DNA of 64,000 bases. Source: a virus. The notes under the pieces are model-generated. The model did no database searches, was not told the origin of the DNA, and saw nothing but the letters and a program-made list of their open reading frames with translations. Positions 1 to 64,000 of this stretch are shown piece after piece. The DNA is taken from the IMG/VR virus record IMGVR_UViG_3300034032_000013, positions 1 to 64,000 of that record. One strand, written 5' to 3'. Within the stretch, counting starts at the first letter, position 1. Every line of letters starts with the position of its first letter. The translations under genes and the position numbers were made by a program.

Positions 1-1
1 T

Positions 2-1624
2 GCTCTATTAGATAGAACAACTAAAACAAGTAAAGGTGAGTACTCAGATGACCAAAACAATCATACATTATTCAGAGATAACCATACTACCATTAAAGGT
101 ATGTATGATTCAGTGTTTGAAATAGCTGAACTTAATGGTCATACTTTTGGTTCAAATTTTACAGATGAGAATGGTAATATTCGTGAACTTCGTGTAAGAT
201 GGAAATCATTACGTCAAGTACTTAAAGTAAAGTACTATGATGAATATGGTGAGACTCAATATAGATTTGAATCTGAAGAGTACATCGTCGATAAGAATAT
301 GGGTGAAGAAGCTACTAAATTCTGGGTCAACGAAGGTTGGGAAGGAATTAAGTTGGGTACAGACATTTATCTTAAAATGCGTCCTCTACCAGTTCAATAT
401 ATTAAAGCAAATAATCCATCAAGAGGTCACCTTGGAATTATAGGTCAAATCTATAATACTAATCAAGGTCGTGCTGTATCTTTAGTAGATAGAGCTAAGA
501 ATTTCCAATATATGTATGATGCTATATTTGACAGACTAAATAAAGCTATTGCATCTAATTATGGTAAAATATTAGAACTTGATTTATCTAAAGTACCTGC
601 TAATTGGGAAATTGAAAAGTGGATGCACTTTGCAGTAGTCAATAAGATTGCTGTAATAGATTCATTTAAAGAAGGTAATCATGGTGCAGCTACAGGTAAA
701 CTTGCAGGTTCAATGAATACTCAAGGTGGTCGAGTTATGGATATGGAAACGGGTAGTTATATCCAACAACATATTCAATTACTTGAATTCATTAAAGTTG
801 AAATGGGTGAACTTTGTGGTGTATCACGACAAAGAGAAGGTCAAATTGAAAATAGAGAAACTGTTGGTGGTGTTGAACGTTCTGTTAATCAAAGTTCACA
901 CGTAACTGAATATTGGTTTATGCAACACGAGTCAGTTAAGATTCGTGTATTAGAAGCATTTCTTGAAACAGCTAAAATTGCATTACGTAGTGCTGAAAAT
1001 AAGAAAGTACAATATATACTTGATGACCAAACAATTGAGATACTTAATATGGAAGGAGAAGAATTCTCTGAAAATGATTATGGTATCTTAGTAAGTTCTA
1101 CTACTAAAGCAATGGAACTTGAACAAGCTATTAAAGGTTATGCTCAAGCATTTATTCAAAATGGTGGTTCTATGTCAACAATTATGGATATTTACTTTAG
1201 TCCTTCATTGATGGATATGCGTCGTAAGTTGGAAACTGCTGAAGAGCAATTACAACAACGTAATAGCGAACAAGCTCAAGAACAAAGTAAAGTTGCTCGT
1301 GAACAAATGGCTGCTCAAGCTCAATTGGAACAACAAAAACTTGAACTTGATGATTTGAAGAATCAACGAGATAATAATACCAAACGTTATATTGCAGAGA
1401 TAAATGAGAAAGGTGGAAATCTTAATCCAATTGATGCAGATAATGATGGTATAGCTGACCCACTTGATAATAGTAAATTCAGACTAGATGTTGAAAAAGC
1501 ACGTAAAGATTACGAAATAAAGATTAAGACACTTAATCAAGATATGCAGAAGCACGAAGATGCTATGGAAGCTAAGAAAGTTGACCAACAAATTAATCGA
1601 ATTAAGAAGAAGTCAACTACATAA
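2..1624 (+). CDS. portal protein, C-terminal part (5' end lies outside window)
   Basis: The frame is open from the window edge (pos 2) to TAA 1622-1624. The product has a Gln/Glu-rich C-terminal coiled coil (EEQLQQRNSEQAQEQSKVAREQMAAQAQLEQQKLELDDLKNQ) like podovirus portal barrels. The gene sits directly upstream of scaffold-like and capsid-like genes. There is no motif-level proof. Confidence 0.5.
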   Translation, partial: ALLDRTTKTSKGEYSDDQNNHTLFRDNHTTIKGMYDSVFEIAELNGHTFGSNFTDENGNIRELRVRWKSLRQVLKVKYYDEYGETQYRFESEEYIVDKNMGEEATKFWVNEGWEGIKLGTDIYLKMRPLPVQYIKANNPSRGHLGIIGQIYNTNQGRAVSLVDRAKNFQYMYDAIFDRLNKAIASNYGKILELDLSKVPANWEIEKWMHFAVVNKIAVIDSFKEGNHGAATGKLAGSMNTQGGRVMDMETGSYIQQHIQLLEFIKVEMGELCGVSRQREGQIENRETVGGVERSVNQSSHVTEYWFMQHESVKIRVLEAFLETAKIALRSAENKKVQYILDDQTIEILNMEGEEFSENDYGILVSSTTKAMELEQAIKGYAQAFIQNGGSMSTIMDIYFSPSLMDMRRKLETAEEQLQQRNSEQAQEQSKVAREQMAAQAQLEQQKLELDDLKNQRDNNTKRYIAEINEKGGNLNPIDADNDGIADPLDNSKFRLDVEKARKDYEIKIKTLNQDMQKHEDAMEAKKVDQQINRIKKKSTT

Positions 1625-1633
1625 AAAGCTATT

Positions 1634-1691
1634 AGAGAATTTTCCAAATGAGTAAATTTTATATATATTCATTTGGAAAAATTTTCTTTTT
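1634..1691 (+). terminator. hairpin terminator after portal gene
   Basis: Imperfect inverted repeat agagaattttccaaatga / tcatttggaaaaattttct followed by a T run, 10 nt after the stop codon. Confidence 0.55.
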
Positions 1692-1731
1692 ACACTATAT
1701 TTGTAATTCAATAACATAATAAAACATTTCT

Positions 1732-2829
1732 ATGGAAGAAGTAAATGATTTAGATATGGGATTGTTCGGTGATAATATGCAATTAAATATGCCTTTTTAT
1801 GAATCACCAGATGATACTATAGATAACGAAGATGATGAAACAGATGACGGTTCTCAAGTTAACCCGAATCTAGAACAAGATAATAACACTATCGAGGAGG
1901 ATAATCCAGAGGAAGTAGATGGTGAAGAAGATGATACAGATGAAGGTAATGACGAAGGTGGTGATAAATCTTCTTCCAACCTATATTCTTCTTTAGCCAC
2001 CGTTGTTTACGAACAAGGTCTATTACCTTCACTGGACATCGAAAAAATTAAAGATATTAAAGATGTTGATGGATTAGTTGAAGCTTTTAAAGTTGAAAAA
2101 GAACTTTTGGCTAAACAACAGTTGGATGAATATATTGCTAATCTTGATACTACTTCAGTAGTTCAAGCTAAAAAAGCTCTTACTGATTTAGAATCTATCA
2201 CTGAAGATACTTTAAAAGATAATTTAGAATTAGCTAAACAAATTATATACGAAGATTATATTAATCAAGGTGTAGGTGAAGCTAAAGCTACAAGGTATTT
2301 AAAACGTATTCTTGACTTAGGTGAAGATGCAATTCTTGAAGAAGCTGCTGATTCATTAGTAAGTGCTAAAGAATTTCAAACTCGGCAAATTGAAGAAGCT
2401 AAAATTAATAGTGTTAAAGAATTTGAAAATCAAAAAGCTGAACAAGCTAAGTTAGATGAACAGTTGAGAAAAACTGTATATGAATCTACTGATTTGATTA
2501 AAGGTTTCAAACCTACTAAAGCTCTACAAGACAAAGTTTACAAATCTATTAATGATATTGTAGGTAAATCACCTGAAGGTTACTTTGAAAACAAATTTAT
2601 GCGTGAGCGTAGAGAAAATCCATTAGAGTTTGAAACTCGTATGTATATGTTCTATGAACTTACAAATGGATTTAAAGATTATTCAAAAGTGCAATCTTCA
2701 GCTAAATCTAGTGCTGTTAAAGATTTAGAAAAGATAGCACAACAAACTAAAATAAAGGACAACGGTACCCCAATATGGATGCAAGATGACAATAGTTATG
2801 GCGGAGTAGGGCACGTGTTGAACATATAA
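1732..2829 (+). CDS. acidic scaffolding-like protein
   Basis: 365 aa. The first ~80 aa are extremely acidic (DDTIDNEDDETDDG...EEVDGEEDDTDEGNDEGGD) and the rest is K/E/A/Q-rich and helical-looking. It lies between the portal and capsid genes. Confidence 0.4.
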   Translation: MEEVNDLDMGLFGDNMQLNMPFYESPDDTIDNEDDETDDGSQVNPNLEQDNNTIEEDNPEEVDGEEDDTDEGNDEGGDKSSSNLYSSLATVVYEQGLLPSLDIEKIKDIKDVDGLVEAFKVEKELLAKQQLDEYIANLDTTSVVQAKKALTDLESITEDTLKDNLELAKQIIYEDYINQGVGEAKATRYLKRILDLGEDAILEEAADSLVSAKEFQTRQIEEAKINSVKEFENQKAEQAKLDEQLRKTVYESTDLIKGFKPTKALQDKVYKSINDIVGKSPEGYFENKFMRERRENPLEFETRMYMFYELTNGFKDYSKVQSSAKSSAVKDLEKIAQQTKIKDNGTPIWMQDDNSYGGVGHVLNI

Positions 2830-2852
2830 TAAATATAATTCAATAAACAAAA

Positions 2853-4361
2853 ATGACAAGTAAATTTCAAATGACGAAAGGAATGGCGTGGAGTGGATTG
2901 ACTCTGAAGAATCACATTGGTGCATTGTTCGGTTCTCAGCCTCAGCTTATTTCCCCTTTAACTACAGTTCTTCTTCAAAACTCAGGTATGAAGAACCTTG
3001 ACACAACTTTATCGTTGTTCCCTGAAAAAATTCTACCTACATCTGACGATTTCGTTTGGAAAGTAGTTGGAAGTGATGAAAGGAATATTCCTTTGGTTGA
3101 AGCACGTTATAATGGTGCTGTGGTAGATGCTAACACTGTAGGTGTAGGTGCTGCTCGTTCAACATTTGAATTAGTATTTGGTGAAAAATGGTTTACTAAA
3201 ATGCACTTGATTGCTGGTCACCGACCTGACGTATATCAAATGCGTATCCTAGAAGAGCCGTATGAAGATGGTCAAAACTACGTTTATACTTGTGAAGTAT
3301 GGGGTGGTCAAGAATCTTTAGCAGGTATTCCTGGTGATGAGTTACTTCCTACTATGCGATTCTCGATTGAAGGTGCTCCTGTTGAGGATGAACTTTCGAT
3401 TCAAGGTGCTGGTATTCAATTTACGTCTCCGTACTTAATGAGAAATTCAGTTACTTCTATCCGTATGGAGCATAAAGTTTCTGGTGCTATGATTGATTGT
3501 AAAGTTCAACCAGTTTATTTTACTGGAATTGAAACAAGAGACCCTAACACTGGTAAAGTTCATAGCTCTACAACTTGGATGCAAGAAGTATACTGGCAGT
3601 TTGAAAAAGCTCTTTCTCGTATTAAGTCACGTACAATTATGTTTGGTAAAACCAACCGTGATGAGAATGGACGTTACTTGAATAAAGGTAACTCTAACAT
3701 CGAAATTAAAGCTGGTTCAGGTATCCGTGAGCAAATGGAAGTATCTAACACAGTTACTTATAACCGTTTCTCTATTCGTCTATTGGAAGATATGCTTTCT
3801 GAGCTATCTGAAGGTAAACTAGATTGGAACGAAAGGAAATTTATGCTTCGTACAGGTGAGCGTGGTGCTGCCCAGTTCCACCGTGCTATTGCTGAAGTTG
3901 CTTCAGGATGGGGTGCTCTAGGATTTGATAATACTGGTGCTAACGCTATCAAGAATGTATCTTCTAAATTCCACAACAACGCTTTTTCTGCTGGATTCCA
4001 ATTCACAGAATATCGTGCTCCAGGTAACATCCACGTAATGTTGGAAGTTGACCCAATGTATGATGATAAAGTAAGAAATAAAGTTATGCACCCTGATGGT
4101 GGTGTAGCTGAGTCTTACCGATATGACATCCTTTATATTGGTTCTATGGAAGAGCCGAATATCCAAAAGGTAAAAGTAAAAGGTTCTGATGAACTTCGAG
4201 GTTACCAAGGTGGTATTCGTAATCCATTCACTGGACGTAGAGGTGGTGAGATGCAAACTATGGAAGATTCTGCAACAATGACTGCCCTTGTAGAAGGTAT
4301 CGGTGCATTTGTTAAAGACCCTTCAAGAACTGCAACTCTCAAACCAGCAATTATAGACTAA
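2853..4361 (+). CDS. probable major capsid protein
   Basis: 502 aa ORF following the scaffold-like gene and ending at a clean rho-independent terminator. Its size and position match the major capsid protein of crAss-like phages. No diagnostic motif is readable by eye. Confidence 0.5.
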   Translation: MTSKFQMTKGMAWSGLTLKNHIGALFGSQPQLISPLTTVLLQNSGMKNLDTTLSLFPEKILPTSDDFVWKVVGSDERNIPLVEARYNGAVVDANTVGVGAARSTFELVFGEKWFTKMHLIAGHRPDVYQMRILEEPYEDGQNYVYTCEVWGGQESLAGIPGDELLPTMRFSIEGAPVEDELSIQGAGIQFTSPYLMRNSVTSIRMEHKVSGAMIDCKVQPVYFTGIETRDPNTGKVHSSTTWMQEVYWQFEKALSRIKSRTIMFGKTNRDENGRYLNKGNSNIEIKAGSGIREQMEVSNTVTYNRFSIRLLEDMLSELSEGKLDWNERKFMLRTGERGAAQFHRAIAEVASGWGALGFDNTGANAIKNVSSKFHNNAFSAGFQFTEYRAPGNIHVMLEVDPMYDDKVRNKVMHPDGGVAESYRYDILYIGSMEEPNIQKVKVKGSDELRGYQGGIRNPFTGRRGGEMQTMEDSATMTALVEGIGAFVKDPSRTATLKPAIID

Positions 4362-4423
4362 TTAAAATATTGAGAAACCACCTATAATATATGTTTAGTG
4401 GGTATCAATAAAATAATGCAATC

Positions 4424-4450
4424 GGGCAGATAGTCTCTGCCCTTTTGTTT
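4424..4450 (+). terminator. rho-independent terminator
   Basis: gggcaga-tagtc-tctgccc stem-loop followed by ttttgttt. Confidence 0.7.
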
Positions 4451-4491
4451 ATTACTAACAATCTTTCGGAAGAAGATAAAAATAAAGAAGA

Positions 4492-5370
4492 ATGGAAAAT
4501 AATACAGGAAAACTAGCAGGAAGTTCTAATAGTAATTTCAAGCTACCAAATGAAATAGTTATAGTTAAATACATTCCACGAAGAAAAGGAATGGCTGCAA
4601 ACGTAGATGCTAATCACGTTATTGCAGGTGGAATGCTAACAAATTCAACTCGTAAATTCTCAGCACCATTGCAAAGAAATGGTTCTATTAAGAATGTACT
4701 TAGCGAAGAAGAAAAAGAACATCTAGAAAAACTTACTGGATTGAATCTTTCAGTATATGGTGATTTCTGGAGAGACTTCAGAGTTAGTCTACATAAAGAA
4801 GATGCACACAACCGATTTGATTTAAGTAATCCAATGGATTATATTTCAGTCAAACTGTTGGAGAGTCTTAAACATGATGTAGCTAAAAACTGGGCTGACC
4901 GTTTTAAAGACCAAAGTTATCAGTTTGCTATCGCTAGAGAGAATGAAGAAATGTTAGAATCTAAAGGTAAATATGATTCTAAAAAAGAAGCTTACAAATT
5001 GTATGGTAAAATTGAAGAAGACAAAGACCAACTTATTGGTGTACTTAAACTTCTTACCAATAAACCAATTTCAAAAGATTCTACACTAGATTGGATTCAA
5101 CATAAAGTAGAAGAGTTTATTGATACAATGCCTACACTATTTGTGAATGCAATGAAAGATAAAACTCTTTATACTAAACTATTACTTAACCAGGCTGTTG
5201 AAGCAGGTGTAGTTGTTCAGAAGAGCAACCGATATTCTACTATTGATGGGCTTGATTTGTGTAATGCAGGTGAAGTAGCTACTTTTGATAATGCAATTGC
5301 ATACCTAGATAATCCAAAAAATCAAGAAGTTAGGTCAATAATCGAAGCTAAAATTAATAAAGTTAAATAA
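4492..5370 (+). CDS. hypothetical virion-module protein
   Basis: 292 aa ORF in the late operon, 6 nt from the next gene. No recognisable motif. Confidence 0.7.
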   Translation: MENNTGKLAGSSNSNFKLPNEIVIVKYIPRRKGMAANVDANHVIAGGMLTNSTRKFSAPLQRNGSIKNVLSEEEKEHLEKLTGLNLSVYGDFWRDFRVSLHKEDAHNRFDLSNPMDYISVKLLESLKHDVAKNWADRFKDQSYQFAIARENEEMLESKGKYDSKKEAYKLYGKIEEDKDQLIGVLKLLTNKPISKDSTLDWIQHKVEEFIDTMPTLFVNAMKDKTLYTKLLLNQAVEAGVVVQKSNRYSTIDGLDLCNAGEVATFDNAIAYLDNPKNQEVRSIIEAKINKVK

Positions 5371-5376
5371 TAATAT

Positions 5377-6114
5377 ATGACAGTTCAGGAATTTAACAAC
5401 CTTTTTGATATACACTATAATAATATCGCAGGTCAATCAAATCCTGATTTAGATGTATTTGAGAAAAGTAATTATTTAACTACAGCACAATTAGAAATAA
5501 TTAAGAATTATTACGACCCACAGAGTAATAGAAAACAAAAGAGTTTTGAGAATACGGAGAAAAGACGTAGAGACTTAAATCAATTAGTACAGGATTATAA
5601 ATCATCTGTACAAGTTATAAGCTCTAAAGGAATCCATAATAACTCAAAGTTTTTTGTTATACCTAAAGATACACTATTTATCGTTAATGAAAAAGTAGTT
5701 GTAAGCTCTACAGATTGTGATAACGGTAAAGCTGTTTCAGTTAAACCTATAACACACGATGAATTCAATACTAATATAAATAATCCATTTAAAAATCCAG
5801 ACAATAATGTTGCTTGGAGATTGGATATAAGTAATATTAGTAATAACAAAGTTGTTGAAATAATATCTCCATATAAAAATTTAGAATACCAAATAAGATA
5901 TATTAAATATCCTAAGCCTATTATATTAGAAGATTTAGCAACAGCATACCCAAATGAAAACTTGTCTATTGATGGACAAACTATAGCATCAACCTCTGAA
6001 TTAAATGAATCTATACATAGAGAAATATTAGATAGAGCTGTTGAATTAGCATTACTGGATTATAAACCCCAAGATTTACAAGGGAAAGTTCAGTTAGATG
6101 TTAGAAATGAATAA
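5377..6114 (+). CDS. hypothetical virion-module protein
   Basis: 245 aa ORF, tightly spaced in the late operon. No recognisable motif. Confidence 0.7.
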   Translation: MTVQEFNNLFDIHYNNIAGQSNPDLDVFEKSNYLTTAQLEIIKNYYDPQSNRKQKSFENTEKRRRDLNQLVQDYKSSVQVISSKGIHNNSKFFVIPKDTLFIVNEKVVVSSTDCDNGKAVSVKPITHDEFNTNINNPFKNPDNNVAWRLDISNISNNKVVEIISPYKNLEYQIRYIKYPKPIILEDLATAYPNENLSIDGQTIASTSELNESIHREILDRAVELALLDYKPQDLQGKVQLDVRNE

Positions 6115-6149
6115 AAACAATTATTATTATAAATTAAAACTCAAAAATT

Positions 6150-7154
6150 ATGTTTGGACCAAATCAAGTTGGTGAATTGATGGTTGGTAATGCAGTAGCT
6201 ACTGAAACAACTGTAGCAACATTTATTGCATCAGCATCTGACAAAGAACTAAAAGTACTATCTAAAGATGGTGGTAACGTTGCAGCAGGGAAACCTTTCT
6301 TCGTACTTCAGAAATCTGATGGTATTCCAGGTGGTATTGAATTCTCTGATAAAGTAGACCCTCGATACATCGATAAAATTACCGTTAGACCATACGAACC
6401 AGAAGTTGCTGGTGTATATAAAGTTGACGGATTTGCAACAGCTGGTGTTGTTGCAGAAAAAAGAACTTACGAGATTGAAATTCGTTTACAAGAAGGTTTA
6501 TCTTCTGAGAATTTTGAAATTATTCAAGGTTACTATGTAACTGGTCAAGTAATAGGTTCTGATACAGCTACAACTGTACGTAATGGGCTTATCGCTTCAT
6601 TGAATAAAAACCTTGCTCGTAGAGGTGGTGGTGAATTTCTAGTTGAAGCTGATGGTACAGGTATTAAAGTTACTGAAATCCTTCAACCAAACTTCCCAGG
6701 ACGTGATTCAGGACGTAAACTATTGTTTACTGTAACTGGAAAAGTATTTGAAAATGTACCAACTAATGGTAATGGTTCAAATCTTAACTTCCTTACAAGT
6801 ACTCAACTTACTGCACCTTACCCAGGTAATGGTACTGGTAAATGGGCTACTAATTACGAATGGTTTGTAAAAGGTTATAAATATGATAGAGACCGTCAGA
6901 TGGGTGCTCCTGCTGATTTTGCAGGTGTTCCTTACTACGCTTCTAAAAGTGGTATGTATAATACTATTCATATTAAATATTTTGCTCCTCGTACTGAAAC
7001 TATAGTTGAACGTCAATATAAAGTGTTAACAATTATTGTTGAAAAATCAGCAAATACTTTGGCACAAAATGCTAATACCAATGCTATCCTAGCTGATATT
7101 AGAACTGCTGTTGGAACTCTAGCTGTTGTTCCTGCTAACTTAGCTGTAGCTTAA
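6150..7154 (+). CDS. abundant structural protein candidate (capsid auxiliary/decoration type)
   Basis: 334 aa, Gly/Val/Thr/Ala-rich and beta-looking, followed immediately by a strong terminator as expected for a highly expressed gene. The functional label is only positional. Confidence 0.3.
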   Translation: MFGPNQVGELMVGNAVATETTVATFIASASDKELKVLSKDGGNVAAGKPFFVLQKSDGIPGGIEFSDKVDPRYIDKITVRPYEPEVAGVYKVDGFATAGVVAEKRTYEIEIRLQEGLSSENFEIIQGYYVTGQVIGSDTATTVRNGLIASLNKNLARRGGGEFLVEADGTGIKVTEILQPNFPGRDSGRKLLFTVTGKVFENVPTNGNGSNLNFLTSTQLTAPYPGNGTGKWATNYEWFVKGYKYDRDRQMGAPADFAGVPYYASKSGMYNTIHIKYFAPRTETIVERQYKVLTIIVEKSANTLAQNANTNAILADIRTAVGTLAVVPANLAVA

Positions 7155-7185
7155 TTATTAAAATAGAATATAAACTAACCTAAAA

Positions 7186-7217
7186 GGGAGTTGAGTCACT
7201 ACTCGCTCCCTTTTTTT
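7186..7217 (+). terminator. rho-independent terminator
   Basis: gggag-tt-gagt cact actc-g-ctccc hairpin followed by ttttttt. Confidence 0.7.
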
Positions 7218-7229
7218 ATTTAAAAAAAT

Positions 7230-7814
7230 ATGAGTATAATAATAAATAATCTGGAAATCATTGAAGACGGGTCTAAGTTAGCCTTCAACCTTGAAACAGC
7301 AGAGGGATTTAATATAACTTCTTTATTGCTTTGGAAGATGGATGATTTTAAAGATTATTCTTTAGCTAAAAACTTAACTTATAAATTACAACAAATAAAT
7401 AACAAAGAAGTATTTATTATAACAGCTGCTGAAGTTGACTTATCTACATTTGAAGATGTTTACTTTATAGAAGTTGATAGTAATGAAGAAGATGATAATG
7501 GATGTAGTTCCTGTTTACAACCTACTTTAGGTATCACTTACAATCTATCTAAATATTATCAATGTTTACTAGGTTATTTCTTTGAAGCTAATGATGCTAA
7601 TAAACCTTGTAAAACCTGTCACGATGTTAATACTAAACCAGAAATTATATCTATCAATCTATTAATAGAAATGGTAGAAACCTCAATACAATTAGGATAT
7701 TATACACAAGCTATTAATATGATAAAGAAACTTAAAAAACTTTGTCATCTTAAAAAATGTAATAATTGTCCACCTATCAATTGCAGTTCTTGTAGTAAAT
7801 TTAAAATATATTAA
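7230..7814 (+). CDS. Cys-rich hypothetical protein
   Basis: 194 aa. Cysteine clusters: CSSC, CKTC, and a C-terminal C-x5-C-x2-C-x5-C-x2-C (CHLKKCNNCPPINCSSC). Confidence 0.65.
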   Translation: MSIIINNLEIIEDGSKLAFNLETAEGFNITSLLLWKMDDFKDYSLAKNLTYKLQQINNKEVFIITAAEVDLSTFEDVYFIEVDSNEEDDNGCSSCLQPTLGITYNLSKYYQCLLGYFFEANDANKPCKTCHDVNTKPEIISINLLIEMVETSIQLGYYTQAINMIKKLKKLCHLKKCNNCPPINCSSCSKFKIY

Positions 7815-7815
7815 T

Positions 7816-8460
7816 ATGTTAAATATAGAGGAAAAAGGACACGTGATGACAGTATATTCGTCATTAGAAAAATTATTTAAACAAGCTCAGTTAGAAGGTA
7901 AACTTTATCCTCAAGATGTTTATATATTAAATATATTATATAAATTACTTGGATGTAATTTTGAATTAAGTAAGTCACAATATAATTGTATATTTGAATT
8001 ATACAATAATATATTATTAAATTCACAATATGTTTGTCCTATTCTAACAGCTAGTAATTACCAAACAACCCCAATACAAACTTTTACTCAAGCTGAAGTA
8101 ACTGATAACAATGATTATCCAATTACATCTAAAATTATTTATTGGCAGGAAGATGACTATTCAACAAGTATTGAATCTATTCAAGCTTTAATAACAACAA
8201 ATGGATATTTAGAAGATAAATTATCAGATAGTTATCAATCATTTAATACAGGTAAATTAATATCTTATAAAAGTATAGGAAGAATATCTTTCTTACTTGT
8301 AGGTTCAGGTAATAATACTTATACTATAACAGATGAACTTGGTAATAATGTAACTGATGCTTTCGTAGAATCATATATACCATCGTTAAACTCAAAATTA
8401 TTTATATCAACTAATGTGTACAGTCACGGTGATATGAAATTTAAAATAAAACTAAACTAA
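7816..8460 (+). CDS. hypothetical virion-module protein
   Basis: 214 aa ORF, 1 nt after the preceding stop. Confidence 0.65.
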   Translation: MLNIEEKGHVMTVYSSLEKLFKQAQLEGKLYPQDVYILNILYKLLGCNFELSKSQYNCIFELYNNILLNSQYVCPILTASNYQTTPIQTFTQAEVTDNNDYPITSKIIYWQEDDYSTSIESIQALITTNGYLEDKLSDSYQSFNTGKLISYKSIGRISFLLVGSGNNTYTITDELGNNVTDAFVESYIPSLNSKLFISTNVYSHGDMKFKIKLN

Positions 8461-8461
8461 T

Positions 8462-9223
8462 ATGCCAACAGATTATAATAATTTACCGAAAGGTAATAGA
8501 GTTCAAACACAAATACCTTTAGATGTTAAAACATATGCTAAAAATGAAAGTGAACTAGCTTATTTAGGTTCTAATGATTCTTTAGCTTTTACATATATTC
8601 AAGGTCTAACTATATATTGTGCTGAAGAAGGTACACGATGGGAATGGCGAGAAGTAGAATCTGGTCAGGAAGATACAGGATTGGTACCATTGGATTTTAT
8701 ATATCCTAATCCTTGGATTGCATTTGAAATTGATTATTCAGGTAAAAGATTTAATTTCTTTCAAGTACAACTTAATGGAGAACCTGGACCTGTAGGACCA
8801 ACTGGAGCTACTGGAGTACAAGGTATTCCTGGAAAAGATGCTACATTTGCATTAGTAGATGGTGTTACTACTGAAGTAACAGGACTTGGTACTGAAGATA
8901 GCCCATTTGTAGTAGAGGTTATTAATCTGCAAAAAGTAGTGAATGTATTTCCATATTTCTTATCCAGTATAGATGATAATTATACATTATTTTTAGATAA
9001 CTCTGCTTCAAATGTTACTGTATATATTCCTGATAATTTAATTTCAGGATTCAGTGCTGCTTTTGTACAGAAAGGTACAGGTACTATTTCATTTGAAGAA
9101 ATGGGTGATACTATTTTAAGAGCTCCAATTGGTAAGAAAATTAAATCTCAATATCATCATTGTTTAATTGAAAAAGAAATTAATACTGATTCAGTATATT
9201 TAATTGGTAGTTTAAAAATATAA
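8462..9223 (+). CDS. collagen-like repeat fibre protein
   Basis: 253 aa with seven consecutive G-X-Y triplets (GEPGPVGPTGATGVQGIPGKD). Confidence 0.55.
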   Translation: MPTDYNNLPKGNRVQTQIPLDVKTYAKNESELAYLGSNDSLAFTYIQGLTIYCAEEGTRWEWREVESGQEDTGLVPLDFIYPNPWIAFEIDYSGKRFNFFQVQLNGEPGPVGPTGATGVQGIPGKDATFALVDGVTTEVTGLGTEDSPFVVEVINLQKVVNVFPYFLSSIDDNYTLFLDNSASNVTVYIPDNLISGFSAAFVQKGTGTISFEEMGDTILRAPIGKKIKSQYHHCLIEKEINTDSVYLIGSLKI

Positions 9224-9225
9224 AT

Positions 9226-9477
9226 ATGATATTAAAAAATAAAAATATATATCGTCTTTTTAATGATGAAAATGGTGATGCAATAGAACCCACTTGTACA
9301 AAATATATTGTTGAAGTATTAGTTCCCACTAATCTTGTGTTTCATTATACTGATTGTGAAGATATTGCTCAAGATATTACATTAGGTGAAGGAACTCATA
9401 TTATATGTGCTCACGAAGGACCTACTACAAGTGCCGCAAGCTCAAAATATACTATCGCTTTAGATGGTGAATGTTAA
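9226..9477 (+). CDS. hypothetical small protein
   Basis: 83 aa ORF, tightly packed between fibre genes. Confidence 0.55.
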   Translation: MILKNKNIYRLFNDENGDAIEPTCTKYIVEVLVPTNLVFHYTDCEDIAQDITLGEGTHIICAHEGPTTSAASSKYTIALDGEC

Positions 9478-9495
9478 TAATAAAATCTACAAAAA

Positions 9496-9897
9496 ATGAC
9501 GATAGAATGTAATGAAATACAACAAGTTGGAAATGAATTGCTAATAGCATTCCAAGATTGTAATAAAATAAAAAATAGTGATTTAAGAAAATTAGTAGAG
9601 TTAGTTCTTGCTGTAAGTACCTGTAATAATGGTGGTCCTGATTATAATACTTTAATAACTGAAGTATATGAACCAGTATCTGACCAAGTTATTACTTATG
9701 AACCTAATAGTTTCCATAGTGTTTCTATTATGGTATTAGCAGGTAATATTGAAGAAGAATCTAATTTAGGTACTGTTACATATCCAACAGGTACAGTTCT
9801 TAATACGGAATTTACAAATCTTAATCAAACAACTTTAACCTTCACTGTAGTTGCAGGAAGTCAAGTAGTTGTTAAATATTTAATAGAAACAGTATAA
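9496..9897 (+). CDS. hypothetical protein
   Basis: 133 aa ORF. Its stop overlaps the next start (TAATG). Confidence 0.6.
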   Translation: MTIECNEIQQVGNELLIAFQDCNKIKNSDLRKLVELVLAVSTCNNGGPDYNTLITEVYEPVSDQVITYEPNSFHSVSIMVLAGNIEEESNLGTVTYPTGTVLNTEFTNLNQTTLTFTVVAGSQVVVKYLIETV

Positions 9898-11249
9898 TGG
9901 CAAAAGTAAACGGTTCATTAGGTCAGACAGGACAATCTCAATCTGGAATTACTAATCAAGATAACTTTGATAAATTTAAATATATCATTGTACAAACTAC
10001 TGACATAAGTGAAGTTGTTGATATTATGAATAATCTTAATCCATATATAATTAATGATATTACCAACCCATTGTGGATTGTAGCTGTTAAGTATGGTATT
10101 AATAAAAATTCTACTCCAACCAAATATATTTATAAAGTAAGTAATTTAGGTAAAGGAACATATGGTTTAAATCAGACTCCACTTACACTTGGTAATATAG
10201 AATTAATTAGTGTATTAAATTTAACTGTAGAAAATGTTGAAATATTACCTAATACCCAAATATTTGATTTAGGTAATATTAATAATGTTAGTATTTCAGA
10301 TTATGTAAATACTTTAACACCATCAATAACCCTGCAATCTCAACTAATAGGATACAGATTGTTTAAAACAACTACAGGAGATTATTTATATATTTCTAAT
10401 GAGGGTACTTATGGACAGAATGATTTACAAACCGTAGATGAAGATTTTCAAATTTTATCAACAACTATAAATGTTAATTCTACATCAATATATCATCAGT
10501 CATTCACTTTTGAAGGTTCTTCAGATTTTAATTTAGATTTTCCTACAAATAATGTCATCTCTGTCAGTGTAAATGGTCAAACATTGAATCAAGTAGTTCC
10601 TGGACCAATTCAATATGAAATTAGTGAAGATATAATTCTTCATATATATGATACACTTGAATATGATGATATTATAACTATTACGTATAGTCACGTAATA
10701 ACAGATACTGAAGGATTTACAAAAGCAGAAATTATAGCTTTGATTAATCAAGCTTATAGACAAGAATTTACTTTAAGTTTCCCTAGAGTAAGAATTTCAA
10801 ATACTGGTGTTCCAGGAACATATCATATATTTTCACCTACTGCTGGAGATAGTGCTTTAAATATAACAACTAATATAGGTATTAGCGATACTAACTTAAT
10901 TGGTAATTATAATTTTGCAAGAAATCAAGTGGTAACGGTAGCACCATATGATTGTAGAGTAGACCATATTTACAGTCAACAAAATATATCAGGTGGTGCA
11001 TATTATGATATTGTAATATATAGAGGTACAAAACATCCTGATGAACCAATTAATTTTAGTTTTGTAAATAAAGTAAAGGTTGCACAAGTAAGTAGTGCAG
11101 ATGGTCAACAATCAATTTATCAAAATATTGCTGGTACAGAAACAATTAAAAAGGGTGATTTTATATTTATACTTTCTAAGTTAACTCATCCAACTCTTCC
11201 GAATACTATATCATTAGGTGGATTACATATAAGATTTAAACAAATATAA
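9897..11249 (+). CDS. tail fibre protein, paralogue 1
   Basis: 450 aa. The N-terminal ~190 aa is paralogous to the next gene (LGKGTYG..., NTQxxDLGxIxxxSIS, DFQ). The remainder is Asn/Thr/Ile-rich and beta-looking. Confidence 0.5.
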   Translation: MAKVNGSLGQTGQSQSGITNQDNFDKFKYIIVQTTDISEVVDIMNNLNPYIINDITNPLWIVAVKYGINKNSTPTKYIYKVSNLGKGTYGLNQTPLTLGNIELISVLNLTVENVEILPNTQIFDLGNINNVSISDYVNTLTPSITLQSQLIGYRLFKTTTGDYLYISNEGTYGQNDLQTVDEDFQILSTTINVNSTSIYHQSFTFEGSSDFNLDFPTNNVISVSVNGQTLNQVVPGPIQYEISEDIILHIYDTLEYDDIITITYSHVITDTEGFTKAEIIALINQAYRQEFTLSFPRVRISNTGVPGTYHIFSPTAGDSALNITTNIGISDTNLIGNYNFARNQVVTVAPYDCRVDHIYSQQNISGGAYYDIVIYRGTKHPDEPINFSFVNKVKVAQVSSADGQQSIYQNIAGTETIKKGDFIFILSKLTHPTLPNTISLGGLHIRFKQI

Positions 11250-13241
11250 ATGGATTCAACAATAAAAATAAAAGATGGTCAATTACAGAATCCTGGTGGT
11301 AATGGTAATGGTCAAACAATAATACAAGATAATAGATTTATATTAAAAAATATAGGTACTATTGATACTGATACACCTGTTAATGTTGCAGCTGCTATAA
11401 ATTCTTTACAATCATTTGTTGTAACTGAACACCAAATACCCATATTTAATTATACCAAGCGTATAGGAGAGAATACACAAGTAGTTGATGTAATATTATT
11501 AATGTTAGGTAAGGGTACATATGGTTCAGGTGGCACAGTTGTTACAGTAAATAATGTTAAAGTTATTTCACGTTATTATGCAACAACTTTAAACATTGAA
11601 GAATTAATAAATACTCAAAAAGTTGATTTAGGTGATATAGGTGCTTTATCAATATCACAACATATAAATGAAAATGATTCAATCTTTATTCAAGACCAAG
11701 CTGATGGATATGTAGTATTTAAAGCTATAATAAATGGATTAGAAAAGAGTTATCTATATTTAGGTCCTGGTGGAGATTTTGGTCTTGATGCAGATACAAT
11801 ACTTCAACAAGATTTTCAACCATTGTATGCTGAAATTGAACAAACTGAATTTGAAATTCCTTCTATTGATGAAGTAATATCTCAAGGTGGAAATACAACT
11901 TCTGGGTCAGTTAACTTTACATCAGGAAGTTCTAATGTTACTTTTAACAATGGATTGGGTTACACATCGGGAATGAACTCTGAAAGAGTTATTGTAAATA
12001 GAACAGATTTTGATGGAATTTATACTGTAATTATCAGAGGTAATAATATAGAGTTTAGTAAAGATGATGGTTCAGTATGTACATTTTATCCATCATTATA
12101 TGGTAATACCACAAATATATTTTTACCCGATGCAGATGGAACACTAGCTACTGAAGAATATGTAAATATAGCTATAGCCAGTAGTGGTGGCGGTGGAGGT
12201 GGTGGTGTAACCGAACAGCAGCTTGATGATGCTATTGACGGTGCAAATGCAACAGCGCAAGGTTACGCAAATACAGCGGAAAGCAACGCTATTGCTGCGG
12301 CTGCGGCTGCGTTGGCAGGGGATATAGAAGTAAATAACATTACAGCGGTAGGCAGTATTGATGCAGCTTCTGTGTCTGCAATTAATAACGTTATAGGTTC
12401 TAACATAACCGCAACCAACGCAACCGATATAGCCACTTTACAATCAGGTAAAGTTGACAAAGTTACAGGTAAAGGACTTTCAACAGAGGATTATACTACA
12501 GTAGATAAAGATAAAGTATCTCTATTATCAGGTACAAATTCAGGTAACGAAACAGCAACCACAATTGGTACACTTGTAAATGGTGCTACATCTAAAACAA
12601 CACCTGTTGATGCCGATATGATTCCTTTAATGGATTCAGCGGCTTCAAATATTATCAAGAAATTAAGTTGGGCGAATGTTAAAGCAACTCTGAAAACTTA
12701 CTTTGATACTCTTTACGCAACAGTAGCTGACTTAGCTAATTTAGAGAGATATTTTTATAGAAGTATAACACCTTCAACTATTACTGCTGGAACTACTACT
12801 CCTGGAACAGGTGATGTAGTAATGAGGTCTATAACAATTGCACCAAATACATTTGCAGTAGGTTCTTTATTGAAAGCTTCATTTAACGTAAGTAGAACAG
12901 CCAGCAATTTAGTTTATGCTGCTTATTATCTAACTACAACGCCTCCGACAGTAGGTTCATCACCGCCCGTAGGTTCAACACAAGTAGGAGGTTTTTATAC
13001 ATCAGGAGCTAGTGAACTTAGTTTTATATTTAGTAGAGTATTTGTTATAAAATCTGATGGTTTACACGTAAATAGAGTAGAAGGTACAGGTGCAGTAGAT
13101 AATGAAAGAGGTAGTACAATAGCTGCTCAAATCATTCCTTTTAATCCATCTACTACCTATTATCTTATGGAAATAATAAATAGAACTAATACTAGTAATG
13201 GTGTTGCAAGTGAAGCATCATTTGTAAAAGGAGTGAAATAA
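11250..13241 (+). CDS. tail fibre protein, paralogue 2 (mosaic, receptor-binding candidate)
   Basis: 663 aa with a shared N-terminal domain. It has a Gly7 linker and an Ala-rich coiled segment (ANATAQGYANTAESNAIAAAAAALAG). It also carries a KVDKVTGKGLSTEDYT motif of the kind common in phage fibres. Confidence 0.55.
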   Translation: MDSTIKIKDGQLQNPGGNGNGQTIIQDNRFILKNIGTIDTDTPVNVAAAINSLQSFVVTEHQIPIFNYTKRIGENTQVVDVILLMLGKGTYGSGGTVVTVNNVKVISRYYATTLNIEELINTQKVDLGDIGALSISQHINENDSIFIQDQADGYVVFKAIINGLEKSYLYLGPGGDFGLDADTILQQDFQPLYAEIEQTEFEIPSIDEVISQGGNTTSGSVNFTSGSSNVTFNNGLGYTSGMNSERVIVNRTDFDGIYTVIIRGNNIEFSKDDGSVCTFYPSLYGNTTNIFLPDADGTLATEEYVNIAIASSGGGGGGGVTEQQLDDAIDGANATAQGYANTAESNAIAAAAAALAGDIEVNNITAVGSIDAASVSAINNVIGSNITATNATDIATLQSGKVDKVTGKGLSTEDYTTVDKDKVSLLSGTNSGNETATTIGTLVNGATSKTTPVDADMIPLMDSAASNIIKKLSWANVKATLKTYFDTLYATVADLANLERYFYRSITPSTITAGTTTPGTGDVVMRSITIAPNTFAVGSLLKASFNVSRTASNLVYAAYYLTTTPPTVGSSPPVGSTQVGGFYTSGASELSFIFSRVFVIKSDGLHVNRVEGTGAVDNERGSTIAAQIIPFNPSTTYYLMEIINRTNTSNGVASEASFVKGVK

Positions 13242-13248
13242 TATAATT

Positions 13249-15486
13249 ATGAAAATTACAATATATAAAAGCGGAACTGCTCCAGAAATATTTGGTGAAC
13301 ATCTTGACGTAGTAAATTCATTATTAGATATAGGTGCTAAAACATTTGGTGTTGATATTGAAATTGAAGAAGATTTACCTGAAGATACTCCTGAAGAAAA
13401 TGAATTATACATAGTAAATTTACAGAAATTTAATATTGTTCCTGGTAAATTATTTAAAGATTCAGATGGTCATTATAATGATGAACAATACAGAATAGCC
13501 TATAACAATGGTTTAGGTGTACAAAGTGCAATGGTTTATGCAAAAGAGAATGGATATAAAGGTTGTTTAATGCCTAATAATATATACAGTTTCACATACA
13601 AGAAAGCCGAAGTAAAACAAGATATTTATACTAAAGGTGTTATTTACTTATTATCTGACCAAGTATTAGACCTCAATGGTTCTACATTTCAGGTTATATA
13701 TGACAGCACCAAAAAGTCACCATATCATACAGCACCTGAATCTGAAGCTTGGAAATTAGAAGGATGGTTAATAGCTACTCAAAATACCATTAATGCAGAA
13801 ATAACCAATGGTACATTAAAAGGTGATGTTTATGAACGTTCTTTTAATGATGGTGGTACTGGTTTTAATAGTGAAAATGGTAGAGAACAAACTTCTGGAA
13901 TTTCAATTTCTACCAATTCATATGGTGTCGATATAAACAACTTAGACATTAGTGGTTTTATGGGTGATGGAGTAAGAATGGTAACTCGTGGTTTCAGCTA
14001 CGCTCATAACTACTTTATTACACCTAAGATTATTGAAATGACTAAAGGATATTATAATCCTGATGGTTCATTAACAATTACTGAAGGAAGTTTTTATACT
14101 AACGAAATTTTGAAAATTGATAGAAGTCAATTAGCAACTAAATGTCCATTATATCCTAATCAATTACAATTACAAACAGGTGGTGGTTATACTAGGATTC
14201 CTAAATTCGGTGGACAACAATTTGTAGAAGTAGTTTTCTTTGATTCTAATAATGTATTTATAAGTAAACAAACTATACAATATCTTGATATTTTTACATT
14301 ACCTGAAAATGCAGTTGGAATACGTTTGCAATTAAAAGATATTGATTCTAATATTTTCGTACATCCACATATCGCATTTACTCAAGTAGCATCAAGAGAT
14401 GTTATTGTAAGTCATTGCGATATACACGATAATCATAGAGGCGGTATTTCTAATTGTGCAGATAACACAATTATTGAATTTAATAACATTGAAAATAACG
14501 GAATGGATTGCGGTATTGGTGCGCCAATATTTCCCGATTCAACGAGGTATGCAATTAATTGTGAGGACCACGTTAGTAATAATGTTATTATACGTTATAA
14601 TACTATAAAACGAGGTTTTGCAGGAATTGGTGTTGGTTGTTATAAAATGGAAATTTATGATAACGAATTTGAAAATATTGGAGGAGTATCTGTTTATAAT
14701 AATTTAAGTACGATAATTAGAAATAATATATTTAGAAATAGTGGTCAGATAGGTATAAGAAAAGGTACTATTTCTGCTGATATTCTTTTTGATAATAATA
14801 CAGTTATAAATGATTCAAATACAACTTTCTCTATAACAGCGGTTGACGGAACATCAACAGCATTATTTACAAATAACAATATTACAGGAAAAAATATACA
14901 AATACAAAGGTCTGAAGATGTTAAAATTTTATTTAATGATAATATTTTAAATTCAGATTTACTAGTTGGTAAATTAAATTATATAGCACAAAATATTAAT
15001 GTTGATGAATTCTTTAGAAACACTGTTACTTGGATAAATGAAGATAATTATCTTAAACTTTCACTATTTTATAAATCTGGTGGTTTTAATAAATTCATAA
15101 ATGTTGATTTTGCATCAAAAGCTAATTTAGGAACTGTAATTAATTTTACAAATGAAGAATTTACTGAATGCCATATCAACCCTATTGTAACTCCAAGTAA
15201 AGTGGGTGAATATTTAGTTGATATATCTAATTCAAAATTCAATGATTGTTTAATATCACCTTTTAATGGTTATATAAAAAATCCAACAAAAATTGAAGTT
15301 TCTAAATTAACACTTAATAATTGTGAGATTAACATAAAAGGTAAACAAACATTTGTAGCTAAGTCATACCCCAACACAATAGATTATGAGGTGAAATTAA
15401 TAGGTTGTGAAATAAATTATCTCGAAGAAAACCACCCATTATTAGTGGCAACAACATCACCAATAACAGAAATTAAAATAATATGA
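13249..15486 (+). CDS. tailspike with right-handed beta-helix (depolymerase-like)
   Basis: 745 aa with repeated PbH1-like turns (IVSHCDIHDNHRGGISN, IIEFNNIENNGMDCGIG, IIRNNIFRNSGQIGI, FTNNNITGKNIQI). Confidence 0.6.
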   Translation: MKITIYKSGTAPEIFGEHLDVVNSLLDIGAKTFGVDIEIEEDLPEDTPEENELYIVNLQKFNIVPGKLFKDSDGHYNDEQYRIAYNNGLGVQSAMVYAKENGYKGCLMPNNIYSFTYKKAEVKQDIYTKGVIYLLSDQVLDLNGSTFQVIYDSTKKSPYHTAPESEAWKLEGWLIATQNTINAEITNGTLKGDVYERSFNDGGTGFNSENGREQTSGISISTNSYGVDINNLDISGFMGDGVRMVTRGFSYAHNYFITPKIIEMTKGYYNPDGSLTITEGSFYTNEILKIDRSQLATKCPLYPNQLQLQTGGGYTRIPKFGGQQFVEVVFFDSNNVFISKQTIQYLDIFTLPENAVGIRLQLKDIDSNIFVHPHIAFTQVASRDVIVSHCDIHDNHRGGISNCADNTIIEFNNIENNGMDCGIGAPIFPDSTRYAINCEDHVSNNVIIRYNTIKRGFAGIGVGCYKMEIYDNEFENIGGVSVYNNLSTIIRNNIFRNSGQIGIRKGTISADILFDNNTVINDSNTTFSITAVDGTSTALFTNNNITGKNIQIQRSEDVKILFNDNILNSDLLVGKLNYIAQNINVDEFFRNTVTWINEDNYLKLSLFYKSGGFNKFINVDFASKANLGTVINFTNEEFTECHINPIVTPSKVGEYLVDISNSKFNDCLISPFNGYIKNPTKIEVSKLTLNNCEINIKGKQTFVAKSYPNTIDYEVKLIGCEINYLEENHPLLVATTSPITEIKII

Positions 15487-15505
15487 ACCTACTAAAATAA
15501 AATTA

Positions 15506-15922
15506 ATGAAAATACTGGACCAAAATCCAAAAGAGTATTTTGACAAAATTGTTGATGCTAAGAAAGAAGATAGACCTTGGGTTTTATCAGTTGTACTTAT
15601 TTTTTGTTCTTTTATAGTAGCTGTTGTATCCTTCTTTGTATTTAGAGCTGGAGAAGAAAAAGCTACTGCTAGAGCAATTAAAGCTGAAACAATGCTTGAG
15701 ACTCAAAGGGTTTTAAATCTAACTGATGCTAAAAATTGTCCTCAAGAAGTAAGAATGGCTGAAAAAGCAAGAGATGAATTTCACGAAGCAAGATACTTAC
15801 TTTTAGAACAAAAATATTTAAATGAACAAAAAGAATTCTTAACTAAGTTTGAACAACTTCATAGACAAAGTATAAATCTTAGAAATGAACAACAACGAAT
15901 TAACAAAATAGTAAGAGAATGA
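15506..15922 (+). CDS. single-pass membrane protein with coiled coil (holin/spanin-like, lysis cassette)
   Basis: 138 aa with one TM helix (WVLSVVLIFCSFIVAVVSFFVF) followed by a charged helical tail. It has an ATGA overlap with the next gene and lies just upstream of the endolysin. Confidence 0.4.
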   Translation: MKILDQNPKEYFDKIVDAKKEDRPWVLSVVLIFCSFIVAVVSFFVFRAGEEKATARAIKAETMLETQRVLNLTDAKNCPQEVRMAEKARDEFHEARYLLLEQKYLNEQKEFLTKFEQLHRQSINLRNEQQRINKIVRE

Positions 15923-16146
15923 TAAGAACAATTCTTATATCACTACTTTTTGTATTTATAACAAGTTATAAACCTTTAACAGAAATACATTATACGCCTG
16001 TAAACAAAATACAAGAAGTTGATTATGTAAACAAAATTCAAAATAACTTTAATGTGGTTGAAAATGACCTGGAAGAAGTTAAAGATATTTTAAACGACCC
16101 TAAAAAGCTTAAAGATATTAAGCGTAAAATTAAAAGAAATAAATAA
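15919..16146 (+). CDS. small membrane/secreted protein (lysis cassette)
   Basis: 75 aa with a hydrophobic N-terminus (MIRTILISLLFVFITS). Translationally coupled on both sides. Confidence 0.4.
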   Translation: MIRTILISLLFVFITSYKPLTEIHYTPVNKIQEVDYVNKIQNNFNVVENDLEEVKDILNDPKKLKDIKRKIKRNK

Positions 16147-16670
16147 TGGCAGCAGATAAAATAACCTTAGAGAGAATAAAGCAATCACATCCTAAAGTAC
16201 GTGAAGAACTATTACAAATATATAATCATATAAATGAGAAGATACTTGGTAAAGGGGTTCGATTAAGATTCTCATATGTGTATCGTTCACCTGAAGAGCA
16301 AGATAAATTGTTCTTACAAAGACCTAAAGTAACTGATGCTAGAGCTTGGCAAAGTATTCATCAATATGGACTTGCTTTTGATATAGTATTAATGTATGAT
16401 AATAATGGTGATGAAAACTTTGAAGAAGCATCTTGGAATATGCGTAGAGACCACGATAAAGATGGTATTGCTGATTGGTTAGAAGTTACCAAATATTTAG
16501 AATCTAAGGGGTGGAAAAATGGTTTTATTACTAATGGTAAAAAATGGGATTTTCCACATTTCCAAAAAGACTTTGGATTGAGCTGGCAAAAAATGAAAGC
16601 TAAAATTGATAGTGGTAGTTATTGTTCAGAAAATGTAAATGGTATACCAATTAAATATATAAACATATAA
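16146..16670 (+). CDS. endolysin, M15/LAS-type zinc peptidase (VanY / L-alanyl-D-glutamate peptidase-like)
   Basis: Contains the SxHxxGxAxD motif (SIHQYGLAFD) and a downstream DFPHF histidine motif. It is flanked by membrane proteins. Confidence 0.75.
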   Translation: MAADKITLERIKQSHPKVREELLQIYNHINEKILGKGVRLRFSYVYRSPEEQDKLFLQRPKVTDARAWQSIHQYGLAFDIVLMYDNNGDENFEEASWNMRRDHDKDGIADWLEVTKYLESKGWKNGFITNGKKWDFPHFQKDFGLSWQKMKAKIDSGSYCSENVNGIPIKYINI

Positions 16671-16672
16671 GT

Positions 16673-17308
16673 ATGAAAATAAATATAAAATGGGCACTGG
16701 TAATAGGTGCCCTATTATTATTGTTAGGAGGTTTTTTAATTGGTCGTTCAACAAAACAGACAGTTATTGAAAAAGTTCCAATTGTTGTACCAGGTCATTC
16801 AGGACAATCACCAATTATAGTTAATCCAACTCCTTTACCCTCTACTACTACAGATACGGTTATAATAGGTGGACAAACCATTGTAAATGAGAACCCTATT
16901 AATGAAGAGATTGCTAATAAATATATTGAATTAGGAAAACTATATTCAGGTACTTTACTTGAACAGGAAAGACTTAAATTATTATTATCTTCAACACAAG
17001 AAGAGAGATATGAAATTCCTTTTGAGGATGATTACATTAAGATTACAGGTAATTTTAAAACATATGGTAAGTTGTTATCAACTGAATATAAATATGATAT
17101 TAAACCTCGTACAGTAATGGCTGATGTACCTGTAAAGAAACCTTCTATTAATATATTAGGTGGACCTAGTGTGGAAAATAATTTAGACCTTACTAAGTTT
17201 AATGTTAATGCTAAATTAGGTTTACAAAGACGTAATGGAGATTTGATATTAGGGTCTTATGGTATATTTGATAAGTCAGTAGAAGTAGGTTACTTATTCA
17301 AATTCTAA
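16673..17308 (+). CDS. N-terminally anchored membrane protein (lysis accessory candidate)
   Basis: 211 aa with an N-terminal TM (WALVIGALLLLLGGFLIG), directly after the endolysin. Confidence 0.4.
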   Translation: MKINIKWALVIGALLLLLGGFLIGRSTKQTVIEKVPIVVPGHSGQSPIIVNPTPLPSTTTDTVIIGGQTIVNENPINEEIANKYIELGKLYSGTLLEQERLKLLLSSTQEERYEIPFEDDYIKITGNFKTYGKLLSTEYKYDIKPRTVMADVPVKKPSINILGGPSVENNLDLTKFNVNAKLGLQRRNGDLILGSYGIFDKSVEVGYLFKF

Positions 17309-17369
17309 ATTACTTACAAAATATTATAAAATAATTGGGTAAAAATTAGGATTTTACAAATATATTGTT

Positions 17370-17377
17370 TATCTTTG
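17370..17377 (+). promoter_or_regulatory. Bacteroidota-type -7 promoter box (TAtcTTTG)
   Basis: Matches TAnnTTTG, 25 nt upstream of ATG 17403. The same tatctttgtaa string recurs at 32898. It overlaps the 3' arm of a 12-bp inverted repeat. Confidence 0.4.
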
Positions 17378-17402
17378 TAAGTAATAATACTAAAACATAA
17401 CT

Positions 17403-18323
17403 ATGAAGTTAGAAGAAGTAAAAAGTTTTTTAAGAAATAGACGAGGTTATTTGAAAGAAGGTGGATTTAGACTTGCTGAAAGGTTAGGAACAAGAGACTT
17501 TGAAATGTGCAAACAAGCAATACGAGAAGTTAAAACTGAACTATATCAAGAAAGAGGTAGCTTAGATAAAAAACCTGAATTTGAACCTAAGAGAAATAGA
17601 GATATTTTTAATGGTGCATTTCAAAATAAAATAAAACCTGCTAAACAACCCATTGTTAAAGTAAAACAAAAACACGGTAAGAACGTTCTGATTATTGGTG
17701 ATTTACATTTACCTTTTTCATTAGAAGGTTATTTAGAACATTGTATTGAAACATATAATAAATTTAACTGTAACGAAGTAGTCTTTATTGGTGATGTTAT
17801 AGATAATCACGCAAGTTCTTATCACGAAACTGACCCAGATGGTGATAATGCAGGACAGGAGTTGGCTAAAGCAATTAGTCAAATTAAAGATTGGTATGAA
17901 GCTTTTCCTAAAGCAACAGTAATTATTGGTAATCACGATAGACTTATTATGCGTAAAGCTTATTCAAGTGGTTTATCTAAAATGTGGATTAGAGACTATG
18001 CTGAAGTATTAGGAGTACCTGGATGGAATTTTGTCGAATCAATAGAGATTGATGATGTTCTTTATATTCACGGTGAAGGTGGAACTGCACGGAATAGGGT
18101 GATTCAAGACTTACAATCAATTGTACAAGGACATTTGCATACTCAATGTTATGTAGAATGGGTAGTCGGTGCTAGATTTAAAGTATTTGGTATGCAAGTA
18201 GGATGTGGTATTGACCACAAGACATACGCAATGGCTTATGCTAAAGCTGGTAAAAAACCTGCAATTGCCTGTGGAGTTGTATTAAAAGGTATAACTGCAA
18301 TTAATATTATGATGGATTTATAA
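17403..18323 (+). CDS. calcineurin-like metallophosphoesterase
   Basis: All signature motifs are in order: GDLH (DxH), GDVIDN (GDxxD), GNHD, HGE, GHLH (GHxH). Confidence 0.75.
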   Translation: MKLEEVKSFLRNRRGYLKEGGFRLAERLGTRDFEMCKQAIREVKTELYQERGSLDKKPEFEPKRNRDIFNGAFQNKIKPAKQPIVKVKQKHGKNVLIIGDLHLPFSLEGYLEHCIETYNKFNCNEVVFIGDVIDNHASSYHETDPDGDNAGQELAKAISQIKDWYEAFPKATVIIGNHDRLIMRKAYSSGLSKMWIRDYAEVLGVPGWNFVESIEIDDVLYIHGEGGTARNRVIQDLQSIVQGHLHTQCYVEWVVGARFKVFGMQVGCGIDHKTYAMAYAKAGKKPAIACGVVLKGITAINIMMDL

Positions 18324-18341
18324 TAATAACAACAAACTCAA

Positions 18342-18368
18342 AGCCATTCCGAAAGGGTGGCTTTTTTT
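18342..18368 (+). terminator. rho-independent terminator
   Basis: agccattc-cgaaa-gggtggct hairpin (with G-U pairs) followed by tttttt. Confidence 0.6.
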
Positions 18369-18378
18369 ATATAACAAT

Positions 18379-19062
18379 ATGACAGAAGCACAATTATGTT
18401 ATTCGGTTCGTGAAGGTGTTAGACAACACACTGATGATACTGATATATCAGATAGATATATTATGTATCTTTTTAATTTAAAAAGAAGTAAGTTTCTTAG
18501 AAATGATTTAAATAACTTACAAAAAACTATTGACCAATCTGTTATACAAACGTTATGTATGGAACTTGAAGAAGTTCATATTAATGAATGTAATGTAGAT
18601 TATGATTGTGGCACTATTATGAGAACTAAATTGAAGTTACCTTCTCCTATAGAGTTACATCTTAAATCAGCTGTTATTAATGTTAAACCTACCAATAGAC
18701 TAGCTGTACCATTTAACTTTGTTAATAAAACACAAGCTATATGGAGTAAATATTCCTCTTTTGGTAGAAGTATTTATGCTTTTTTAGATAATGATGATTA
18801 TATTTATTTAGTTAGTGAATCAGATGCTATTAAACTTATTGAATGTATATCTGTATCAGCTATATTTGAAGACCCAATGTTATTAAAAGATTTTAATAAC
18901 TGCTGTGGTTGTCAAATACCTAAACCTTGCTATGACCCATTAACTACTGAATATCCATTACAGGCACATCACGTAGATAACATTACAGAAGAAATTATAA
19001 AAACTTTAATCAGGAAACTTCAACTTCCTGAAGATGAAACTAATAATGCGGATGATAAATAG
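18379..19062 (+). CDS. hypothetical virion-module protein
   Basis: 227 aa ORF. It ends in TAG immediately followed by TAA (19060-19065). Confidence 0.65.
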   Translation: MTEAQLCYSVREGVRQHTDDTDISDRYIMYLFNLKRSKFLRNDLNNLQKTIDQSVIQTLCMELEEVHINECNVDYDCGTIMRTKLKLPSPIELHLKSAVINVKPTNRLAVPFNFVNKTQAIWSKYSSFGRSIYAFLDNDDYIYLVSESDAIKLIECISVSAIFEDPMLLKDFNNCCGCQIPKPCYDPLTTEYPLQAHHVDNITEEIIKTLIRKLQLPEDETNNADDK

Positions 19063-19567
19063 TAAAAGGACAAAGGGTAAAATATCCAAGGATTATGGTA
19101 TGAGAGATTACTTTAAATACTATAAAACTAATAGTAAAAATCCTGTTAGTTCTCAGAAGTTTAATAAAGTAATATCTGAATTTAATAAAGCTATAGTTGA
19201 TGCTATTATTAATGATGGTTTAGAATATACACCACCTAAACTTCAAATGACTTTTTGTATTAGAAAATATAAAAAGCTTATTAAAATTGAAAATGGTAAG
19301 TTAGTAAACAATAATCCTATTGATTGGAAAACAACTAAACAATTATGGGATGATGATGCTGATGCTGCTGAAAGAAAAATACTTATTAAGTTTTTAAATA
19401 ATCATACTTCTAAATACATTTTTAGAATAAAAGTTTTAAAAACTGGATACTTTTATAAAAACAAAAAATTCTATAAATTTAAAGCTTGCAGAAGTTTTCA
19501 AAGAAGATTAGCTAAAAGAATATTAGACCCTAATCAAGATAACTTTCAGGCATATGATTTATACTAA
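19034..19567 (+). CDS. basic protein, possible HU/IHF-like DNA-binding protein
   Basis: 177 aa and Lys-rich. A helix then beta-arm-like segment (FNKVISEFNKAIVDAIINDGLEYTPPKLQMTFCIRKY) is reminiscent of HU/IHF. crAss-like virion modules are reported to carry IHF-like genes. The start is ambiguous (19034, 19046 or 19052). Confidence 0.3.
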   Translation: MKLIMRMINSKRTKGKISKDYGMRDYFKYYKTNSKNPVSSQKFNKVISEFNKAIVDAIINDGLEYTPPKLQMTFCIRKYKKLIKIENGKLVNNNPIDWKTTKQLWDDDADAAERKILIKFLNNHTSKYIFRIKVLKTGYFYKNKKFYKFKACRSFQRRLAKRILDPNQDNFQAYDLY

Positions 19568-19578
19568 TACTACAAAAT

Positions 19579-20256
19579 ATGGTGAATGGTAAAAGTGTCT
19601 CAATAGGCACAATAATGTACAGGGTTCTAAGAAACCCACTTTGTTCAGATATGTCTTATGACCAATGTGCTGAATTTGCTTTGGAATATTTAAGATTATT
19701 AGGCTCACCTTTATCATTTTCTGATAAGATAGCTTGTATTACTGTAAAGAATTATAAAGCTGAAGCACCTAAAGATTTAGTTCATTTACGAGGTATTAAA
19801 TTTGGTGGCGTAGCAATGAGATATGCCAGTGATGTATATCATAATGAAGAAGATAATGTTACCAGTGAATTAACTTATACACTTAATAACTGTGTTATTC
19901 AAACTTCATTTAAAGATGGAGAAATTGTGGTATCTTATAAAGCAATTGAAACTGATGAATTTGGTTATCCACTTATTCCAGATAATGAATCATTTAAAAA
20001 AGGTTTAGAATATTTTATTATTCATATGTATATCGAACCTTTATGGGCTATGGGTAAAATTCAGGATAAAGTATTCAGTTATTATGAACAAAAAAGACAT
20101 TTCTACTCAGGTCAAGCAAGCACATCTATGATGGTAGCTAATTTAGACCACTTAGAAACAATGATGAATTCAATTAATAGATTAATTATAGATGTTAATC
20201 CACAGGAAACATTTTATAAAAACTTTGGAAGTAAGGAAAATATAATTCGACACTAA
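19579..20256 (+). CDS. hypothetical tail/neck protein
   Basis: 225 aa ORF, 1 nt before the 1349-aa tail gene. Confidence 0.6.
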   Translation: MVNGKSVSIGTIMYRVLRNPLCSDMSYDQCAEFALEYLRLLGSPLSFSDKIACITVKNYKAEAPKDLVHLRGIKFGGVAMRYASDVYHNEEDNVTSELTYTLNNCVIQTSFKDGEIVVSYKAIETDEFGYPLIPDNESFKKGLEYFIIHMYIEPLWAMGKIQDKVFSYYEQKRHFYSGQASTSMMVANLDHLETMMNSINRLIIDVNPQETFYKNFGSKENIIRH

Positions 20257-20257
20257 T

Positions 20258-23200
20258 ATGAACAAACAAGTAAAACATACTTATGGGGGTATGAATCAAG
20301 ATGTATCCAAATATAAGTTTCCACCTAATATATATTTTGAAGGTAGGAATATTAGGATTGTGGCTACTGATTCACAAAGTACTAGTGCCGTTACTAATGA
20401 AAAAGGTAATACTTTAAAGGTTACTATTCCAATTCCTGTAATTAATCAAACGAATATAACATATAATAATAAAACACTTCCTTATAATACTCCAGAATTG
20501 AATCCTACGATGATTTCTGGCACGCAAACTATTGTTGGACACTCTTTCATCAGAGGCTATATTATCGTGCTTACAACGGACGATAATGGCTTTGATTGTA
20601 TTTGGAAAATTGATGAGAAAACATATGATATTACTTTACTATATGTAAGGAATATGGGTTTTCATACAAATAATCCAATTCAGGTAATTAATAATTATGA
20701 AAATAAGGCTATAGATAAAATATATTGGGTAGACTCTGTTCATCAATTACGTTTTATTAATATATACCATAGTATAGATAATGGTGATTTAGAGGAATTA
20801 ATTGATTTAAGTATTAACTCAATTGAGTCTGTAGGAGAATTTACATTTTCCCAACCACAAATTACAGATATATTATCTGGTGGTATACACACATCAGGAA
20901 TGATTCAGTATGCTTATAATTTATTTAAAGTAAATGGTTCTCAAACTAGGATAAGTCCATTAAGTGAATTAGTACCACTTGATAAAGGTGATGGTAATGG
21001 TGGTGGAGAAGTTAATGAGATAACTGGTACTACACCTGTTATTAAAATTACAAACCTTGACCCATTATATACTAATATTAAATTATATGCTATAAAGTAT
21101 ACATCCTATAATGAACAACCTTCAGTAAGTTTAATATTAGATTCTAGTATTGTAGGACTCACTGAAATTACTCATTATGATGATGGTAGAATAATTAATA
21201 CTATTTCATTAGAAGAATTATTATATTTAGGTTCTGATATTATAATTCCTAAACATATAGCTACTAAACATAATAGAATGTTTTTAGCTAATTATAAAGA
21301 AAAGAACTATAATTTAGATATTGATTGTAGAGCTTACTCATTTCCAGAATTAGATTTTACAACAAGGATATATGACCAAGTTATAAAAGATGAGGAAAAT
21401 GATGTACTAGCAGGTTTAGAGTTAATAACTGTTGATTCAACTTATAATGTACCTAAAAAACATTCTGCAATTAATATTAACTATGAATATAATAAATATC
21501 AATATAATTCATCCATTTATGGCGGAGAAGGTAAATATTTAAAATATAAATTAGTAAGAAATGAAGTAGGAATTAACGATTTTACTGAAGAAGATAGTAA
21601 GAAAAGATTCTTAAAAGATGATGAAATATATAGAATAGGACTGGAATTTTTTAATTCATATGGTCAGGTAACTCTTCCTAAATGGATTGCAGATTTTAAA
21701 GTATATACAGATGTTTTATCTAATCTTAACGGTAATTATGCCAGTATTGAATTAACATTTAAAGGTGAGTTTTATCAATGGTTAAATACAAGTTCTAACT
21801 TTTTAGATGAAAATGGTAATTATGATGAAAATCTAAAACCTGTTGGTTATAAATTACTTCGTGCTCAGAGAGGTCTTTCAGATAGAACAATTCTTTGTCA
21901 AGGTATATTAAATAGTATGCTATCTCAAACTTCAGGTGATAATACAAATTCTGAAGACTATCCTGATAAAATTAATAAAGTTAATCAAGGATTGAAACTT
22001 CCATCAATGATGAGAAGATTTGATACTTTTCTTATGCCTATGTATGGTGTAGAAAATTATCGACGTTTGGATTTACCAAACCAACAACATCCTTATGGTG
22101 GTATTTCGACTAGTTATTCTGGTAATAATCCTATAGAGAATGATGCTGGAGCAGAAGTCTATGCGGCTCACGCTGGTGGTGAAACTGTTGGTACATATCA
22201 ATTTACATCATTAATACAACTATTTTCTCCTGAAATAACTTTTAATACTATTCAACAATTAGGTTCAGTTAAATTAAAAGTATTAGGACTAGTTGATAAT
22301 GAAATTAACTCTGTATGGAATAAGCGTTTACGAACTACAGATTTAGCTATAATTGATGAACATAAAATTGATAATGCAATTAGTATTTGGGATAGTAAAG
22401 TCGAGGATAGTAATTTGAGTATTATAGCAGGTGGAGAAGGTAATTATCAGATTGGAAGATGGGGGTTTTTTGCTCCAGATTCAGAAGCTCATATGCATTT
22501 TAATCAAACCTATAGAAAATATGGTGATAATTTTATAAAAGCTAAAGCTGAATATGATATATATGGTACACCTGTATTAGTGGAATTAGGTCAAGGTAGA
22601 GCTTTATATAATAATGATGCATTACTCGCATATACTAATTCATTAGAACAATTATCTACAGATATTGGTACTGGTGGTAATAATCCAGCACACGCAATTA
22701 CATCTATTAATACTTGGGGAGCTAAGAATATTACTTTAGCTTTAGGTCCAAATGGATTATCACCTGAAAGTAGGATTACATTAGAACAACTTTATCTTAA
22801 CACAGGTATTAATGACCCAGGTTCAGCTATTATTGCAGAAATTGTATTACCTGAAGAAATGATATATTTAAGTAATATATATGGTGGTAATTCATATGAA
22901 GCTAAGAAACGTACTAATTATATTGAAGTTGGTGAATATCAAAATATAAATAATTCAATTTATAATTGTCTTAATATTGGAGATACTTTTATATCTAATT
23001 TTGATTTTACTAAGCTTGTTAAGACTGAAACTGAGTTATATGATTTCCGTGTTCAGCAGGTTACAGAGATAGTATCATTTCCAGTCGAAACAACTATTGA
23101 TTTGAGTAATAGAAATGATTTTAGTTTAACTCCTTGGGATAACAGATTTCAACCTCGATATGATGAGTATCATAAATACAATAGAGTTTACTCTCAAGAA

Positions 23201-24307
23201 TCTAACTTTATTATTAGAAGAGATTTAGACTATAAATTTAAAGTTGTTAAAGATTATGATACTAATATTATAGCTAGTAAAGCTAAGACAGCAGGAGAAG
23301 TAATTGATAGTTGGACTGATTTACAGATTAATAATGTAATTACACTAGATGGTAAATATGGTCCTATTAATGCACTTAATAACTTTAAAGATGAAATATA
23401 TGCACTACAAGACCAAGGTATAGCCTTTTTGTCTATTAATCCTAGAGTTCAAATTCAAGGGTCTGATGGTATAGGTCTTCAACTTGGTACAGGTAATGTA
23501 TTAGATAGTTATAAATATATTACTGATAATTCTGGTACTAAAAATAAATGGTCATTAGTAAACTCACCTGAAGCATTTTATTATTATGATACTCTTAATA
23601 ATTCATTGAATGTATTTAAAGGTGGAGTAGGAGCATTGTCTGATATTAGAGGTCTACATAGTTTCTTACATAATAATATTAATTATGATATTATTAGTAA
23701 AGATAATCCTATTATAGGTCAAGGTATATCTTCTGGTTATGATTATGATAATAATGATGTATTTTATAGTTTCTTACAAAATGATAAAAAGTTTACTATA
23801 TCATTCAATGAAGGAAAATCATCATATATAAGTTTTTATGATTATCATACAAGTAGATATATTAGTAAAGGAGATAACTTAATTATATTAGATAATACTA
23901 ATAAATCATTATATAAACAGTATGATGGTAATTATAATGAGTTCTTTGGTATAACTTATCCAAGTTATATTACATTACTTGTTAATCCTGAAGCTGATTT
24001 AGATACTGTATTTGATAATATTAAATTCAAATCTGAAGTATATAAGAATGGTATTGACCAGGAAAATCTTACTCTTACACACGTTAGATTATATAATGAA
24101 TATCAAGACTCAGGTTTAATATCATTAGTTCTAGGTCGTTCAACAAATCTTCGTCGTAAGTTTAGAGATTGGAATGCAATATTACCTCGTAATAATGGTA
24201 CTAGGGAACGTATAAGAAACCCTTGGGTGTTCTTACAACTATATTTTCAAAATGAAGATAACTTAAAACTTATACTTCACGATACAATCGTAGACTATAC
24301 GATATAA
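20258..24307 (+). CDS. large tail structural protein (tail hub / tubular type)
   Basis: 1349 aa uninterrupted ORF, Asn/Tyr/Ile-rich and beta-looking, followed by a terminator. The label is based on size and position only. Confidence 0.4.
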   Translation: MNKQVKHTYGGMNQDVSKYKFPPNIYFEGRNIRIVATDSQSTSAVTNEKGNTLKVTIPIPVINQTNITYNNKTLPYNTPELNPTMISGTQTIVGHSFIRGYIIVLTTDDNGFDCIWKIDEKTYDITLLYVRNMGFHTNNPIQVINNYENKAIDKIYWVDSVHQLRFINIYHSIDNGDLEELIDLSINSIESVGEFTFSQPQITDILSGGIHTSGMIQYAYNLFKVNGSQTRISPLSELVPLDKGDGNGGGEVNEITGTTPVIKITNLDPLYTNIKLYAIKYTSYNEQPSVSLILDSSIVGLTEITHYDDGRIINTISLEELLYLGSDIIIPKHIATKHNRMFLANYKEKNYNLDIDCRAYSFPELDFTTRIYDQVIKDEENDVLAGLELITVDSTYNVPKKHSAININYEYNKYQYNSSIYGGEGKYLKYKLVRNEVGINDFTEEDSKKRFLKDDEIYRIGLEFFNSYGQVTLPKWIADFKVYTDVLSNLNGNYASIELTFKGEFYQWLNTSSNFLDENGNYDENLKPVGYKLLRAQRGLSDRTILCQGILNSMLSQTSGDNTNSEDYPDKINKVNQGLKLPSMMRRFDTFLMPMYGVENYRRLDLPNQQHPYGGISTSYSGNNPIENDAGAEVYAAHAGGETVGTYQFTSLIQLFSPEITFNTIQQLGSVKLKVLGLVDNEINSVWNKRLRTTDLAIIDEHKIDNAISIWDSKVEDSNLSIIAGGEGNYQIGRWGFFAPDSEAHMHFNQTYRKYGDNFIKAKAEYDIYGTPVLVELGQGRALYNNDALLAYTNSLEQLSTDIGTGGNNPAHAITSINTWGAKNITLALGPNGLSPESRITLEQLYLNTGINDPGSAIIAEIVLPEEMIYLSNIYGGNSYEAKKRTNYIEVGEYQNINNSIYNCLNIGDTFISNFDFTKLVKTETELYDFRVQQVTEIVSFPVETTIDLSNRNDFSLTPWDNRFQPRYDEYHKYNRVYSQESNFIIRRDLDYKFKVVKDYDTNIIASKAKTAGEVIDSWTDLQINNVITLDGKYGPINALNNFKDEIYALQDQGIAFLSINPRVQIQGSDGIGLQLGTGNVLDSYKYITDNSGTKNKWSLVNSPEAFYYYDTLNNSLNVFKGGVGALSDIRGLHSFLHNNINYDIISKDNPIIGQGISSGYDYDNNDVFYSFLQNDKKFTISFNEGKSSYISFYDYHTSRYISKGDNLIILDNTNKSLYKQYDGNYNEFFGITYPSYITLLVNPEADLDTVFDNIKFKSEVYKNGIDQENLTLTHVRLYNEYQDSGLISLVLGRSTNLRRKFRDWNAILPRNNGTRERIRNPWVFLQLYFQNEDNLKLILHDTIVDYTI

Positions 24308-24321
24308 TAGAATACCAAATT

Positions 24322-24370
24322 AGCGGTATAGTTTATACTTATCAAAAGATATAAATTATACCGCTTTTTA
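24322..24370 (+). terminator. hairpin terminator
   Basis: agcggtata ... tataccgct 9-bp stem followed by tttttattt. Confidence 0.6.
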
Positions 24371-24394
24371 TTTGGAATGAATACTTAAATAACT

Positions 24395-24402
24395 TATATT
24401 TG
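24395..24402 (+). promoter_or_regulatory. Bacteroidota-type -7 promoter box (TAtaTTTG) inside a perfect palindrome
   Basis: TAnnTTTG 34 nt upstream of ATG 24437. It is embedded in atatttgtat-aa-atacaaatat (24396-24417). Confidence 0.4.
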
Positions 24403-24436
24403 TATAAATACAAATATGTATTAAAATATATATAAT

Positions 24437-26515
24437 ATGCCAGATAGAAAAAAACCCATTAAAGTTAAGGACAAAAATGACCCTAGATATAAAGCTTATA
24501 AGGATAGTTTAGATACATTTAATTTTACTAAAAATAAAATTAAATCAATTAAAAATAACCCAGATATTTCTGCTCAAGATTTAATAGAACAAACAGCTAA
24601 ATTAAAAGATTTTAAACATAAAGACATTGAATCTTATAAATATCCTGGAAAAACTAATATACAACCTGATTTTTATTATGGAACAGGTGATAAAGGTAAA
24701 CCTTTTATGGCAACTATACCTAGATATAAAGAACCTCAACAACCAATTATCTTAGAAAGTGATAAACCAAGAGAAAAAGTTAATCCTCTTGATTTAAAAT
24801 TTAATCCTATAGGTCTTAAAACAAGCAATACTATACCTGAAACTGACTCAAATGTAACTATATATCAACCAACTGCTAAGAATTTTAAAGTTAGAGATGA
24901 AATTATACAACCTTTTGGTGGTAGTACAACCGATTATATTATAAATGGTCCTGAAGATTTAATGAGAAGTGATTTAGGTCCTGGTAATAAACGTACAATA
25001 ACTCCACAATATGCTATGGGTGGAACATTAAATACAAATAATAAACAAACTATGTTAAACGAATTTAATGAAGGTGGCTCACATGAAACAAATCCATTAG
25101 GTGGTATTCCACAAGGTAATGGTAATACAGTAGAACAAGGTGAAACACGTAAAGGTGATTTCATATATAGTGATAGAATTACTCTGACACCAGATGTAAT
25201 TGAACAATTTGCTTTACCTAAATCACTTACACATAAGACAGTAGCTGAAGCAAGTAAAATAATGAATAACAAATTTGAAGGTAGAAATGATAGAATATCT
25301 GATTCTACTAAACGCAATCTATTAGATAAGGTTGCACAAGCTCAAGAAACTATTAAAGCTAAACAAGCTGCTTTAGCTGAAGCTCAAAATGCTAATGCTA
25401 CTCAAGTTCCTGATATGATGAACGGAATGATTCCTCCAGGATTTGAAGGTCAAATGGTATTCGGTGGAGATATGATGACTGATGATATGGGTATGGATAT
25501 ACTTAAAACTGGAGCTACAGCTGGATTGAATGCTTTACTTCCAGGTTCTGGTGCTATCGCTGGACCCGCAATTGATATGATTGGTGGAGCTATTAATAAA
25601 CATAAAATGCGTCAATCATTCTTAGAAGATGAAAGAATGTCTACTATGAGAGATATTAATATGCAACGTTCTGATTTTGCTAAAGGTGGACCACTTAAAA
25701 AACCAGGTCTAGTAACTGATGATTATACAACTCCATCAATAGATGGTATATCTCTAAAGACTCTACCTTTTAATTTGGATTACAATAACCAAATAATTGG
25801 TCAAGAGGAAAATCCGACCATAGCACCATTAAATCCTGTTAACTATAAAACACCACAATCACCTCTATCAAAAGTTGGTGATGTGTTAGGACAAGCTGCT
25901 AGATATGCTCCAATTGCTGCTAATGTAATGCAGTTAAATCGTATGAAAGGACCTGCTCAGCAACGTCTACAGAGATTAGACCAACGTTTCAATCCTGAAT
26001 ATGTAGATGAGAGAAGTGGTCAAATTATCGCTGATAATGAAATGAATAATACTATTGGTGCAATTACTCAAATGGGAGCTTCTGAAGGAGCTATGAGAAA
26101 TAGTTTGCTTGGAGCTGGTTTAAATAAAGCTAAAGCTTTAAGTGATATTCAAATGAAAGCTGCTGCTCAAAATATGAATACTAATATGCAAGGTCAAGAA
26201 TTTAATGCTAATATTAATAGAGTCAATCTTCATCAAGCTAATACTGAAATGGATATTAATGATAGAAATTCTGCTAATTTTAGAAGTCAAAAATCTAAAC
26301 TAGTAGCTGGTATTGCAGAAGGTATTGGTGATGTTGGTAAAGAAGAAACTTATAAAAAATTAGCTAAGGAAACATTTGGTTATAAATGGAATGGTAAATA
26401 TTATATCAAACCTGATGGAACTACAATTACTCCACAAGAATTTAAACTTGAAGCTGATAGTAAAAATACTACTCAAAATAGATTGGGTGGTTTTCTAAAT
26501 AAAAAATTACGATAA
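24437..26515 (+). CDS. large virion protein (internal/ejected-protein candidate)
   Basis: 692 aa with a Gly/Met/Asn/Gln-rich low-complexity centre (MMNGMIPPGFEGQMVFGGDMMTDDMGMD). First of five consecutive large genes that include the virion RNAP. Confidence 0.4.
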   Translation: MPDRKKPIKVKDKNDPRYKAYKDSLDTFNFTKNKIKSIKNNPDISAQDLIEQTAKLKDFKHKDIESYKYPGKTNIQPDFYYGTGDKGKPFMATIPRYKEPQQPIILESDKPREKVNPLDLKFNPIGLKTSNTIPETDSNVTIYQPTAKNFKVRDEIIQPFGGSTTDYIINGPEDLMRSDLGPGNKRTITPQYAMGGTLNTNNKQTMLNEFNEGGSHETNPLGGIPQGNGNTVEQGETRKGDFIYSDRITLTPDVIEQFALPKSLTHKTVAEASKIMNNKFEGRNDRISDSTKRNLLDKVAQAQETIKAKQAALAEAQNANATQVPDMMNGMIPPGFEGQMVFGGDMMTDDMGMDILKTGATAGLNALLPGSGAIAGPAIDMIGGAINKHKMRQSFLEDERMSTMRDINMQRSDFAKGGPLKKPGLVTDDYTTPSIDGISLKTLPFNLDYNNQIIGQEENPTIAPLNPVNYKTPQSPLSKVGDVLGQAARYAPIAANVMQLNRMKGPAQQRLQRLDQRFNPEYVDERSGQIIADNEMNNTIGAITQMGASEGAMRNSLLGAGLNKAKALSDIQMKAAAQNMNTNMQGQEFNANINRVNLHQANTEMDINDRNSANFRSQKSKLVAGIAEGIGDVGKEETYKKLAKETFGYKWNGKYYIKPDGTTITPQEFKLEADSKNTTQNRLGGFLNKKLR

Positions 26516-28314
26516 TGAATAGATATGATGATGTAACTGTAGCTAAGTTTAACCCCTTATCTATGCAGGAAATAATGATGGTTCCTATGATGAAGCGTAA
26601 ACAACACGATGATTTAGCTGCACAACAGGAAGCATTAAGACAGGGTTTAGCTAAAGTAGACCCTCACGATAAATATTATGAAGAAGCATTACGTATTAAA
26701 AATGGTTTAAACGATAGAATATCATCTCAAGCTGAGTTATTAGCTAAACAAGGTATTAATGGTACAACTCAACAAGATTTTTTAAAACTTAATAGAGAGT
26801 ATCAAGATACTACATCTGCTACGGGTAAACTTGGACAAATAAATGCTCATAAAGTTAACCTTAATAAAACATATGCTGATTATGTAGAACGTTCTATTAA
26901 AGCTGGTAATTCACCTATGATTGCTAAAATGCACGCTGAAAAAGCTTTACAAGAACATATGCAAGAACCATTATATGACGATAGAGGTAGAGTTATCGAT
27001 TATAGCATTAAAGGTGACCCTGCTAAATATATTGATGTAGCTAAACGTGTACAAGATTATGCTACTGCTGCTGGATTTACAAGTTCAGAGTGGGCTAAAG
27101 CAGCTGGAGCTCTATCATATGATAAAGCGGGTAATAGATATGTTATTAATAGAGATGCTTCAGGACTTACTGAAACAAATAGAAATAATCTGAATAAAGT
27201 TTTAGAAACTCTTAATAGAGAAATCTCTGACCCATCTAATGAAGTGCGTCAATCTATTGATTATAACTTTAGAGACCCTCAAAGTGTATTAACAGATGTG
27301 CAAACTCAACTTGGTATCTATACTGAAGATAAAGTTAAAAATACTCAAGGTCAGTCGGTAGGTTCTGTAGATTGGGTTAAACAAGATGATATTGTTGATG
27401 ATTTAGATGCTGTTAATGTTGAAGGTGTTGATGTAAGTCCATCTGATGATTTAATTGATAGACTGAATGGTATATCATCTGTAGATGCTAAACCTATAGA
27501 TATTATTGCTGCCAGAGCGGGAGCTTATAAAGAAAAACCAGGAGATATTAAGATAAAAACAATTAATGATGCAGTAAATTCTCCTGAATATCGTAAGATT
27601 GCATATGGTGTCACTAAAGGTACTAAACTAGAAGGTAAAAAATGGGATTCTCCTGAAGTGAAAGCAGCAGTTATAAAATATCTAAAAGATAATTCAAATG
27701 TAACTGTTCAAAATAGATATGTTGACCCTAATAGTAATAAACAGGGTAGACTATTTGCTAGTCAAGAAATTCCTAAAGATAAAAAAGCTGCAAGTGATTT
27801 AATTTTAGAACGTGCTCAACGTGGTGCATATGAAGTTCGTGATGAAAATGGTGATGTTATTGAAAAAGATGATTTAGGTAAATATAAGTTTACATATAGT
27901 GGAGATATGACACCTAAATCTATTATTAGAAGAAAAGGTAGTAAACAAGGTATATTTGATAATCCTAAACAGAATATTGGAGCTCGTACAGGAGTTTTAA
28001 TTGATGAAGATGGTAAAGCAAAAACTGTTTATATCAGTAGAAGTTCTGATGATTTTGATACACCTCAATTTAAAGCGATGAATGAAATTAATGCAATATC
28101 TAAAATTGCTGACCATAAACCTAGTATTTATCATCGAATAAAATCACAAGTATTTACAGGCTGGGGATTAGAAGATGTTGAAGTAAAGTATAATAAAAAT
28201 AGCGGAACTTATAACCTTAGATATAAAGAAGGTGGTAAACAAATGCCTACATTGGAATATAGTGATGATGAATTTCAATCACTAATATTAGAGGCACATA
28301 AAAAAATGAGATAA
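26515..28314 (+). CDS. large virion protein (internal/ejected-protein candidate)
   Basis: 599 aa, with a TAATG overlap to the previous gene. Confidence 0.4.
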   Translation: MNRYDDVTVAKFNPLSMQEIMMVPMMKRKQHDDLAAQQEALRQGLAKVDPHDKYYEEALRIKNGLNDRISSQAELLAKQGINGTTQQDFLKLNREYQDTTSATGKLGQINAHKVNLNKTYADYVERSIKAGNSPMIAKMHAEKALQEHMQEPLYDDRGRVIDYSIKGDPAKYIDVAKRVQDYATAAGFTSSEWAKAAGALSYDKAGNRYVINRDASGLTETNRNNLNKVLETLNREISDPSNEVRQSIDYNFRDPQSVLTDVQTQLGIYTEDKVKNTQGQSVGSVDWVKQDDIVDDLDAVNVEGVDVSPSDDLIDRLNGISSVDAKPIDIIAARAGAYKEKPGDIKIKTINDAVNSPEYRKIAYGVTKGTKLEGKKWDSPEVKAAVIKYLKDNSNVTVQNRYVDPNSNKQGRLFASQEIPKDKKAASDLILERAQRGAYEVRDENGDVIEKDDLGKYKFTYSGDMTPKSIIRRKGSKQGIFDNPKQNIGARTGVLIDEDGKAKTVYISRSSDDFDTPQFKAMNEINAISKIADHKPSIYHRIKSQVFTGWGLEDVEVKYNKNSGTYNLRYKEGGKQMPTLEYSDDEFQSLILEAHKKMR

Positions 28315-28316
28315 CT

Positions 28317-31300
28317 ATGGAAGAAGAAGAATTACAAGGTTCAAGTCCTACAAATAATACATCTCCAATAAATAATACACCTCCAAAGCAAAGTTTCACT
28401 CAACTTGCTAGAACAGTAGGTACTACACCTAATGAATTCTCTAAATTAGCTAAAGCATATTCTAATAACTTACACTATAATACAGGGTTTGGTAAATCAA
28501 AATATGATGAAGGTTTTAATTTTGATGCACAATTAGATGAAAATGACCCATTAGCTAGTGTAAATGAACATAGAGCTAATAATCAAAGTTGGGCTACAAA
28601 GTCAGCTGCTGGTATTGCTAGAATTGGTGTTAAAGCTGTTAGTGAAATTGCTAAAATGCCAGGATATGTTGGTGGAGCTATTATGGCTATAGATGCTAAA
28701 GAAGGTGAAGGTTTTGAAACTGCATTTAATAATAAATTTATTCAAGCTATTAATGGTTTTAATGAGGAAGTTAATACTGAATTACTTCCTGTATATGTAA
28801 AGAAAGCTGTAAGCGAAGGAAATCTATGGGATAATATTAGTTCTATAGATTTCTGGGCTACAGAAGGAGCTGATGGTATTGGATATATTGCATCAATGTT
28901 TGCACCTGGAGCTGCTATTAAAGCTTTAGGTGTAGGTCATAAAGCAATGGGTATAACTGCTAAAGGTCTATCTATGGTAAATGGTGAAGCTAAATTAAAT
29001 GGAGCTGTTAGAGCTTTAAGTAATTTAGGTATTACTGCTAACAGATTTGATGTTGCTGCTACAGCGATGGCTAATACATTATTTGAGTCAGGTGCTGAAG
29101 CAGGTTCAGCTATGCAAGCATTAGATGAGCAAAAAGATTCTATCATTGCTAAATGGTTATCTGAAGGTATGACTCCTGAACAAGCTGAAGCTCAATTCAC
29201 TGAGCAAAAAGGTTTGTTAGGTCGAGATATATTTACATCAAATATGGGTATATTATTAGTACCTAACCTTATTCAATCTAAAATGATATGGGGTAAAGGT
29301 GCTCCAAAAGCATTAACTGTTGGTGATGCAACTGTTAAAAATACAGCTAAAAATGCAATCGGTAGAATTGCAGGTGCTACTGCATCTGAAGGTTTTATTG
29401 AAGAAGCTGGTCAATCTACAGTTGAACATATGTTTAGTGAAAAAGCTAAAAGAGGTCAATTGAATAAATCAGGTATTACTGATGATTTTAATATAGGAGA
29501 ACTTGCTGATTCATACTTAGATACTATATCTAGTACTGAAGGTCAAAAAGCAATGTTTCTAGGGGCTTTCTTAGGGGGTGGTATGGCAGCATATCACGGT
29601 TATAAAGGTGATAAAGCTGAACGTAACCAAACTAATGAAGTATTAGCTAAATCTAAAGAACAAGTTGATAACTTTAATAAAATTATTGAATCAGATATTT
29701 ATAAAAGAGATGCTGATAATAAAATTATATTTGATGCAAATAATAAACCTGAATTAGATGCTGTTAAAGTTGTTGAAGTTGCAAGAGCTTTAAAAGCTAC
29801 TGAAGAAGATAATGCTAAATTTGAAGAAGCAGCATTAAATGGTGATTATGAAACTGTATCTGAACTTAAAGATAAAGCTATAACTCAACTTATTCGACCT
29901 TATGCAACTCAAGGTGAAATGGGTATTCAAGCTTTAAGACAACATCTTGAAGAAACTTCTAAAGCTGAAGAGATTAAAGGTTTAGTTAAACCTGAAGAAG
30001 TTAAACAAACTATTGATAAAGCAGTAGCTCAAGCTAGTTATATGCAAAAACAATATGAAGCTTATCAGGATTTTAGTAGAGAACTTATTAATATACAACA
30101 TCCTAATGCTAAACCAGAAGATGTTGAAAGTTTCTATAATCATTTAGCTGATACATTTCTAACATTAAAAGGTATTGAGTATCAACAAAAAGGTAAGCTT
30201 ACTGAATTACAAAAACAAAAAGATATTTTATTAGCTGATATTGGTACTGAAATGATACGTACTGATGTAATTATTGATGAGGAATCATTTGATGATGCTT
30301 TCAGATATGAACATATAACTGACCCAAGAGCTAAATTACTTAATGATAAAATTGATAAAGCTAAATCTAATATAAAAGATATTGATAAGTTTATTAATAA
30401 TGATGTTTGGAACTCTGAAAAAGTTAACGAATCTTTTGCAAATATCGTAGAAGAAAGAAATGATATTCGTTCTCAAGAACAAAAGACTGAAGAAATTAAT
30501 ACTGAAATTGAATCTATTCAACAAATAAATGATATAGCTGAACTTGATAAAGTTAAAATAGATAATCCACATATTGCTGAAGTAATAGCTAAACGTAGAG
30601 AAATTTTACTTGAAGTTGAAAGATTAAAAAAAGAAGCTTTAGATGAAGAGAATCGTAAAATAGCTGAAGAAGCTTTAAATACTCCTACTGAAGTAGAAGT
30701 CCCAACTGAAAATGCTGAAGTTAATTCTGACATTAATTTAGATGGTAATCCTGAAGTTAATCCTGAAGAGGACACACCTGTTCAGAATAATGAAAATTTA
30801 ACTGAAAAAGATGTTGATTCGGAAATAAGTAAACTACAACCAGGAGCTAAAGTTATTTCATATAATAGAGTAATAAAAAATGTTTTTAATTTTATAACTG
30901 ACTCTTTTATTGCTTATGAGAGGAATGGTAAAGATAAATCCAATGATAAAGTTGAATTCAGAATTAACAATTTAATTAAGAATATCGAATCTGATAAAAA
31001 GAAAGAACTTCAACAAGTTGAGGATTCTTGGAAGGAAGATGTTGATGATAAAGGTTATCCAAATAGCTCATTACAACCGCTTCTTAAAGTTGTTGAAGAT
31101 AGGTATGCTAAACAACTTTCAAGTTTAAACAAGGATTGGATTAAAGCTGTTGAATTAGTAGATAATAAAGATTTTACAGATATGCAATTTCTTTATGATA
31201 ATTTACCTATTAATGTTCAGATTAATAATGTATATGCTCCTATTGAAACAAAACCTGCATCGGTGTCAGCACAAAAGATATTTGAAGCTGAAACTTTACC

Positions 31301-32873
31301 AATGCGGAAAGCTATTATTGATGCATTAGCTAATGGTCAATCAATTAGTGAATTATCTACTAATATAGTTAAACAGTTTCCAGGTCAACTAAAAGTACAA
31401 CCAAATACTCAACAAGAAGATGGTTCTATGAAAACTCCAGAAAACAGTATTAGAGACCTTCAATTTTTTAAAGGGATGTCTGAGATGGAAGTTATGAAAG
31501 AGTTGACCAAAAGAGCTTATTTTGTTGATTATGATGGTATATTAACTAATGTAGTTAATCGTAAAGATAAAAAAGAGACTAAATCTGCTCATAAAGGTAA
31601 AGGTGAAGTATTTATATTTATTCCACAAAATAATGGTGAAGATTTCCCATTAAAACTCAACTTTAAAAGAATGGACTATGATAAAGCTGAAGCTGTTTAT
31701 GAAGTTGTTAAAGCTTTAAGTACTGTTGCTAAAACCATAGATAATCCTAATAGAGGTTCTATGTTAATGACAGAGTTCTTAGATACACTTCAAGACGATA
31801 TTAAAGATAAATTAATGTTTGCTATTGGTGATGAAATTGATTTAGTTAATAATATGGAGTCTAATGAAGCTGAAAAGACTATAGATAAACTGTTAGATAT
31901 ACTTGTATTTCAAAAGAGTAAAAATAAATTTACTAAGTTTGAATTAGATGAATTTGGTAATTTAAATTTAGGTTCATTATCAGGATTAAACAGAGTTACT
32001 AAAGATGAACTATTAAATGATATTCATAAAGAATCTATCATTAATTTCTTATCTCGAAAACGACATAATGTTCTTATTACTAAAGATGATAAGTTTACTT
32101 TTAATAATCCTAATTATGTTAGTTATCTTTTAAATAATAATATCATCAATACGAATGCAGTAGTCAATGAACCAACTTTTCAAGGTTATTCTACTATATA
32201 TGTTAATAGAGATATTCAAGGTGTTAAACCTAAATTGAAAGTTCCTGAAGTAAGCATTCAACAACCTGTTTCAACTACTAATAATAAAGTACAAGAAATA
32301 AAAAACTTGGAAAAATCTATTGAAGGTAGAATGATTTTTAAAGCTAGTGAAGTTCCTAATGAGTTAGTAGAAATCTTACAATATGTATATGAAGATATTA
32401 GTCTTACCAAAGAAAATTATCCTAGTAAATTATATAACGATGGTGCTATGGGTATGGATATGCTCACTAGACCTGACGTAACAGGATTTTTACAAGAGTT
32501 GAGAAGTACTCCTACATATAAAGCAAGAATGAAAGAAGAAGTTATTAAACCTCGTAAAGTTGGTAAAGTAGGATTACCTGTTGAGGATGTAGCTGATTTT
32601 TCTGGTACTAATTTAGTAAATTTATTTGGTGAACCAGAAGCTCCTAAAACTGTTCAAGATATTAAGGTGGATACTACATTCAATTTTGATAAACTCGATA
32701 GTACAAAACAAACAATACTCATTAAGAAACTTACTAAAACTTTAAATGTAACTTTAGATAATTCTACAAGAGATTTAATAGCTACTAATAAAAAAGCTGT
32801 CTTTGATATATTAATAAATAAGGCTAAAGCTAAGAATGAGAATATTGACAACTTAATAAAAAGATGTAGCTAA
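28317..32873 (+). CDS. giant virion protein (cargo/ejection-protein candidate)
   Basis: 1518 aa. The N-terminal third has several Gly/Ala-rich hydrophobic segments (GYIASMFAPGAAIKALGVG, KAMFLGAFLGGGMAAYHGY). The centre is a long charged coiled coil. Confidence 0.4.
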   Translation: MEEEELQGSSPTNNTSPINNTPPKQSFTQLARTVGTTPNEFSKLAKAYSNNLHYNTGFGKSKYDEGFNFDAQLDENDPLASVNEHRANNQSWATKSAAGIARIGVKAVSEIAKMPGYVGGAIMAIDAKEGEGFETAFNNKFIQAINGFNEEVNTELLPVYVKKAVSEGNLWDNISSIDFWATEGADGIGYIASMFAPGAAIKALGVGHKAMGITAKGLSMVNGEAKLNGAVRALSNLGITANRFDVAATAMANTLFESGAEAGSAMQALDEQKDSIIAKWLSEGMTPEQAEAQFTEQKGLLGRDIFTSNMGILLVPNLIQSKMIWGKGAPKALTVGDATVKNTAKNAIGRIAGATASEGFIEEAGQSTVEHMFSEKAKRGQLNKSGITDDFNIGELADSYLDTISSTEGQKAMFLGAFLGGGMAAYHGYKGDKAERNQTNEVLAKSKEQVDNFNKIIESDIYKRDADNKIIFDANNKPELDAVKVVEVARALKATEEDNAKFEEAALNGDYETVSELKDKAITQLIRPYATQGEMGIQALRQHLEETSKAEEIKGLVKPEEVKQTIDKAVAQASYMQKQYEAYQDFSRELINIQHPNAKPEDVESFYNHLADTFLTLKGIEYQQKGKLTELQKQKDILLADIGTEMIRTDVIIDEESFDDAFRYEHITDPRAKLLNDKIDKAKSNIKDIDKFINNDVWNSEKVNESFANIVEERNDIRSQEQKTEEINTEIESIQQINDIAELDKVKIDNPHIAEVIAKRREILLEVERLKKEALDEENRKIAEEALNTPTEVEVPTENAEVNSDINLDGNPEVNPEEDTPVQNNENLTEKDVDSEISKLQPGAKVISYNRVIKNVFNFITDSFIAYERNGKDKSNDKVEFRINNLIKNIESDKKKELQQVEDSWKEDVDDKGYPNSSLQPLLKVVEDRYAKQLSSLNKDWIKAVELVDNKDFTDMQFLYDNLPINVQINNVYAPIETKPASVSAQKIFEAETLPMRKAIIDALANGQSISELSTNIVKQFPGQLKVQPNTQQEDGSMKTPENSIRDLQFFKGMSEMEVMKELTKRAYFVDYDGILTNVVNRKDKKETKSAHKGKGEVFIFIPQNNGEDFPLKLNFKRMDYDKAEAVYEVVKALSTVAKTIDNPNRGSMLMTEFLDTLQDDIKDKLMFAIGDEIDLVNNMESNEAEKTIDKLLDILVFQKSKNKFTKFELDEFGNLNLGSLSGLNRVTKDELLNDIHKESIINFLSRKRHNVLITKDDKFTFNNPNYVSYLLNNNIINTNAVVNEPTFQGYSTIYVNRDIQGVKPKLKVPEVSIQQPVSTTNNKVQEIKNLEKSIEGRMIFKASEVPNELVEILQYVYEDISLTKENYPSKLYNDGAMGMDMLTRPDVTGFLQELRSTPTYKARMKEEVIKPRKVGKVGLPVEDVADFSGTNLVNLFGEPEAPKTVQDIKVDTTFNFDKLDSTKQTILIKKLTKTLNVTLDNSTRDLIATNKKAVFDILINKAKAKNENIDNLIKRCS

Positions 32874-32897
32874 TTTGCATATGTTAAATAAATTACG

Positions 32898-32905
32898 TAT
32901 CTTTG
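32898..32905 (+). promoter_or_regulatory. Bacteroidota-type -7 promoter box (TAtcTTTG)
   Basis: TAnnTTTG 18 nt upstream of ATG 32924. The same tatctttgtaa core occurs at 17370. Confidence 0.4.
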
Positions 32906-32923
32906 TAAACTTAAATAATAAAA

Positions 32924-35900
32924 ATGGCTTGTAAAAGACAAACAAAAACAAATAGTGCTGATTCAATACTATTTAATACTATTTATGAAAACTTAGCTGA
33001 CCAAAATGAATTGAAAGCTGATGAATTATATAGTTATTTTCATAGTGAAGATTTCATTGAACAATTTGGCAATTATATCCAAGATAGAACGAATGAAACT
33101 ATTCTTGATAGAGTAGATGAAAATGGTGAACCTAAACTTGATTATGATGGTATAGCTAAGAAATATTATTTTGTTGATAAAACTGGAGAGAAAATCTTTT
33201 ACCCTCTTATTAAGAGAGGGTTAAGGTCTCTCTTTGATTATAAACAAATAGAAGCTATAACATCTCAACTTGCTTTAAGCTATTTTAAGACTAATACTAA
33301 CTACGATTTTAATAATATTGATTTCGAGACTGGACAGGAACTTCCTAATCTTACTGAATTTCTTAAACAAAAAATTAAATCTAAGGTTGACGAACTTTCA
33401 CAAACAGGTGATGATAAAGATTTATTTAACTCTATGGATTTAGAGGAAAGTTTAGAACATATTGAAGAATGGAAAGATAATGTAGATGTCTTCTTTAAAA
33501 AGATAGGTCTTAAAAGAAATGATAATGTAGAGGATGAATCTTCCGAGTCTATTGAAGAAATTGAAGAAGATTCTAAAGACCCTGCATTTAATAAAGCATC
33601 ATTTGAAAGAGATACAAAAGATTCTATTTCAACTAATATGAAATTGCGTTTATCTTTACTTACAGATAATAACACAAAAGATACTATTTGGAATGAACCA
33701 CAGTTTGTTAAATTTGATGATATATATTCAACTTTACTTACTGTTTTATCAGACCAAGTTACTATAGGTAATGAAGATATATTTGAAATATATAAACAAG
33801 AGTTGGTAAGAGTGGCTTCTAAGAAACCATTTTTTGACCAACTTGTGTCATTTGTGAATGAACCATCTTTTTCTGAAAATGAAAAAAATGAATTTACTCA
33901 AGCATTTAGATTACATAAAAATAACTTTCTTGTAACTGAATTAAAAAATGATTTTGTTGAAAGTTATGATGAAAATTATCAGATTATTAAATCTGAAGTA
34001 TTTAATCACGTAGTTAAAACAGTATCTAATTCGGGTAATAGAAGTTCAAGATTAATGTCTGATTGGGGTAATAATTTTAAAGCATTATATCAAAATCAAG
34101 ATGGTAGCTTTAAGAAAGATATTTCTGAAAAAATTACTATCATTCAAAGTCAATTAGATGAACTTAATAAGTCATTTAATAATAAATCAACTACACAGGA
34201 CTTTGAATCTGCTGTAAATGAATATGTTCAGATACTTAATAAATTAGGAGTAGAAACTACTGAACTAGGATTTACGCATTATCTTGATTCAGATGGTAGA
34301 AATATTTTTAATCATCAACAACAAATAGTTAGATTAAGTTCTGCAATTGTTAATACTTTAGATGCTGTTAAAAAAATTAAAACTTGGAGTAAAAGAGAAG
34401 TTAATGAGGATAGACTTGACGATAAAGATAATAACGCTAACATATTTATTTCTACTAGACAAAATATCTTTAAACAAATTGCTAATTCTGAAGCTTTCTT
34501 TTTAGGTGAAGGTTCTGATGCTAGTATACATTCGGGTGGTAAAACTAAATGGTTATATTCATATCCATCTTATCTATCTACCAAGATACTTCAGTGGAAG
34601 AAAGATAGAAATACATTATTGGATTTGTATAACAAGTCGGCTTATAATCAAGGTTCTCATTTAATGAAATGGTTACTTGCTAAAGAATTATCTCGAATTG
34701 ATGAAGAAACTGTATCCAAAGAAAGAATTAACTCATTCGAGATGGGTATATTTTCTAACTTACAGGAAGTTGGTGGAGAATCTAAAGCTGGTAGTGAAAT
34801 TTCATTTAATGATTATTTCTTAGACCACGTTAATAAAGTTTTAACGAATGGTTATGTAAGAACTACAACTCCTGCTGATAAGAGTACAGATATTCAATTA
34901 AAAACTGGATTTTTTGAAAATTCGTTTTCTGGATTTAGTAATAATCAAATTCAACTTACAGAATCTACACAAAAGATATTCTTTGAATATTTTAATTCTG
35001 AGTTCAATAGAATGAAAGAAGCTTATAAAGAAATTCAAGCTTATAGGAATAATCCATCTAAATTAACCATTCATTACCACTTTAAAAAAGGTAGTTTTCT
35101 TTATAATGAAGATGGTTCAATTAATCCAAAAGCATTAGGTAATGCATTTAAGTCACAATACTTCCCTAATTTATCATTTGATTCAAAAACAACTAATCCA
35201 TTAGCTATTCAAATTAAGTCATTACTTTATACTAATAGTATACCTAATGAATTTGCAGGAGCTGATTTACGTAATAATCCAAAAGGTGAATTAGATGATA
35301 AAGCTGTTGGTATTAAAACATTAATACAGCAGTATATTAATATAGAATTATCTAATGGTATTATTGAAACAGGTGCAACATTTAGAGCTCAAGGTATATA
35401 TGATATAGCTGAAGATGGTAAAACTATAAATAAGTTAATTAATACCGAAACTTTTAATAAGTACGTAACTAATAAACCTTTAGCAGCTGCTTCAGATTTC
35501 TATATTAATAGTCTTATTCAAAATATTGAATATTCTAAAATGTTTACAGGTGATGTAGCATTTTATAAAGATATGATTGATTATAAGAAACGTGTACCTG
35601 CTACTTATACTGATGGTTTACAATTAAGACTTAAACCAGGTGAAGAAACTTTCAATGTTGCTACAATTAGTAGTGTTGAAATACCATCACCTTTTATGAA
35701 TGAGTTACGTGAAATGATTGGAGATGGAGCTAATGCATATTCTAACATCAACTCTGCTGATGCTCAGGCTTGGATTACTCCTAAACGTTGGAAATTTTTA
35801 GTTGAAAGATTAGGTAAATGGACTCCTGTTCATAATACTCTATATTCTAAGATGATTTCTGATGTTGCTGAACAATACACTGAAGAAGAACTTAAAATTG

Positions 35901-38900
35901 CTGCTCAACCACTTAAAGGTGTATATTTTGATATTAATGGTAAGACTCCTTCATATCTTAAATATTCTCAAGCTGTACTTACTAAGAATTTAGTTAAAGG
36001 TACTGATTTACAAAGAATGTATGATAAAATGGTAGCTCAGGATATTGATGAAGTTATTACTTTAGATGGTTTTAAAGTTGGTTCATCTACTCCTACTACA
36101 ATTCATAACGAAGATGGTACAATTAAAGATGATTTTGATTTTAATATCATTCCGTTATTCAATAGTGGATGGAAACTTCAACAAGATTTACCTACTAAAA
36201 CATTTAAAGAAACTGAAGTAGGTTCTCAAATTCAAAAGAATATCTTTGGTGGTCTTAAATTTAATAGAGATGCTACGTTTATATTAGATGGTCAAGACGT
36301 AACTGGTCAAAATATTATTGATGAAATTACTCAGGTTACAAAATCATTATCAGATATGGGTATGGATTCTTTGAAAAAAGAATTTAATATTGATAATAAT
36401 GGTAAGATTAAAAATGTAAGAGGATTTTACAATTCACTTATATCCGAACTTGAAAAAAGAGGTGGTTCTAAGAATGTTATTGATGCTTTAAAGAAAGAAA
36501 TTACTTTATATGGTGTACCACAAGCTGGTACTAAAATCATAAATGTATTTTCATCTATAATGAACAAACGATTAGTTAAAATTAAGACTAATGGTGGTTC
36601 ATTTATTCAAATGAGTAACTTTGGTCTTAATAAACAAGAAGGTGATAACAGAGGTGTTTTATGGTCTCCTGATGCATTTGATACTACTAATGAACCAACA
36701 CGCTATGTTGATGAAAATGGTAAAGTCAGAATTAGACCAGGTGGTATATTATTATCAGGTAGTTTCATAGCTAAATATATTCCTAATTATAGAGATTATA
36801 CTTCAGAACAATTATTTAATGAAATAATTGATAAAAGAATAACTGAAAATCTAATTGGTTATCGTATTCCTAACCAAGGTTTAGCATCAAATGATGCTTT
36901 ACGTGTTGTAGGTATACTTCCTGAAGAAAATGGTGATACTGTTGTAGCTTATACAGGTATTACTACTAAGACAGGTTCCGATTTTGATATTGATAAAATG
37001 TATTTAATGTTTCCATCATTTACATTACAAAGAACTCAAGAATTTAAAGATGGTAAGTTAGTGTATATAACTGGTAATTCAAAAGAAGGTTTACAAAATA
37101 GACTTATTGAACTTTATCAATCAGTACTTACACATCCTGAAGTTATTAAAGATGTAATGAAACCTATTGATATTGATTTTATAAAGAATTATATCAATCA
37201 TTTACTACCATCTGAAACTAAAGGTACATTAGGTCATTTCAATTCTTATAATGACATAAAACTTCTATATGATTTTAGAGGTGGTAAAGCAGGGGTTGGT
37301 CAGGAAGCTAATGCTGTAGTTGATATTAACCGTCTAGGTCAATTAAGTTTAAATCAAACTTATATTGATTGGGGTCATATGAATGATAGAAGTGAAACTA
37401 TCTTTGATGAAGAATATTCAGTTCCTTTAAGTAAAGCTGATATTGAATACTTTGTTGAAGATATGGAAAAATTCTATAAGTCACAAGGTATGAAATTCGA
37501 TAAACAAGGTTTAATCGAAGAAGTATCTAAAGTTAGAATTGGTGATTCATTAACAGCTATTTTGAATGCATTTGTGGATATTGCAAAAGACCCTTATATT
37601 ACTAGAGGTAACTGGGTAACATCTACAACTAATACAGGTAACTTAATGTTACGTGCAGGAATGCATCCATTATATGTTACTGCATTTATGGCTCAACCTG
37701 TTATTAGAGATTATATTGATTATCAAACAAGTAAAGAATCTATTATTGGTAATAATAGTGGTAATATGAAATTTAAGTTTAAGCAGGATATTGTAATGGA
37801 TAATCTTAAAGATAAAGTTATTGAATATACTACTGATAAAGGTATTGTTACTAGACCCCTTGCACTTATATATAAGTCTTTAATACGTACTGAAAAAGTT
37901 GACCCTTCTACTAAATTAGATGAACAAACAGTAGCTAAGAACTTAGGTTTAAAAAATCCTACAGATGAAGATTTGATAAAAATTAATAAAGCTATTAATA
38001 CTATTATTAAGGAACACGATACTACTTTTAAACTTCAGAACTTTAATTGGTCGAGAGTTACTTTAAAAGATTTTCGTGACCAAATTAAAGATAAAAAAGA
38101 TGGTCCTTTTCAAATGGCTGTCTTTAATAAATTTCAGGAGTTACAGGAGTATAGCAAAGCAATGCGTGAAAATATTAATGTATCCAAATCAGATACATCT
38201 GGTATGGGTAAAAATATTAGTACTGTATACGCTACTGCAAACCAGAAACAATATATATTAGATAAAGAAGTTGGTGCTGAAATGGGTGTCCTTAATGGAT
38301 TTGGAAGTAAATTTGATAATACTGTTTTATCTGCATATTATAATAATGTTATTAATGAAACTATTAAACTTATAACAGCTAATGCTGATTTGTTTCCACA
38401 AGGTACACATCAGGTTCAAAATATGTTTAATGAAGTATCACAAGATTTATATGGTACACCAGCATTTGATACTAAACTAATGACAATCCTTGAAAGAGAA
38501 TACTATAGTTATGCTATGGCTAACTTTTTTGATATTAGTTCTGAAGAATCTATTGATTTAATTACTAAATTACCAAATGAATTTCAAGCATTTAGAAAAG
38601 CTAATCGCCATAAGTATTTAATATTAGATGAATTGGAAATTAAACAAGGTGATAGTCGTATTAAGAAATTTATCAGTTTGAATAATAGAAAGAAATCTCC
38701 TGATTTTGAAGATAGGTTTACAGACTCTTGGAGAGATTTAAGAATTGATAACCCTGAACTAGCTAATAAATTAATTAGGTACTCCTTCCTAACTTCTGGG
38801 TTTAAAATTAACTCTAATCAGTTTTTTACATATATTCCTAATGAATATTTTGTTGAAAATAATATTAATAGATTTATTAAATCTTTCGTTAATACTAATC

Positions 38901-39490
38901 AACAAGATTTCTTGGATAAATTCTATCTAAATAATTACACTGATAAGAAATTTGTACCTAACGTATTTCCTACCCAAAGTATATCATTGGAAAATACTAA
39001 GTTAGAAAATGGTAAGACTTCAAGTAATTTTAGAAGTGGATTTATTATGAATGAACCTGGTAAAGCTAGATATTATACAACTCATTTCTCTAATAAGATG
39101 ATTTATAAATTAGAAGGTTATGATTCTGAAGGTAGAGGTGTATATACTAGAGTTAATCCTTATGGTTATAAAGCAGGAACTAATTACATCAGCGAATATG
39201 GTAATCAATACACAGATAAATTATTTGAAGGTAGAGGTAAACTAGATGTTATTCCTGAACACGTTCAACAACTTAAAAATATGGTAGAAACTTATAGAAG
39301 ATATTCTGAACCATTTGAATTATCATTAGAAGATAATTCTACTAATGATGTTGTAGAAAATCTTTGGAATGAATATAAAGATAATATATTATCAGTTAAT
39401 CCTGATACTACATTAGAAACTTTAAAACAAATGGAAGAAGAATTCGGTACTAAAGAAACTATCGAATTTATAAAAAAATGTAAAGGCTAA
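32924..39490 (+). CDS. virion-packaged RNA polymerase of crAss-like phages (phi14:2 gp66-like)
   Basis: 2188 aa single ORF. It carries the metal-binding DxDxD signature as GSDFDIDKMYLMFPSF (D1353-F-D-I-D1357, nt 36980-36994). Size, motif context and the flanking giant genes match the crAss-like vRNAP. Confidence 0.75.
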   Translation: MACKRQTKTNSADSILFNTIYENLADQNELKADELYSYFHSEDFIEQFGNYIQDRTNETILDRVDENGEPKLDYDGIAKKYYFVDKTGEKIFYPLIKRGLRSLFDYKQIEAITSQLALSYFKTNTNYDFNNIDFETGQELPNLTEFLKQKIKSKVDELSQTGDDKDLFNSMDLEESLEHIEEWKDNVDVFFKKIGLKRNDNVEDESSESIEEIEEDSKDPAFNKASFERDTKDSISTNMKLRLSLLTDNNTKDTIWNEPQFVKFDDIYSTLLTVLSDQVTIGNEDIFEIYKQELVRVASKKPFFDQLVSFVNEPSFSENEKNEFTQAFRLHKNNFLVTELKNDFVESYDENYQIIKSEVFNHVVKTVSNSGNRSSRLMSDWGNNFKALYQNQDGSFKKDISEKITIIQSQLDELNKSFNNKSTTQDFESAVNEYVQILNKLGVETTELGFTHYLDSDGRNIFNHQQQIVRLSSAIVNTLDAVKKIKTWSKREVNEDRLDDKDNNANIFISTRQNIFKQIANSEAFFLGEGSDASIHSGGKTKWLYSYPSYLSTKILQWKKDRNTLLDLYNKSAYNQGSHLMKWLLAKELSRIDEETVSKERINSFEMGIFSNLQEVGGESKAGSEISFNDYFLDHVNKVLTNGYVRTTTPADKSTDIQLKTGFFENSFSGFSNNQIQLTESTQKIFFEYFNSEFNRMKEAYKEIQAYRNNPSKLTIHYHFKKGSFLYNEDGSINPKALGNAFKSQYFPNLSFDSKTTNPLAIQIKSLLYTNSIPNEFAGADLRNNPKGELDDKAVGIKTLIQQYINIELSNGIIETGATFRAQGIYDIAEDGKTINKLINTETFNKYVTNKPLAAASDFYINSLIQNIEYSKMFTGDVAFYKDMIDYKKRVPATYTDGLQLRLKPGEETFNVATISSVEIPSPFMNELREMIGDGANAYSNINSADAQAWITPKRWKFLVERLGKWTPVHNTLYSKMISDVAEQYTEEELKIAAQPLKGVYFDINGKTPSYLKYSQAVLTKNLVKGTDLQRMYDKMVAQDIDEVITLDGFKVGSSTPTTIHNEDGTIKDDFDFNIIPLFNSGWKLQQDLPTKTFKETEVGSQIQKNIFGGLKFNRDATFILDGQDVTGQNIIDEITQVTKSLSDMGMDSLKKEFNIDNNGKIKNVRGFYNSLISELEKRGGSKNVIDALKKEITLYGVPQAGTKIINVFSSIMNKRLVKIKTNGGSFIQMSNFGLNKQEGDNRGVLWSPDAFDTTNEPTRYVDENGKVRIRPGGILLSGSFIAKYIPNYRDYTSEQLFNEIIDKRITENLIGYRIPNQGLASNDALRVVGILPEENGDTVVAYTGITTKTGSDFDIDKMYLMFPSFTLQRTQEFKDGKLVYITGNSKEGLQNRLIELYQSVLTHPEVIKDVMKPIDIDFIKNYINHLLPSETKGTLGHFNSYNDIKLLYDFRGGKAGVGQEANAVVDINRLGQLSLNQTYIDWGHMNDRSETIFDEEYSVPLSKADIEYFVEDMEKFYKSQGMKFDKQGLIEEVSKVRIGDSLTAILNAFVDIAKDPYITRGNWVTSTTNTGNLMLRAGMHPLYVTAFMAQPVIRDYIDYQTSKESIIGNNSGNMKFKFKQDIVMDNLKDKVIEYTTDKGIVTRPLALIYKSLIRTEKVDPSTKLDEQTVAKNLGLKNPTDEDLIKINKAINTIIKEHDTTFKLQNFNWSRVTLKDFRDQIKDKKDGPFQMAVFNKFQELQEYSKAMRENINVSKSDTSGMGKNISTVYATANQKQYILDKEVGAEMGVLNGFGSKFDNTVLSAYYNNVINETIKLITANADLFPQGTHQVQNMFNEVSQDLYGTPAFDTKLMTILEREYYSYAMANFFDISSEESIDLITKLPNEFQAFRKANRHKYLILDELEIKQGDSRIKKFISLNNRKKSPDFEDRFTDSWRDLRIDNPELANKLIRYSFLTSGFKINSNQFFTYIPNEYFVENNINRFIKSFVNTNQQDFLDKFYLNNYTDKKFVPNVFPTQSISLENTKLENGKTSSNFRSGFIMNEPGKARYYTTHFSNKMIYKLEGYDSEGRGVYTRVNPYGYKAGTNYISEYGNQYTDKLFEGRGKLDVIPEHVQQLKNMVETYRRYSEPFELSLEDNSTNDVVENLWNEYKDNILSVNPDTTLETLKQMEEEFGTKETIEFIKKCKG

Positions 39491-42400
39491 TGAATTGTAT
39501 AAATAAAAATACACAAGAATTTAAAACGTTGTTGGAAGCTACTAAGCTTCCTTCAATTGTTTTAGAAATGAGAATAAGTAAATGGCAGGAAAATAATGGA
39601 TTAGATAGTTATCCTAGTACAGAAGATATACAACATCCTAGTGAAGTCAATTTTACTTTGAAAGCTGTTAATATATTAACTTCTGATAAAGGTAAAGAAA
39701 TCTTTGAAAAAGGTAAGAAAGCTGGTTGGGATTTGAATAAAATTCTTACTGAACTACAAGTACCTAAAGAACAGAAACAACTTCTATTAGATTTAAGTAT
39801 TACTGATAGAGAACAACTTGCTGTAGAATTAGCTGCTACTTATAGTTATAGTGTTAACATTAATACTACTCAAAAATTTGATTTAGAACCTGGTCAAGAA
39901 CCTGATATTGATTATGAAATAATAGAAGATGAGGATGGGATGCCAATTGAAATGAGACCTTTTTCAACTACACCTATAGTCAATACTAAATACTATTCAA
40001 ATCTAACAGTTCCAGGTGGTACTAACTACACGGAACAGGAAATATCTACTCCACTAATTACTCCTTCTATTAAAGGTCACGCTCAATTTGCTACTGATAA
40101 AGGAATTGGATGGTTCAGAAGTGATGAACAAGCTGGTGAAAAGATTGGACCTGGTTATGAAAATGGATTAATGGATGAAAATGGAAAGATTATAAATTCT
40201 TCTGTTTATAAAAATATTGATTCTAAAACTCGTAGAATACTTGAAGTACAATCTGATTTATTTCAAAAAGGTAGAGATAAGGTTAATTTAGTTGGGTTAA
40301 AATCTGATTTGAATTCACAAGAAGAAGATTCTTTCCAAAGACATTTATTAGAAACTGGACAAATCACACAAGAAGAATTTAATAATCCACCTATTATAGA
40401 ATCTTTATTTAAAGAAAATCAGTTTTTACAACTTTTAAATAAAGATTCTAATTGGGTTACATTCTTTATTAAATCTATTATTCAAGATTCTGCTAAGAAA
40501 GGTTATGAGAAAGTTCTATTTCCGTCTGGTAATACTGCTAGTAAAGTTGAAGGTCATGAAACATTAGAAAACTTTGTTGAACAAAAACAAAGTAGAATAA
40601 ATTATCTTGAAGAAAAGAAAAAAGGTGAAATTGAATGGGTAGTTGAAGAAGCTGGTGGTGAAGAATATAAATTTAGTACAGAAAATGATGCTAATAATTT
40701 TTTAAATAGTAAAGAATTTAGTGAGGAATTCTCGAAACCTACACAATATACCAAGAGTGGTGAATATTTAGGTGATATTGATAGAGAAATAAATCAACTA
40801 ACTCAAGAAATTAAAAATGTAAGAACTGATGGTTTATCTGCTTTAAAACCTATTTACGATTTTTATGAAAATAAAGTTCAAAATATAATTAAAAAACAAG
40901 GTTACAATCCTACTCGAACTACAGATGAACATGGTAATGATTGGTTTGAAATAACTATTGATAATACTCGTGATACTTCAACTATATTTGCTAAGAAAAT
41001 AGAAGATTTAATAGACCCAAATTCTGAAAATATATTCCCTAATGAGTCTAATATAAGAAGTTCTGTAATTCCTGATTATTCAGCTGAACATAGTAGAATA
41101 CTATTTAATAATAAACAAGGTAAAATTACTGTAGATGAAATATTAGAAAATATTTTAAATAACTTTAATGATTTAAGTCCAAAAGGTCGTGAATTAATTG
41201 AAAAATCTCGAAGATTAGTTGGTAGAACTGGAGCTAAATTTAAATTTATATCGGATGCTAAGTTAATTAGTAAAAATACATTAATGCAAATCGATGGTAA
41301 TACTAATACTATTGAAATTAATAGAGATAGACTTAAAAATTTTAGACCTAGTCTTGTAGTAGAATCGTTTATACATGAAGTAGTTCATGCTCAGAGTATA
41401 CAGGCTTTAATGAATCCTCAAACTTTTGAAGAAAAAGAATTTAAGAGATTGATTGACGATAAATATAGAACTTACCTTGATAGACAAGTTGATAAAGAGC
41501 TAGATAGGATTGGTAACTATCATCCAGATTTACAAAGTTATGGTTTTACGAATGAAAAAGAATTTGTAGCTGAGATATATGCTAATGCAGCATTTAGAGA
41601 AGAATTAAGACAACTTGATAAAGAAAATAATACTTCATTCTGGAAACAATTTATCGAAGCTGTAAGACGTTTATTTGGAATAGCTAAATCTACTGAAGCT
41701 AATGACCTTATTGAACAAGTTGTTGACTTTGTTGAACAGGATAGACGAGATTATCAGGGTATGAATCTTCAAAGAAAACTTATATTTGCTAAAAAAACAG
41801 TAGAAATTCCTAATTTAACTAGTCTAGCTGAAAGATTAATAAATCTTTCCAATAAAGCTAAAGATAGGATGGACCAAGCTTATAAAAGAGCTCAAAATAA
41901 TAGAGATATTAGTCCTGAGAAAAGAGCTGAAAATTTAAAAGATATTCAAACTGTAATTGATGAAATGGCATCTTTTGATGATATTAATCAATGGAAAGTT
42001 ATTACATCATATACACAATCATTAGCTGATAAAGTTAATAGTCTTAAAGTTTCTTTTGAGAAAAAAGATGTTACACACGATGGTTTGATTAAGATGATTA
42101 ATAACTATGAAGATTATTTATCATCTTATGATTTACTTCCTGGTATTCAACAATTAATTGGAGAAGCTAGACGTGAACAATTATCTGAAGAAGATTTAAA
42201 AGATGTTAATGAACTTGATAATATTATTAGAACTTTTGAAGGTAATCATTCAAGGTTATTAGTTGATTTTAAGGTTGCAAAAGAGGCTCAAAGTATTGAA
42301 ATACTTTCTGACCCTAGATTTAACACTAAAGTAGAAACTGATAATCGTATTCGTTTACAAAAAGAATATCGTGATTTAAAAATAACTGGTGAATCTATGA

Positions 42401-44964
42401 GTGAATATGTATCTCGTATGATGAATACAAGAGATGCTGCTCGTATTAAAGAAGAGCTTCATACTTCTGCATTAGAATTAATTAATAATCCTTCGTTTGA
42501 TATTAGTAAAATGGAAGGAATGTTATATGATAGTACTAATACTAATAGTAGACTTATTCAAATTGTAATGAATATTATATCTAGTGTTAGAGAGAAAGTA
42601 ATATCACGATTTAATGCTAAAAATGCTGAATTAGGTAAACTTTATAAAGATTTCATTAATGAAAAAGGTAATCCTAGACCATCTGAATTGTATAAAAATA
42701 TGTATGAACAAGATGCTCAAGGTAATTATTATTTAAAAGGTGAATATAAAGTTGAATTTAGAGATAAATATATTAATGAATTTCTACCTTTAAATAAAGC
42801 GTTCTTTGAAGTACAAAAAAGATTTAAAGAAGAAGGTTTTTCTTTTTATGACTATAATACATTTCCTGAATTTATTAAAGTTAGAGATGCTCGTCGAAAA
42901 TGGTTGAAAGAAAATACTATTAAAGATGCATCTGATATTACTAAAAAGGCTTGGTTACCTCATCCTAAATATAAAAATAAAGATTTAACAGGTACTGAAG
43001 CTAGAGTATTATCTGAATTTAGAAATATTACTATTGATTCTGACCAAAATACAGGTGGTAAAAGAAGTCTTATTCGTAAAATTGATAATAAAGGTAATAA
43101 ATTATTTTTCTTTAAATTACCTGCACATTCTAAAACTGATTTTGAAAGACGATTAGAAGTTGATGTTAAAGGTTTAACTAAAGATAAATGGACTGATTTA
43201 ACTACAATTAAAGCAGATGATATTGGTTATGCTTATGGTGAAGCAATTGACTCAAAGAATGAGACTCTTAAATCTGTTAAAGTACATTTTAGAGGTAAAA
43301 TTGACCCTACTGAACAATCATTAGATTTAATGACAATGTATCGTTATGAGTTTTTAAATGGTGTAAACTATGCTGAAAAAAGTAAAGAAGAATTAACTCT
43401 AAATCTTTTAGCTGATATTTCTAAAAATAAAAGTTATATTAAACGTTCTAACAGGTCAGGTCTTGCAATGATGAATGTATTTGCTAAACGTGAACCACTT
43501 ACAACCTATGATGGTGAATTTTCACAAGAATATAAACGTATTCAAGGTATTATAGAAAGTAATATTTATGATATTACAAGTTATGCTGGTGGTAAATTAG
43601 GACCGTTAGATGTTAATAAACTTTCTAGTGCAATTAGTGGATATACAGCACAGGTATCAATGATATTTAATGCTGGTACAGGTGTAGCTAACGTTTTAAA
43701 CGGTACTACGCAATTATTTATAGAGTCACTAGGTAGTAAGTTCATTACTAAAAAATCGTTGCTTAAAGCTGAAGCTAAGTATAATGCTGACCTTCCTCAA
43801 ATTATGTCTGATTTAAGTAATCCACATAAGACTTCATTTACTAATCAAGTATTAAGAATGTTTGATACATTTGGTGGTTTCTCACCAGAACAACAAACTT
43901 TTCTTAAAAATACAATTGCTAGAAAATTAGGTTCTACTGAAAGTTTAAATGCTTTTCAAGAGATGGGTGAACATATGATGAATTCAGTTCTTACTATGGG
44001 TGTATTAGATACACTTAAAGTAATGAATGAAAATCATCAATTCATTGACAAAGATGGTAATGTTGTTGAAGAATCTAAAGCTGCATCATTACTTGATATG
44101 TTGAAACGTGATAGTCAAGGTGAACTTTATATGGATGAAAAGGTAGCGTATACTAATCATAATATGAATGTTAAATATCATAAAGGTGGTAAAGTACACG
44201 TTAATCTTCTTATTAAAAAGAAAAGTCACGATTTATTTGGTGTATATGACCCTAATTTCCAAAATGAGTTATATAAAACTTGGTATGGTAAAGCTATAAT
44301 GATGTTTAAGAAGTTCTTTATAGCAGGTGCTCAATACAGATATAAAGGTTTCCAAACATCTACTAAATCTAAAGAAGAATTATCTGATGAGGATTTAATT
44401 TATAACTCTGCTATCAAGGAATATGATGAAGGTGTTTATACATCACTTATTAGATTTTTTGCTCAAGGTGTAATACCAACTCTTAAAAATCTTAGTTTAT
44501 CTTATACAAAAGATTATTATAATAATATGACTGATTTTGAAAGAGCTAACTTACGTAAAGCTACAGCAGAGATTCTTGCAACATCTATATTAATTCCAGC
44601 AATTGGTATGTTATTAGCGGCAGCAGGTGGTGAAGATGATGACGATAAACTATGGTTTTGGATATATCAAACTCGTAGATTGGAATCTGAACTTTCACAA
44701 TTTAGGAATATTATTGAAGCAGGACGTTTAATTCAAAATCCTATTGCAGGAGTTAGAACTATTCAAAATGCTACAGGTTTCTTATATGAAGTGTTAACAC
44801 CACTTAACTTTATGCCTGATGATAAAGAAAATTTCTTCTCTTATTTAGATGAAAATTCTAAAGGTGAAAATATCCTTTGGAAGAAAACTAAAAAGATGAC
44901 TCCTATTATTAGTCAATGGGATAAAGATTATCAGACAATGCATAACTTTATTAATAAAAAGTAA
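39490..44964 (+). CDS. giant polyvalent virion protein with zincin metallopeptidase motif
   Basis: 1824 aa. HExxH is present as SFIHEVVHAQS (H629-H633, nt 41374-41388), with acidic EFVAEIYANAAF about 60 aa downstream. There is a C-terminal TM-like segment ILATSILIPAIGMLLAAAGG. TAATG overlap with the RNAP gene. Confidence 0.5.
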   Translation: MNCINKNTQEFKTLLEATKLPSIVLEMRISKWQENNGLDSYPSTEDIQHPSEVNFTLKAVNILTSDKGKEIFEKGKKAGWDLNKILTELQVPKEQKQLLLDLSITDREQLAVELAATYSYSVNINTTQKFDLEPGQEPDIDYEIIEDEDGMPIEMRPFSTTPIVNTKYYSNLTVPGGTNYTEQEISTPLITPSIKGHAQFATDKGIGWFRSDEQAGEKIGPGYENGLMDENGKIINSSVYKNIDSKTRRILEVQSDLFQKGRDKVNLVGLKSDLNSQEEDSFQRHLLETGQITQEEFNNPPIIESLFKENQFLQLLNKDSNWVTFFIKSIIQDSAKKGYEKVLFPSGNTASKVEGHETLENFVEQKQSRINYLEEKKKGEIEWVVEEAGGEEYKFSTENDANNFLNSKEFSEEFSKPTQYTKSGEYLGDIDREINQLTQEIKNVRTDGLSALKPIYDFYENKVQNIIKKQGYNPTRTTDEHGNDWFEITIDNTRDTSTIFAKKIEDLIDPNSENIFPNESNIRSSVIPDYSAEHSRILFNNKQGKITVDEILENILNNFNDLSPKGRELIEKSRRLVGRTGAKFKFISDAKLISKNTLMQIDGNTNTIEINRDRLKNFRPSLVVESFIHEVVHAQSIQALMNPQTFEEKEFKRLIDDKYRTYLDRQVDKELDRIGNYHPDLQSYGFTNEKEFVAEIYANAAFREELRQLDKENNTSFWKQFIEAVRRLFGIAKSTEANDLIEQVVDFVEQDRRDYQGMNLQRKLIFAKKTVEIPNLTSLAERLINLSNKAKDRMDQAYKRAQNNRDISPEKRAENLKDIQTVIDEMASFDDINQWKVITSYTQSLADKVNSLKVSFEKKDVTHDGLIKMINNYEDYLSSYDLLPGIQQLIGEARREQLSEEDLKDVNELDNIIRTFEGNHSRLLVDFKVAKEAQSIEILSDPRFNTKVETDNRIRLQKEYRDLKITGESMSEYVSRMMNTRDAARIKEELHTSALELINNPSFDISKMEGMLYDSTNTNSRLIQIVMNIISSVREKVISRFNAKNAELGKLYKDFINEKGNPRPSELYKNMYEQDAQGNYYLKGEYKVEFRDKYINEFLPLNKAFFEVQKRFKEEGFSFYDYNTFPEFIKVRDARRKWLKENTIKDASDITKKAWLPHPKYKNKDLTGTEARVLSEFRNITIDSDQNTGGKRSLIRKIDNKGNKLFFFKLPAHSKTDFERRLEVDVKGLTKDKWTDLTTIKADDIGYAYGEAIDSKNETLKSVKVHFRGKIDPTEQSLDLMTMYRYEFLNGVNYAEKSKEELTLNLLADISKNKSYIKRSNRSGLAMMNVFAKREPLTTYDGEFSQEYKRIQGIIESNIYDITSYAGGKLGPLDVNKLSSAISGYTAQVSMIFNAGTGVANVLNGTTQLFIESLGSKFITKKSLLKAEAKYNADLPQIMSDLSNPHKTSFTNQVLRMFDTFGGFSPEQQTFLKNTIARKLGSTESLNAFQEMGEHMMNSVLTMGVLDTLKVMNENHQFIDKDGNVVEESKAASLLDMLKRDSQGELYMDEKVAYTNHNMNVKYHKGGKVHVNLLIKKKSHDLFGVYDPNFQNELYKTWYGKAIMMFKKFFIAGAQYRYKGFQTSTKSKEELSDEDLIYNSAIKEYDEGVYTSLIRFFAQGVIPTLKNLSLSYTKDYYNNMTDFERANLRKATAEILATSILIPAIGMLLAAAGGEDDDDKLWFWIYQTRRLESELSQFRNIIEAGRLIQNPIAGVRTIQNATGFLYEVLTPLNFMPDDKENFFSYLDENSKGENILWKKTKKMTPIISQWDKDYQTMHNFINKK

Positions 44965-44969
44965 AAGTC

Positions 44970-45011
44970 AAAAAAAAGCCCCTATAGTCGTAATGACCGT
45001 AGGGGCTTTTT
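44970..45011. terminator. bidirectional terminator between convergent blocks
   Basis: aaaaaaaa-gcccctatagtc-gtaat-gaccgtaggggc-ttttt. The hairpin is flanked by an A run and a T run and sits between the last + gene and the last - gene. Confidence 0.75.
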
Positions 45012-45014
45012 GCA

Positions 45015-45296
45015 TTAAATCAATTCTGTAGCTTGAAATGTCTCAACAAAACTTTCTACCAATTTTGCGTGGTACGTTTTCTTTGTAGGCATTTGAGGTT
45101 CTTTACCTCTTAATATAGCATACGCTATAAATAAGTGCATAAGTCTCTCAGAATTACTAACAGTCACACACGATGCTGTATAAGCATCAACAGTTCTATT
45201 ACCTGTAAAGTAAACAGTTTTTCTCTGAGGTTTCAATTCAGTCTGTTCTTTAGATAATCTTTTAATCTCTTCTACAATCTTATGGAATCTTCTCAT
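45015..45296 (-). CDS. hypothetical protein
   Basis: 93 aa. ATGA overlap with the upstream PTH2-like gene. Confidence 0.6.
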   Translation of the reverse strand: MRRFHKIVEEIKRLSKEQTELKPQRKTVYFTGNRTVDAYTASCVTVSNSERLMHLFIAYAILRGKEPQMPTKKTYHAKLVESFVETFQATELI

Positions 45297-45634
45297 GATA
45301 ATGTTAAATTTAAGTTTTTAAATAATTTCTTGTGCAAATCCTCAGGAATTGCTTGAATCGTTATAGATGTAATTTCATTACCAATGTCAGGTTCTTCAAA
45401 TACAGTATACTTAATTCTTAAATCATCTAGTTTGGAAATCATAATATTCATCTTTAATTTAGAAGTTTCTAAACAACAAAGGTAATTTGATTGTAATTCC
45501 CAGTCCTTAAATTCAGGTCCATGTCTAGCTGCAAACTCAGCTAATCCATGACATGATTGAACCACTTTGTAACCAGAAGAGATGTCTTCTCGAACAATGA
45601 TGGTGAGTTTATCACCTTTTCTAATCTACGTCAT
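45293..45634 (-). CDS. PTH2-like (peptidyl-tRNA hydrolase 2 fold) protein with in-frame TAG at codon 3
   Basis: The track ORF starts at GTG 45565. The frame continues upstream as ATG ACG TAG ATT AGA AAA GGT GAT AAA CTC ACC ATC ATT GTT CGA GAA GAC..., which encodes KLTIIVREDISSGYKVVQSCHG. That matches the PTH2 N-terminal pattern (hydrophobic strand-VRxDL-xxG-K-xxAQ-xxHA). There is no ATG, GTG or TTG between the TAG and 45565. Confidence 0.45.
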
Positions 45635-45654
45635 AATAACAAATTTAATGTTAG

Positions 45655-45726
45655 CGACCTGTATGGGACTCGAACCCATAACCTGCGGTTTTAGAGACCG
45701 CTGCTCTACCATTGAGCTAACAAGTC
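45655..45726 (-). tRNA. amber suppressor tRNA, anticodon CUA (tRNA-Trp-like body)
   Basis: Minus-strand sequence GACTTGT-TA-GCTC-AATGGTA-GAGC-A-GCGGT-CTCTAAA-ACCGC-AGGTT-ATGGG-TTCGAGT-CCCAT-ACAGGTC-G. It has a 7-bp acceptor stem, 4-bp D stem, 5-bp anticodon stem and 5-bp T stem, with a TTCGAGT T-loop. In the anticodon loop C-U-[CUA]-A-A, U33 and A37 are in place. No CCA is encoded. Confidence 0.85.
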
Positions 45727-45752
45727 TTTTGGGAGAAATTAATCTCCCATTT

Positions 45753-46136
45753 TTATTTAGTTAAATACCAATATGTTAAAAATAATTGACAATAATGTAA
45801 GAATTGGTCAAAACCAATCCAACTGAAAGCACCAATATTTGGTATTGAACTTCCAAGTTCTTTTCTTGCAAATTTTCTGCTTACTATTTTACTAGTTATA
45901 AAATCTGTTATTGTATGCGCAATAAAAGTTATACCTATGAATTTCAGTGTGAACACTATAGAGTGGTCTAAAATTAACATAATTGGTATAAACCATAATA
46001 CTGAATACACAGCTGTATGAGTTAGTAAATCTGAAAGATTACTACTCTTACCTAAAGCCCATTTTTCATCTTGACAAATGAAATCATTTATCCAATGAAA
46101 TAATGCTATGAGTAATATTGCTTTAATTTCTATCAT
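45753..46136 (-). CDS. multi-pass membrane protein (DUF3307-like)
   Basis: 127 aa with 3-4 hydrophobic helices and an HWINDFICQ motif. Confidence 0.5.
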   Translation of the reverse strand: MIEIKAILLIALFHWINDFICQDEKWALGKSSNLSDLLTHTAVYSVLWFIPIMLILDHSIVFTLKFIGITFIAHTITDFITSKIVSRKFARKELGSSIPNIGAFSWIGFDQFLHYCQLFLTYWYLTK

Positions 46137-46137
46137 T

Positions 46138-46449
46138 TTAAATTAATTTTTCAGTTTCAACAACTGTTAAAATTTCAATTGATTCAATCGTATGAATACC
46201 ATACTCTCCATAAGGAATATAATTTTCTAAAAACTCAATTTCTTCTTCTGATAATTGTGGATATAAAATATGAGGGTCATTATCCTCATCTTGTATATCT
46301 CCTCTACCCCAAGATAAATCATAACTTCCAATATTAAGTTTACTTAAAATATCTTTTACTTTAATAATATCATCTTCAGTAATCTGAGTTTTTTTGTTTA
46401 TATAATCACCATCATTTGTATCTGCTTGAACTATAATATATTTTATCAT
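46138..46449 (-). CDS. hypothetical acidic protein
   Basis: 103 aa, 1 nt spacing on both sides. Confidence 0.6.
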   Translation of the reverse strand: MIKYIIVQADTNDGDYINKKTQITEDDIIKVKDILSKLNIGSYDLSWGRGDIQDEDNDPHILYPQLSEEEIEFLENYIPYGEYGIHTIESIEILTVVETEKLI

Positions 46450-46450
46450 A

Positions 46451-46663
46451 TTAAAATTTTACTAAGAAACTACCTTCTTTCAAAGATACATCTTGATTTA
46501 ACAACCAAATATCCAATTTATCTAATTTTTCATCATCAGAAAAATGACATTCAACATAAGTATATTCTTTTTTATATGTTGATAATATACTATCTCTAGT
46601 AAGTTCTTCTGGAATATCACTATAATTTATTACTTTAAATGTAATCTTTTTTACTTTACTCAT
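46451..46663 (-). CDS. hypothetical protein
   Basis: 70 aa. Overlaps the thyX stop by 8 nt. Confidence 0.55.
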   Translation of the reverse strand: MSKVKKITFKVINYSDIPEELTRDSILSTYKKEYTYVECHFSDDEKLDKLDIWLLNQDVSLKEGSFLVKF

Positions 46664-47381
46664 CTAAACTCATTATTAATTCTTTATACTTTTCACACTT
46701 TTCTTCAAATTTAATTCTATTATCAATAACTTTAAGTATATTTTCCAATTTACCTTCAGTTTCATTTTGAACTAAATCCCACATTACTTGAGCTATTTCT
46801 CGAATTTCCAATTGAGCATGTTCACTATTTCTAAGTTTAATAAAATTAGCAAAACTTCTCATATTGAATTGAATATCAACTTGAATTTGAGAACTATAAG
46901 TTTTAAAGAATCTAGCACTTTCTTTAGCTCTTTTACGACCTAATATAGGTGTTAAATCTTCTAAACATTGATGGTATAATTTATTACCCATTATATTAAA
47001 TCCCTCTAATATATCAATCCATCTTTCCCCTTGTTCATCTTGAATAACATCTTTTGATACTCTCGCAATATCGATATTCCAATCTTCGGGTAAATAATAC
47101 TTATCTTCTTTTAGCTCTTTATATCTAGCAGATTCACCATTAATACTAGCAATACGATGCTTTAATAATTGAATATGACTAGCTATTTCACTATCAACAA
47201 GAAAATGTACATTCACCTTTTCAAATGGAGTTTCGTGTTTATTGCTCCATAAAGTTTCAAGCAGATTAGGTATTCTCGCTCTTTTGCTATCAGTAAGTTC
47301 TCTCGATGTACTTGTCCAAGCACTTAAAGCTACTGTTTCATCACTACCATAAAAACCTAATAATTCTACTTTATTTGTCAT
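46656..47381 (-). CDS. thyX: flavin-dependent thymidylate synthase ThyX
   Basis: ThyX signature (R/K)HRxxSxxxxSxR is present as KHRIASINGESAR. The C-terminal LRNSEHAQLEIREIA element is also present. 241 aa. Confidence 0.8.
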   Translation of the reverse strand: MTNKVELLGFYGSDETVALSAWTSTSRELTDSKRARIPNLLETLWSNKHETPFEKVNVHFLVDSEIASHIQLLKHRIASINGESARYKELKEDKYYLPEDWNIDIARVSKDVIQDEQGERWIDILEGFNIMGNKLYHQCLEDLTPILGRKRAKESARFFKTYSSQIQVDIQFNMRSFANFIKLRNSEHAQLEIREIAQVMWDLVQNETEGKLENILKVIDNRIKFEEKCEKYKELIMSLDE

Positions 47382-47544
47382 TTACCGATTTATTGTATTT
47401 ATAGATTAACCATTCAATTTCGGATATTCTAGCATTTAATTCAACTATTTTTATATTATCATAAAATTTAGTGAATTTTGGTCGCATTGCAGTAGCTAAA
47501 TCTGATTTTAAATGGTTTAATCTATCGTTAAGTATCTTTTCCAT
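47371..47544 (-). CDS. small hypothetical protein (not in supplied ORF track)
   Basis: 57 aa: MEKILNDRLNHLKSDLATAMRPKFTKFYDNIKIVELNARISEIEWLIYKYNKSVNDK. Its ATG overlaps the upstream stop (TAATG at 47542-47546). Its 3' end overlaps the thyX start by 11 nt, filling an otherwise empty 160-nt gap. Confidence 0.5.
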   Translation of the reverse strand: MEKILNDRLNHLKSDLATAMRPKFTKFYDNIKIVELNARISEIEWLIYKYNKSVNDK

Positions 47545-47873
47545 TATTCATCTTGACTTTCTATTCTATCAATTATTGATGCCATTTTAAGTATAAGATA
47601 AATAACATTATCTCCAAATTTCTCATCTAATACTTTAATCGTTGGTAATTTACCTTCTACTAAATCATTAGTAATATCTGCAATAGATATTTCGTGTTTT
47701 AATAACATTCCATCCAATACTTTCTCACGTATTAACCCAGACTTCTGAGCACCTACATCAAAATTATGAAATGGATTATTATTACGTCTATATTCTTTTC
47801 CCTTTACAATAAGAGTTTCTCTAATCCCATTAAGGAATACATCTACTACTTCATCAAATCTCTTTTCTGTCAT
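47544..47873 (-). CDS. small helical protein, possibly MazG/DUF1599 (Nmad1)-like
   Basis: 109 aa. The segment KGKEYRRNNNPFHNF...LLKHEISIADI...VIYLILKMASIID has the feel of all-alpha NTP-pyrophosphatase-like domains. Unverified. Confidence 0.25.
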   Translation of the reverse strand: MTEKRFDEVVDVFLNGIRETLIVKGKEYRRNNNPFHNFDVGAQKSGLIREKVLDGMLLKHEISIADITNDLVEGKLPTIKVLDEKFGDNVIYLILKMASIIDRIESQDE

Positions 47874-48244
47874 TATTCTTTTGGTTTATAATGTTTATCA
47901 CATAGTACAGTAACCCATCCATCATTTCTAACTTTACCAGGTTCTCCACATTCTTCACAAGTGTGGTAAGAAAGTTCTTCATACTTATCGACTATCAATC
48001 TTTGTTCTTGAGTTAATCCATTAGTATAAAATCTTAATCCACCAAACTTTTCTTTAACTTGAGTAATATGCTTATCCCAACCAGCTTGTATTAATTCTTC
48101 AATTAAATCTTTTACTAGTTGATACCAACCTTTACCTATACTAAAAAATCCAGCAGACTTAATAGGTGGTTTGTTTGTAAACATACCATTCTCTAATCCA
48201 CCAATACTTTCAAGATATTCTTCAAATTCTTTTTCTGTTACCAT
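47873..48244 (-). CDS. hypothetical protein with C-terminal zinc-ribbon-like Cys/His cluster
   Basis: 123 aa with HTCEECGEPG...LCDKH. Confidence 0.5.
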   Translation of the reverse strand: MVTEKEFEEYLESIGGLENGMFTNKPPIKSAGFFSIGKGWYQLVKDLIEELIQAGWDKHITQVKEKFGGLRFYTNGLTQEQRLIVDKYEELSYHTCEECGEPGKVRNDGWVTVLCDKHYKPKE

Positions 48245-48888
48245 ATTATAGGTTCTTTAAGTAATTGATTAACTTTATTAAAGCAATCATTACAATTCCA
48301 CGTTCCACCTCTATAAACTGCTGCAACTGGATGTTCAGCTGTTATAACTTCACTATTATGTATATAAGGTAATAATGTTTGAGCATCTTTTCCCCATAAT
48401 AGAAATATAACACCACCTTTCTTATCCAATTTTTCAATAGTTCTTCGAGTAAATATTTCCCAACCCTTACCTTTATGACTATTACTAACACCTTTGTCAA
48501 CGGTTAGTACATTATTAAGTAACATCACACCTTGGTCAACCCATCTAGTAAGATTATTATTCCAAAATGGATGTATAGTACCACCATAAACAGTCTTAGC
48601 AATTGCTTTTTCAATTTGTCTAAGACTTGGTGTATAACTACCATCCTCTACTGAAAATGATAATCCGTGAGCCTGATTAGGTTTAATATAAGGGTCTTGA
48701 CCTACTATACAAACTTTAACATTTGAATATGGTGTTGAACGATATGCATTAAATATATTATGAGCTTCAGGATATATAGTAGTTTCTAACCTTCTTTGTT
48801 TAACAAAGTTATTTAAATCTTCCATATATTGCTTACCAAACTCATCTTTCATTAACTCATACCATTCTTCACCTAATAATTCTTTCAT
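48238..48888 (-). CDS. ung: uracil-DNA glycosylase, family 1
   Basis: VGQDPY (catalytic Asp), AHGLSFSV, TPSLRQI, MLLNNVLTV, NSHKGKGWEIFT, FLLWGKDAQ and a C-terminal EHPVAA His motif are all present, in canonical order. Confidence 0.85.
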   Translation of the reverse strand: MKELLGEEWYELMKDEFGKQYMEDLNNFVKQRRLETTIYPEAHNIFNAYRSTPYSNVKVCIVGQDPYIKPNQAHGLSFSVEDGSYTPSLRQIEKAIAKTVYGGTIHPFWNNNLTRWVDQGVMLLNNVLTVDKGVSNSHKGKGWEIFTRRTIEKLDKKGGVIFLLWGKDAQTLLPYIHNSEVITAEHPVAAVYRGGTWNCNDCFNKVNQLLKEPIIW

Positions 48889-49175
48889 TATATTTGTCCT
48901 TTATATTTTCCAGATTTAAAATATTCTGCAAATTTACCTAATTTGTAAGTAACTCTAGCTTTCACATCATCTTTAGAAAACAATTCTTCTAATACTTTTA
49001 GGCGTATCTTAACATCACCAATTTCATCAGTTACTTCTTTTAAATTAACTTTATTAGGTTTATTAACTAATTGTATAAGTACTAATGAAAGTTCATTAAG
49101 CTCTTCTGCTGCTTTTAAAAGGTTATAAGTATAATCATTAGTTTCAGCTAATTTATTTATAATCTCTTTATCCAT
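48888..49175 (-). CDS. MazG-like nucleotide pyrophosphohydrolase
   Basis: 95 aa with an EExxE ... ExxD arrangement (AAEELNEL ... TDEIGDV). Confidence 0.45.
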   Translation of the reverse strand: MDKEIINKLAETNDYTYNLLKAAEELNELSLVLIQLVNKPNKVNLKEVTDEIGDVKIRLKVLEELFSKDDVKARVTYKLGKFAEYFKSGKYKGQI

Positions 49176-49941
49176 TAGGTTGTAATTTTAATCTATTTAT
49201 AGCAGCTTGTATACCAAAGTTATGTACACTCATTGCATTTACAGTAACACCTACATCTTTATATTTATATAAAAAGACTTTCTTATTCTTCTTACTATTA
49301 TTATAGAAAGTTAAAGCAAGATTTTTCATATAATTATCAGATGATATAATAGTTTTATGATTTGTTATTATTTCTTCAGTACTTAATTTAAGTTCTTCTT
49401 CTGTAATATTAAAATAACATCTAATAATTAATGTAAATACACTTATTAAAGCTGTTGTTTTAGTCCAAAATATAGGAGATTCAAAAATTAATGTATCTTC
49501 ATCAAGAATAATAACTGTTCTACTAGGTAATTTTAACATTTCTTCAAATCTATTAATAAACTGTTGAAGATTTTGATATCTTTCAATTAATAATTTTTTT
49601 GCTTTATCAAAATCTGCCCAATTTCCACCACCATTACGATGTAGAGTATTAACACCCAGATAAAAAATATCTTTACCATCAAAACAATTTAATATCTCAT
49701 GATTATAACCATATGCTACACCAATAGTTTTCTTTTCAGATTCAACGAATATAAAATCATTTAAATAATCTTTACAAGCTGTAAATGGCATAAGACAGTT
49801 GTATTTATCTTTATCTGTTTTTTCAAGTATAGAAAAGCCAATACCATAATCTCTTCCTTCACCAAGGTTTTCACGACCTGCTTTATCTTTAATTTTTTTC
49901 ATTAAGTTTATATTTTTGTATACAGTCTTTAACACTATCAC
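49168..49941 (-). CDS. hypothetical protein
   Basis: 257 aa ORF. The start may instead be the internal MKKIKDK (49902), which reduces the overlap with the helicase gene. Confidence 0.6.
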   Translation of the reverse strand: MIVLKTVYKNINLMKKIKDKAGRENLGEGRDYGIGFSILEKTDKDKYNCLMPFTACKDYLNDFIFVESEKKTIGVAYGYNHEILNCFDGKDIFYLGVNTLHRNGGGNWADFDKAKKLLIERYQNLQQFINRFEEMLKLPSRTVIILDEDTLIFESPIFWTKTTALISVFTLIIRCYFNITEEELKLSTEEIITNHKTIISSDNYMKNLALTFYNNSKKNKKVFLYKYKDVGVTVNAMSVHNFGIQAAINRLKLQPNG

Positions 49942-51097
49942 AATAGATGATATTAAAATCTGTTAAATTTTCAGTCATTTTAGTAAACCAAACTTCTTCT
50001 TGAGTGTTCATAGTTAATAGGATAAAAACATTTCCATCTTTATCACCATCTTTACGAAGTCTTCCCCATTGTTGAACAGCGTGTACTTCTGAACTATAAT
50101 AAGACATTATTATAGCATTGGTTAAACCCACTAAATTTGCTCCCTGACGAAGTTTTTTGAACGAACCAATAAGATTTATCTTATCGCTATCAAAGTTGTC
50201 TCTAATCGCTTTATTTTGGTCCTCAGTGTATCTTGATGATACAACATTCTTTGTTATTTTAAGTAAACTATCTAAGCTATTACCAAATAGGATTGTTTTT
50301 CCTTTTAACATTGGTAATAATTGTTTAACAGCTTCAATTTTGGAAGGTAAATTAAATAATAGATTACTTCTCTTTGTAGAAGTTATTCTTATCTTTAATG
50401 ATTTTAAATCTTCGTCTTCTAAATACCAAGATTTTTTATGTTCTCTATCCCAATAATCATATGCTGCTTTCTCTGTTTGGTAGAAAGGTTTATTAGCCCT
50501 ACCAGCTTTAATAGTTTTATTTACACTATCCAAATTTTGTTGAATAACATAAACATTAAGATTTCTTCCCACACCATCATCTTTAGCCTGAGACAAAGTA
50601 TACTTAAAGCATACTGGTGCTATTTTATCTAATAAATCTTTTTTTCTAACTATTTTATCATCAATCATATAACTTGTATTAGCATCAATAGTTGCTGATA
50701 ATCCTACAATTGCATCATAAGTATTATTAAAAAAGAATTTTGAATATTCTGGAGTTAATGCATTATGAATTTCATCAGCTCCAACCAATCCAACTTTAGC
50801 TTCTGACATTTTATATGCAGATTGATAAGTTAGAAACTTTAAATCATAATCTTTTCGAGTAGTAGTACCAAATATCTTATCATATTTAGTAATATCCTTC
50901 TTTAAATCATTTTCTCTATCGACAACTTCAGCTAAAAAGAAATGAATATCATCATTTTTAGGCATACTATGTAAGCAATGTAGAAACATAAATGTTTTAC
51001 CTACACCAGTACTTACTTGAAATGTACCTTTTTTATTAGCATTCAACCAGCTCTCGACTGCTTGCTTCTGAATTTCATCTTGTTTTAGATTATTCAT
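49889..51097 (-). CDS. superfamily 2 DNA helicase (DEAH box)
   Basis: Walker A STGVGKTF, motif II GADEIH, motif III LSATID and motif VI QWGRLRK. Confidence 0.75.
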   Translation of the reverse strand: MNNLKQDEIQKQAVESWLNANKKGTFQVSTGVGKTFMFLHCLHSMPKNDDIHFFLAEVVDRENDLKKDITKYDKIFGTTTRKDYDLKFLTYQSAYKMSEAKVGLVGADEIHNALTPEYSKFFFNNTYDAIVGLSATIDANTSYMIDDKIVRKKDLLDKIAPVCFKYTLSQAKDDGVGRNLNVYVIQQNLDSVNKTIKAGRANKPFYQTEKAAYDYWDREHKKSWYLEDEDLKSLKIRITSTKRSNLLFNLPSKIEAVKQLLPMLKGKTILFGNSLDSLLKITKNVVSSRYTEDQNKAIRDNFDSDKINLIGSFKKLRQGANLVGLTNAIIMSYYSSEVHAVQQWGRLRKDGDKDGNVFILLTMNTQEEVWFTKMTENLTDFNIIYCDSVKDCIQKYKLNEKN

Positions 51098-51112
51098 TTT
51101 ATATTTATAAAA

Positions 51113-51192
51113 AAATATTAACAGCTCGGTGCTTCGTTTTCGCCTGTGGAAATCCCGATAGTTTTAATTTATCCAGGACACTGTTAATATTT
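51113..51192 (-). terminator. long structured intergenic element / terminator downstream of RNR
   Basis: A 12-bp stem aaatattaacag / ctgttaatattt encloses 56 nt that is visibly more G+C-rich (tgtcctggataaattaaaactatcgggatttccacaggcgaaaacgaagcaccgag on the - strand). A T7 run follows on the - strand. Confidence 0.45.
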
Positions 51193-51207
51193 AATATTTA
51201 ATAATTA

Positions 51208-52127
51208 TTATTTAATTTCACAACCATCTGGTCCACAAGCTAGATTTTCACCTAATGAAGTATTATCAGCTAGTTCAATTACTTTAGTCAAATCAACATC
51301 CTTTAATGTCAACATCATCTTTTCGTAAGTTTCTTTGCTACAATCTTCAAATGGTGTTTGTTTATATGTACCACCATCATATGGTAATACAGATAATCCA
51401 TTATAATACTCCTTATTAGCCCACATCCATTCTCCTACAATTTTCCATTCATCAGGTCGCACTGATACTGTACAAGATACATTGTGTGTATTTTGTCCTT
51501 TAACGTGACCTGTCTTAACCCAGTCACGGGAAATTAATTTAACTCTTTCAAGTAAATTCAATGTAGCTTCATGCCGTGTAATCGCTCCTTCAGGGGCTCT
51601 TTGTGGTACTGATATTACTGCTGTAGTCTTAGGACTAAAATATTCATCTTCCAGAAGCTCTGGGTGGTAGATTGATAAGTAAGAATATAATGCTTCATTC
51701 TTATTTATCCTCATTCTACGAATATAATAATCATTATGCCAAGCGTGAATACCTGAACTTGTACCTAATACGAGACTAGTAGTACCTGCTGGTTTAACAG
51801 CGGTAGTTCTAGCTGCTGAATTGATACCTAGTTCTTCTGCAAGTTGTTTATTTTGCTCAATTACAATTTTAGATGCTTCTTCATAATTTAATGCGAGGTT
51901 TGGCTCGGAAGCTATTCCCGTCATTGAAACTCCTAATAAAGCATCTTTCTCAGTATTCTTTCTCCAAATATCACGAAGATAATGAAAGTCAGTATATGAG
52001 GCTTGTAATGTTGCAATATATGATGCCGCTTGAGCACGTTCATTCAAATCAGATTGGTCTTTAATATCACCCATTCCTATCTCAACCAAATTACAAAATT
52101 GGTATGGACGGAGAGCAATTTCACAAC
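51208..52127 (-). CDS. ribonucleotide reductase, exon 2 (class II, monomeric RTPR-like)
   Basis: Begins (C)CEIALRPYQFCNL, then VKPAGTTS and LPYDGGTYKQTPFE, and ends with a C-terminal CGPDGC redox pair. No start codon precedes the conserved CEI...FCNL segment; TGA lies at 52129-52131. Confidence 0.7.
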
Positions 52128-53023
52128 CTCACACTGTAGAGTTACATCAATAATATCTACTCGTGCGCTGGACTATCGCATACGATATGTCTCCAAGTTT
52201 TATCTTTTCTAATAAAATCAATTACATAATTTTTGACATTATATATATCTGCAATTTCATTATTTGATAATCCTTCTTTTATTAGTTTACATTTAATACA
52301 TTTTACCTGTTCTTCATTTAATAACGCTTTACCATTATTTGAACCAACAGATACATTTTTGTATGAATATTTATTAGCTACTCTTGATTGTTTAGCTCTT
52401 TCAGAACGTTTATATTTAGAATCTTTTAATTTTATACCTTCTTTAGTTTTAATTGAAGTATTAATAGAATGTTTTTCCTTATTTTCAGATATTTCGTACC
52501 ATTCTTTTTCAACTCCCAAATTACCACCTTTCTGTGAATTCCAACCAATATTTTGTTTATATCGTAATTGTCCTTCAATCATTAAAGCATCTTTTAATGA
52601 TAGATTATCATAAAGAATTAAAATTTCTAAATTATTCCATCCATATTTTTTTATTGCATTAGTAAGATGTGTTTTCTTCTTATTTTTTTTATGAGATTTA
52701 ATTCTTTCTTCATAATTAGAAGTTAAGCCAATATAACCTTGACTTATTTCATCACCTTTTTGTATAGTATGTTCTAATAAATGTATCCAGTAGATACAAT
52801 ACACATCGTCTCCCTCGCTTAGTCTCTCAGGCTGCACAGAAAATACTTCTTTAATAATTAAAGTAATTTCTTGCTTGCCCCCTGTCGCTGTATTGTCAGC
52901 TTCCAAGTCAATCAGAGGGAGTTTTAAATCCGCATTATGTGTCTTCATAAATAATAATATTTGTTATACAAATATAAGAAATTTTTATAATAATTCCTAA
53001 TTATTTTGAAACTTTTTTAGTTT
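52128..53023 (-). mobile_element. group I intron (896 nt) with internal GIY-YIG homing endonuclease ORF
   Basis: P1: exon AAUCCGU (53030-53024) pairs with GCGGAUU (52933-52927), with a U.G pair at the splice site. P10: exon 2 GUUGUG (52127-52122) pairs with CAUAAU (52939-52934). An R-like element GAGAGACUAAG (about 52817-52830) and an S-like element GAUAGUCC (52170-52177) give P7 GACUA/UAGUC. The intron ends in G (52128). The spliced frame is continuous (1863 nt). Confidence 0.75.
52157..52948 (-). CDS. GIY-YIG homing endonuclease (intron-encoded)
   Basis: Shows VYCIYWI ... GYIGLTSN ... R..SH ... E spacing typical of GIY-YIG. It has a C-terminal helix-turn-helix-like tail (LSNNEIADIYNVKNYVIDFI). 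The ORF ends in TAG. Confidence 0.8.
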   Translation of the reverse strand: MKTHNADLKLPLIDLEADNTATGGKQEITLIIKEVFSVQPERLSEGDDVYCIYWIHLLEHTIQKGDEISQGYIGLTSNYEERIKSHKKNKKKTHLTNAIKKYGWNNLEILILYDNLSLKDALMIEGQLRYKQNIGWNSQKGGNLGVEKEWYEISENKEKHSINTSIKTKEGIKLKDSKYKRSERAKQSRVANKYSYKNVSVGSNNGKALLNEEQVKCIKCKLIKEGLSNNEIADIYNVKNYVIDFIRKDKTWRHIVCDSPAHE

Positions 53024-53966
53024 ACGGATTAGTTCCCCAATCTTTATCATTGGTTAAATAAATCCCTGGTTCACCCGAACCTGATGCTTCAATACGTTCC
53101 CAAACTTTATCAAAAGTTTTCTTGTCAATCTTATGTCTTAATAATACAACAGAGTTATTAGACCTTCCTAACTCAGGCATAATTTCCCACCAATTACCTG
53201 CTTTACAATTTAACATAGCATCGCTATCTAAATCAAATAAACAAATCATTGCTGCTCTACGTATACCACCTGCTAATACTGCATCTGCAATAAAACATTG
53301 TATTCTATGACATTCAATATCAGTAAGTTTACTACCATTTTCTTTTTCACGAAGAATAGCTTCAATTTTCACTAAAGCAATCCTAAGTGGTTCAGGTCCT
53401 GGAGCCTTACCACCAGCTGTAACTAATGCAGCACCTTTTGGTCGAATATCTGATAAATCAAATTCAACATGAGAATTCATACTACCTGTATAAGTTTTCA
53501 TCAACACTTTAATGGCATCAGCCCAGCCTATAATAGAATCCTGAACAACATATCGTTTAGTTCTATTAGAAGAAGGTTTTCTTATCTCTGGTAGTTTATC
53601 TATGTGATGATTCTGGACAGAATATCCCACACCCGTACCACCCAATAATAGAAACATAGTCTCAGAGAAACTATGTATGCTATCAACTGGTAAAAACGCA
53701 CAATTATATATTCTTGCATTGTTTAATTCGATTGCTCGACCTCCGAATTGAAGGGAGCGCATAGAAGGTAATACCTTCTTGGTAAATACATATTCTTGAT
53801 AAATTTTTTCAATATTTTGTTGCAGTTTTGGATATTTTTTAATATGCATCTCCATATTTCTCTTCACAAGTTCGTCCCAAGTTTCCCTCCTTTCTAATTC
53901 GGGCTTAAACTTAGCATACTTACTGTGAACAGTTATGTCTGATAATATCTTTTTATCTACTTCCAA
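53024..53966 (-). CDS. ribonucleotide reductase, exon 1
   Basis: The N-terminal part has VLPSMRSLQFGG and GGTGVGYS and ends ...DWGTNP. This is the first half of the NxCxE active-site loop. TTG is the only available start (53966). Confidence 0.7.
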
Positions 53967-53988
53967 TTCTAATATTTTAAAAATTTAT

Positions 53989-54420
53989 TTATTTTCCTGT
54001 TGAACCAAATCCACCGTTTCCACGGTCAGTATTATCAAGCTCGTCTACTTCTTCAAATTCCATTTGTGGTACTGGTAGAATTACAATTTGTGCAACTCTC
54101 TCTCCCACTTGATATTCCACACTATGTGGAACAGTTTTAAATCGAAGCATTACTTCTCCTCGATAATTTGAATCTACTACTCCAATCGAATTAGCCAATA
54201 TATGACCTGTTTTAGATACTGAACTTCTTGGAAAAAGTAATCCAACATATCCTTCAGGTATTTCCATTGCTAACCCTGTACCAAATTCGGTATAACCATA
54301 TGAACCTGTATCTACAACTTTTTTAGTAGTTGCAGTTAAATCCATACCTGCATCACCTTGTAATGCGTAACTAGGTGTTACGGCTTTTTCATCTAACTTC
54401 TTAAACTTTACTTTTAACAA
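53989..54420 (-). CDS. dut: dUTP diphosphatase (trimeric dUTPase)
   Basis: Motifs AGMDL, GVVDSNYRGE and a C-terminal RGNGGFGSTG. Confidence 0.9.
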   Translation of the reverse strand: MLKVKFKKLDEKAVTPSYALQGDAGMDLTATTKKVVDTGSYGYTEFGTGLAMEIPEGYVGLLFPRSSVSKTGHILANSIGVVDSNYRGEVMLRFKTVPHSVEYQVGERVAQIVILPVPQMEFEEVDELDNTDRGNGGFGSTGK

Positions 54421-54988
54421 ACTCTTCTATTTTAAATGTTTCATATTCTTGTTCAACATACTCTCCAAGTTCCTGATTTACATCAAGAACAACTTTATGC
54501 TCTTTTGAACTAAGTTCCTTTTCAATTTTTTCTTTTAATTTTGGTGATTTGTATAATATATCTTTTACTTTTTGTAAAAAAGGAATACCTAGTGTATTTC
54601 CTGAATAAACTTGACCCCAGAAATCTAATATCAATTGTTTAGCGTCTTCTCCAAATTTGGAATATTGGCTATTGTAAAGATATGCGTATTCATTTAGGTA
54701 TTCTTCAGGAAATCTAAAGATGTATATTACCTTGTTATCCAAATCTATATGCTTAACAAACAATGGGTTATTAGTTAACTTATGTTCGTAAGCAGTAAAA
54801 TCTGGATTCTTAAATGAAAATTCGTGCAATATATAAAAACAATTCTGCAATTCAGGGTCTTCCCCAAACATATAAGTATTGATTAAATATGGCATAAACT
54901 TTATATCAAGAGATAGCACCTGAGCTATCAACGGTAATAAATAAGTCTTTGACTTATTATATCTAGGTTTCATTATTTTATCACTCAT
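54401..54988 (-). CDS. hypothetical protein
   Basis: 195 aa ORF, overlapping its neighbours at both ends. Confidence 0.6.
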   Translation of the reverse strand: MSDKIMKPRYNKSKTYLLPLIAQVLSLDIKFMPYLINTYMFGEDPELQNCFYILHEFSFKNPDFTAYEHKLTNNPLFVKHIDLDNKVIYIFRFPEEYLNEYAYLYNSQYSKFGEDAKQLILDFWGQVYSGNTLGIPFLQKVKDILYKSPKLKEKIEKELSSKEHKVVLDVNQELGEYVEQEYETFKIEEFVKSKV

Positions 54989-56031
54989 TAATTTACTTCT
55001 ATAAAATCATCATTTAAAATTACGTTACCATTATTTTCATAAATTTCTTTATCAAATTCATAACGTTTGTTTTTCCAGTGATAATATATTAGGTCAAGAT
55101 TTTCATCTAACCCTTTATATTTATAACCAGAAATCGTTTTAAATCCCCTCAAAGCTGCATTATGCCACTTTTCACTTATTTCAAATACGTGTGGTACTTT
55201 TTCAAATCTACCAATAAATATAAATTTAAATGGTGCTAGAGTGTAATTCTCTAATTTAAGTAATCTACATATTTCTCCAAAAGCTAAAGTGTAAACACAT
55301 TCTTGGAAATCATAACGATATTTCAGAAAGCTCTTAGTGAATTCGCAAGCTTTACTTGAACCCGTTTTAATATCCTCTATATATACCATTTTAGTATCGT
55401 GGTCTATAGAAAGTTTATCAATTAATCCTCTCAATGTAAAGTTTTTGTATTCAAAACTAAAAGGAAATTGATAATGATTCTCAAAATTATTATTAAATAA
55501 ATGTGATGTGTGTTTATGATTCAATAAAGTATTCACACAATCAAGAGCATCATCATAATCTTTTTGGTCTACTACCAATTTGTTTTTTGTTTCAAATCGA
55601 ATTTTAAGATAATTATGCAATTCAGGAACATCAAATTTCCCTAGTAAAACGTCTTCTTTTTTAACGTTACTCCAAAACTCGTTATGTTTAACTATTTTTA
55701 ACATAGTTTGAACATCTGGTATTGTATCATAATTTTCTATAATTATATCTGCTAATTGTCCTAACATTGCTTTAGGTTTATTATCATCATATAATACATA
55801 ATTCTCTTTAAAAATTGTACTTCCTGTAAGTCTGTCTACAAGCATATCATCAGTCAATGACCCAAAACGTAATCCTTCACCATCAACCAAAATTCTTTTG
55901 ACTAATGCTTTAGGTCCATTTCTATCAAAATCTGAGATTCTTGAATAAGAAAGTTTTAAATCAATTTCTTCTTCATCACTAAGCAATCTTTCTAGTTTGC
56001 TCATCATTTCTTTCTCCTCTTTCATCCGCAA
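54988..56031 (-). CDS. PD-(D/E)XK nuclease (RecB/Cas4-like exonuclease)
   Basis: GLIDKLS ... VYIEDIKTGS (D ... ExK) followed by YRYDFQECVY (the QxxxY element). Confidence 0.6.
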   Translation of the reverse strand: MRMKEEKEMMSKLERLLSDEEEIDLKLSYSRISDFDRNGPKALVKRILVDGEGLRFGSLTDDMLVDRLTGSTIFKENYVLYDDNKPKAMLGQLADIIIENYDTIPDVQTMLKIVKHNEFWSNVKKEDVLLGKFDVPELHNYLKIRFETKNKLVVDQKDYDDALDCVNTLLNHKHTSHLFNNNFENHYQFPFSFEYKNFTLRGLIDKLSIDHDTKMVYIEDIKTGSSKACEFTKSFLKYRYDFQECVYTLAFGEICRLLKLENYTLAPFKFIFIGRFEKVPHVFEISEKWHNAALRGFKTISGYKYKGLDENLDLIYYHWKNKRYEFDKEIYENNGNVILNDDFIEVN

Positions 56032-56254
56032 TTATTAGTTCGATTACCTCGTCTACTAATTCATTAGCTTCTTTATATGGGGAAAGTTTTATATCATAAG
56101 CCATATCTTCCATTTGTTCAATAAGCTTCTCTAGAAATAATCTAGCAGAATTATATTCTTTAAAGTTGATATATCTCTTAAATGTGATATAATCCTTTTC
56201 CTCAAATATAAATTTAGCTAAATTAATTATTTTTCGTAATCTTTTAATGTTCAT
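55979..56254 (-). CDS. hypothetical protein
   Basis: 91 aa. Ends in TAG followed directly by TGA. Overlaps the nuclease gene by up to 53 nt. Confidence 0.5.
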   Translation of the reverse strand: MNIKRLRKIINLAKFIFEEKDYITFKRYINFKEYNSARLFLEKLIEQMEDMAYDIKLSPYKEANELVDEVIELIIADERGERNDEQTRKIA

Positions 56255-56267
56255 TTTAATTTTTATA

Positions 56268-56711
56268 TTAATCTATCTTAATATATACACCAGGATTCTC
56301 CTTGTCTATACTATACGCTTTCCCATCTATAATTAGAGGATAAGGTAAAAAGAATCTCATATTATCATCTTCAATAATATTATGAGCAACCATTAAATCT
56401 GCTAATATTTGATTAGCATTATTAAAGTCAAAATCGTGTTTTGATTTTCTTACGAAGTGAAAGCCTATTTTAAAAGGTTCTTTTTTACCTTCCATTGCTT
56501 TTTCAAACTGTACTCGTAATTTCTCAAATTCATTTTCTCTTTTTACATAACCTTTAACTTCTTTTTTGGATGAAGAATAACTTTGAATACCAAGCTTACC
56601 GAGATATGCTTTAACTGTTTTAGAGCTAAATATACCTCGGCTTGTCTTGATTTTACTATTCTTCAATGAAGGTACATTATATGGAATCCATATTAATCCC
56701 TCTTCTACCAT
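56268..56711 (-). CDS. RusA-like Holliday junction resolvase
   Basis: 147 aa with an N-terminal VPSLKNSK and DFDFNNANQILADLMVAHNIIEDDN. These resemble the RusA PxSxN and DxDN...D..DD acidic motifs. Confidence 0.4.
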   Translation of the reverse strand: MVEEGLIWIPYNVPSLKNSKIKTSRGIFSSKTVKAYLGKLGIQSYSSSKKEVKGYVKRENEFEKLRVQFEKAMEGKKEPFKIGFHFVRKSKHDFDFNNANQILADLMVAHNIIEDDNMRFFLPYPLIIDGKAYSIDKENPGVYIKID

Positions 56712-57406
56712 TCTATTAATTCTTTATGGTAATGATGAACATACTTATCTAAATCATAAAATATTCTTGAGTCTTTTGGTAAAACAATTTCGTCGTTTGA
56801 AAAGATTTTATGTTTCTTTTCATCTATAAATTGCTTATAATAATTACAAGTATTATCAAGAAATACAAAAGCAATATTTTGATGTGTAAGATTAATATGT
56901 TTTATCACAAACCTTGTGAAATGAGCCCAACATTTATGGTGAGAATTATGAAATTCTGATGTTAGACTCGTATTTAACATTAAACAACCTTGTTCCGCCC
57001 AACTTTCTAAAGTATAATCAAATGTTTTCTTATTATCCTGATACTTATAAGTAGTATTTTCAACACACGTTTTAATGTTATTAAGAGCAGGTGGTATCAT
57101 TATAGTATCTTCTGCTACTCCATATGCCAGTCCATTAGACTTCAAATTAGAATAAGGTTGTTTACCTATAAATATTACCTTTAATTCATCATATTTACAC
57201 ATACGAAATGCCCTGAATACATCATCTTTATCACAAGGATAAATCTGTTCAGGAGATGCATATTTTTGATTTATAAACCACGCTAAATTATCCATATAAC
57301 GTTGAATTATAATCTGTATCAAAGGTTGTGCCCAAGTACCTAGTTCATCGCTGTAATTAACCTTTAAACCAGTCTTATCTATTGGATTGATGTGTTCTAC
57401 TACCAT
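56705..57406 (-). CDS. degenerate UDG-fold protein (catalytic residues lost)
   Basis: Collinear with family-1 UDG: IGKQPY (vs GQDPY, Asp to Gln), NGLAYGV, PPALNNI, MLNTSLT, NSHHKCWAHFT, FVFLDNT. It lacks the C-terminal HPSP-type His motif. TAATG overlap with the amidoligase gene. Ends in TAG. Confidence 0.6.
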   Translation of the reverse strand: MVVEHINPIDKTGLKVNYSDELGTWAQPLIQIIIQRYMDNLAWFINQKYASPEQIYPCDKDDVFRAFRMCKYDELKVIFIGKQPYSNLKSNGLAYGVAEDTIMIPPALNNIKTCVENTTYKYQDNKKTFDYTLESWAEQGCLMLNTSLTSEFHNSHHKCWAHFTRFVIKHINLTHQNIAFVFLDNTCNYYKQFIDEKKHKIFSNDEIVLPKDSRIFYDLDKYVHHYHKELIEW

Positions 57407-59256
57407 TATACCATTTCCTCATTAGATTCTTTAATAGGGTCAACAAATTCTAAATCTTGTTTGATAGCATTTGCTTTCGATTGATTATGTAAATGTAACA
57501 TAGCATCATCAAGCATTTGTTTTGATAAATTTACATATGATTTAGAATTTGAATAAGTAGAATTATATATCATATTTTTATGTGCACCTTCATCCATTTT
57601 ATCTGTCCAAACTTTTGTTACAAGTTCTACTTCGGCAATTGGATTAATAGTTATAGGCGCAGATATATAATCATCTTCCTGCATAGATACTTTAGGAGCA
57701 GATTGTTTTGCACGTTTTATCTCTTTTAAATTTATAGGAATATGAATATCCCTTTTATTAAAATCAAGATATTTTGAAACACGAATATGCTCCTCTTTAC
57801 CGATAATATCTCCTCTACAATTATTAGATTCAGTCACCTGTTTCCTAACACTTAAATAGTCATCCATACACATAATTATACTATCTCTATTGGATACATT
57901 GGAAGTATTTAAATACTCTGTAATAATACGACGTAAATCTTTACCATATAAAAAATTCTTGTTTTCAAGAATATTTTTCTGATACTTTTTAGTAAAGTTA
58001 ACCAAGATTGCTGACATTAATATAAATGGAACAATTTTATTTACCTCATAAGTTGGAGTATGTATTCTAAATTCAACAGTTGTTTTGTTACCAAATATCA
58101 ACGGAATTAAATTATGAATGTAATACCTTGTATGAATATTCCACTTTTGATTGTTATTTGGGTCAGAAGGGTGAACTTTTACTTTATCTAAATCATTATT
58201 ATATGCAGCAAAAGGTTGTCCTTGTGATAAATATTCAAATAAAACATTAAAGTTTTCATTAATATTTTCACGAGTAATTATAGCATCCATTCTACTTAAT
58301 AAATCAAATATAGGATATGGTTTAGAATAATTTTTATTCTTAACTTTAAAATTATATTTTTTATATAAAGGAAACATTTGATACATATCATCTTGTACAA
58401 GACAAGTTAATTTAAAAAATGCAAGAATGAATTCTTTTGTTCTAGGAACATTTCCAATATGTAAGTGTAAAGAACAAGTATTATCATAAACAGTTCGTTC
58501 CTTTAAAGGTTCCAACATATCGACTACTGTTTGTAACCCTTTTTCTCCTGAAAGTGGTATAGTTACATATTCTATACCACTTATACTTCCATCTCGTAAA
58601 GGTATTAATCCCACTTTGTTCAAAATTCTATCAGGAATAAATCCTCTAGTAGTTTCAAACTCCAAACCAAAAGATACATCTTCTAAAATTGGAGCATAGG
58701 TTTTAACAACATTACTTATTCTACTTTCATAAAATTTATTATACTTCTCTGTAAAAGCATCAGTAATCCCTCTTGAGTCATAAGGTAGAGATGTTTTATA
58801 CTCTTGTGAAGGTATAATTATTTTATTAAAAGCATTTGCAGGCAATCTTTTAATGTGATAGTATATACCTGATGATAGTTCTTCACGATATTCTCTATTA
58901 TTTTCCAACAATTTCTCGTCTAAAATATAATAGTGTTCACCATTTTCTAAACCTATTTCAGCTTTACCTTCCGCATCAAAATGCCCAAAAATAGGTTGAT
59001 TATTTTCAAAACCAACAATACCATTTACTAGGTTATTTTTATTCATTGTATATTCTTTTGTACTGTGGTTAAAAACGATATTACCAGTTTCGGCTCGATA
59101 ACAACTTTTATTAATAATGTAACAATCTCCTGAATTCTCTTCATTGGTATTACCTATTTTGTAATATCCTGTTGGAAATTTTCTACATTGTGATATTGGT
59201 AATTTCTCGCCTTTAATAGTAATTACTTCTTTTTGCTTACTCATTTTCTTTTTCAT
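57406..59256 (-). CDS. amidoligase (glutamine-synthetase-fold COOH-NH2 ligase, Amidoligase_2-like)
   Basis: 616 aa. Core: FGLEFETTRG ... DGSISGIEYVTIPLSG ... CSLHLHIGN. Confidence 0.65.
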   Translation of the reverse strand: MKKKMSKQKEVITIKGEKLPISQCRKFPTGYYKIGNTNEENSGDCYIINKSCYRAETGNIVFNHSTKEYTMNKNNLVNGIVGFENNQPIFGHFDAEGKAEIGLENGEHYYILDEKLLENNREYREELSSGIYYHIKRLPANAFNKIIIPSQEYKTSLPYDSRGITDAFTEKYNKFYESRISNVVKTYAPILEDVSFGLEFETTRGFIPDRILNKVGLIPLRDGSISGIEYVTIPLSGEKGLQTVVDMLEPLKERTVYDNTCSLHLHIGNVPRTKEFILAFFKLTCLVQDDMYQMFPLYKKYNFKVKNKNYSKPYPIFDLLSRMDAIITRENINENFNVLFEYLSQGQPFAAYNNDLDKVKVHPSDPNNNQKWNIHTRYYIHNLIPLIFGNKTTVEFRIHTPTYEVNKIVPFILMSAILVNFTKKYQKNILENKNFLYGKDLRRIITEYLNTSNVSNRDSIIMCMDDYLSVRKQVTESNNCRGDIIGKEEHIRVSKYLDFNKRDIHIPINLKEIKRAKQSAPKVSMQEDDYISAPITINPIAEVELVTKVWTDKMDEGAHKNMIYNSTYSNSKSYVNLSKQMLDDAMLHLHNQSKANAIKQDLEFVDPIKESNEEMV

Positions 59257-61186
59257 TTGACACTATGAATGTGCTTAAAATTCCGTTAATGTTATCTATT
59301 GTTTTGATAAATTCTTTTGCTATAGAATTTGGCAGATAACCTTCAAGATTTTTCTTAGTTTGATTTAAACTTACAATTGGTTCAGTCAATTCTTCATTAA
59401 TTAAGTTACTAACGATTTCGTCTTCTTCTTTACCTTTCATTTCTAAGTCATCACCAGTATAATCATCTTTAAAATCTTCTTGGTCTTCTTCAACCTTTTT
59501 CATAAAAATAGCATCTGATTGTTCCATAATAGCTGCTGTTTGAGCCTCTTCGTGAGCAAATAAACTTTTCTCTACTCCTTCAAGTACATCTTTTTTAAAA
59601 GGTACGATAGCAACATCTTTAACATCTTCTTTTTTAGACATTGAAATAGGAAGTTGAATAACATCTTTAACAGGGTTTTTAACATCTAATTGAATGTCAA
59701 CACGAGTTCTCATATTTACTAAATTACCCTTACTAAATTCATATACTCTTTCAGAACCTAACGGACAGATATTACCTGTATATAACTTACCATCAAAGTA
59801 AACCTTTTGGTCAGTCATAGGTTCCATTGTCATAGGTGGTACAGGATGTTTAGCTACAATAGATAAATCAATATGATTAAGATACTTTTGATTTTTGTCT
59901 AAAGTTGCTAATCTTTGTTTCATTACATTATAATCATAAACAGTTCTGAGCATTACACCTTGTATAAAATAACAAAGCATTGGTACCTGATGTAATTTAA
60001 ATGGTATAAAATCTGTTGCAGGTTCTACTGTACGATTTCTATGAAATTCTCCATTGATAAATGGTACTCCTGTATATGATTTAATATCTTTTAAAGCCTC
60101 ATCTCTAGTTTGACCCATAGAATGAAAACCGTAACCAGGAATATAAACATATACACCCGTAATAACGTGCCCATTCCTTTTGTATCTTCCTTGATTATAA
60201 TAGGGTTTTCCTTGTCGTAATGGAAGTGGGATGAAGAGGTCTTCTGTGTGAATGTTAACGGTTGATGACATTCCTGAAGTTCTTCTACTGGGATATACCT
60301 CACTAATATCAGATGTCTTAGTACCATAAGTTACAGTATTATGTCTGATATTATTAACATTTATAGGTGATGTATAAGATACATTTTTACTAACATAAGG
60401 TACATTCTGCCAAGTATTTCTTCTACTTACTAAAAGTTTAGTGGCATTTTTAAAATCACCATCTGTTATACAATATACTGTATTATTATCAATTTGAAAA
60501 GCTTGTGTTTCATCAGCTCCTAAAGCATAAAGACTTTCTATCATTGAAGAAAAGAATGTTGAATTTTTACTTCTTTGATATACGCATAAGGGTCTTTCAA
60601 TAGTCATATTAATACTCGTGTCCCAATCTTTTGAAGCACCTGAAAATAGATAAATCTTATTAGGTTCTTCTAACCAAGTCCAAGCTAAAGCTGCACCACC
60701 GATGTATTTACTTAGTACTGTATAATTTTTTTCTTTATACATAATTTCCAGTAATATTTCACTATCTATTTTCTTACGAACATATTTAATGTTATTACTG
60801 AAATATTCTTCTTCAATATCGATATTGTACATTTTAGCAAGCTCTTCATAATTTTTAAGAGTACCATTATGGCAACCAATAAATTCATAGTTACCATTAT
60901 CTAAAGCACCGAAACCAAAAGGATGAGCGTTAAAAGCATTTATTGCACCTACACTAGATTGTCTTGTATGACCAAATATAGTAGGTACACTCTTCGGCTT
61001 AATGTGCCGCTTTTTTATAAAATCACTATATAGCTTATCTTTATCAAGACCTAAATATATTTCACCATCATATGTTAATCCGCAAGAGCTTTTACCTCTT
61101 TCGATATTAAATAGACCTAATATATTCATTTCACCAACTGATAAGCTATTTACATTTTTTGTTACGTGTCCAAAAATTCCGCACAT
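59237..61186 (-). CDS. class II (Ntn) glutamine amidotransferase domain protein with long C-terminal extension
   Basis: The N-terminus MCGIFG (Cys2 nucleophile) is followed by ERGKSSCG, GHTRQSS, AHPF and CHNGTLKNY, as in PurF/AsnB/GlmS GAT-II domains. About 400 aa of unknown sequence and an acidic tail follow. Confidence 0.7.
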   Translation of the reverse strand: MCGIFGHVTKNVNSLSVGEMNILGLFNIERGKSSCGLTYDGEIYLGLDKDKLYSDFIKKRHIKPKSVPTIFGHTRQSSVGAINAFNAHPFGFGALDNGNYEFIGCHNGTLKNYEELAKMYNIDIEEEYFSNNIKYVRKKIDSEILLEIMYKEKNYTVLSKYIGGAALAWTWLEEPNKIYLFSGASKDWDTSINMTIERPLCVYQRSKNSTFFSSMIESLYALGADETQAFQIDNNTVYCITDGDFKNATKLLVSRRNTWQNVPYVSKNVSYTSPINVNNIRHNTVTYGTKTSDISEVYPSRRTSGMSSTVNIHTEDLFIPLPLRQGKPYYNQGRYKRNGHVITGVYVYIPGYGFHSMGQTRDEALKDIKSYTGVPFINGEFHRNRTVEPATDFIPFKLHQVPMLCYFIQGVMLRTVYDYNVMKQRLATLDKNQKYLNHIDLSIVAKHPVPPMTMEPMTDQKVYFDGKLYTGNICPLGSERVYEFSKGNLVNMRTRVDIQLDVKNPVKDVIQLPISMSKKEDVKDVAIVPFKKDVLEGVEKSLFAHEEAQTAAIMEQSDAIFMKKVEEDQEDFKDDYTGDDLEMKGKEEDEIVSNLINEELTEPIVSLNQTKKNLEGYLPNSIAKEFIKTIDNINGILSTFIVSNEKENE

Positions 61187-61210
61187 TTATTTTTATATTT
61201 TTAATTATTT

Positions 61211-62029
61211 TTAAGCCACTTGTAGTGAATATTCACCAATTTTCTCTAATAATTCTATTGCTAAAGATTTATTATTTTCGTTAATTGCTTTAACAATCTG
61301 TTCAGAATATTTATCACTTAATTCATCAACCAATCCTGAATTTACAAGATTAATTGCTTCATAAGTAGTATTCCAAGCCCAAGCTATTAGTTCGTCTGTT
61401 GCAATCCAGAAATTTGATGGTGTACGATACTCCATACCATATGGTTTAAATCTGAAACAACCAGCTTTACCATACAACTCTTTACGTCTATCATCTTTAT
61501 CTAATGCTAAAGACTTCAAGCCTACAGTCATATCCATCGCTTTAACTAATCGTTCCACTGTTTCATCAGCTTCTTCCATAGTCATTTCAGATTTATCAAA
61601 CCCAATATGAATATGACCACCTGCACTTCGCATATTACTTTCAGCATTTGGTGGTTCATTCATACCTTGAGTATAAACATTAAAATCAGGGTCACACCCA
61701 AATTCTTTAGCTTTATCAGAATCCAATTCTTTTTCAGCTAATATAGCAGATGCTGAATAATTAGGTTTACAACCCATTGCAGCAGTGATAATAGTCAAAT
61801 GGTTTTTTACGAAATTGATACTTTCAGTAAATTCTTCAACTGTTTTAGCAGGTGGAATACAAAATTCCATTAACACATTATCTTCTTGGATAGCGTGTCC
61901 TTTTTCACTAATAGGTTTTGGTTCATCTTTACTACCACCAATTAGACCAATTGCTGATACAATTTCTCCATCTCTTTCTAAGAACAATTCTGGGTCACAA
62001 CCAAGTGTGATATTATTAATTTTTTTCAT
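61211..62029 (-). CDS. phage-type COOH-NH2 ligase (type 2, GCS2/glutamine-synthetase fold)
   Basis: 272 aa: GCDPELFL ... QEDNVLMEFCIPP ... AGGHIHIGF ... YRTPSN. It resembles the phiEco32-like amidoligase family, recalled from memory. Confidence 0.5.
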   Translation of the reverse strand: MKKINNITLGCDPELFLERDGEIVSAIGLIGGSKDEPKPISEKGHAIQEDNVLMEFCIPPAKTVEEFTESINFVKNHLTIITAAMGCKPNYSASAILAEKELDSDKAKEFGCDPDFNVYTQGMNEPPNAESNMRSAGGHIHIGFDKSEMTMEEADETVERLVKAMDMTVGLKSLALDKDDRRKELYGKAGCFRFKPYGMEYRTPSNFWIATDELIAWAWNTTYEAINLVNSGLVDELSDKYSEQIVKAINENNKSLAIELLEKIGEYSLQVA

Positions 62030-62047
62030 TTTTTATAATTTTTAAAT

Positions 62048-63067
62048 TTAACCTTTTTTTTTAATTAATACTTCTGGGGTTTTATAAGTGTTTTGTGAAA
62101 ATGGATTTTTACTTTCAATGAAAGGTTTAATAGGTAATGGTTTACTTCTGTTATAACTCTCTTCCTTTTTAGGTGGAATTGAAATTGTTTTAAACAAATA
62201 CATATCCATTAATTTAAAACACCACTGTTTAGTTTTTTCAGGACAATGATTATACTCAGGATGTCCTTGAATACACAAAGAATTTGATTCAGGATAATAA
62301 ATAATCTCAGGTTCTAGGAAATCTTTAGGTAAATCAAATTCTTCATCATTACCATTTAAATATTTAGTACTCTGAAAATATTGACTATGTGCAACTAATT
62401 CAAAGCGATGATCTGGTAAATTAAAAGGGAACATCATTTGATGATGCGTTGATGTAATTTCATATACCTGTCCTGAACCAACGTGTGTAATTTTATGATT
62501 ACCACTATGATTATTTACATCTTGAATCATTTTACCACCGTTCATAACAGTTAAAAATTGACCACCACGACAGATACCTAGTTTAGGCATATCAAATGGT
62601 AATTTTTCATATATCATCATTTCATAATCATCTCTTCTAGAATTAACACCAGTCCAAGAACCTCTTTTATCTCCATATAATGCAGGATTGACATCTTCAC
62701 CACCTGTAAATAGAACTAAATCTACTTCTTGTGATAATCTTTTAGTATTGTCACCTAAGATATTATGATTTACTACAGTTACATCAAAACGAGTATTAAG
62801 ATAATCTACATATTCGTGTGATTTAGTATTATCTGCAATTAAAATTCGTAAAGGTCTTTTTTCAACAATTTCCTGTTCTATTTTATCTTCCCGACGTTCA
62901 AAATATTCAATTAGAAACAGTGCTTTTTCAATTGAACCATGACCTGGAATATTTTGATATACTAATCCTGGCATTCCAACTACATATTTCGATAACAAAT
63001 CAGGATTATTAAGTATATTTTGAGGAAAAACATGATTATCTAAGTAATTTATTACTTCTTTTTTCAT
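62048..63067 (-). CDS. class I glutamine amidotransferase / peptidase C26 (gamma-glutamyl hydrolase-like)
   Basis: LFTGGEDVNPALYG, LGICRGGQFL (nucleophile Cys), STHHQM and IQGHPEY (His-Glu of the triad). Confidence 0.75.
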   Translation of the reverse strand: MKKEVINYLDNHVFPQNILNNPDLLSKYVVGMPGLVYQNIPGHGSIEKALFLIEYFERREDKIEQEIVEKRPLRILIADNTKSHEYVDYLNTRFDVTVVNHNILGDNTKRLSQEVDLVLFTGGEDVNPALYGDKRGSWTGVNSRRDDYEMMIYEKLPFDMPKLGICRGGQFLTVMNGGKMIQDVNNHSGNHKITHVGSGQVYEITSTHHQMMFPFNLPDHRFELVAHSQYFQSTKYLNGNDEEFDLPKDFLEPEIIYYPESNSLCIQGHPEYNHCPEKTKQWCFKLMDMYLFKTISIPPKKEESYNRSKPLPIKPFIESKNPFSQNTYKTPEVLIKKKG

Positions 63068-63939
63068 TATAAATTTGCTTTTTTATTAATTAATTTTGGA
63101 ATCATTTCAATATATTTTCTTGCACATACACTTAGTTCACCTGTTCCATTATCCATAGAACTGGCACTATTACATTCAAGAAGTATATAATCCTGATATT
63201 CCCTTTTCTTACCTTTACCATCAACTGGTGATTGTACTTTAACATCAAAACTAAGTACATCTGCACCTACAGATTTTAAAGCTTTAACACAATCTTTCTC
63301 AATATCACTCCAACTATTAGGTTTGAAGAAAGATTCATTTTCTTCTAAGAACCATACACAAGTTGAATCGTGAAAATGCCATTTTTCTTCTTCAGGTGTA
63401 TCTTTACGTAATGCTTTTCTACAAGCATAAAAACAACCATCTTCAGTAATATGAAGTCTAAACTCGTGAGCATAGTTCATAAACTTTTCAAAGATATAGT
63501 TAGCTAAGGTTTTATCAACTTTCCAAGCATCCAATTCAGCTTGAGATTTAATTAAAGTATTACCTTTACCTTTACTACCATAATGAGCTTTTGCTACAAT
63601 AGGGAATTGAAGTTGCCCACCTTCCATTTTAGCAGCTAATTCAGCTTCAAAGTTTGCTCCACCTTGAACCCATATAGCAGTTCTAACACCTGATGCCTCG
63701 AAACAACGTTTCATAAGTAGTTTATTTGCTGAATTCTTTACAGCTTGTACTGTATTAATCTCAACACGTCTACCACCATTAGCAATAGTATCCTGAACTT
63801 CAGTAGTGCTGCCAAATCTGACAACACTACGAATTTTAGATAATGGTAAGTTCTTAGAACTAAACTTTAAACAATTATGTGATGGATGTCTTGAAACAAC
63901 CATTGGTCTGAACATTGTAATTTGTTTTTTAACTGCCAT
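63067..63939 (-). CDS. ATP-grasp ligase (RimK-like)
   Basis: FPIVAKAHYGSKGKGNTLI, EKFMNYAHEFRLHI and the terminal ILLECNSASSM element are in ATP-grasp order. TAATG overlap with the next gene. Confidence 0.6.
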   Translation of the reverse strand: MAVKKQITMFRPMVVSRHPSHNCLKFSSKNLPLSKIRSVVRFGSTTEVQDTIANGGRRVEINTVQAVKNSANKLLMKRCFEASGVRTAIWVQGGANFEAELAAKMEGGQLQFPIVAKAHYGSKGKGNTLIKSQAELDAWKVDKTLANYIFEKFMNYAHEFRLHITEDGCFYACRKALRKDTPEEEKWHFHDSTCVWFLEENESFFKPNSWSDIEKDCVKALKSVGADVLSFDVKVQSPVDGKGKKREYQDYILLECNSASSMDNGTGELSVCARKYIEMIPKLINKKANL

Positions 63940-63941
63940 TT

Positions 63942-64000
63942 TTATTTTAATTTATTTTTAACTATACTTTTTAATCTACGCATATCTATATCATCTAAAT
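63942..64000 (-). CDS. 3' end of an upstream gene (partial, extends beyond window)
   Basis: The frame is open from the window edge and reads ...LDDIDMRRLKSIVKNKLK, ending at TAA 63942-63944, 2 nt before the ATP-grasp ATG. Confidence 0.35.
   Translation of the reverse strand, partial: LDDIDMRRLKSIVKNKLK

What the first reader, a model, noticed from the sequence alone, without database searches (positions are those of the whole stretch)
45293..45634. PTH2-like gene whose only ATG is followed by an in-frame TAG, 20 nt downstream of an amber-suppressor tRNA
The supplied ORF begins at GTG 45565 (MVQSCHG...), but the same frame is open a further 23 codons upstream. It reads ATG(45634-45632) ACG TAG(45628-45626) ATT AGA AAA GGT GAT AAA CTC ACC ATC ATT GTT CGA GAA GAC ATC TCT TCT GGT TAC AAA GTG, that is M T stop I R K G D K L T I I V R E D I S S G Y K V. 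The stretch KLTIIVREDISSGYKVVQSCHG looks like the first strand plus helix of PTH2-type peptidyl-tRNA hydrolases (hydrophobic strand, VRxDL, G-K, AQxxHA). The remaining ~90 aa follow the same small alpha/beta layout, so a GTG start would remove a core element. No ATG, GTG or TTG lies between the TAG and 45565, and the only ATG sits two codons before the TAG. That ATG is 20 nt downstream of the 3' end of a tRNA with anticodon CUA on the same strand. The simplest reading is that the 113-aa product is made only when UAG is decoded by the neighbouring tRNA, giving a suppressor-gated gene with a tRNA-related function. Without suppression the ribosome translates a two-codon minigene (AUG ACG UAG). 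This is formally like the lambda bar minigenes, whose toxicity runs through peptidyl-tRNA drop-off and Pth activity. I do not know of such an arrangement being described.
Basis: partly seen in the sequence, partly recalled or inferred. Interest (0 to 1): 0.9.

Follow-up and report, generated by a model that had tools for sequence, protein, structure and literature searches.

The report
Suppressor-tRNA-gated phage hydrolase gene cassette
A crAss-like phage carries an amber-suppressor tRNA right next to a tRNA-hydrolase-like gene whose third codon is the matching stop codon, and this "lock and key" pairing recurs in dozens of unrelated phages, giving a first concrete client for the puzzling suppressor tRNAs of phages that otherwise use the standard genetic code.

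Summary
tRNA(CUA) lies at 45654-45726 (-). It is followed 19-20 nt later by ATG ACG TAG, then a 110-codon frame with no canonical start before GTG 45565.

The read-through product folds with high confidence as a PTH2-type hydrolase. The GTG start would delete strand beta1 and the start of helix alpha1.

The design is conserved. All 33 distinct close loci, and 44 of 66 in a second, more distant set, have ATG, then a few sense codons (1-9 in the first set), then one in-frame stop before beta1. Relatives include cultured Tenacibaculum phage pT24 and huge phages.

Stop type tracks the nearby suppressor anticodon: TAG with CUA 60 times, TAA with UUA 3, TAA with CUA 0 (p ~1e-4). Codons right after the stop evolve as coding sequence. 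One relative has a second TAG mid-domain.

The window phage uses the standard code: 97% coverage, TAG ends four genes, and this is its only tRNA.

Ungated relatives also sit beside suppressor-like tRNAs (19 of 22 loci), against 1 of 67 control loci.

I read this as a natural suppressor-gated tRNA/hydrolase module, often with a coupled ~90-aa partner. I found no prior description. The biological purpose is inferred only.

The parts
45654..45726 (-). Amber-suppressor tRNA, anticodon CUA. No CCA is encoded. It is the only tRNA in the 64-kb window and in 8.3 kb further to the left.
   Evidence: ARAGORN. Rfam RF00005, 72.5 bits. No tRNA in L116. The body resembles phage tRNA-Trp and tRNA-Sup genes.
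45635..45653 (-). AU-rich 19-nt spacer between the tRNA 3' end and the ATG, with no Shine-Dalgarno. Related loci keep a spacer of 17-22 nt and the motif CTAAC[AC]TT(T)AAAT.
   Evidence: Only 3 of 47 genes in the window have an SD-like motif upstream, as expected for a phage of Bacteroidota.
45629..45634 (-). Leader: start codon ATG plus one sense codon, ACG (Met-Thr).
   Evidence: An equivalent ATG plus 1-9 sense codons is found in all 33 close loci.
45626..45628 (-). In-frame TAG, the gate codon (codon 3), followed by a purine (A).
   Evidence: In 33 distinct loci the stop is TAG 29, TAA 3 and TGA 1, with a purine at +4 in all 33. Stop type matches the anticodon of the nearby suppressor tRNA.
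45293..45625 (-). Body of the PTH2-fold hydrolase-like ORF: 110 codons plus TGA. The full read-through product is 113 aa, from ATG 45634.
   Evidence: Pfam PTH2, E 3.9e-4. phrog_1866, E 3e-11. PDB profile hit to a peptidyl-tRNA hydrolase, E 7.5e-6. AF2 pLDDT 91. Foldseek: the 15 best matches are all Pth2. Coding signature from the first codon after the stop.
45015..45296 (-). Partner ORF of 93 aa, predicted as three helices. Its ATG overlaps the hydrolase stop (ATGA), so its translation is probably coupled to read-through.
   Evidence: Conserved with the same 4-nt overlap in most close loci and in a subset of the distant set. AF2 pLDDT 86, three helices. No Pfam, PHROG or PDB fold match.
45602..45616 (-). 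Small hairpin GGTGA-TAAAC-TCACC, 9 nt after the TAG. Probably a by-product of the G-D-x-L/I-T codons, and possibly a minor context element.
   Evidence: Present only in the subclade that encodes GD.[LI]T, absent from other gated loci.
45730..45749 (+). G+C-rich hairpin followed by a T-run on the plus strand only. On the minus strand it has no T-run, so leftward transcription can run from the upstream genes into the tRNA and the cassette.
   Evidence: The reading is inference.

Best explanation
Window 45015-45726 (minus strand) holds a three-part phage cassette.

- An amber-suppressor tRNA(CUA).
- A PTH2-fold tRNA-ester-hydrolase-like gene whose third codon is UAG.
- A translationally coupled ~93-aa helical partner gene.

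**Proposed mechanism**
1. Ribosomes start at AUG 45634 and read ACG.
2. They then meet UAG.
3. Without a charged tRNA(CUA), release factor 1 ends translation after a dipeptide. No hydrolase is made, and little partner is made.
4. With the phage's own tRNA, UAG is decoded. The 113-aa enzyme is made. Ribosomes that end at TGA 45293 restart at the overlapping ATG of the partner gene.

The tRNA is therefore a translational key, and the stop codon a lock, for a tRNA-related enzyme module. Output follows suppressor activity, meaning the balance between charged suppressor tRNA and release factor.

**What is shown here**
- The anatomy and the fold.
- Conservation of the early stop.
- Covariation of stop type with anticodon.
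- Standard-code use by the phage.
- Genomic coupling of this protein family to suppressor tRNAs even where the gene carries no stop.

**What is inferred**
- That decoding really occurs.
- That the enzyme hydrolyses peptidyl- or N-acyl-aminoacyl-tRNA.
- Its purpose. My preferred reading is that the enzyme deals with a consequence of suppressor activity, such as drop-off or stalled peptidyl-tRNA. It would then be wanted, or tolerated, only when the suppressor is active. A feedback 'governor' of suppression is the alternative.
For: **Anatomy.** tRNA(CUA), a 19-20 nt spacer, then ATG ACG TAG and an open frame with no other start.

**The extension is part of the protein.**
- Pfam PTH2 matches only with the extension.
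- In the AF2 model (pLDDT 91), beta1 is residues 6-12.
- The 15 best PDB fold matches are all Pth2/Bit1.

**The design is conserved.**
- All 33 distinct close loci have it.
- These include cultured phage pT24, which has a tRNA-Sup(CUA) 2.5 kb upstream.
- They also include huge phages LR745206 and LR756500-502.
- In a second set, 44 of 66 distinct IMG/VR loci are gated.

**Stop type covaries with anticodon.**
- TAG with CUA 60, TAG with UUA 1, TAA with UUA 3, TAA with CUA 0. Fisher p = 9.6e-5.
- L165 (TAG, CUA) and L166 (TAA, UUA) have near-identical N-terminal regions.

**The sequence after the stop is translated.**
- Entropy by codon position is 16.9 / 8.6 / 26.2. Synonymous changes are 39% of codon differences in frame, against 14% and 7% out of frame.
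- In that set of 15 aligned loci, the first residue after the stop is Ile or Val through ATT, GTA and GTG. Across all 33 loci the codon is more varied. Ile/Val through several codons points to selection on the amino acid, not on a start codon.
- LR756501 has a second TAG at codon 37, inside the domain.

**The phage is not recoded.**
- ORF coverage is 0.97 under the standard code and 0.98 with TAG as sense. Lak phage controls go from 0.53 to 0.83 and from 0.33 to 0.79.
- TAG ends 4 of 54 window genes and 3 of 13 further genes.

**Family-level coupling to suppressor tRNAs.**
- 48 of 63 loci have a suppressor-like tRNA within 1.5 kb, against 1 of 67 control loci.
- All 70 such tRNAs are on the gene's strand.
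- Ungated members also have one adjacent.

**Partner gene.** It overlaps the hydrolase stop by ATGA in most close loci.
Against: - There is no experimental evidence of read-through. The amino acid inserted is unknown, and the suppressor tRNA bodies differ between loci.
- In about two thirds of the first 33 loci the codon after the stop is ATT, ATA, GTG or ATG. Some initiation or re-initiation there cannot be excluded.
- In Mycobacterium cluster C phages the annotated GTG start directly follows ATG/GTG-TAG, and the SD spacing favours that GTG.
- L046 has an ATG right after the TAG.
- Some gated loci have no suppressor tRNA in the DNA available. These are short contigs, or cases where the tRNA may lie further off.
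- The single TGA case (L028) has no UCA tRNA in 6 kb.
- The window protein is just under Pfam's PTH2 cut-off (21.1 against 23 bits). The canonical catalytic Lys and the DAGxT motif are altered, so the enzymatic activity is uncertain.
- A standard-code phage whose suppressor only serves a hydrolase, and whose hydrolase only serves the suppressor, would be a closed loop. Some outside function must exist, and I have not identified it.
Confidence: 0.8

Rival explanations
1. The ATG-leader-stop is a tiny upstream ORF. The hydrolase is made by termination-reinitiation, or by direct initiation, at the codon right after the stop (ATT 45625 in the window). On this view the suppressor tRNA is nearby only because the enzyme works on it, not because it decodes the stop.
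For: - The codon after the stop is ATT, ATA, GTG or ATG in about 21 of 33 loci.
- L046 has an ATG there.
- L031 and L045 have GTG there.
- In mycobacteriophages IkeLoa and Myrna the annotated start is a GTG directly after TAG, with good SD spacing.
- Ungated family members also sit beside suppressor tRNAs.
Against: - Twelve of 33 loci have GTA, GTT, ACA, AGT or AAA after the stop. None of these is a start codon.
- In the 15 aligned loci the position is Ile or Val through several codons, which is the pattern of selection on the amino acid.
- Stop type follows the anticodon, which re-initiation does not need.
- The second TAG inside the domain in LR756501 cannot be bypassed by re-initiation.
- IF3 discriminates against AUU and AUA starts (established knowledge).
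Confidence: 0.12
2. The phage uses TAG as a sense codon genome-wide (code 15, as in Lak and some crAss-like phages). The early TAG is just one of many recoded codons.
For: - The phage is crAss-like: its major capsid protein is 62% identical to that of Cellulophaga phage phi14:2, and it matches Pfam Crass_capsid.
- G+C is 29.6%, and TAA dominates as the stop codon.
- Recoded relatives are known in the literature.
Against: - No other gene among 54 in the window, or 13 to its left, needs TAG read-through.
- Treating TAG as sense raises coverage only from 0.97 to 0.98, while Lak controls jump by 0.3-0.46.
- TAG terminates 7 genes.
- Across the family the stop is always single and within the first ~10 codons (one relative, LR756501, adds a second TAG mid-domain). 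It switches to TAA where the tRNA anticodon is UUA.
- pT24 shows the same: 45 kb at 0.87 against 0.88.
Confidence: 0.03
3. The gene is a pseudogene created by a nonsense mutation. Or the real product is the 90-aa protein that starts at GTG 45565.
For: Automatic gene callers give the 90-aa GTG-start ORF (P0001). Many database entries are similarly truncated: 37 of the 150 best representatives.
Against: - The stop is conserved in 77 distinct, diverged loci, and the codons after it are under purifying selection.
- The GTG start removes beta1 and the start of alpha1 of a confidently predicted fold, and the PTH2 match is lost.
- The GTG is not conserved. Homologues have other codons at that position.
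Confidence: 0.02

Closest known systems
Stop-codon recoding in phages by phage-encoded suppressor tRNAs (TAG read as Gln, 'code 15'; Lak megaphages and crAss-like phages; Borges et al. preprint 10.1101/2021.08.26.457843; PMC9523058; PMC7886860)
   Same: A phage-encoded tRNA(CUA) decodes in-frame TAG in phage genes while the host uses the standard code. The genome is low in G+C with few TAG terminators. The idea that suppression gates expression is shared.
   Different: Here the genome is otherwise standard-code. There is one gated gene, one stop per gene, always within the first ~10 codons, and the tRNA is physically attached to the gene. The gated gene is a tRNA-hydrolase-like enzyme, not a structural or lysis gene. 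The same design also exists with TAA and tRNA(UUA).
prfB (release factor 2) autoregulation through an early in-frame UGA
   Same: An early in-frame stop codon in a translation-factor gene works as a sensor of the balance between termination and continued decoding at that codon.
   Different: prfB escapes the stop by a +1 frameshift, and its product acts directly on that stop. Here the frame is unchanged and a dedicated tRNA decodes the stop. Whether the product feeds back on suppression is unknown.
Archaeal/eukaryotic Pth2 (PF01981; Sulfolobus solfataricus Pth2 1XTY, human PTRH2/Bit1 1Q7S) and the PTH2 genes noted in jumbo phages (PMC7824862)
   Same: Same fold, with query-normalised TM 0.70-0.80 to the 14 significant matches. 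The Q..H motif of helix 1 is shared, as is an acidic residue at the DAG position and the T of the following strand. The genes sit in tRNA-rich regions of phage genomes.
   Different: The score is below Pfam's cut-off. The motif GK..AQ..H becomes GYK.VQS.H, with the Lys shifted or absent in distant members. DAGxT becomes E-P-D-I-G. New invariant residues appear (SNYLCC, HK..FK). The family was not found in 185,579 bacterial and archaeal genomes by a conserved-motif scan. The jumbo-phage paper does not mention an in-frame stop or a link to suppressor tRNAs.
Lambda bar minigenes (AUG-AUA-stop) and peptidyl-tRNA drop-off
   Same: Without suppression, the window's leader is a two-codon ORF next to a Pth-type function.
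   Different: The leader has from 1 to 9 sense codons across loci. There is no conserved codon identity. Nothing indicates toxicity or tRNA sequestration. The resemblance is formal only.
Engineered amber-suppressor logic gates (supD tRNA plus an amber-containing T7 RNA polymerase; recalled from my own knowledge, not checked here)
   Same: A gene is expressed only when both its mRNA and a suppressor tRNA are present.
   Different: That system is man-made. Here it seems to be a natural, widespread arrangement in which the two parts are kept adjacent.

Membership tests
PTH2 peptidyl-tRNA hydrolase (Pfam PF01981) | Sequence match at or above the Pfam gathering score | tested here: inconclusive
   The window product scores 21.1 bits against a cut-off of 23, at E 3.9e-4, but over almost the full profile (2-114 of 115). 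Two close homologues carry a precomputed PF01981 hit. The family profile hits PDB 24bt 'peptidyl-tRNA hydrolase' at E 7.5e-6.
PTH2 peptidyl-tRNA hydrolase (Pfam PF01981) | The Pth2 alpha/beta fold | tested here: met
   AF2 pLDDT 91.1, pTM 0.85. The 15 best Foldseek PDB hits are all Pth2/Bit1 entries apart from one PTH2-fold protein of unknown function, 14 of them at E 1.7e-7 to 4.9e-4. Query-normalised TM is 0.61-0.80.
PTH2 peptidyl-tRNA hydrolase (Pfam PF01981) | Catalytic residues of S. solfataricus Pth2: Lys of the GK motif, and Asp and Thr of DAGxT. These are recalled from Fromant et al. 2005 and were not verified here. | tested here: inconclusive
   In the alignment to PDB 24bt, the canonical Lys position is Tyr, with a Lys one residue later. 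DAG aligns with E-P-D, so an acidic residue is kept. The Thr at D+4 is not kept. Q..H and the strand Thr are kept.
PTH2 peptidyl-tRNA hydrolase (Pfam PF01981) | Hydrolysis of peptidyl-tRNA or N-acyl-aminoacyl-tRNA | not testable with these tools
   Needs an enzyme assay, or complementation of E. coli pth(ts).
Nonsense (amber) suppressor tRNA | An intact tRNA cloverleaf with an anticodon complementary to a stop codon | tested here: met
   ARAGORN gives anticodon CUA. Rfam tRNA scores 72.5 bits against a gathering score of 29.
Nonsense (amber) suppressor tRNA | It actually decodes the stop codon in a client gene | tested here: met
   The evidence is comparative only. The in-frame stop of the adjacent gene matches the anticodon: TAG with CUA 60, TAA with UUA 3, TAA with CUA 0, p 9.6e-5. 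A second in-frame TAG lies mid-domain in LR756501. No biochemical test was possible.
Nonsense (amber) suppressor tRNA | Aminoacylation, and the identity of the amino acid inserted | not testable with these tools
   The window tRNA body resembles tRNA-Trp. Related loci have different tRNA bodies. The 'Q' in database proteins is a gene-caller convention.
Genome-wide stop-codon recoding (genetic code 15) | Many genes carry in-frame TAG, and coding density is low under the standard code | tested here: not met
   Coverage is 0.97 under the standard code and 0.98 with TAG as sense. Lak controls go from 0.53 to 0.83 and from 0.33 to 0.79. No other gene needs read-through.
Genome-wide stop-codon recoding (genetic code 15) | TAG is not used as a terminator | tested here: not met
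   TAG ends 4 of 54 window genes and 3 of 13 genes to the left.
prfB-type autoregulatory recoding | An early in-frame stop in a translation-related gene | tested here: met
   The stop is at codon 3 here, and at codons 2-10 across the first set of loci.
prfB-type autoregulatory recoding | Escape from the stop by a +1 frameshift, and a product that acts on that stop | tested here: not met
   The domain continues in the same frame. Any feedback by the product is untested.
Lambda bar-type minigene | A conserved two-codon ORF whose expression sequesters tRNA as peptidyl-tRNA | tested here: not met
   Leader length varies from 1 to 9 sense codons, and codon identity varies. Toxicity cannot be tested here.

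The most novel reading that the evidence does not exclude
The suppressor tRNA, the early-stop PTH2-like gene and (often) the small partner gene form a self-contained, horizontally mobile translational switch. Enzyme output reads out the balance between suppressor tRNA and release factor. The enzyme acts back on suppressor-dependent translation, either by clearing or by limiting peptidyl- or aminoacyl-tRNA(CUA). That would make it a natural counterpart of RF2 autoregulation and of engineered amber logic gates. It could also be the module that lets standard-code phages carry suppressor tRNAs safely, and so a stepping stone to full stop-codon recoding.
Probability: 0.3. Interest if true: 0.92.

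Novelty: new variant of a known kind. Interest (0 to 1): 0.85.

Why it matters
**An open question.** Suppressor tRNAs are often annotated in phages that use the standard code. Their targets have been stated to be unknown. The XacN1 authors could not identify genes targeted by their tRNA(CUA) (PMC5852040). The phiKp24 authors left the role of their suppressor open (PMC8386662).

**What this finding offers.**
- A specific, conserved client gene that can be found by computation.
- A strong genomic link between suppressor tRNAs and one phage-specific PTH2-like family. That family has 1,736 clusters at 50% identity.

**Practical consequences.**
- Hundreds of gene calls are truncated or silently translated with Q. 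The pT24 gene BPT24_235 is one example.
- The question becomes directly testable in culturable systems: pT24 on Tenacibaculum, and Mycobacterium cluster C phages.
- It is a natural example of a tRNA-gated gene switch.
- It may show how phages tolerate, tune or evolve towards stop-codon reassignment.

Tried and rejected
- **Second gated gene.** The dUTPase gene (53989-54420) has ATG AAA CAT TTA AAA TAG two codons before its TTG, so I tested it as a second amber-gated gene. Sixty-seven homologues start with an ordinary start codon, mostly ATG; those of L086-L091 begin 'MLKVKFKKL', exactly at the window's TTG. I rejected the idea.
- **Backup stops.** I checked whether TAG-terminated genes are enriched for tandem backup stops. 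They are not. TAA-terminated genes have the same short distance to the next stop, with a median of 3 codons.
- **Read-through stimulator.** The hairpin GGTGA-N5-TCACC after the TAG occurs in only one subclade and follows the G-D-x-L-T codons.
- **Gln inferred from homologues.** This is an artefact of code-15 gene calling.
- **Partner protein function.** No Pfam, PHROG or PDB fold match. A weak GapR hit (E 0.024) was disregarded.
- **Cellular homologues or prophages.** A conserved-motif scan of 185,579 genomes found none.
- **First viral scan.** With a single protein as query it found nothing. An alignment was needed. The alignment of 50 diverse members was too divergent to search with.
- **Pth2 catalytic residues.** I could not check them in the literature: PMC2253226 is not held and PMC4929431 was uninformative.
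- **Right side of the window.** The attempt to extend returned only a 1.3-kb contig.
Full report
**1. The observation**

The window holds a single tRNA gene. It lies at 45654..45726 on the minus strand and has anticodon CUA (ARAGORN; Rfam tRNA 72.5 bits).

Nineteen to twenty bases downstream on the same strand the sequence reads ATG (45634-45632), ACG, TAG (45628-45626). An open frame of 110 codons follows, ending at TGA 45295-45293.

The first canonical start after the TAG is GTG 45565. The mechanical ORF list and public gene calls (P0001) start there.

**2. The upstream extension belongs to the protein**

- With the extension, the product matches Pfam PTH2 over nearly the whole profile. The score is E 3.9e-4, 21.1 bits, against a cut-off of 23.
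- The GTG-start version does not match PTH2 at all.
- PHROGs places it in phrog_1866, a family of unknown function, over residues 1-110.
- A profile of the family hits a PDB peptidyl-tRNA hydrolase at E 7.5e-6.
- An AlphaFold2 model has pLDDT 91.1. Strand beta1 is residues 6-12 and helix alpha1 is residues 17-34. The GTG codon is residue 21, so a GTG start would remove beta1 and the start of alpha1.
- The 15 best Foldseek matches in the PDB are all Pth2/Bit1 structures apart from one PTH2-fold protein of unknown function. Fourteen have E <= 0.001, and query-normalised TM ranges from 0.61 to 0.80.

**3. The phage and its genetic code**

- The major capsid protein is 62% identical to that of Cellulophaga phage phi14:2. 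Neighbouring genes match Pfam crAss families. This is an environmental crAss-like phage, presumably of a Bacteroidota host.
- That fits the lack of Shine-Dalgarno motifs: only 3 of 47 genes have one.
- The genome uses the standard code. ORFs cover 97% of the window, and treating TAG as sense adds 1%. Lak megaphage controls rise from 0.53 to 0.83 and from 0.33 to 0.79.
- No other of the 54 window genes, nor of the 13 genes in 8.3 kb further left, needs read-through. TAG terminates seven of those genes.
- I suspected a second gated gene, the dUTPase at 53989-54420. It turned out to start at TTG, exactly where some homologues (L086-L091) begin 'MLKVKFKKL' with ATG.
- Within the ~72 kb I could see, the tRNA(CUA) therefore has one evident client.

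**4. Comparative evidence, first set**

Relatives were gathered in three ways:
- the protein search together with contig look-ups;
- scans of the viral and metagenome collections;
- tblastn against GenBank phages.

Together they gave 33 distinct loci at 31-79% protein identity.

Every one has ATG, then 1-9 sense codons, then a single in-frame stop, then the conserved domain. The stop is TAG in 29 loci, TAA in 3 and TGA in 1. The base after it is always a purine.

The set includes:
- cultured Tenacibaculum phage pT24 (ATG AAA TAG ATA). Its annotated CDS BPT24_235 starts too far downstream. Its tRNA-Sup has anticodon CUA. Its surrounding 45 kb are standard-code;
- four huge phages.

In many loci the suppressor tRNA sits 17-22 nt upstream of the ATG, as in the window.

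Apparent 'MTQ...' or 'MKQ...' homologues are TAG translated as Q by gene callers. They are not independent evidence.

**5. Comparative evidence, second set**

A profile search of 1.84 billion representative proteins finds 1,736 clusters. Among the best 150:
- 37 are truncated calls;
- 51 of the 106 with short leaders carry a Q in the leader, typically the tell-tale 'Q[IV]'.

A second scan of IMG/VR, centred on a distant member (P0090), confirmed 358 loci. Of the 80 kept, 66 are distinct.
- 44 are gated: 43 with TAG and 1 with TAA. Mean G+C is 0.36.
- 22 are not gated. Mean G+C is 0.54, and many carry a basic N-terminal extension.

**6. Is the stop decoded by the tRNA?**

Four lines say yes.

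1. *Stop type follows anticodon.* The counts are TAG with CUA 60, TAG with UUA 1 (a U34 wobble is possible), TAA with UUA 3, and TAA with CUA 0. Fisher p = 9.6e-5. L165 (TAG, CUA) and L166 (TAA, UUA) have near-identical N-terminal regions.
2. *The 19 codons directly after the stop evolve as coding sequence.* This was measured on 15 aligned loci.
   - Entropy by codon position is 16.9 / 8.6 / 26.2.
   - Synonymous changes are 39% of codon differences in frame, against 14% and 7% out of frame.
   - In those loci the first residue after the stop is Ile or Val through ATT, GTA and GTG.
   - That is selection on the amino acid, not on start-codon function.
3. *LR756501 carries a second TAG at codon 37, inside the fold.* Re-initiation cannot bypass it.
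4. *The stop persists.* A single C-for-T change would remove it, yet it is kept in 77 distinct loci.

The main rival is re-initiation at the following ATT, GTG or ATG. It may contribute in some lineages:
- in mycobacteriophages the annotated GTG start follows ATG/GTG-TAG with good SD spacing;
- L046 has an ATG after the TAG.

But 12 of the 33 first-set loci have a non-start codon at that position.

**7. A wider link: the protein family and suppressor tRNAs**

- Within 1.5 kb of the gene, 48 of 63 loci have a suppressor-like tRNA, and 55 of the 75 tRNAs found there are of that kind.
- Only 1 of 67 control loci (dUTPase) has one.
- All 70 suppressor-like tRNAs lie on the gene's strand.
- Ungated members also have one: 19 of 22 loci.
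- Examples are L119 (CUA, 33 nt downstream) and L120 (an eight-base anticodon loop containing UCA, 9 nt downstream). Mycobacterium cluster C phages have a CUA tRNA 130-250 nt downstream.
- The enzyme and the suppressor tRNA are therefore functional partners whether or not the gene is gated. Gating is the common state in AT-rich phages.

**8. The partner gene**

- The 93-aa ORF 45015-45296 overlaps the hydrolase stop by ATGA. It is conserved in that arrangement in most close loci and occurs in a subset of the distant set.
- It is predicted as three helices (pLDDT 86). It has no match in Pfam, PHROGs or the PDB.
- A related protein lies directly upstream of tRNA-Sup(CTA) in Stenotrophomonas phage DLP_5 (hhalign probability 84%).

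**9. Mechanism**

*Shown:* the anatomy, the fold, conservation of the stop, stop-anticodon covariation, standard-code use, and the coupling to suppressor tRNAs.

*Inferred:*
- Leftward transcription runs through the tRNA into the two ORFs. The hairpin at 45730-45749 has a T-run only on the other strand.
- Host enzymes release the tRNA and add CCA.
- Ribosomes start at AUG 45634.
- At UAG, release factor 1 competes with the charged suppressor tRNA.
- Only read-through yields the 113-aa enzyme and, through coupling, the partner.

Output therefore reports suppressor activity.

By homology the enzyme hydrolyses a tRNA ester. However, the canonical Lys and the DAGxT motif are altered, so substrate and activity are open.

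I favour a role that is needed, or tolerated, only when the suppressor is active. An example is recycling peptidyl-tRNA produced at contested stop codons. A feedback limiter of suppression is the alternative.

A purely closed loop makes no sense. One component must act on host or phage translation at large, and I have not identified how.

**10. What is known**

- PTH2 genes in jumbo phages have been noted, without any mention of a stop codon or a tRNA link (PMC7824862).
- Phage stop-codon recoding with suppressor tRNAs is well described. It concerns many late genes per genome.
- Authors of standard-code phages with suppressor tRNAs report that the targets are unknown (PMC5852040; PMC8386662).
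- Nine full-text searches found no description of this arrangement. The library does not cover all journals, so prior description cannot be excluded.

**11. Verdict**

- The minigene analogy is not supported as a conserved feature.
- This is a new variant of phage suppressor-tRNA decoding: a single-gene, physically linked lock-and-key cassette tied to a PTH2-like enzyme.
- Confidence that the stop is decoded by the phage tRNA is about 0.8.
- The biological purpose remains inferred.

Noticed in passing
window 53989-54444 (-): The dUTPase gene has no usable ATG. Two codons before its TTG (54420) lies an in-frame TAG preceded by ATG AAA CAT TTA AAA. This looked like a second amber-gated gene. But the 67 homologues have ordinary starts, and those of L086-L091 begin 'MLKVKFKKL' with ATG at the TTG position, so it is a plain TTG start.
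   Followed up: yes
L120 3345-3419; L123-L137 (several): Ungated PTH2-like genes in higher-G+C phages are followed by tRNA-like genes whose anticodon loops have 8 or 6 bases and contain UCA. ARAGORN reports these as 'ttca' or 'tc'. They may be opal suppressors with unusual loops.
   Followed up: partly
L031 3789-3862; L033: Two loci whose gate codon is TAA have, about 790 nt downstream, a tRNA with an odd anticodon loop (GUUUUAGU or UUUUAG). The loop contains UUA, and ARAGORN could not assign an anticodon.
   Followed up: partly
L037 (Mycobacterium phage IkeLoa) ~1974-1982; L041 (Myrna) ~2474-2482: In cluster C mycobacteriophages the annotated 'peptidyl tRNA hydrolase' GTG start is directly preceded by a start-stop pair (ATG TAG or GTG TAG). 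A tRNA(CUA) lies 130-250 nt downstream. In Myrna that tRNA is annotated as tRNA-Ser.
   Followed up: partly
L035/L048 (Tenacibaculum phage pT24, LC168164 ~194,090-195,036): The annotated CDS BPT24_235 starts about 100 nt inside the PTH2-like domain. The real frame begins ATG AAA TAG ATA upstream. The protein also has a C-terminal extension of roughly 170 aa that the window protein lacks.
   Followed up: partly
L118 5874-6343 (Stenotrophomonas phage DLP_5): A protein related to the 93-aa partner (hhalign probability 84%) lies directly upstream of tRNA-Sup(CTA), with no PTH2-like gene in the 13 kb examined. An SD-driven ATG AAG TAG mini-ORF sits just before it in another frame.
   Followed up: partly
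L044 (LR756501) codon 37 of the PTH2-like gene: This 735-kb phage has a second in-frame TAG inside the domain and two tandem tRNA(CUA) genes 2.4 kb downstream. It may use TAG as a sense codon more widely.
   Followed up: no
window 45602-45616 (-): The hairpin GGTGA-TAAAC-TCACC lies 9 nt after the gate TAG. It is conserved only where the protein reads G-D-x-L/I-T.
   Followed up: partly
L001 2819-2890 compared with window 45654-45726: The closest relative (79% protein identity) keeps the tRNA(CUA) 20 nt upstream of the ATG. Yet the D arm, anticodon stem and T arm of that tRNA differ strongly from the window's. The decoder may therefore have been replaced, or may evolve fast, while its position and anticodon stay fixed.
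   Followed up: partly
window 28317-44964 (+) and 57406-63067 (-): Three giant ORFs of 1518, 2188 and 1824 aa follow the structural genes, as is usual in crAss-like phages. On the other strand lies a cluster of amidoligase- and glutamine-amidotransferase-like genes.
   Followed up: no
public protein databases (P0002, P0006, P0011, P0021, P0031 and others): Many deposited sequences of this family carry a Q that is really TAG, called with code 15. Many others are truncated calls made with code 11. N-termini of this family in databases are therefore unreliable.
   Followed up: yes

Follow-up and report, generated by a model that had tools for sequence, protein, structure and literature searches.

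A tRNA(CUA) beside a PTH2-like gene with an early in-frame TAG: a candidate translational switch in crAss-like and other phages

Recoded crAss-like, Lak, Agate, Jade, and phAss-1 phages read either TAG as Gln (code 15) or TGA as Trp (code 4). Suppressor tRNAs also occur in standard-code relatives of such phages, where they were read as steps towards recoding (PMC7886860; bioRxiv 10.1101/2021.08.26.457843). For "non-functioning" CUA suppressors no target was reported, and anti-host effects, put forward for the suppressors of crAss-like phages in particular, or incipient recoding were suggested (PMC12386605; PMC7886860). Why non-recoded phages retain suppressor tRNAs was raised as a question in 2025 in a paper in which an aminoacyl-tRNA hydrolase gene figures only as one of the tRNA-metabolism genes listed (PMC12386605).

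Here, we describe a tRNA with the anticodon CUA that lies next to a gene for a PTH2-like protein, the third codon of which is an in-frame TAG. Judging from sequence and its conservation, we think it likely that the two constitute a conserved translational switch, in which the hydrolase would be made only if the suppressor works. No description of such a cassette of tRNA and gated gene was found in the searchable literature.

A single tRNA(CUA) in a standard-code crAss-like genome

The locus lies in the window, i.e., the whole stretch of 64,000 nucleotides of phage DNA that was analyzed, and comprises the following features.

45730..45749, plus strand: terminator-like hairpin, TGGGAGAAATTAATCTCCCA then TTTTTATTTA, between the tRNA and the upstream DUF3307 gene
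45655..45726, minus strand: tRNA, anticodon CUA, of the amber-suppressor type (ARAGORN; Rfam RF00005)
45635..45654, minus strand: A/T-rich spacer of 20 nt, CTAACATTAAATTTGTTATT, from the tRNA 3' end to the ATG of the PTH2-like gene
45626..45634, minus strand: ATG ACG TAG, the gating start, with the amber codon (45626-45628) in frame as codon 3
45293..45625, minus strand: body of the PTH2-like gene after the TAG, 110 codons and a TGA stop (Pfam, PHROG, PDB profile, AlphaFold2)
45015..45296, minus strand: p93, a conserved 93-aa partner gene (tblastn in related loci; AlphaFold2)

An earlier note, made by reading the sequence, had recognized at 45655-45726 a clean cloverleaf with the anticodon CUA. 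Its coordinates and anatomy are correct, and the strand is minus. In the 64 kb window, ARAGORN reported a single tRNA, which has the anticodon cta and occupies 45654-45726 of the minus strand, and the covariance model RF00005 matched from 45726 to 45655 with 72.5 bits (gathering threshold, 29; E = 6e-14) over its full length (model positions 1-71 of 71), with no non-canonical pairs flagged. The tRNA reads GACUUGU UA GCUC AAUGGUA GAGC A GCGGU CUCUAAA ACCGC AGGUU AUGGG UUCGAGU CCCAU ACAGGUC G. The claimed stems of 7/4/5/5 bp and the T-loop UUCGAGU are present, and the 7-nt anticodon loop CUCUAAA, with U33 and the purine A37, is that of an amber suppressor. The acceptor stem contains one wobble, U4-G69, the discriminator is G73, and CCA is not encoded. 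The gene is located at the distal end of a minus-strand gene block and is the sole tRNA gene in the ~79.5 kb examined of a genome of roughly 104 kb, i.e., in the window and 15.5 kb beyond it taken from the contigs L002 and L107. The candidate hairpin next to it appears, from its sequence, to be a terminator-like element oriented against plus-strand (antisense) transcription; a consensus scan found 5 terminator-like sites, compared to 0.5 expected in shuffles.

Phage tRNA genes can be attachment sites or decoys. This precedent and the missing CCA are what speaks for the view that the tRNA-like gene is not a decoder but an att remnant, a decoy for tRNA-targeting defenses, or a pseudogene, which we find hardly credible, considering the canonical cloverleaf of 72.5 bits, the lack of an integrase among the window genes scanned, the conservation of a CUA or UUA anticodon over tRNA bodies 62-81% identical to the window tRNA, and the co-variation of this anticodon with the stop codon in the neighboring gene (see below).

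The claim of the earlier note that the tRNA has a tRNA-Trp-like body did not find support, since the best E. coli blastn matches are tRNA-Thr and tRNA-Asn (about 76% over partial length). The closest non-suppressor phage tRNAs, ~70% identical, are a mixture of Ile, Met, Arg, Gln, and Trp species. The Trp identity set in bacteria (E. coli) comprises G73, A1-U72, and G5-C68. With G1-C72 and U5-A68 in the acceptor of the window tRNA, only G73 and A9 fit, and on the grounds of blastn, the mixed nearest phage tRNAs, and these acceptor-stem pairs, a su7-like, tRNA-Trp-derived suppressor is not supported. The G73 described as Trp-like is indeed present, but in homologous suppressors from this locus the discriminator is A73 or U73.

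The phage belongs to the Crassvirales, as indicated by PF23898 (Crass_capsid), PF25710, and PF25650 on identical genes in L002, the crAss muzzle protein PF25731 (E = 4.7e-223), and PHROG matches to the major head protein (2.7e-145) and portal (1.4e-97). Megablast of positions 44000-48000 against 50,697 phage records gave no match. We could confirm that the giant late ORFs, up to 2188 aa long, are free of in-frame stops in the standard code: plus-strand genes, including ORFs of 1349, 1518, 2188, and 1824 aa, tile positions 1-44964, and taking TAG as a sense codon raised ORF coverage only from 0.913 to 0.927. Late and structural genes proved to be without TAG recoding in the 15.5 kb of flanking genome as well, and code-15-type recoding, i.e., in-frame TAGs in many late, structural, or lysis genes, was detected neither in the window nor in the L002 and L107 extension. 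TAG serves as the stop codon of 3/49 genes in the window and of about 8/72 (~11%) overall, and thus a strong suppressor would lengthen those proteins, which weighs against the switch proposed here. The three TAG-ended window genes have a TAA 0, 3, and 4 codons further on; the notion that TAA backs up TAG stops was dropped as evidence because 59% of all genes have a second in-frame stop within 4 codons.

This stop codon usage bears on the possibility that the tRNA acts chiefly against the host, reading through host UAG stops to the detriment of host or defense proteins, with the gated hydrolase as a secondary sensor or clean-up factor. Such a role has already been proposed (PMC7886860; PMC12386605), a peptidyl-tRNA hydrolase would be a plausible remedy for drop-off or stalling upon read-through, and the phage itself makes low use of TAG stops. 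Yet ~11% of its genes still end with TAG, the TAA back-up of these stops is not significant, and the sequence has no bearing on host targets. We regard this explanation as possible though doubtful. It differs from the proposed switch in purpose and involves the same decoding step.

The early TAG in the PTH2-like gene and its downstream partner

Among the conceivable targets of the tRNA, the earlier note had listed the adjacent gene, and this suggestion found support in the in-frame TAG at codon 3 of the PTH2-like gene, which is conserved in relatives. The TAG is followed by the codon ATT, resulting in the context UAG-A and the translation MT*IRKGDKLTIIVRED... (asterisk, stop codon). The spacer at 45635..45654 is without a Shine-Dalgarno sequence and would constitute a short mRNA leader once the tRNA 3' end is processed. 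From the tRNA end to the stop codon, the distance is 25-30 nt in the window locus and in the related loci L004-L008, and the spacers of L004, L007, and L015 are 91-96% identical although their tRNAs differ.

Searching the coding strands of the 79.5 kb for an ATG followed by 0-9 codons, a TAG, and an ORF of 60 aa or more yielded three matches: the PTH2-like gene, an ambiguous dUTPase start, and out-of-frame noise at 16902. The dUTPase gene, with the start ATG AAA CAT TTA AAA TAG AAG AGT TTG..., was set aside as a second gated gene, considering that the TTG is a plausible start, that the Pfam domain begins after this TTG, and that the upstream gene is overlapped. One such match is within chance expectation. 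A hairpin 9 nt past the TAG of the PTH2-like gene, GGTGATAAACTCACC (45602-45616), was considered as a stimulator of read-through. It is confined to one subclade and was discarded because it shows no compensatory changes and the Gly-Asp-x-Ile/Leu-Thr codons account for it.

The window protein matched PF01981 with E = 3.9e-4 and 21.1 bits, below the curated cut-off of 23 bits, and phrog_1866 with 2e-10. PF01981 is on record for the homologs P0004 and P0009, and the family profile retrieved 24bt_A, 'peptidyl-tRNA hydrolase', from the PDB (E = 3e-5). In Foldseek, the top 12 matches of the AlphaFold2 model (pLDDT 91; pTM 0.85) were Pth2/Bit1-family structures, including 1q7s, 1xty, and 3erj (TM 0.70-0.80; E ~1e-6); the protein is thus predicted to have the Pth2 alpha/beta fold. 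In the alignment to 24bt_A, the Lys of GYK, the Asp of EPD, and the Thr of xTA match K, D, and T of the hydrolase, which we take, following the S. solfataricus Pth2 study, to be the putative catalytic positions. The Asp and the Thr are invariant across the PTH2-like family. Strand beta-1 comprises residues 6-12 after the TAG and precedes every conventional start in the ORF, so that the database calls of 83-90 aa are devoid of beta-1 and of a portion of alpha-1. The annotation of Tenacibaculum phage pT24 omits the PTH2 domain entirely. With the sequence patterns used, the family was found in phage contigs only and had no cellular homologs among 185,579 reference genomes.

Directly downstream, in ~30 related loci according to tblastn, lies p93, the start of which overlaps the stop of the PTH2-like gene by ATGA, suggesting that it is probably translationally coupled to this gene. 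An alignment of p93 proteins shows an invariant IKRLS..Q..LKPQRKT motif, and the AlphaFold2 model (pLDDT 86) consists of three helices. No Pfam or PHROG match and no PDB fold match at E <= 0.001 was obtained for p93.

Conservation of the tRNA and the gated gene in related phages

An IMG/VR locus search with the single protein returned nothing; via the family alignment, 77 related loci were found and grouped into 51 clusters, out of a wider family of roughly 1,700 clusters. The PTH2-like gene has an early in-frame stop in 42 of the 51, always at about codons 2-10. Every close relative examined is gated, among them L004 (MK*IKSGD), L005 (MT*IKKGE), L006 (MT*IKIGD), L007 (MKK*IKKGD), L009 (MKKGDELVG*VGNEF), and L013 (MKKDTEY*VNKGD), as are the distant huge phages LR756500/1/2 and LR745206 and Tenacibaculum phage pT24. 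In LR756501, a Shine-Dalgarno sequence, AAGGAG, is positioned 9 nt ahead of the ATG that precedes the TAG. L008-L012, represented by contigs of 95-180 kb with 20-25 tRNAs, resemble the standard-code, suppressor-carrying crAss-like phages.

The type of stop codon corresponds to the anticodon of the adjacent suppressor: TAG is paired with CUA in 28 clusters and with UUA in 1, and TAA with UUA in 3 and with CUA in 0 (Fisher p = 0.013 for an earlier subset and ~8e-4 for the full table, calculated by hand, with clusters taken as independent). A suppressor tRNA was present in the fetched flank of 32/42 gated versus 2/9 ungated clusters (Fisher p = 0.004, clusters again taken as independent). The gated clusters lacking one in the DNA examined (10) are mostly short contigs, and a CUA tRNA lies nearby in two ungated lineages. 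Gated starts (MA*IKEGDKLYI, MS*IKYGD) and ungated starts (MATIKMGDKLYL, MASIKMGD, MVAIKAGD) are homologous in register, codon for codon, with a sense codon in place of the stop at the same position in the ungated relatives (MATIKMGD versus MA*IKEGD). Between L004 and L015, nucleotide identity amounts to 94% for the gene and 95% for the spacer but drops to 67% for the tRNA, the anticodon of which is CUA in both; here, the tRNA body has been swapped and the CUA anticodon kept. The base following the stop is a purine in all 42 gated clusters, compared to a background of 60% (p = 7e-10, kinship ignored). In E. coli, a purine after UAG is a favorable context for amber suppression.

Alternatively, the tRNA might serve a general reassignment of TAG, with the TAG in its neighbor as the first or last neutral recoded codon of an incipient or relic code change. 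Precedent for suppressors in standard-code relatives exists (PMC7886860; bioRxiv 10.1101/2021.08.26.457843), TAG is a minority stop in the window (3/49 genes), and in at least one distant carrier, LR756501, the gene contains a second in-frame TAG, which implies that LR756501 is genuinely recoded. A neutral codon is, however, expected anywhere, whereas in 42 clusters, from crAss-like, jumbo, and huge phages alike, the stop was found within the first ~10 codons of this one gene, and 79.5 kb of the genome contained no other convincing case. Moreover, diverged lineages keep the pair without gaining TAGs, a puzzle also raised in PMC12386605, and the tRNA is replaced while anticodon and target are retained. 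We therefore consider a code change very unlikely as the explanation of the pair.

The lambda bar elements exemplify two-codon minigenes with a functional tie to peptidyl-tRNA hydrolase. This link lends some appeal to the idea that the stretch from ATG to stop is a separate regulatory mini-ORF, that the hydrolase is translated by re-initiation or from a non-AUG start after the stop, and that the tRNA is nearby because tRNA-metabolism genes cluster. Directly after the stop, ATT is found in 20/42 clusters and one of GTG, ATG, and ATA in a further 5, and thus re-initiation or a non-canonical start after the mini-ORF is possible in the many lineages with ATT, GTG, or ATG. In the mycobacteriophages Bxz1 and Myrna, the TAG abuts the annotated GTG start, with a tRNA-CUA 0.5-0.7 kb downstream, and the Shine-Dalgarno spacing favors the GTG past the TAG; the TAG may therefore merely sit in the spacer, and both phages were left out of the gated counts. 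Where phages possess large tRNA arrays, the PTH2-like gene is found within the array. On the other hand, the post-stop codon is a non-initiating one (GTA, GTT, ACA, AAA, AGT, AGC, AAC, or GCT) in at least 15 clusters, and the ATG-to-stop segment, which as a leader would need no particular frame, is always in frame and matches the register of the ungated starts. A mini-ORF predicts neither the match of stop and anticodon nor the correlation with presence or absence of a suppressor. The suppressor is the sole tRNA in the window phage, L004, L005, L007, and L013, so that clustering in arrays cannot account for its adjacency. Taken together, this alternative appears distinctly unlikely.

Proposed action of the switch and comparison with known systems

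For the switch, which we favor over the alternatives, we envisage that a ribosome starting at the ATG would reach the UAG at codon 3. Without the suppressor, release factor 1 would terminate translation after the dipeptide, and no enzyme would be made. Once the phage tRNA has been matured, provided with CCA, and charged by a host synthetase, it would compete with release factor 1, turning UAG into a sense codon. Read-through would then give rise to the full 113-residue protein of the PTH2 fold and, through the ATGA overlap, also to its 93-aa partner. Expression and charging of the tRNA, read-through, and hydrolase activity of the product are presumed in this scheme. Since the gating stop is situated in the variable N-terminal tail before beta-1, the protein should tolerate nearly any residue at this position, which would explain the varying, replaceable tRNA body and discriminator. 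As to its purpose, we prefer the assumption that hydrolase output would be proportional to suppressor activity, such that the enzyme would clear peptidyl-tRNA arising from read-through and drop-off, or that expression would be timed. The tRNA(CUA) may act on host UAG stops as well.

It is tempting to go further and regard the cassette as a self-contained mobile homeostat of nonsense suppression, shared by crAss-like, jumbo, huge, and possibly mycobacteriophages, and as an ancestral foothold for genome-wide stop recoding. In such a homeostat, the PTH2-like enzyme, perhaps with p93, would act on the aminoacyl or peptidyl ester of the suppressor or on read-through products, and because the enzyme would be made by suppression only, this natural, tRNA-based feedback control would determine how much stop-codon read-through takes place during infection. 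We deem this extended version unlikely.

The tRNA and gated-gene pair recurs in many unrelated phages, and the seemingly "useless" suppressor tRNAs of non-recoded phages may persist owing to one conserved target, the early stop of the PTH2-like gene. The pair would represent natural, gene-specific gating by amber suppression with the tRNA in cis and would connect nonsense suppression in phages with the recycling of peptidyl-tRNA. It also suggests a stepping stone to genome-wide recoding, as a suppressor selected for one target would make later in-frame stops survivable. Routine annotation, with its calls of 83-96 aa, is systematically wrong for the PTH2-like gene. As carriers of the cassette include phages that can be cultured, namely pT24 and possibly mycobacteriophages of the Bxz1 type, the idea is directly testable.

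With the recoded phages, the phage described here shares a stop-reading tRNA, low GC content, gene ends that are mostly TAA, and, if the switch operates as proposed, phage translation that depends on a tRNA of its own. The recoded phages contain stops in tens of late, structural, and lysis genes, whereas the structural genes here are without any and the stop resides in the first ~10 codons of one conserved, non-structural target beside the tRNA. Retention of a tRNA-CUA without visible recoding is likewise known from the standard-code Zeta and other crAss-like phages, which differ from our case, where the tRNA has a specific cognate target that is conserved (PMC12386605; PMC7886860). The PTH2-like protein shares its fold with Pth2 and PTRH2 (Bit1) (1xty, 3erj, 1q7s), and its motifs GxK...QxxHA and (E/K)-D-x-G...T-A align with 24bt_A. 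Unlike these proteins, to which it is 13-20% identical, it possesses invariant SNYLCCLE and HKxLFKN motifs of its own.

Regarding the mode of control, prfB, encoding RF2, is a close parallel: its early in-frame UGA is escaped by a +1 frameshift, and the gene thereby senses its own product. In both cases, an early stop in a translation-factor gene lets competition at this stop set the yield, but here a suppressor tRNA dedicated to this task and encoded in cis would provide the escape. Only the first half of a prfB-like autoregulation, an early in-frame stop with an outcome that hinges on a translation component, is seen at this locus. In Streptomyces, the tRNA-Leu(UAA) encoded by bldA gates scattered regulators in trans through TTA codons. 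In both cases, translation of a few target genes carrying a rare codon would be licensed by one specialized tRNA, but the gated codon here is a stop instead of a rare sense codon, and tRNA and target form a tightly linked cassette.

Suppressor tRNA and its neighbouring genes

The sole tRNA that ARAGORN detected in the 64 kb window carries a CUA anticodon (45654-45726, minus strand). The Rfam tRNA model matched 45726->45655 at full length (72.5 bits, threshold 29, E = 6e-14), in agreement with the earlier note, which had described a clean cloverleaf with this anticodon. Read directly, the sequence is GACUUGU-UA-GCUC-AAUGGUA-GAGC-A-GCGGU-CUCUAAA-ACCGC-AGGUU-AUGGG-UUCGAGU-CCCAU-ACAGGUC-G, with stems of 7/4/5/5 bp, U33, A37, a variable loop of 5 nt and discriminator G73; the gene does not encode CCA. 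The ARAGORN label "tRNA-Pyl" is merely its name for a CUA anticodon. A Trp-like tRNA body, as also claimed in the earlier note, was not borne out: in E. coli, tRNA-Thr and tRNA-Asn match best, and the nearest phage tRNAs, at ~70% identity, are of mixed types. Other suppressors are nearer (62-81% identity); they mostly have A73, and some U73.

On the minus strand, a 20-nt A/T-rich spacer 3' of the tRNA is followed by ATG ACG TAG ATT AGA AAA GGT GAT AAA CTC ACC.... The locus comprises the following features.

45654/45655-45726, minus: tRNA with anticodon CUA (ARAGORN and Rfam tRNA model)
45625-45293, minus: body of the PTH2-like ORF after the TAG, 110 residues
45296-45015, minus: p93 gene, 93 aa, overlapping the hydrolase stop by ATGA

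The product of the gated gene matched Pfam PTH2 weakly (21.1 bits, cut-off 23) and phrog_1866 at 2e-10, and its family profile retrieved the PDB entry 24bt_A, named peptidyl-tRNA hydrolase (E = 3e-5). An AlphaFold2 model based on 18 sequences (pLDDT 91) shows a predicted peptidyl-tRNA hydrolase 2 (PTH2) fold, its best 12 PDB matches being Pth2/Bit1-family structures (1q7s, 1xty and 3erj included; TM 0.70-0.80, E about 1e-6). Counted from the TAG, strand beta-1 spans residues 6-12. Conventional initiation within the ORF is first possible at a GTG, yielding the 90-aa product called in public databases (P0001), from which beta-1 and a portion of the first helix would be missing. Of the canonical starts, only the ATG, with read-through of the TAG at codon 3, gives the complete fold. 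A hairpin, GGTGATAAACTCACC (window 45602-45616), lies 9 nt 3' of the gating TAG; a T-run follows it on the plus strand, where it is therefore terminator-like. It is restricted to the GD(K/F)(I/L)T subclade, is devoid of compensatory changes and probably arises simply from the codons used.

The p93 gene was found 3' of the hydrolase gene in ~30 crAss-type loci. An alignment of its products revealed an invariant IKRLS..Q..LKPQRKT motif, and the predicted structure consists of three helices, with no match in Pfam, PHROG or to a PDB fold. A protein identical to p93 of the window (P0024) is filed in NCBI under an 'Allosphingosinicella sp.' metagenome-assembled genome; the probable reason is binning of the phage's 104 kb contig into a bacterial MAG.

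Genetic code of the phage

The window originates from a crAss-like phage, as indicated by matches to the PHROG major head protein (2.7e-145) and portal (1.4e-97), to the crAss muzzle protein (E = 4.7e-223), and, through the identical genes that contig ena:ERZ27253069:k141_718216 (104,255 bp) carries, to Pfam Crass_capsid and related families. Plus-strand virion genes, among them ORFs of 1349, 1518, 2188 and 1824 aa, occupy 1-44964, and minus-strand nucleotide-metabolism and replication-type genes (including ThyX, UDG, dUTPase, RNR fragments, helicase and amidoligase/GATase genes) occupy 64000-45015. ORFs in the standard code cover 91% of the window, to which TAG as a sense codon adds ~1%, and the 49 main ORFs end in TAA (43), TGA (3) or TAG (3). 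Two contigs extend this view, L002 by 8.3 kb leftward with identical sequence and L107 by 7.2 kb rightward with 100% identity across the shared 14.7 kb. These 15.5 kb of flank are dense in standard-code genes, ~5 of which use TAG as a normal stop, and contain no tRNA, making the suppressor the sole tRNA in the ~79.5 kb seen of a roughly 104 kb genome. Since standard-code coverage is this high and TAG is in use as a normal stop, the late genes are not TAG-recoded within the ~79.5 kb seen. The earlier note had reached the same view from the window and had proposed a search for in-frame TAG beyond it, with which the flanks agree.

Three further regions of the minus strand deserve mention. At 51208-53966, a 314-aa ORF with ribonucleotide reductase alpha and class II insertion domains is followed by a GIY-YIG endonuclease-like ORF (52157-52948), whose stop is TAG, and then by a 293-aa ORF without matches; this looks like an RNR gene split by insertion of a homing endonuclease or intron. 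Genes for amidoligase, class II and class I glutamine amidotransferase, COOH-NH2 ligase, ATP-grasp and GGACT proteins, clustered at 57406-63939 and L107 1-7247, constitute a peptide- or amide-modifying module. A possible second TAG-gated start at 54427-54444 lies 5' of the dUTPase gene (53989-54420) and reads ATG AAA CAT TTA AAA TAG AAG AGT TTG TTA AAA GTA... (MKHLK*KSLLKVKFKKL; asterisk, TAG). Against it stand a plausible TTG start after the TAG, a Pfam dUTPase domain that starts after the TAG, and ~1 hit expected by chance.

Stop-gated PTH2-like genes and probable decoding of the stop

A protein search returned 23 homologues of the PTH2-like protein, many called at just 83-96 aa. We compared the DNA of 77 loci from ENA, Logan, NCBI, JGI metagenomes, IMG/VR and GenBank phages and found the same gated design, an in-frame stop soon after the ATG, in every close relative fetched. 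The CUA tRNA ends 25-47 nt 5' of the stop in most of those listed.

Starts of gated PTH2-like genes in close relatives, by locus (asterisk, TAG)
L004: MK*IKSGD
L005: MT*IKKGE
L006: MT*IKIGD
L007: MKK*IKKGD
L008: MK*IKEGD
L009: MKKGDELVG*VGNEF
L010: MKKDLINI*TGNEF
L012: MTKTGI*TGNEF
L013: MKKDTEY*VNKGD
L017: MK*VTKGD
L031: MK*KFITIL

One "full-length" database call, P0002 (MTQIKIGD...), has TAG at the codon given as Q, and its DNA therefore does not yield this protein in code 11. Two other calls were only apparent exceptions to the gated design: P0004 reads ATG AAC AGT AAA CAA TTC TGG TAA GTG..., and P0013 reads ATG AGA AAG ATT TAG ATG... with a CUA tRNA upstream. At locus L006 (780-1267), a permuted 'tmRNA*' call by ARAGORN within a 17-gene tRNA array may be a false positive.

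The design recurs in distant homologues (31-43% identity) of the huge phages LR756500/1/2 and LR745206 and of Tenacibaculum phage pT24, as well as in numerous IMG/VR contigs (10-480 kb). Clustering at 80% identity gave 51 clusters, 42 of which have an in-frame stop between the ATG and beta-1, at codon 3 (18 clusters), codon 4 (10), codon 5 (6), or else at codon 2 or codons 8-10. No second in-frame stop was seen within the PTH2-like gene, except in a recoded huge phage (L048; LR756501, 2501-2794), where the gate ATG TCG TAG ATT is accompanied by another TAG inside the domain and, 2.4 kb downstream, by a tandem pair of CUA tRNAs; this phage carries the same cassette and is itself truly TAG-recoded. 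The wider PTH2-like family amounts to 1,736 clusters at 50% identity (E <= 1e-3), with no cellular homologue found by the patterns searched.

In pT24 (LC168164, ~194092-195033), ATG AAA TAG precedes a 314-codon ORF encoding the PTH2-like domain and a long C-terminal extension; the CDS annotated there, BPT24_235, begins within this ORF and leaves the domain out, which is probably an annotation error to which the TAG gave rise. The PTH2-like genes of two Prevotella Lak megaphages (L041 and L049) are without a clear N-terminal gate; in Lak-B4, ATG AAT ATC TAA lies four codons 5' of the normal ATG, and both phages have an ochre-type tRNA(UUA) 0.5-0.6 kb upstream of the gene. Mycobacterium phages Bxz1 (NC_004687 94756-95130; gp154) and Myrna (gp84) have ATG TAG and GTG TAG, respectively, directly 5' of the annotated GTG of a 'peptidyl tRNA hydrolase' (GAAGGC ATG TAG GTG and GGAGGC GTG TAG GTG), with a CUA tRNA 0.5-0.7 kb downstream, which the Bxz1 annotation names 'tRNA-OTHER' and that of Myrna 'tRNA-Ser'. 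Both were left out of the gated counts because their Shine-Dalgarno spacing favours the annotated GTG.

The adjacent gene was among the targets that the earlier note had envisaged for the tRNA, and the TAG at codon 3 of this neighbour, in a pair that is conserved, covarying and co-occurring, now singles it out. Five independent lines of evidence from sequence comparison point to decoding of the gating stop by the neighbouring suppressor. First, stop and anticodon match: by cluster, TAG-CUA occurs 28 times, TAA-UUA three times (L011, L105, L034), TAA-CUA never, and TAG-UUA, compatible via U34 wobble, once (Fisher p = 0.013 for an earlier subset and ~8e-4 by hand calculation for the full table, clusters taken as independent). 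Second, a suppressor tRNA is present in the fetched flank of 32/42 gated vs 2/9 ungated clusters (p = 0.004, clusters as independent); gated clusters without one are mostly short contigs. Third, gated starts (M-A-*-I-K-E-G-D-K-L-Y, M-S-*-I-K-Y-G-D) align with ungated ones (M-A-T-I-K-M-G-D-K-L-Y, M-A-S-I-K-M-G-D, M-V-A-I-K-A-G-D); therefore, the ATG before the stop is the homologous start and the stop occupies a position that is sense elsewhere. Fourth, the CUA tRNAs of L004 (9815-9889) and L015 (1348-1421) are only 67% identical, with the gene at 94%, the spacer at 95% and unrelated upstream flanks. The tRNA has thus been replaced at a fixed junction, with anticodon and position kept and tRNA lineage not. 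Fifth, the base 3' of the stop is a purine in 42/42 clusters (A 31, G 11) against a background of 60% at first codon positions of the same genes (p = 7e-10, clusters as independent). In E. coli, a purine in this position is favourable to amber suppression.

Re-initiation after a short leader ORF would be possible in those lineages in which the next codon, ATT, GTG or ATG, could initiate; this alternative fails where this codon is GTA, GTT, ACA, AAA, AGT, AGC, AAC or GCT, and predicts neither cognate matching, co-occurrence, start register nor tRNA replacement. The AAGGAG Shine-Dalgarno sequence in LR756501 is placed 9 nt 5' of the ATG, and not 5' of the codon after the stop.

A tRNA (L034 4981-5054 / L036 1854-1927; 56 bits vs Rfam) downstream of a TAA-gated gene (MKEKEFT#VIKGD; #, TAA) has an 8-nt anticodon loop, GUUUUAGU, containing UUA, and may be an expanded-loop ochre suppressor. 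In L033 the gene is gated by TGA, and its 9.7 kb contig holds no tRNA.

The stop lies within a variable tail, at a site that is Thr, Ser or Ala in ungated relatives, and therefore which amino acid is inserted there is probably immaterial. A gate indifferent to the residue would fit the turnover of tRNA bodies.

Possible role and relation to known systems

Suppressor tRNA, stop-gated PTH2-like gene and p93 form a conserved three-part cassette. In the scheme we propose, the tRNA and the PTH2-like gene would be co-transcribed, and tRNA 3' processing would leave a 20-nt leader. Translation would begin at the ATG, with RF1 competing against the charged suppressor for the UAG. The hydrolase, and p93 via ATGA coupling, would then be made solely by read-through, and therefore cassette output would report suppressor activity. 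As its purpose, which is the weakest step, we favour a proportional or timed peptidyl-tRNA-recycling activity, scaled to the read-through that the tRNA causes. A negative-feedback loop acting on the suppressor itself and a role against tRNA-targeting host defences are conceivable, less favoured purposes.

Suppressor tRNAs have been documented in recoded phages and, puzzlingly, in standard-code crAss-like phages, and none of these reports names a hydrolase as suppressor target (PMC7886860; 10.1101/2021.08.26.457843; PMC10607447; PMC12386605). Nothing relevant to the cassette was found in full-text searches of the literature accessible without subscription. PMC12386605 asks for the reason that "non-functioning" CUA tRNAs persist in diverged Zeta phages, a question to which the cassette offers a testable answer. 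The cassette also exposes a systematic annotation error in PTH2-like genes. Its logic is similar to that of the early in-frame stop of prfB and of bldA/TTA gating, but it is a member of neither system.

Follow-up and report, generated by a model that had tools for sequence, protein, structure and literature searches.

The window, i.e., the whole stretch of 64,000 nt of IMGVR_UViG_3300034032_000013 that was analyzed and to which all positions refer, belongs to a crAss-like phage, its capsid protein being 62% identical to that of Cellulophaga phage phi14:2. The ribonucleotide reductase (RNR) locus lies on the minus strand and is divided into two parts. According to the ORF list and the homologs, exon 1 (53024–53966) starts with TTG and consists of 314 codons and the first base (U) of a Cys codon. 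It is followed by an insert of 896 nt (52128–53023), predicted to be a group I intron, and by exon 2 (51208–52127), delimited with the aid of homologs, which begins GU UGU GAA and stops at TAA. Within the insert, on the same strand, is an ORF of 263 aa (52157–52948) for a putative GIY-YIG homing endonuclease, with ATG at 52948 as its likely start and TAG at 52157–52159; 128 homologs of it were found.

The 3′ end of exon 1 encodes D W G T N P, its final codons ACT AAT CCG being followed by T53024 and AA, which together form an in-frame TAA. At the other side of the insert the sequence GTG TGA GGT TGT GAA ATT is read as V * G C E I A L R P Y Q F C N L, with an in-frame TGA just upstream of exon 2 and no start codon. 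Joining T53024 to G52127 produces CCG U|GU UGU GAA (P C C E), and this U|GU junction is the only one which yields Cys-Cys-Glu because GGU precedes UGU GAA. The spliced coding sequence would be 1863 nt (943+920), encoding 620 aa plus stop and reading DWGTNPCCEIALRPYQFC across the junction, with a predicted ligated-exon RNA of AAUCCGU|GUUGUGAA. The exon ends, the in-frame stops and the missing start codon of exon 2 were thus found in the window sequence as the initial annotation had described them. The junction and product length that it proposed are also borne out by homologs, a comparison which it had itself suggested. The motif TNPCCEI is present in 119 of 120 uninterrupted homologs and TNPCVEI in the other, the residue count across the junction is equal, and 119 of the 120 carry DWGTNPCCEIALRPYQFC or a close variant. 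In contig L387, which is syntenic (dUTPase-RNR-helicase) and has no intron, the RNR gene is likewise 1863 nt long, is 79.6% identical without a gap and reads AATCCAT|GTTGTGAA at the insertion site. Both window exons are intact, 80–88% identical to uninterrupted homologs, with no stop or frameshift.

Judged by its sequence, the window RNR is a monomeric class II-type reductase, since both the N-x-C-x-E loop and the B12 insertion domain are present; use of this cofactor is predicted. Exon 1 matched the Pfam families RNR-II_ins_dom (28.2 bits, cut-off 27) and RNR_Alpha. The structure of the Lactobacillus leichmannii reductase (1L1L, RTPR) matched the window RNR with an E-value of 4.3e-38, its GTNPCGEISL being aligned to GTNPCCEIAL. 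In this alignment C408 of 1L1L, which we take to be the thiyl-radical cysteine, falls on the first Cys of the window RNR. The claim that the codon for the radical cysteine is split by the intron and assembled by splicing therefore appears to be right.

The helices expected of a group I core were found in the order P3-P4-P5-P5′-P4′-P6-P6′-P7-P3′-P8-P8′-P7′-P9, with the P3/P7 pseudoknot, and were compared in an alignment of 32 related introns (A2), from which the interiors of L1 and L8 were removed by hand. P1 is formed by the last bases of exon 1, AAUCCGU (53024–53030), and the internal guide sequence GCGGAUU (52927–52933; located by alignment, folds and sequence check). All seven positions pair and end in a U.G at the 5′ splice-site residue U53024, as the initial annotation had predicted; the U.G occurs in 32/32 introns and double changes occur in five of the seven pairs. 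The other group I rule to which it appealed, a terminal G in the intron, also holds: the window intron ends in such an omega-G (52128), and a G directly precedes the exon 2 start set by the reading frame in each of the 35 introns whose 3′ junction was mapped. The proposed P10 between CAUAAU (52934–52939) and GUUGUG of exon 2 (52122–52127) can form all six pairs, two of them G.U; it is the weakest helix, with 78.6% of alignment cells paired and double changes in 5/6 pairs. Between the 5′ splice site and the P10 partner lies the AT-rich L1 insertion (52940–53023), in which folding places three small hairpins.

UAAAA alone separates P1 from P3, whose strands CUCCCUC (52915–52921) and GAGGGAG (52810–52816) are paired throughout the 32-sequence alignment (100%) and show double changes in 6/7 pairs. 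The adjoining segment of P4, J4/5, P5 and J5/4 (52881–52907) was defined from the alignment, RNAalifold and the minimum free energy (MFE) fold. Here P4 (CUUG 52904–52907/CAGG 52881–52884) encloses J4/5 GAA, P5 (GCUG 52897–52900/CAGC 52887–52890, loop ACAAUA) and J5/4 GA. Double changes occur in all four P5 pairs. P4 is almost invariant, three of its four pairs never varying and one changing on one side. An early model pairing GCUG with a downstream UGCAGC as P4 was dropped, as GCUG co-varies with the nearby CAGC of P5 and not with the distal element. P6 (GGGC/GCCU), P6a (GCA/UGC), P6b (AGAA/UUCU) and a loop whose length differs among related introns occupy 52829–52880, P6 and P6a being 100% paired with double changes in four of six pairs. 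The 5′ strand of P8, ACGAUGUGU (52801–52809), pairs with ACAUAUCGU (52182–52190) and has double changes in 9/9 pairs. P9 (CGCAC/GUGUG) and P9a (GUAGA/UCUAC), at 52130–52167, have double changes in 8/10 pairs and appear in the MFE fold.

The guanosine-binding site of group I introns lies in P7, where a G-C pair stands beside a bulged base, with the consensus ..AGACUA in the R element (the 5′ strand) and ..AUAGUC in the S element (the 3′ strand), as also in the consensus of RF00028. The R-like and S-like elements noted initially were located at 52828–52818 (GAGAGACUAAG) and 52177–52170 (GAUAGUCC). The predicted site, represented by UGAGAGACUAAG and AUGCGAUAGUCC, pairs G(A)GACUA (52820–52826), with its bulged A, to UAGUCC, which follows J8/7 AUGCGA (52170–52181 together; alignment and sequence check), and this P7 is almost invariant in the family. 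P7 is 100% paired in the 32 introns, with five pairs invariant and one switching between A-U and G-C. AGC alone separates P7 from P3′. The window copy has kept all of the positions that never vary among family members, and all its helices are fully paired.

In alignment A2, 91.8% of cells pair, against 34–47% when the partners are slid, the structure model having been derived in part from the same sequences in which the pairs were counted. Double compensatory changes were found in 46 of 64 pairs, and the observed values were reached by none of 500 shuffles. P1 co-varies with the exon itself, occurring as AAUCCGU/GCGGAUU, AAUCCCU/GGGGAUU and AAUCCAU/GUGGAUU. No covariation evidence comes from P4 or from the greater part of P7, since they do not vary. 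RNAalifold alone predicted P1, P3, P4, P5, P6, P8 and part of P9, and the MFE fold of the trimmed window ribozyme gave the same helices (z = −4.84; 0/200 shuffles fold as well). P1 forms even when the 90-nt L1 is left in the window fold. The compensatory changes in the 32 introns and the z-score of the fold show that the helices are conserved to a greater extent than expected by chance.

The GIY-YIG domain of the putative endonuclease lies at about 52529–52807. Each of the 25 family members searched shows Pfam GIY-YIG (PF01541; best E = 7e-9). With 20.8 bits the window protein falls just short of the cut-off of 22.6, and it has a PHROG match to ‘homing endonuclease’. Residues Y50/Y53, Y72-x-G74, R82, H86, E125 and N137 are invariant. 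The profile of the endonuclease family had no match by sequence in the PDB, and a scan of IMG/VR with the protein found distant GIY-YIG relatives only. As intron-less alleles exist (L387), the substrate of the predicted cleavage is known.

The first 47 codons of this ORF overlap the internal guide sequence, P3, P4, P5, P6, P7 and P3′, and about the last 11 overlap P8′, J8/7, P7′ and P9. The initial annotation had missed this overlap with the whole ribozyme core. The J3/4-P4 core is read in frame as L-I-D-L-E in 109 of 120 homologs, and seven P6-loop lengths were seen among in-frame homologs, all of them multiples of three. In compact relatives the ORF lies strictly within L8, which allows the lengthening of the ORF to be placed in the history of the family. 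The 5′ strand of P8 holds an internal in-frame GUG (52804), a candidate start for which GAGGGAG of P3′ was considered, with reserve, as a Shine-Dalgarno site, since Bacteroidota hosts generally make no use of such sites. A TATATTTG box (52969–52976) within L1 lies 20 nt before the endonuclease ATG. The motif TAnnTTTG is enriched 4-fold at 18–40 nt upstream of the ORFs of the window, and over the window as a whole it shows no enrichment (95 found vs. 105 expected). A separate promoter of Bacteroidota type, situated in the AT-rich L1, probably drives expression of the endonuclease.

Close relatives were obtained by a search for contigs encoding the protein and by a metagenome scan. The core pattern TTGACTTGGA..ACARGG gives many chance matches in large collections, and loci were retained only when they had R and S elements. 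About 35 related introns were found in the same NP|C codon in at least four RNR lineages, ranging from 170 nt without an ORF to the 896 nt of the window, some of the ORF-less ones being only 170–190 nt. Two relatives (L080 and L081) are inserted 3 nt downstream with the guide pairing CCUUGCU/GGCAAGG, keeping the U.G and terminal G; their interpretation as frameshifted pseudogenes was rejected given the displaced insertion and matching guide sequences. L1 measures 9–22 nt in the compact relatives and 42–91 nt in the window clade. These introns make up family A, in the NP|C codon of RNRs of every kind; a sister family (B) has 2–3 copies per viral contig and is also found in a coat-protein gene. 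The two families are marked by a 4-bp P4, an invariant CUGAUUGACUUGGAA and the absence of P7.1/P7.2, and family A also by that of P2. No second copy of the intron family was found within the window, and the DNA of the locus gave three weak partial matches only against cultured phages. The cultured roseophage CRP-118 (OR420741.1) carries an unannotated, ORF-less member of 173 nt (about 35056–35228) at gp44/gp45, where GenBank has two RNR CDSs.

With the Rfam model RF00028 no match was obtained in the whole window at the gathering score or in the intron region at E ≤ 10, and no match to the family in 12 related loci (E ≤ 1) or in three loci with ORF-less relatives (E ≤ 10). This search had been suggested in the initial annotation and was the sole check to go against it. 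The same search did match other group I introns in two of the contigs (L088 and L075) and was therefore working. According to the literature, RF00028 does not fully cover the introns of phages or a number of the subgroups (PMC6125680; PMC11878797); the negative result is attributed to this limit of the model. As RF00028 is a detection tool and not a definition, it is outweighed by the comparative evidence. It should also be noted that P2 and P7.1/P7.2 are absent from the window intron, so the compact core is unlike the usual phage IA2 type.

The insert could instead be a free-standing endonuclease gene which has fractured the RNR, with the halves being translated separately and reassembled without RNA splicing. 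Gene callers do give three separate ORFs in all related contigs, the two CDSs of CRP-118 and the negative RF00028 search would agree with this, and split RNRs are on record, namely NrdA-a/NrdA-b of Aeromonas phage Aeh1 (PMC3045599). However, the product of exon 1 would then end in NP, and upstream of CEIALRPYQFCN the second half offers no start codon. Its first usable start (TTG 52089) falls after both active-site cysteines, so that the thiyl-radical Cys could not be encoded without splicing. The same codon is interrupted by ORF-less relatives of 170–190 nt, and a protein-only element would not be expected to keep some 60 base pairs by compensatory change. Separate translation is accordingly considered very improbable. 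Only marginally less improbable is a decayed group I intron, splicing very poorly or not at all, in an RNR pseudogene. The window intron has an exceptionally large P1 loop (90 nt) and an ORF that passes through the core; as both the loop and translation through the core could hinder folding, the window copy could splice poorly. Endonuclease-bearing elements also cycle through decay, and one relative (L097) has lost most of its endonuclease gene while keeping the core. Against decay stand the intact exons, the complete set of invariant positions with fully paired helices, and the recurrence of the long-L1, long-ORF design in at least four independent contigs with differing exon sequences.

An intein or a group II intron was also considered. 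Inteins classically insert in the active-site regions of RNRs. Both kinds of element are on record for RNR genes (PMC3653736). This is the least credible of the alternatives, to the point of being almost negligible: a TAA directly follows exon 1 and the ORF is in a different frame, which rules out an in-frame intein, neither a Hint domain nor a reverse-transcriptase or maturase domain is present in the ORF, no Rfam group II match was obtained, and the helices present are those of group I. From these comparisons of sequence, the 896-nt insert is very probably a mobile group I intron in the thiyl-radical Cys codon of a crAss-like phage RNR.

In the pre-mRNA, GCGGAUU would pair with the last seven exon bases AAUCCGU to form P1, with the U.G at the cleavage site, while the core would fold into P3-P4-P5-P6 and P7-P3-P8-P9. 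Catalysis is expected to begin with an attack just 3′ of U53024 by an external guanosine that occupies P7; G52128 would next occupy the guanosine pocket, with P10 aligning exon 2. Joining of the exons would give ...AAU CCG UGU UGU GAA..., and a single 620-aa RNR with N-x-C-x-E restored would result. For homing, the analogy with I-TevI, I-BmoI and I-BthII leads us to suspect that, in co-infected cells, the GIY-YIG enzyme cleaves RNR alleles lacking the intron close to the NPC codons, the intron then being copied into them by repair. In the window clade the ORF would have been lengthened at both ends, from just 5′ of the guide into P9. A transcript from the putative L1 promoter would lack the 5′ exon and could not splice.

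For annotation, gene calling breaks up the RNR of an abundant crAss-like group and of CRP-118 into two or three unrelated ORFs, and the active-site cysteine seems to be missing unless the intron is recognized. RNR is a widely used virioplankton marker, and unrecognized introns at its most conserved motif therefore distort surveys. The occurrence at the same codon in different RNR classes, together with the two copies shifted by 3 nt with re-adapted guides, illustrates how a short guide and a universally conserved peptide motif allow spread between unrelated genes. For RNA biology the family offers a covariation data set in which a group I core of minimal size (170 nt) is represented by over 30 natural variants. 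It also exposes a gap in Rfam coverage and shows clearly that a ribozyme and an endonuclease gene can be encoded by the same bases. It is put forward tentatively, as a possibility which we hold to be less likely than its opposite, that the intron and families A and B represent an undescribed and unmodelled compact group I class, widespread among phages of aquatic and gut environments but missed by present annotation, with the window clade as its instance of full ribozyme/endonuclease overlap and an L1 promoter of its own. One segment of DNA would then yield two transcripts, a pre-mRNA able to splice and an mRNA for the endonuclease that is not.

Group I introns have been reported in crAss-like phages of the Delta and Zeta groups in genes for the MCP, PolB, primase and others, recognized by protein domains, the portion of that report available to us giving no RNA structures or junctions (PMC7886860). 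The window intron resembles these in being an endonuclease-carrying intron in a core replication or structural gene of a crAss-like genome. The initial remark that no crAss-like case was known to its author is thus corrected by those in the capsid, PolB and primase genes; RNR is not listed among the interrupted genes in that portion (PMC7886860). Other phage RNR introns for comparison are those of T4 nrdB (I-TevIII) and nrdD (I-TevII), Twort nrdE and SPbeta bnrdE/bnrdF, and nrdE/nrdF introns with the GIY-YIG enzyme I-BthII are known in the B. cereus group (PMC2248736). As in the phage RNR introns, a group I core, predicted to be self-splicing in the window, interrupts a highly conserved RNR stretch next to a functional residue, a peripheral helix accommodates an endonuclease gene in its loop, and close relatives have intron-less alleles. 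The window intron differs in that its host is a crAss-like phage with a class II-type monomeric RNR, in its compact core, without P2 or P7.1/P7.2 and missed by RF00028, and in the presence of its family at one codon in very different RNR classes.

The endonuclease shares with I-TevI of the T4 td intron an N-terminal GIY-YIG domain followed by a C-terminal region that is probably DNA-binding. In both systems the ancestral ORF starts inside a ribozyme helix (P8 in the window family), so that folding of the RNA could restrict its translation. In contrast to td, the ORF of the window family is in P8 and not in P6, spanning the entire core in the window clade, and the protein family lacks detectable similarity to solved GIY-YIG structures. 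Group I introns in which the endonuclease ORF overlaps the core have been reviewed (PMC3984707, Fig. 2b). There, as in the window, the ORF leaves its loop and enters ribozyme helices so that the same bases code and fold, whereas the overlap in the window is extreme, extending from 5′ of the guide through P3–P7 and P3′, and again through P8′, J8/7 and P7′ into P9.

The ribonucleotide reductase (RNR) gene lies on the minus strand between a dUTPase gene (54420-53989) and a helicase gene, and its reading frame is divided in two. The ORF for the N-terminal half starts at a TTG (53966) and has ...D W G T N P as its last residues, with TAA as the next codon, while the second half, in a frame reading V * G C E I A L R P Y Q F C N L ..., is closed by the TAA at 51208. 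Between them is an insert of approximately 0.9 kb (53023-52128) containing an ORF of 263 amino acids (52948-52157), also on the minus strand. The initial annotation had taken this insert for a group I intron splitting the radical-cysteine codon, and all of its coordinates were correct when re-checked against the window. Joining T53024 to G52127 gives CCG U|GU UGU GAA and a coding sequence of 1863 nt (620 aa), reproducing the junction and spliced length proposed there. Cys-Cys-Glu is obtained from one junction alone, because the bases preceding UGU GAA are GGU.

The protein that would result from splicing has thousands of homologues, the best 120 of which are uninterrupted, 619-631 aa in length and 80-88% identical. 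These are of equal length across the junction, where 119 read NPCCEI and one NPCVEI. The homologue P0006, from a contig of 93 kb that shares the gene order of the window (dUTPase, RNR, helicase, UDG, Thy1), is encoded by a gene of 1863 nt that aligns without gaps to the spliced coding sequence (79.6% identity), with the site reading AATCCAT|GTTGTGAA. Among solved structures, the L. leichmannii monomeric B12-dependent reductase (1L1L, E = 4.3e-38) is nearest; its GTNPCGEISL aligns with GTNPCCEIAL such that C408, the thiyl-radical cysteine of that enzyme, matches the first Cys. A class II insertion domain was also detected in exon 1 (Pfam).

A search with the Rfam model RF00028, proposed as a check in the initial annotation, gave no match in the whole window at the gathering score or in 51900-53250 at E<=10. 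As this could have meant that there is no ribozyme, relatives of the intron were gathered to test the RNA structure directly. The 263-aa ORF has 128 homologues, and the three-part arrangement was the same in all contigs looked up. A metagenome scan with the ORF alignment gave 23 further close loci and two copies (L097 and L098) with most of the ORF deleted, and a scan for a conserved core motif extended the family with loci on viral contigs and one locus from a genome; several of these members are ORF-less and only 170-190 nt long. The intron interrupts the Cys codon of ...N-P-C... after its first base, with a shift of 3 nt in loci L080 and L081, and the host RNRs at this site are very different (GTNP|CCEIALRPYQFCN, GTNP|CSEIILRPYQFCN, TTNP|CGEIFMQP and GVNP|CAEEPLP..GSCLLGSINL).

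In L080 and L081 the site is exactly 3 nt downstream of the usual one (..UGC U|CG GAA..) and the guide sequences are altered to match it (GGCAAGG and GACAAGG), with the U.G and the terminal G retained; they illustrate how an intron can naturally change site inside one motif. Exon 2 of L081 meets a stop shortly past the motif, and a further insertion or some decay may follow there. L097 and L098 (1490-1720) have lost most of the endonuclease gene, leaving an intron of 223 nt whose P8 stem consists of the retained first codons (AUG UAC UGU G) and last codons (GKNWSHI) of the ORF, and represent a decay stage of the presumed homing cycle. The cultured Roseobacter phage CRP-118 (L388, OR420741.1) carries an ORF-less copy of 173 nt (2492-2664, approximately 35056-35228 of the record), likewise located in the NP|C codon (FGTNP|CSEIILRPYQFCNL). 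In GenBank this copy is flanked by two CDSs (gp44 and gp45), each labelled 'ribonucleotide reductase', and the word 'intron' is absent from the genome paper. The family is present yet unannotated in a cultured phage, and CRP-118 provides a ready experimental system for it.

A sister intron family was observed in viral contigs L149, L159, L168, L175, L176, L185, L186, L222 and L224, and in L389 (2000-2140, MW202674.1). The CUGAUUGACUUGGAA / ACARGGSGCAAG core is common to both families, the sister family differing by UGAACGACUAAGUG and GCGAUAGUCUGAAC elements and a P2 hairpin. Its introns are approximately 200 nt, ORF-less and present in 2-3 copies per contig, with one copy interrupting a P22-type coat protein gene; RF00028 gave no match to this family either.

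The relatives yielded a predicted standard group I fold. In this model P1 (exon AAUCCGU / GCGGAUU) is joined by UAAAA to P3 (CUCCCUC / GAGGGAG), with P2 absent, followed by J3/4 (UGAUUGA), P4 (CUUG / CAGG), P5 (GCUG-ACAAUA-CAGC) and P6, P6a and P6b (GGGC/GCCU, GCA/UGC and AGAA/UUCU). P7 (G(A)GACUA / UAGUCC) has a bulged A, J7/3 is AGC without P7.1/7.2, and P8 (ACGAUGUGU / ACAUAUCGU) encloses the body of the ORF. J8/7 (AUGCGA), P9 (CGCAC/GUGUG), P9a (GUAGA/UCUAC) and a 3' terminal AG precede the splice site, and P10 pairs CAUAAU with exon 2 GUUGUG. Lacking P2 and P7.1/7.2, the intron is not of the usual phage IA2 type.

The model was tested on an alignment of 32 distinct introns (A2) from which the interiors of L1 and L8 had been removed; as it was built partly from the sequences on which it was counted, independent checks matter. 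Standard pairs were found in 91.8% of 2014 cells, compared to 34-47% with the 3' partners slid by 1-3 columns, and 46 of 64 pairs showed both-sided change, with none of 500 shuffles reaching any observed measure. Double changes were seen in P3 (6/7 pairs), P5 (4/4), P6 (4/6), P8 (9/9) and P9 (8/10). The P1 (with its U.G) and P7 pairings put forward initially are part of the derived fold, P1 with double changes in 5 of 7 pairs, as is the P10 (5 of 6), although this is the weakest helix (78.6% of cells paired). P4 and five of the six P7 pairs are invariant or vary on one side only in A2, which is neutral evidence. Unaided, RNAalifold recovered the same P1, P3, P4, P5, P6 and P8 with part of P9, and the minimum free energy fold of the window ribozyme alone gave the same helices (z = -4.84), P1 forming even with the full 90-nt L1.

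The negative Rfam result is treated as a gap in the model and not as counter-evidence, because RF00028 also missed the relatives that have no ORF, even with the threshold relaxed to E<=10, while the same searches did detect other group I introns at positions farther upstream in the L088 and L075 RNR genes, and because limits of such models are published: group I diversity is not captured by any single model (PMC6125680), whole subgroups are missing from the RF00028 seed and phage variants may escape existing models (PMC11878797). These second introns lie at 931-1216 in L088 (76 bits) and at 48-244 and 946-976 in L075 (40+22 bits), the L075 intron itself containing an insert of ~700 nt; in these related phages, an RNR gene can harbour several introns, and of more than one type. 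The locus could also be read as a fractured gene encoding two RNR polypeptides, as the site of a dead intron, or as an RNR interrupted by an intein or a group II intron. Each of these readings is at odds with the sequence or the comparative data, and the reading as a group I intron bounded exactly as given above is considered very probable. The initial observation is confirmed and its interpretation is supported.

The GIY-YIG domain (Pfam) was matched in all 25 aligned members of the endonuclease family (best E = 7e-9), the window protein, at 20.8 bits, falling just short of the 22.6-bit cut-off; PHROGs labels the ORF a homing endonuclease, and none of the expected catalytic residues varies in the family alignment. 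In compact relatives (L082-L086, L179) the ORF is confined to L8, as it starts from an AUG in the P8 5' strand and stops before J8/7. In the window clade, the relatives with a long L1 and long ORF, the presumed start ATG (52948) is in L1 just 5' of the guide sequence, and the ORF spans P3, P4, P5, P6, P7 and P3', then P8', J8/7 and P7', with its stop in P9. This stop is a TAG (52157-52159), read-through of which would add 5 residues. The N-terminal extension is the best-conserved part of the protein (ADLKLPLIDLE..TGGKQ..QPERLSE), and its variable positions track RNA pairing and not amino-acid conservation (e.g., GCU..GCG to GUU..ACG). Its frame stays open in 109 of 120 homologues despite seven P6-loop lengths, which suggests that it is translated. 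Overlap between ORFs and group I core sequences has been described before (PMC3984707).

The compact relatives have an L1 of 9-22 nt, whereas that of the window clade is AT-rich and measures 42-91 nt. A candidate promoter, TATATTTG, is located in the window L1 20 nt before the ATG and fits the Bacteroidota -7 box consensus, TAnnTTTG. This motif shows no overall enrichment across the whole window but is ~4-fold enriched in the interval 18-40 nt before ORF starts (present for 8 of 51 ORFs; 2.05 +/- 1.44 expected). From the match and this enrichment, a separate endonuclease transcript beginning in L1 is plausible.

The window, part of a 104-kb contig, is from a crAss-like phage: its capsid protein shows 62% identity to the Cellulophaga phage phi14:2 capsid protein and 47-49% to those of gut crAss-like phages, and the portal match is also crAss-like. 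The host is probably a flavobacterium. Four very large ORFs in a row (20258-44964, plus strand; 1349, 1518, 2188 and 1824 aa) are of the kind expected for crAss-like phages, with their giant RNA polymerase and virion proteins. Two adjacent minus-strand ORFs (57406-61186), a PHROGs 'amidoligase' (616 aa, E = 9e-30) and a glutamine amidotransferase-type protein (649 aa), may form a nucleotide- or DNA-modification module adjoining the replication genes. The window contains a single tRNA gene (45654-45726, minus strand; Rfam tRNA, 72.5 bits), which has the anticodon CUA of an amber suppressor and was labelled tRNA-Pyl by ARAGORN. Suppressor tRNAs and recoding of TAG in late genes are described for crAss-like phages (PMC7886860); suppression cannot bridge the intron here, as the stop after exon 1 is TAA.

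The literature search found no description of this sequence family, of the radical-Cys codon position across RNR classes or of the nucleotide-level structure. The initial annotation was not aware of an RNR-gene intron described in a crAss-like or flavobacterial phage. Group I introns have been placed at high density in some crAss-like phages, where they lie in the MCP, PolB and primase genes among others (PMC7886860), and among phage genes RNR is the one that group I introns interrupt most often (PMC3653736), so the kind of element is well known.
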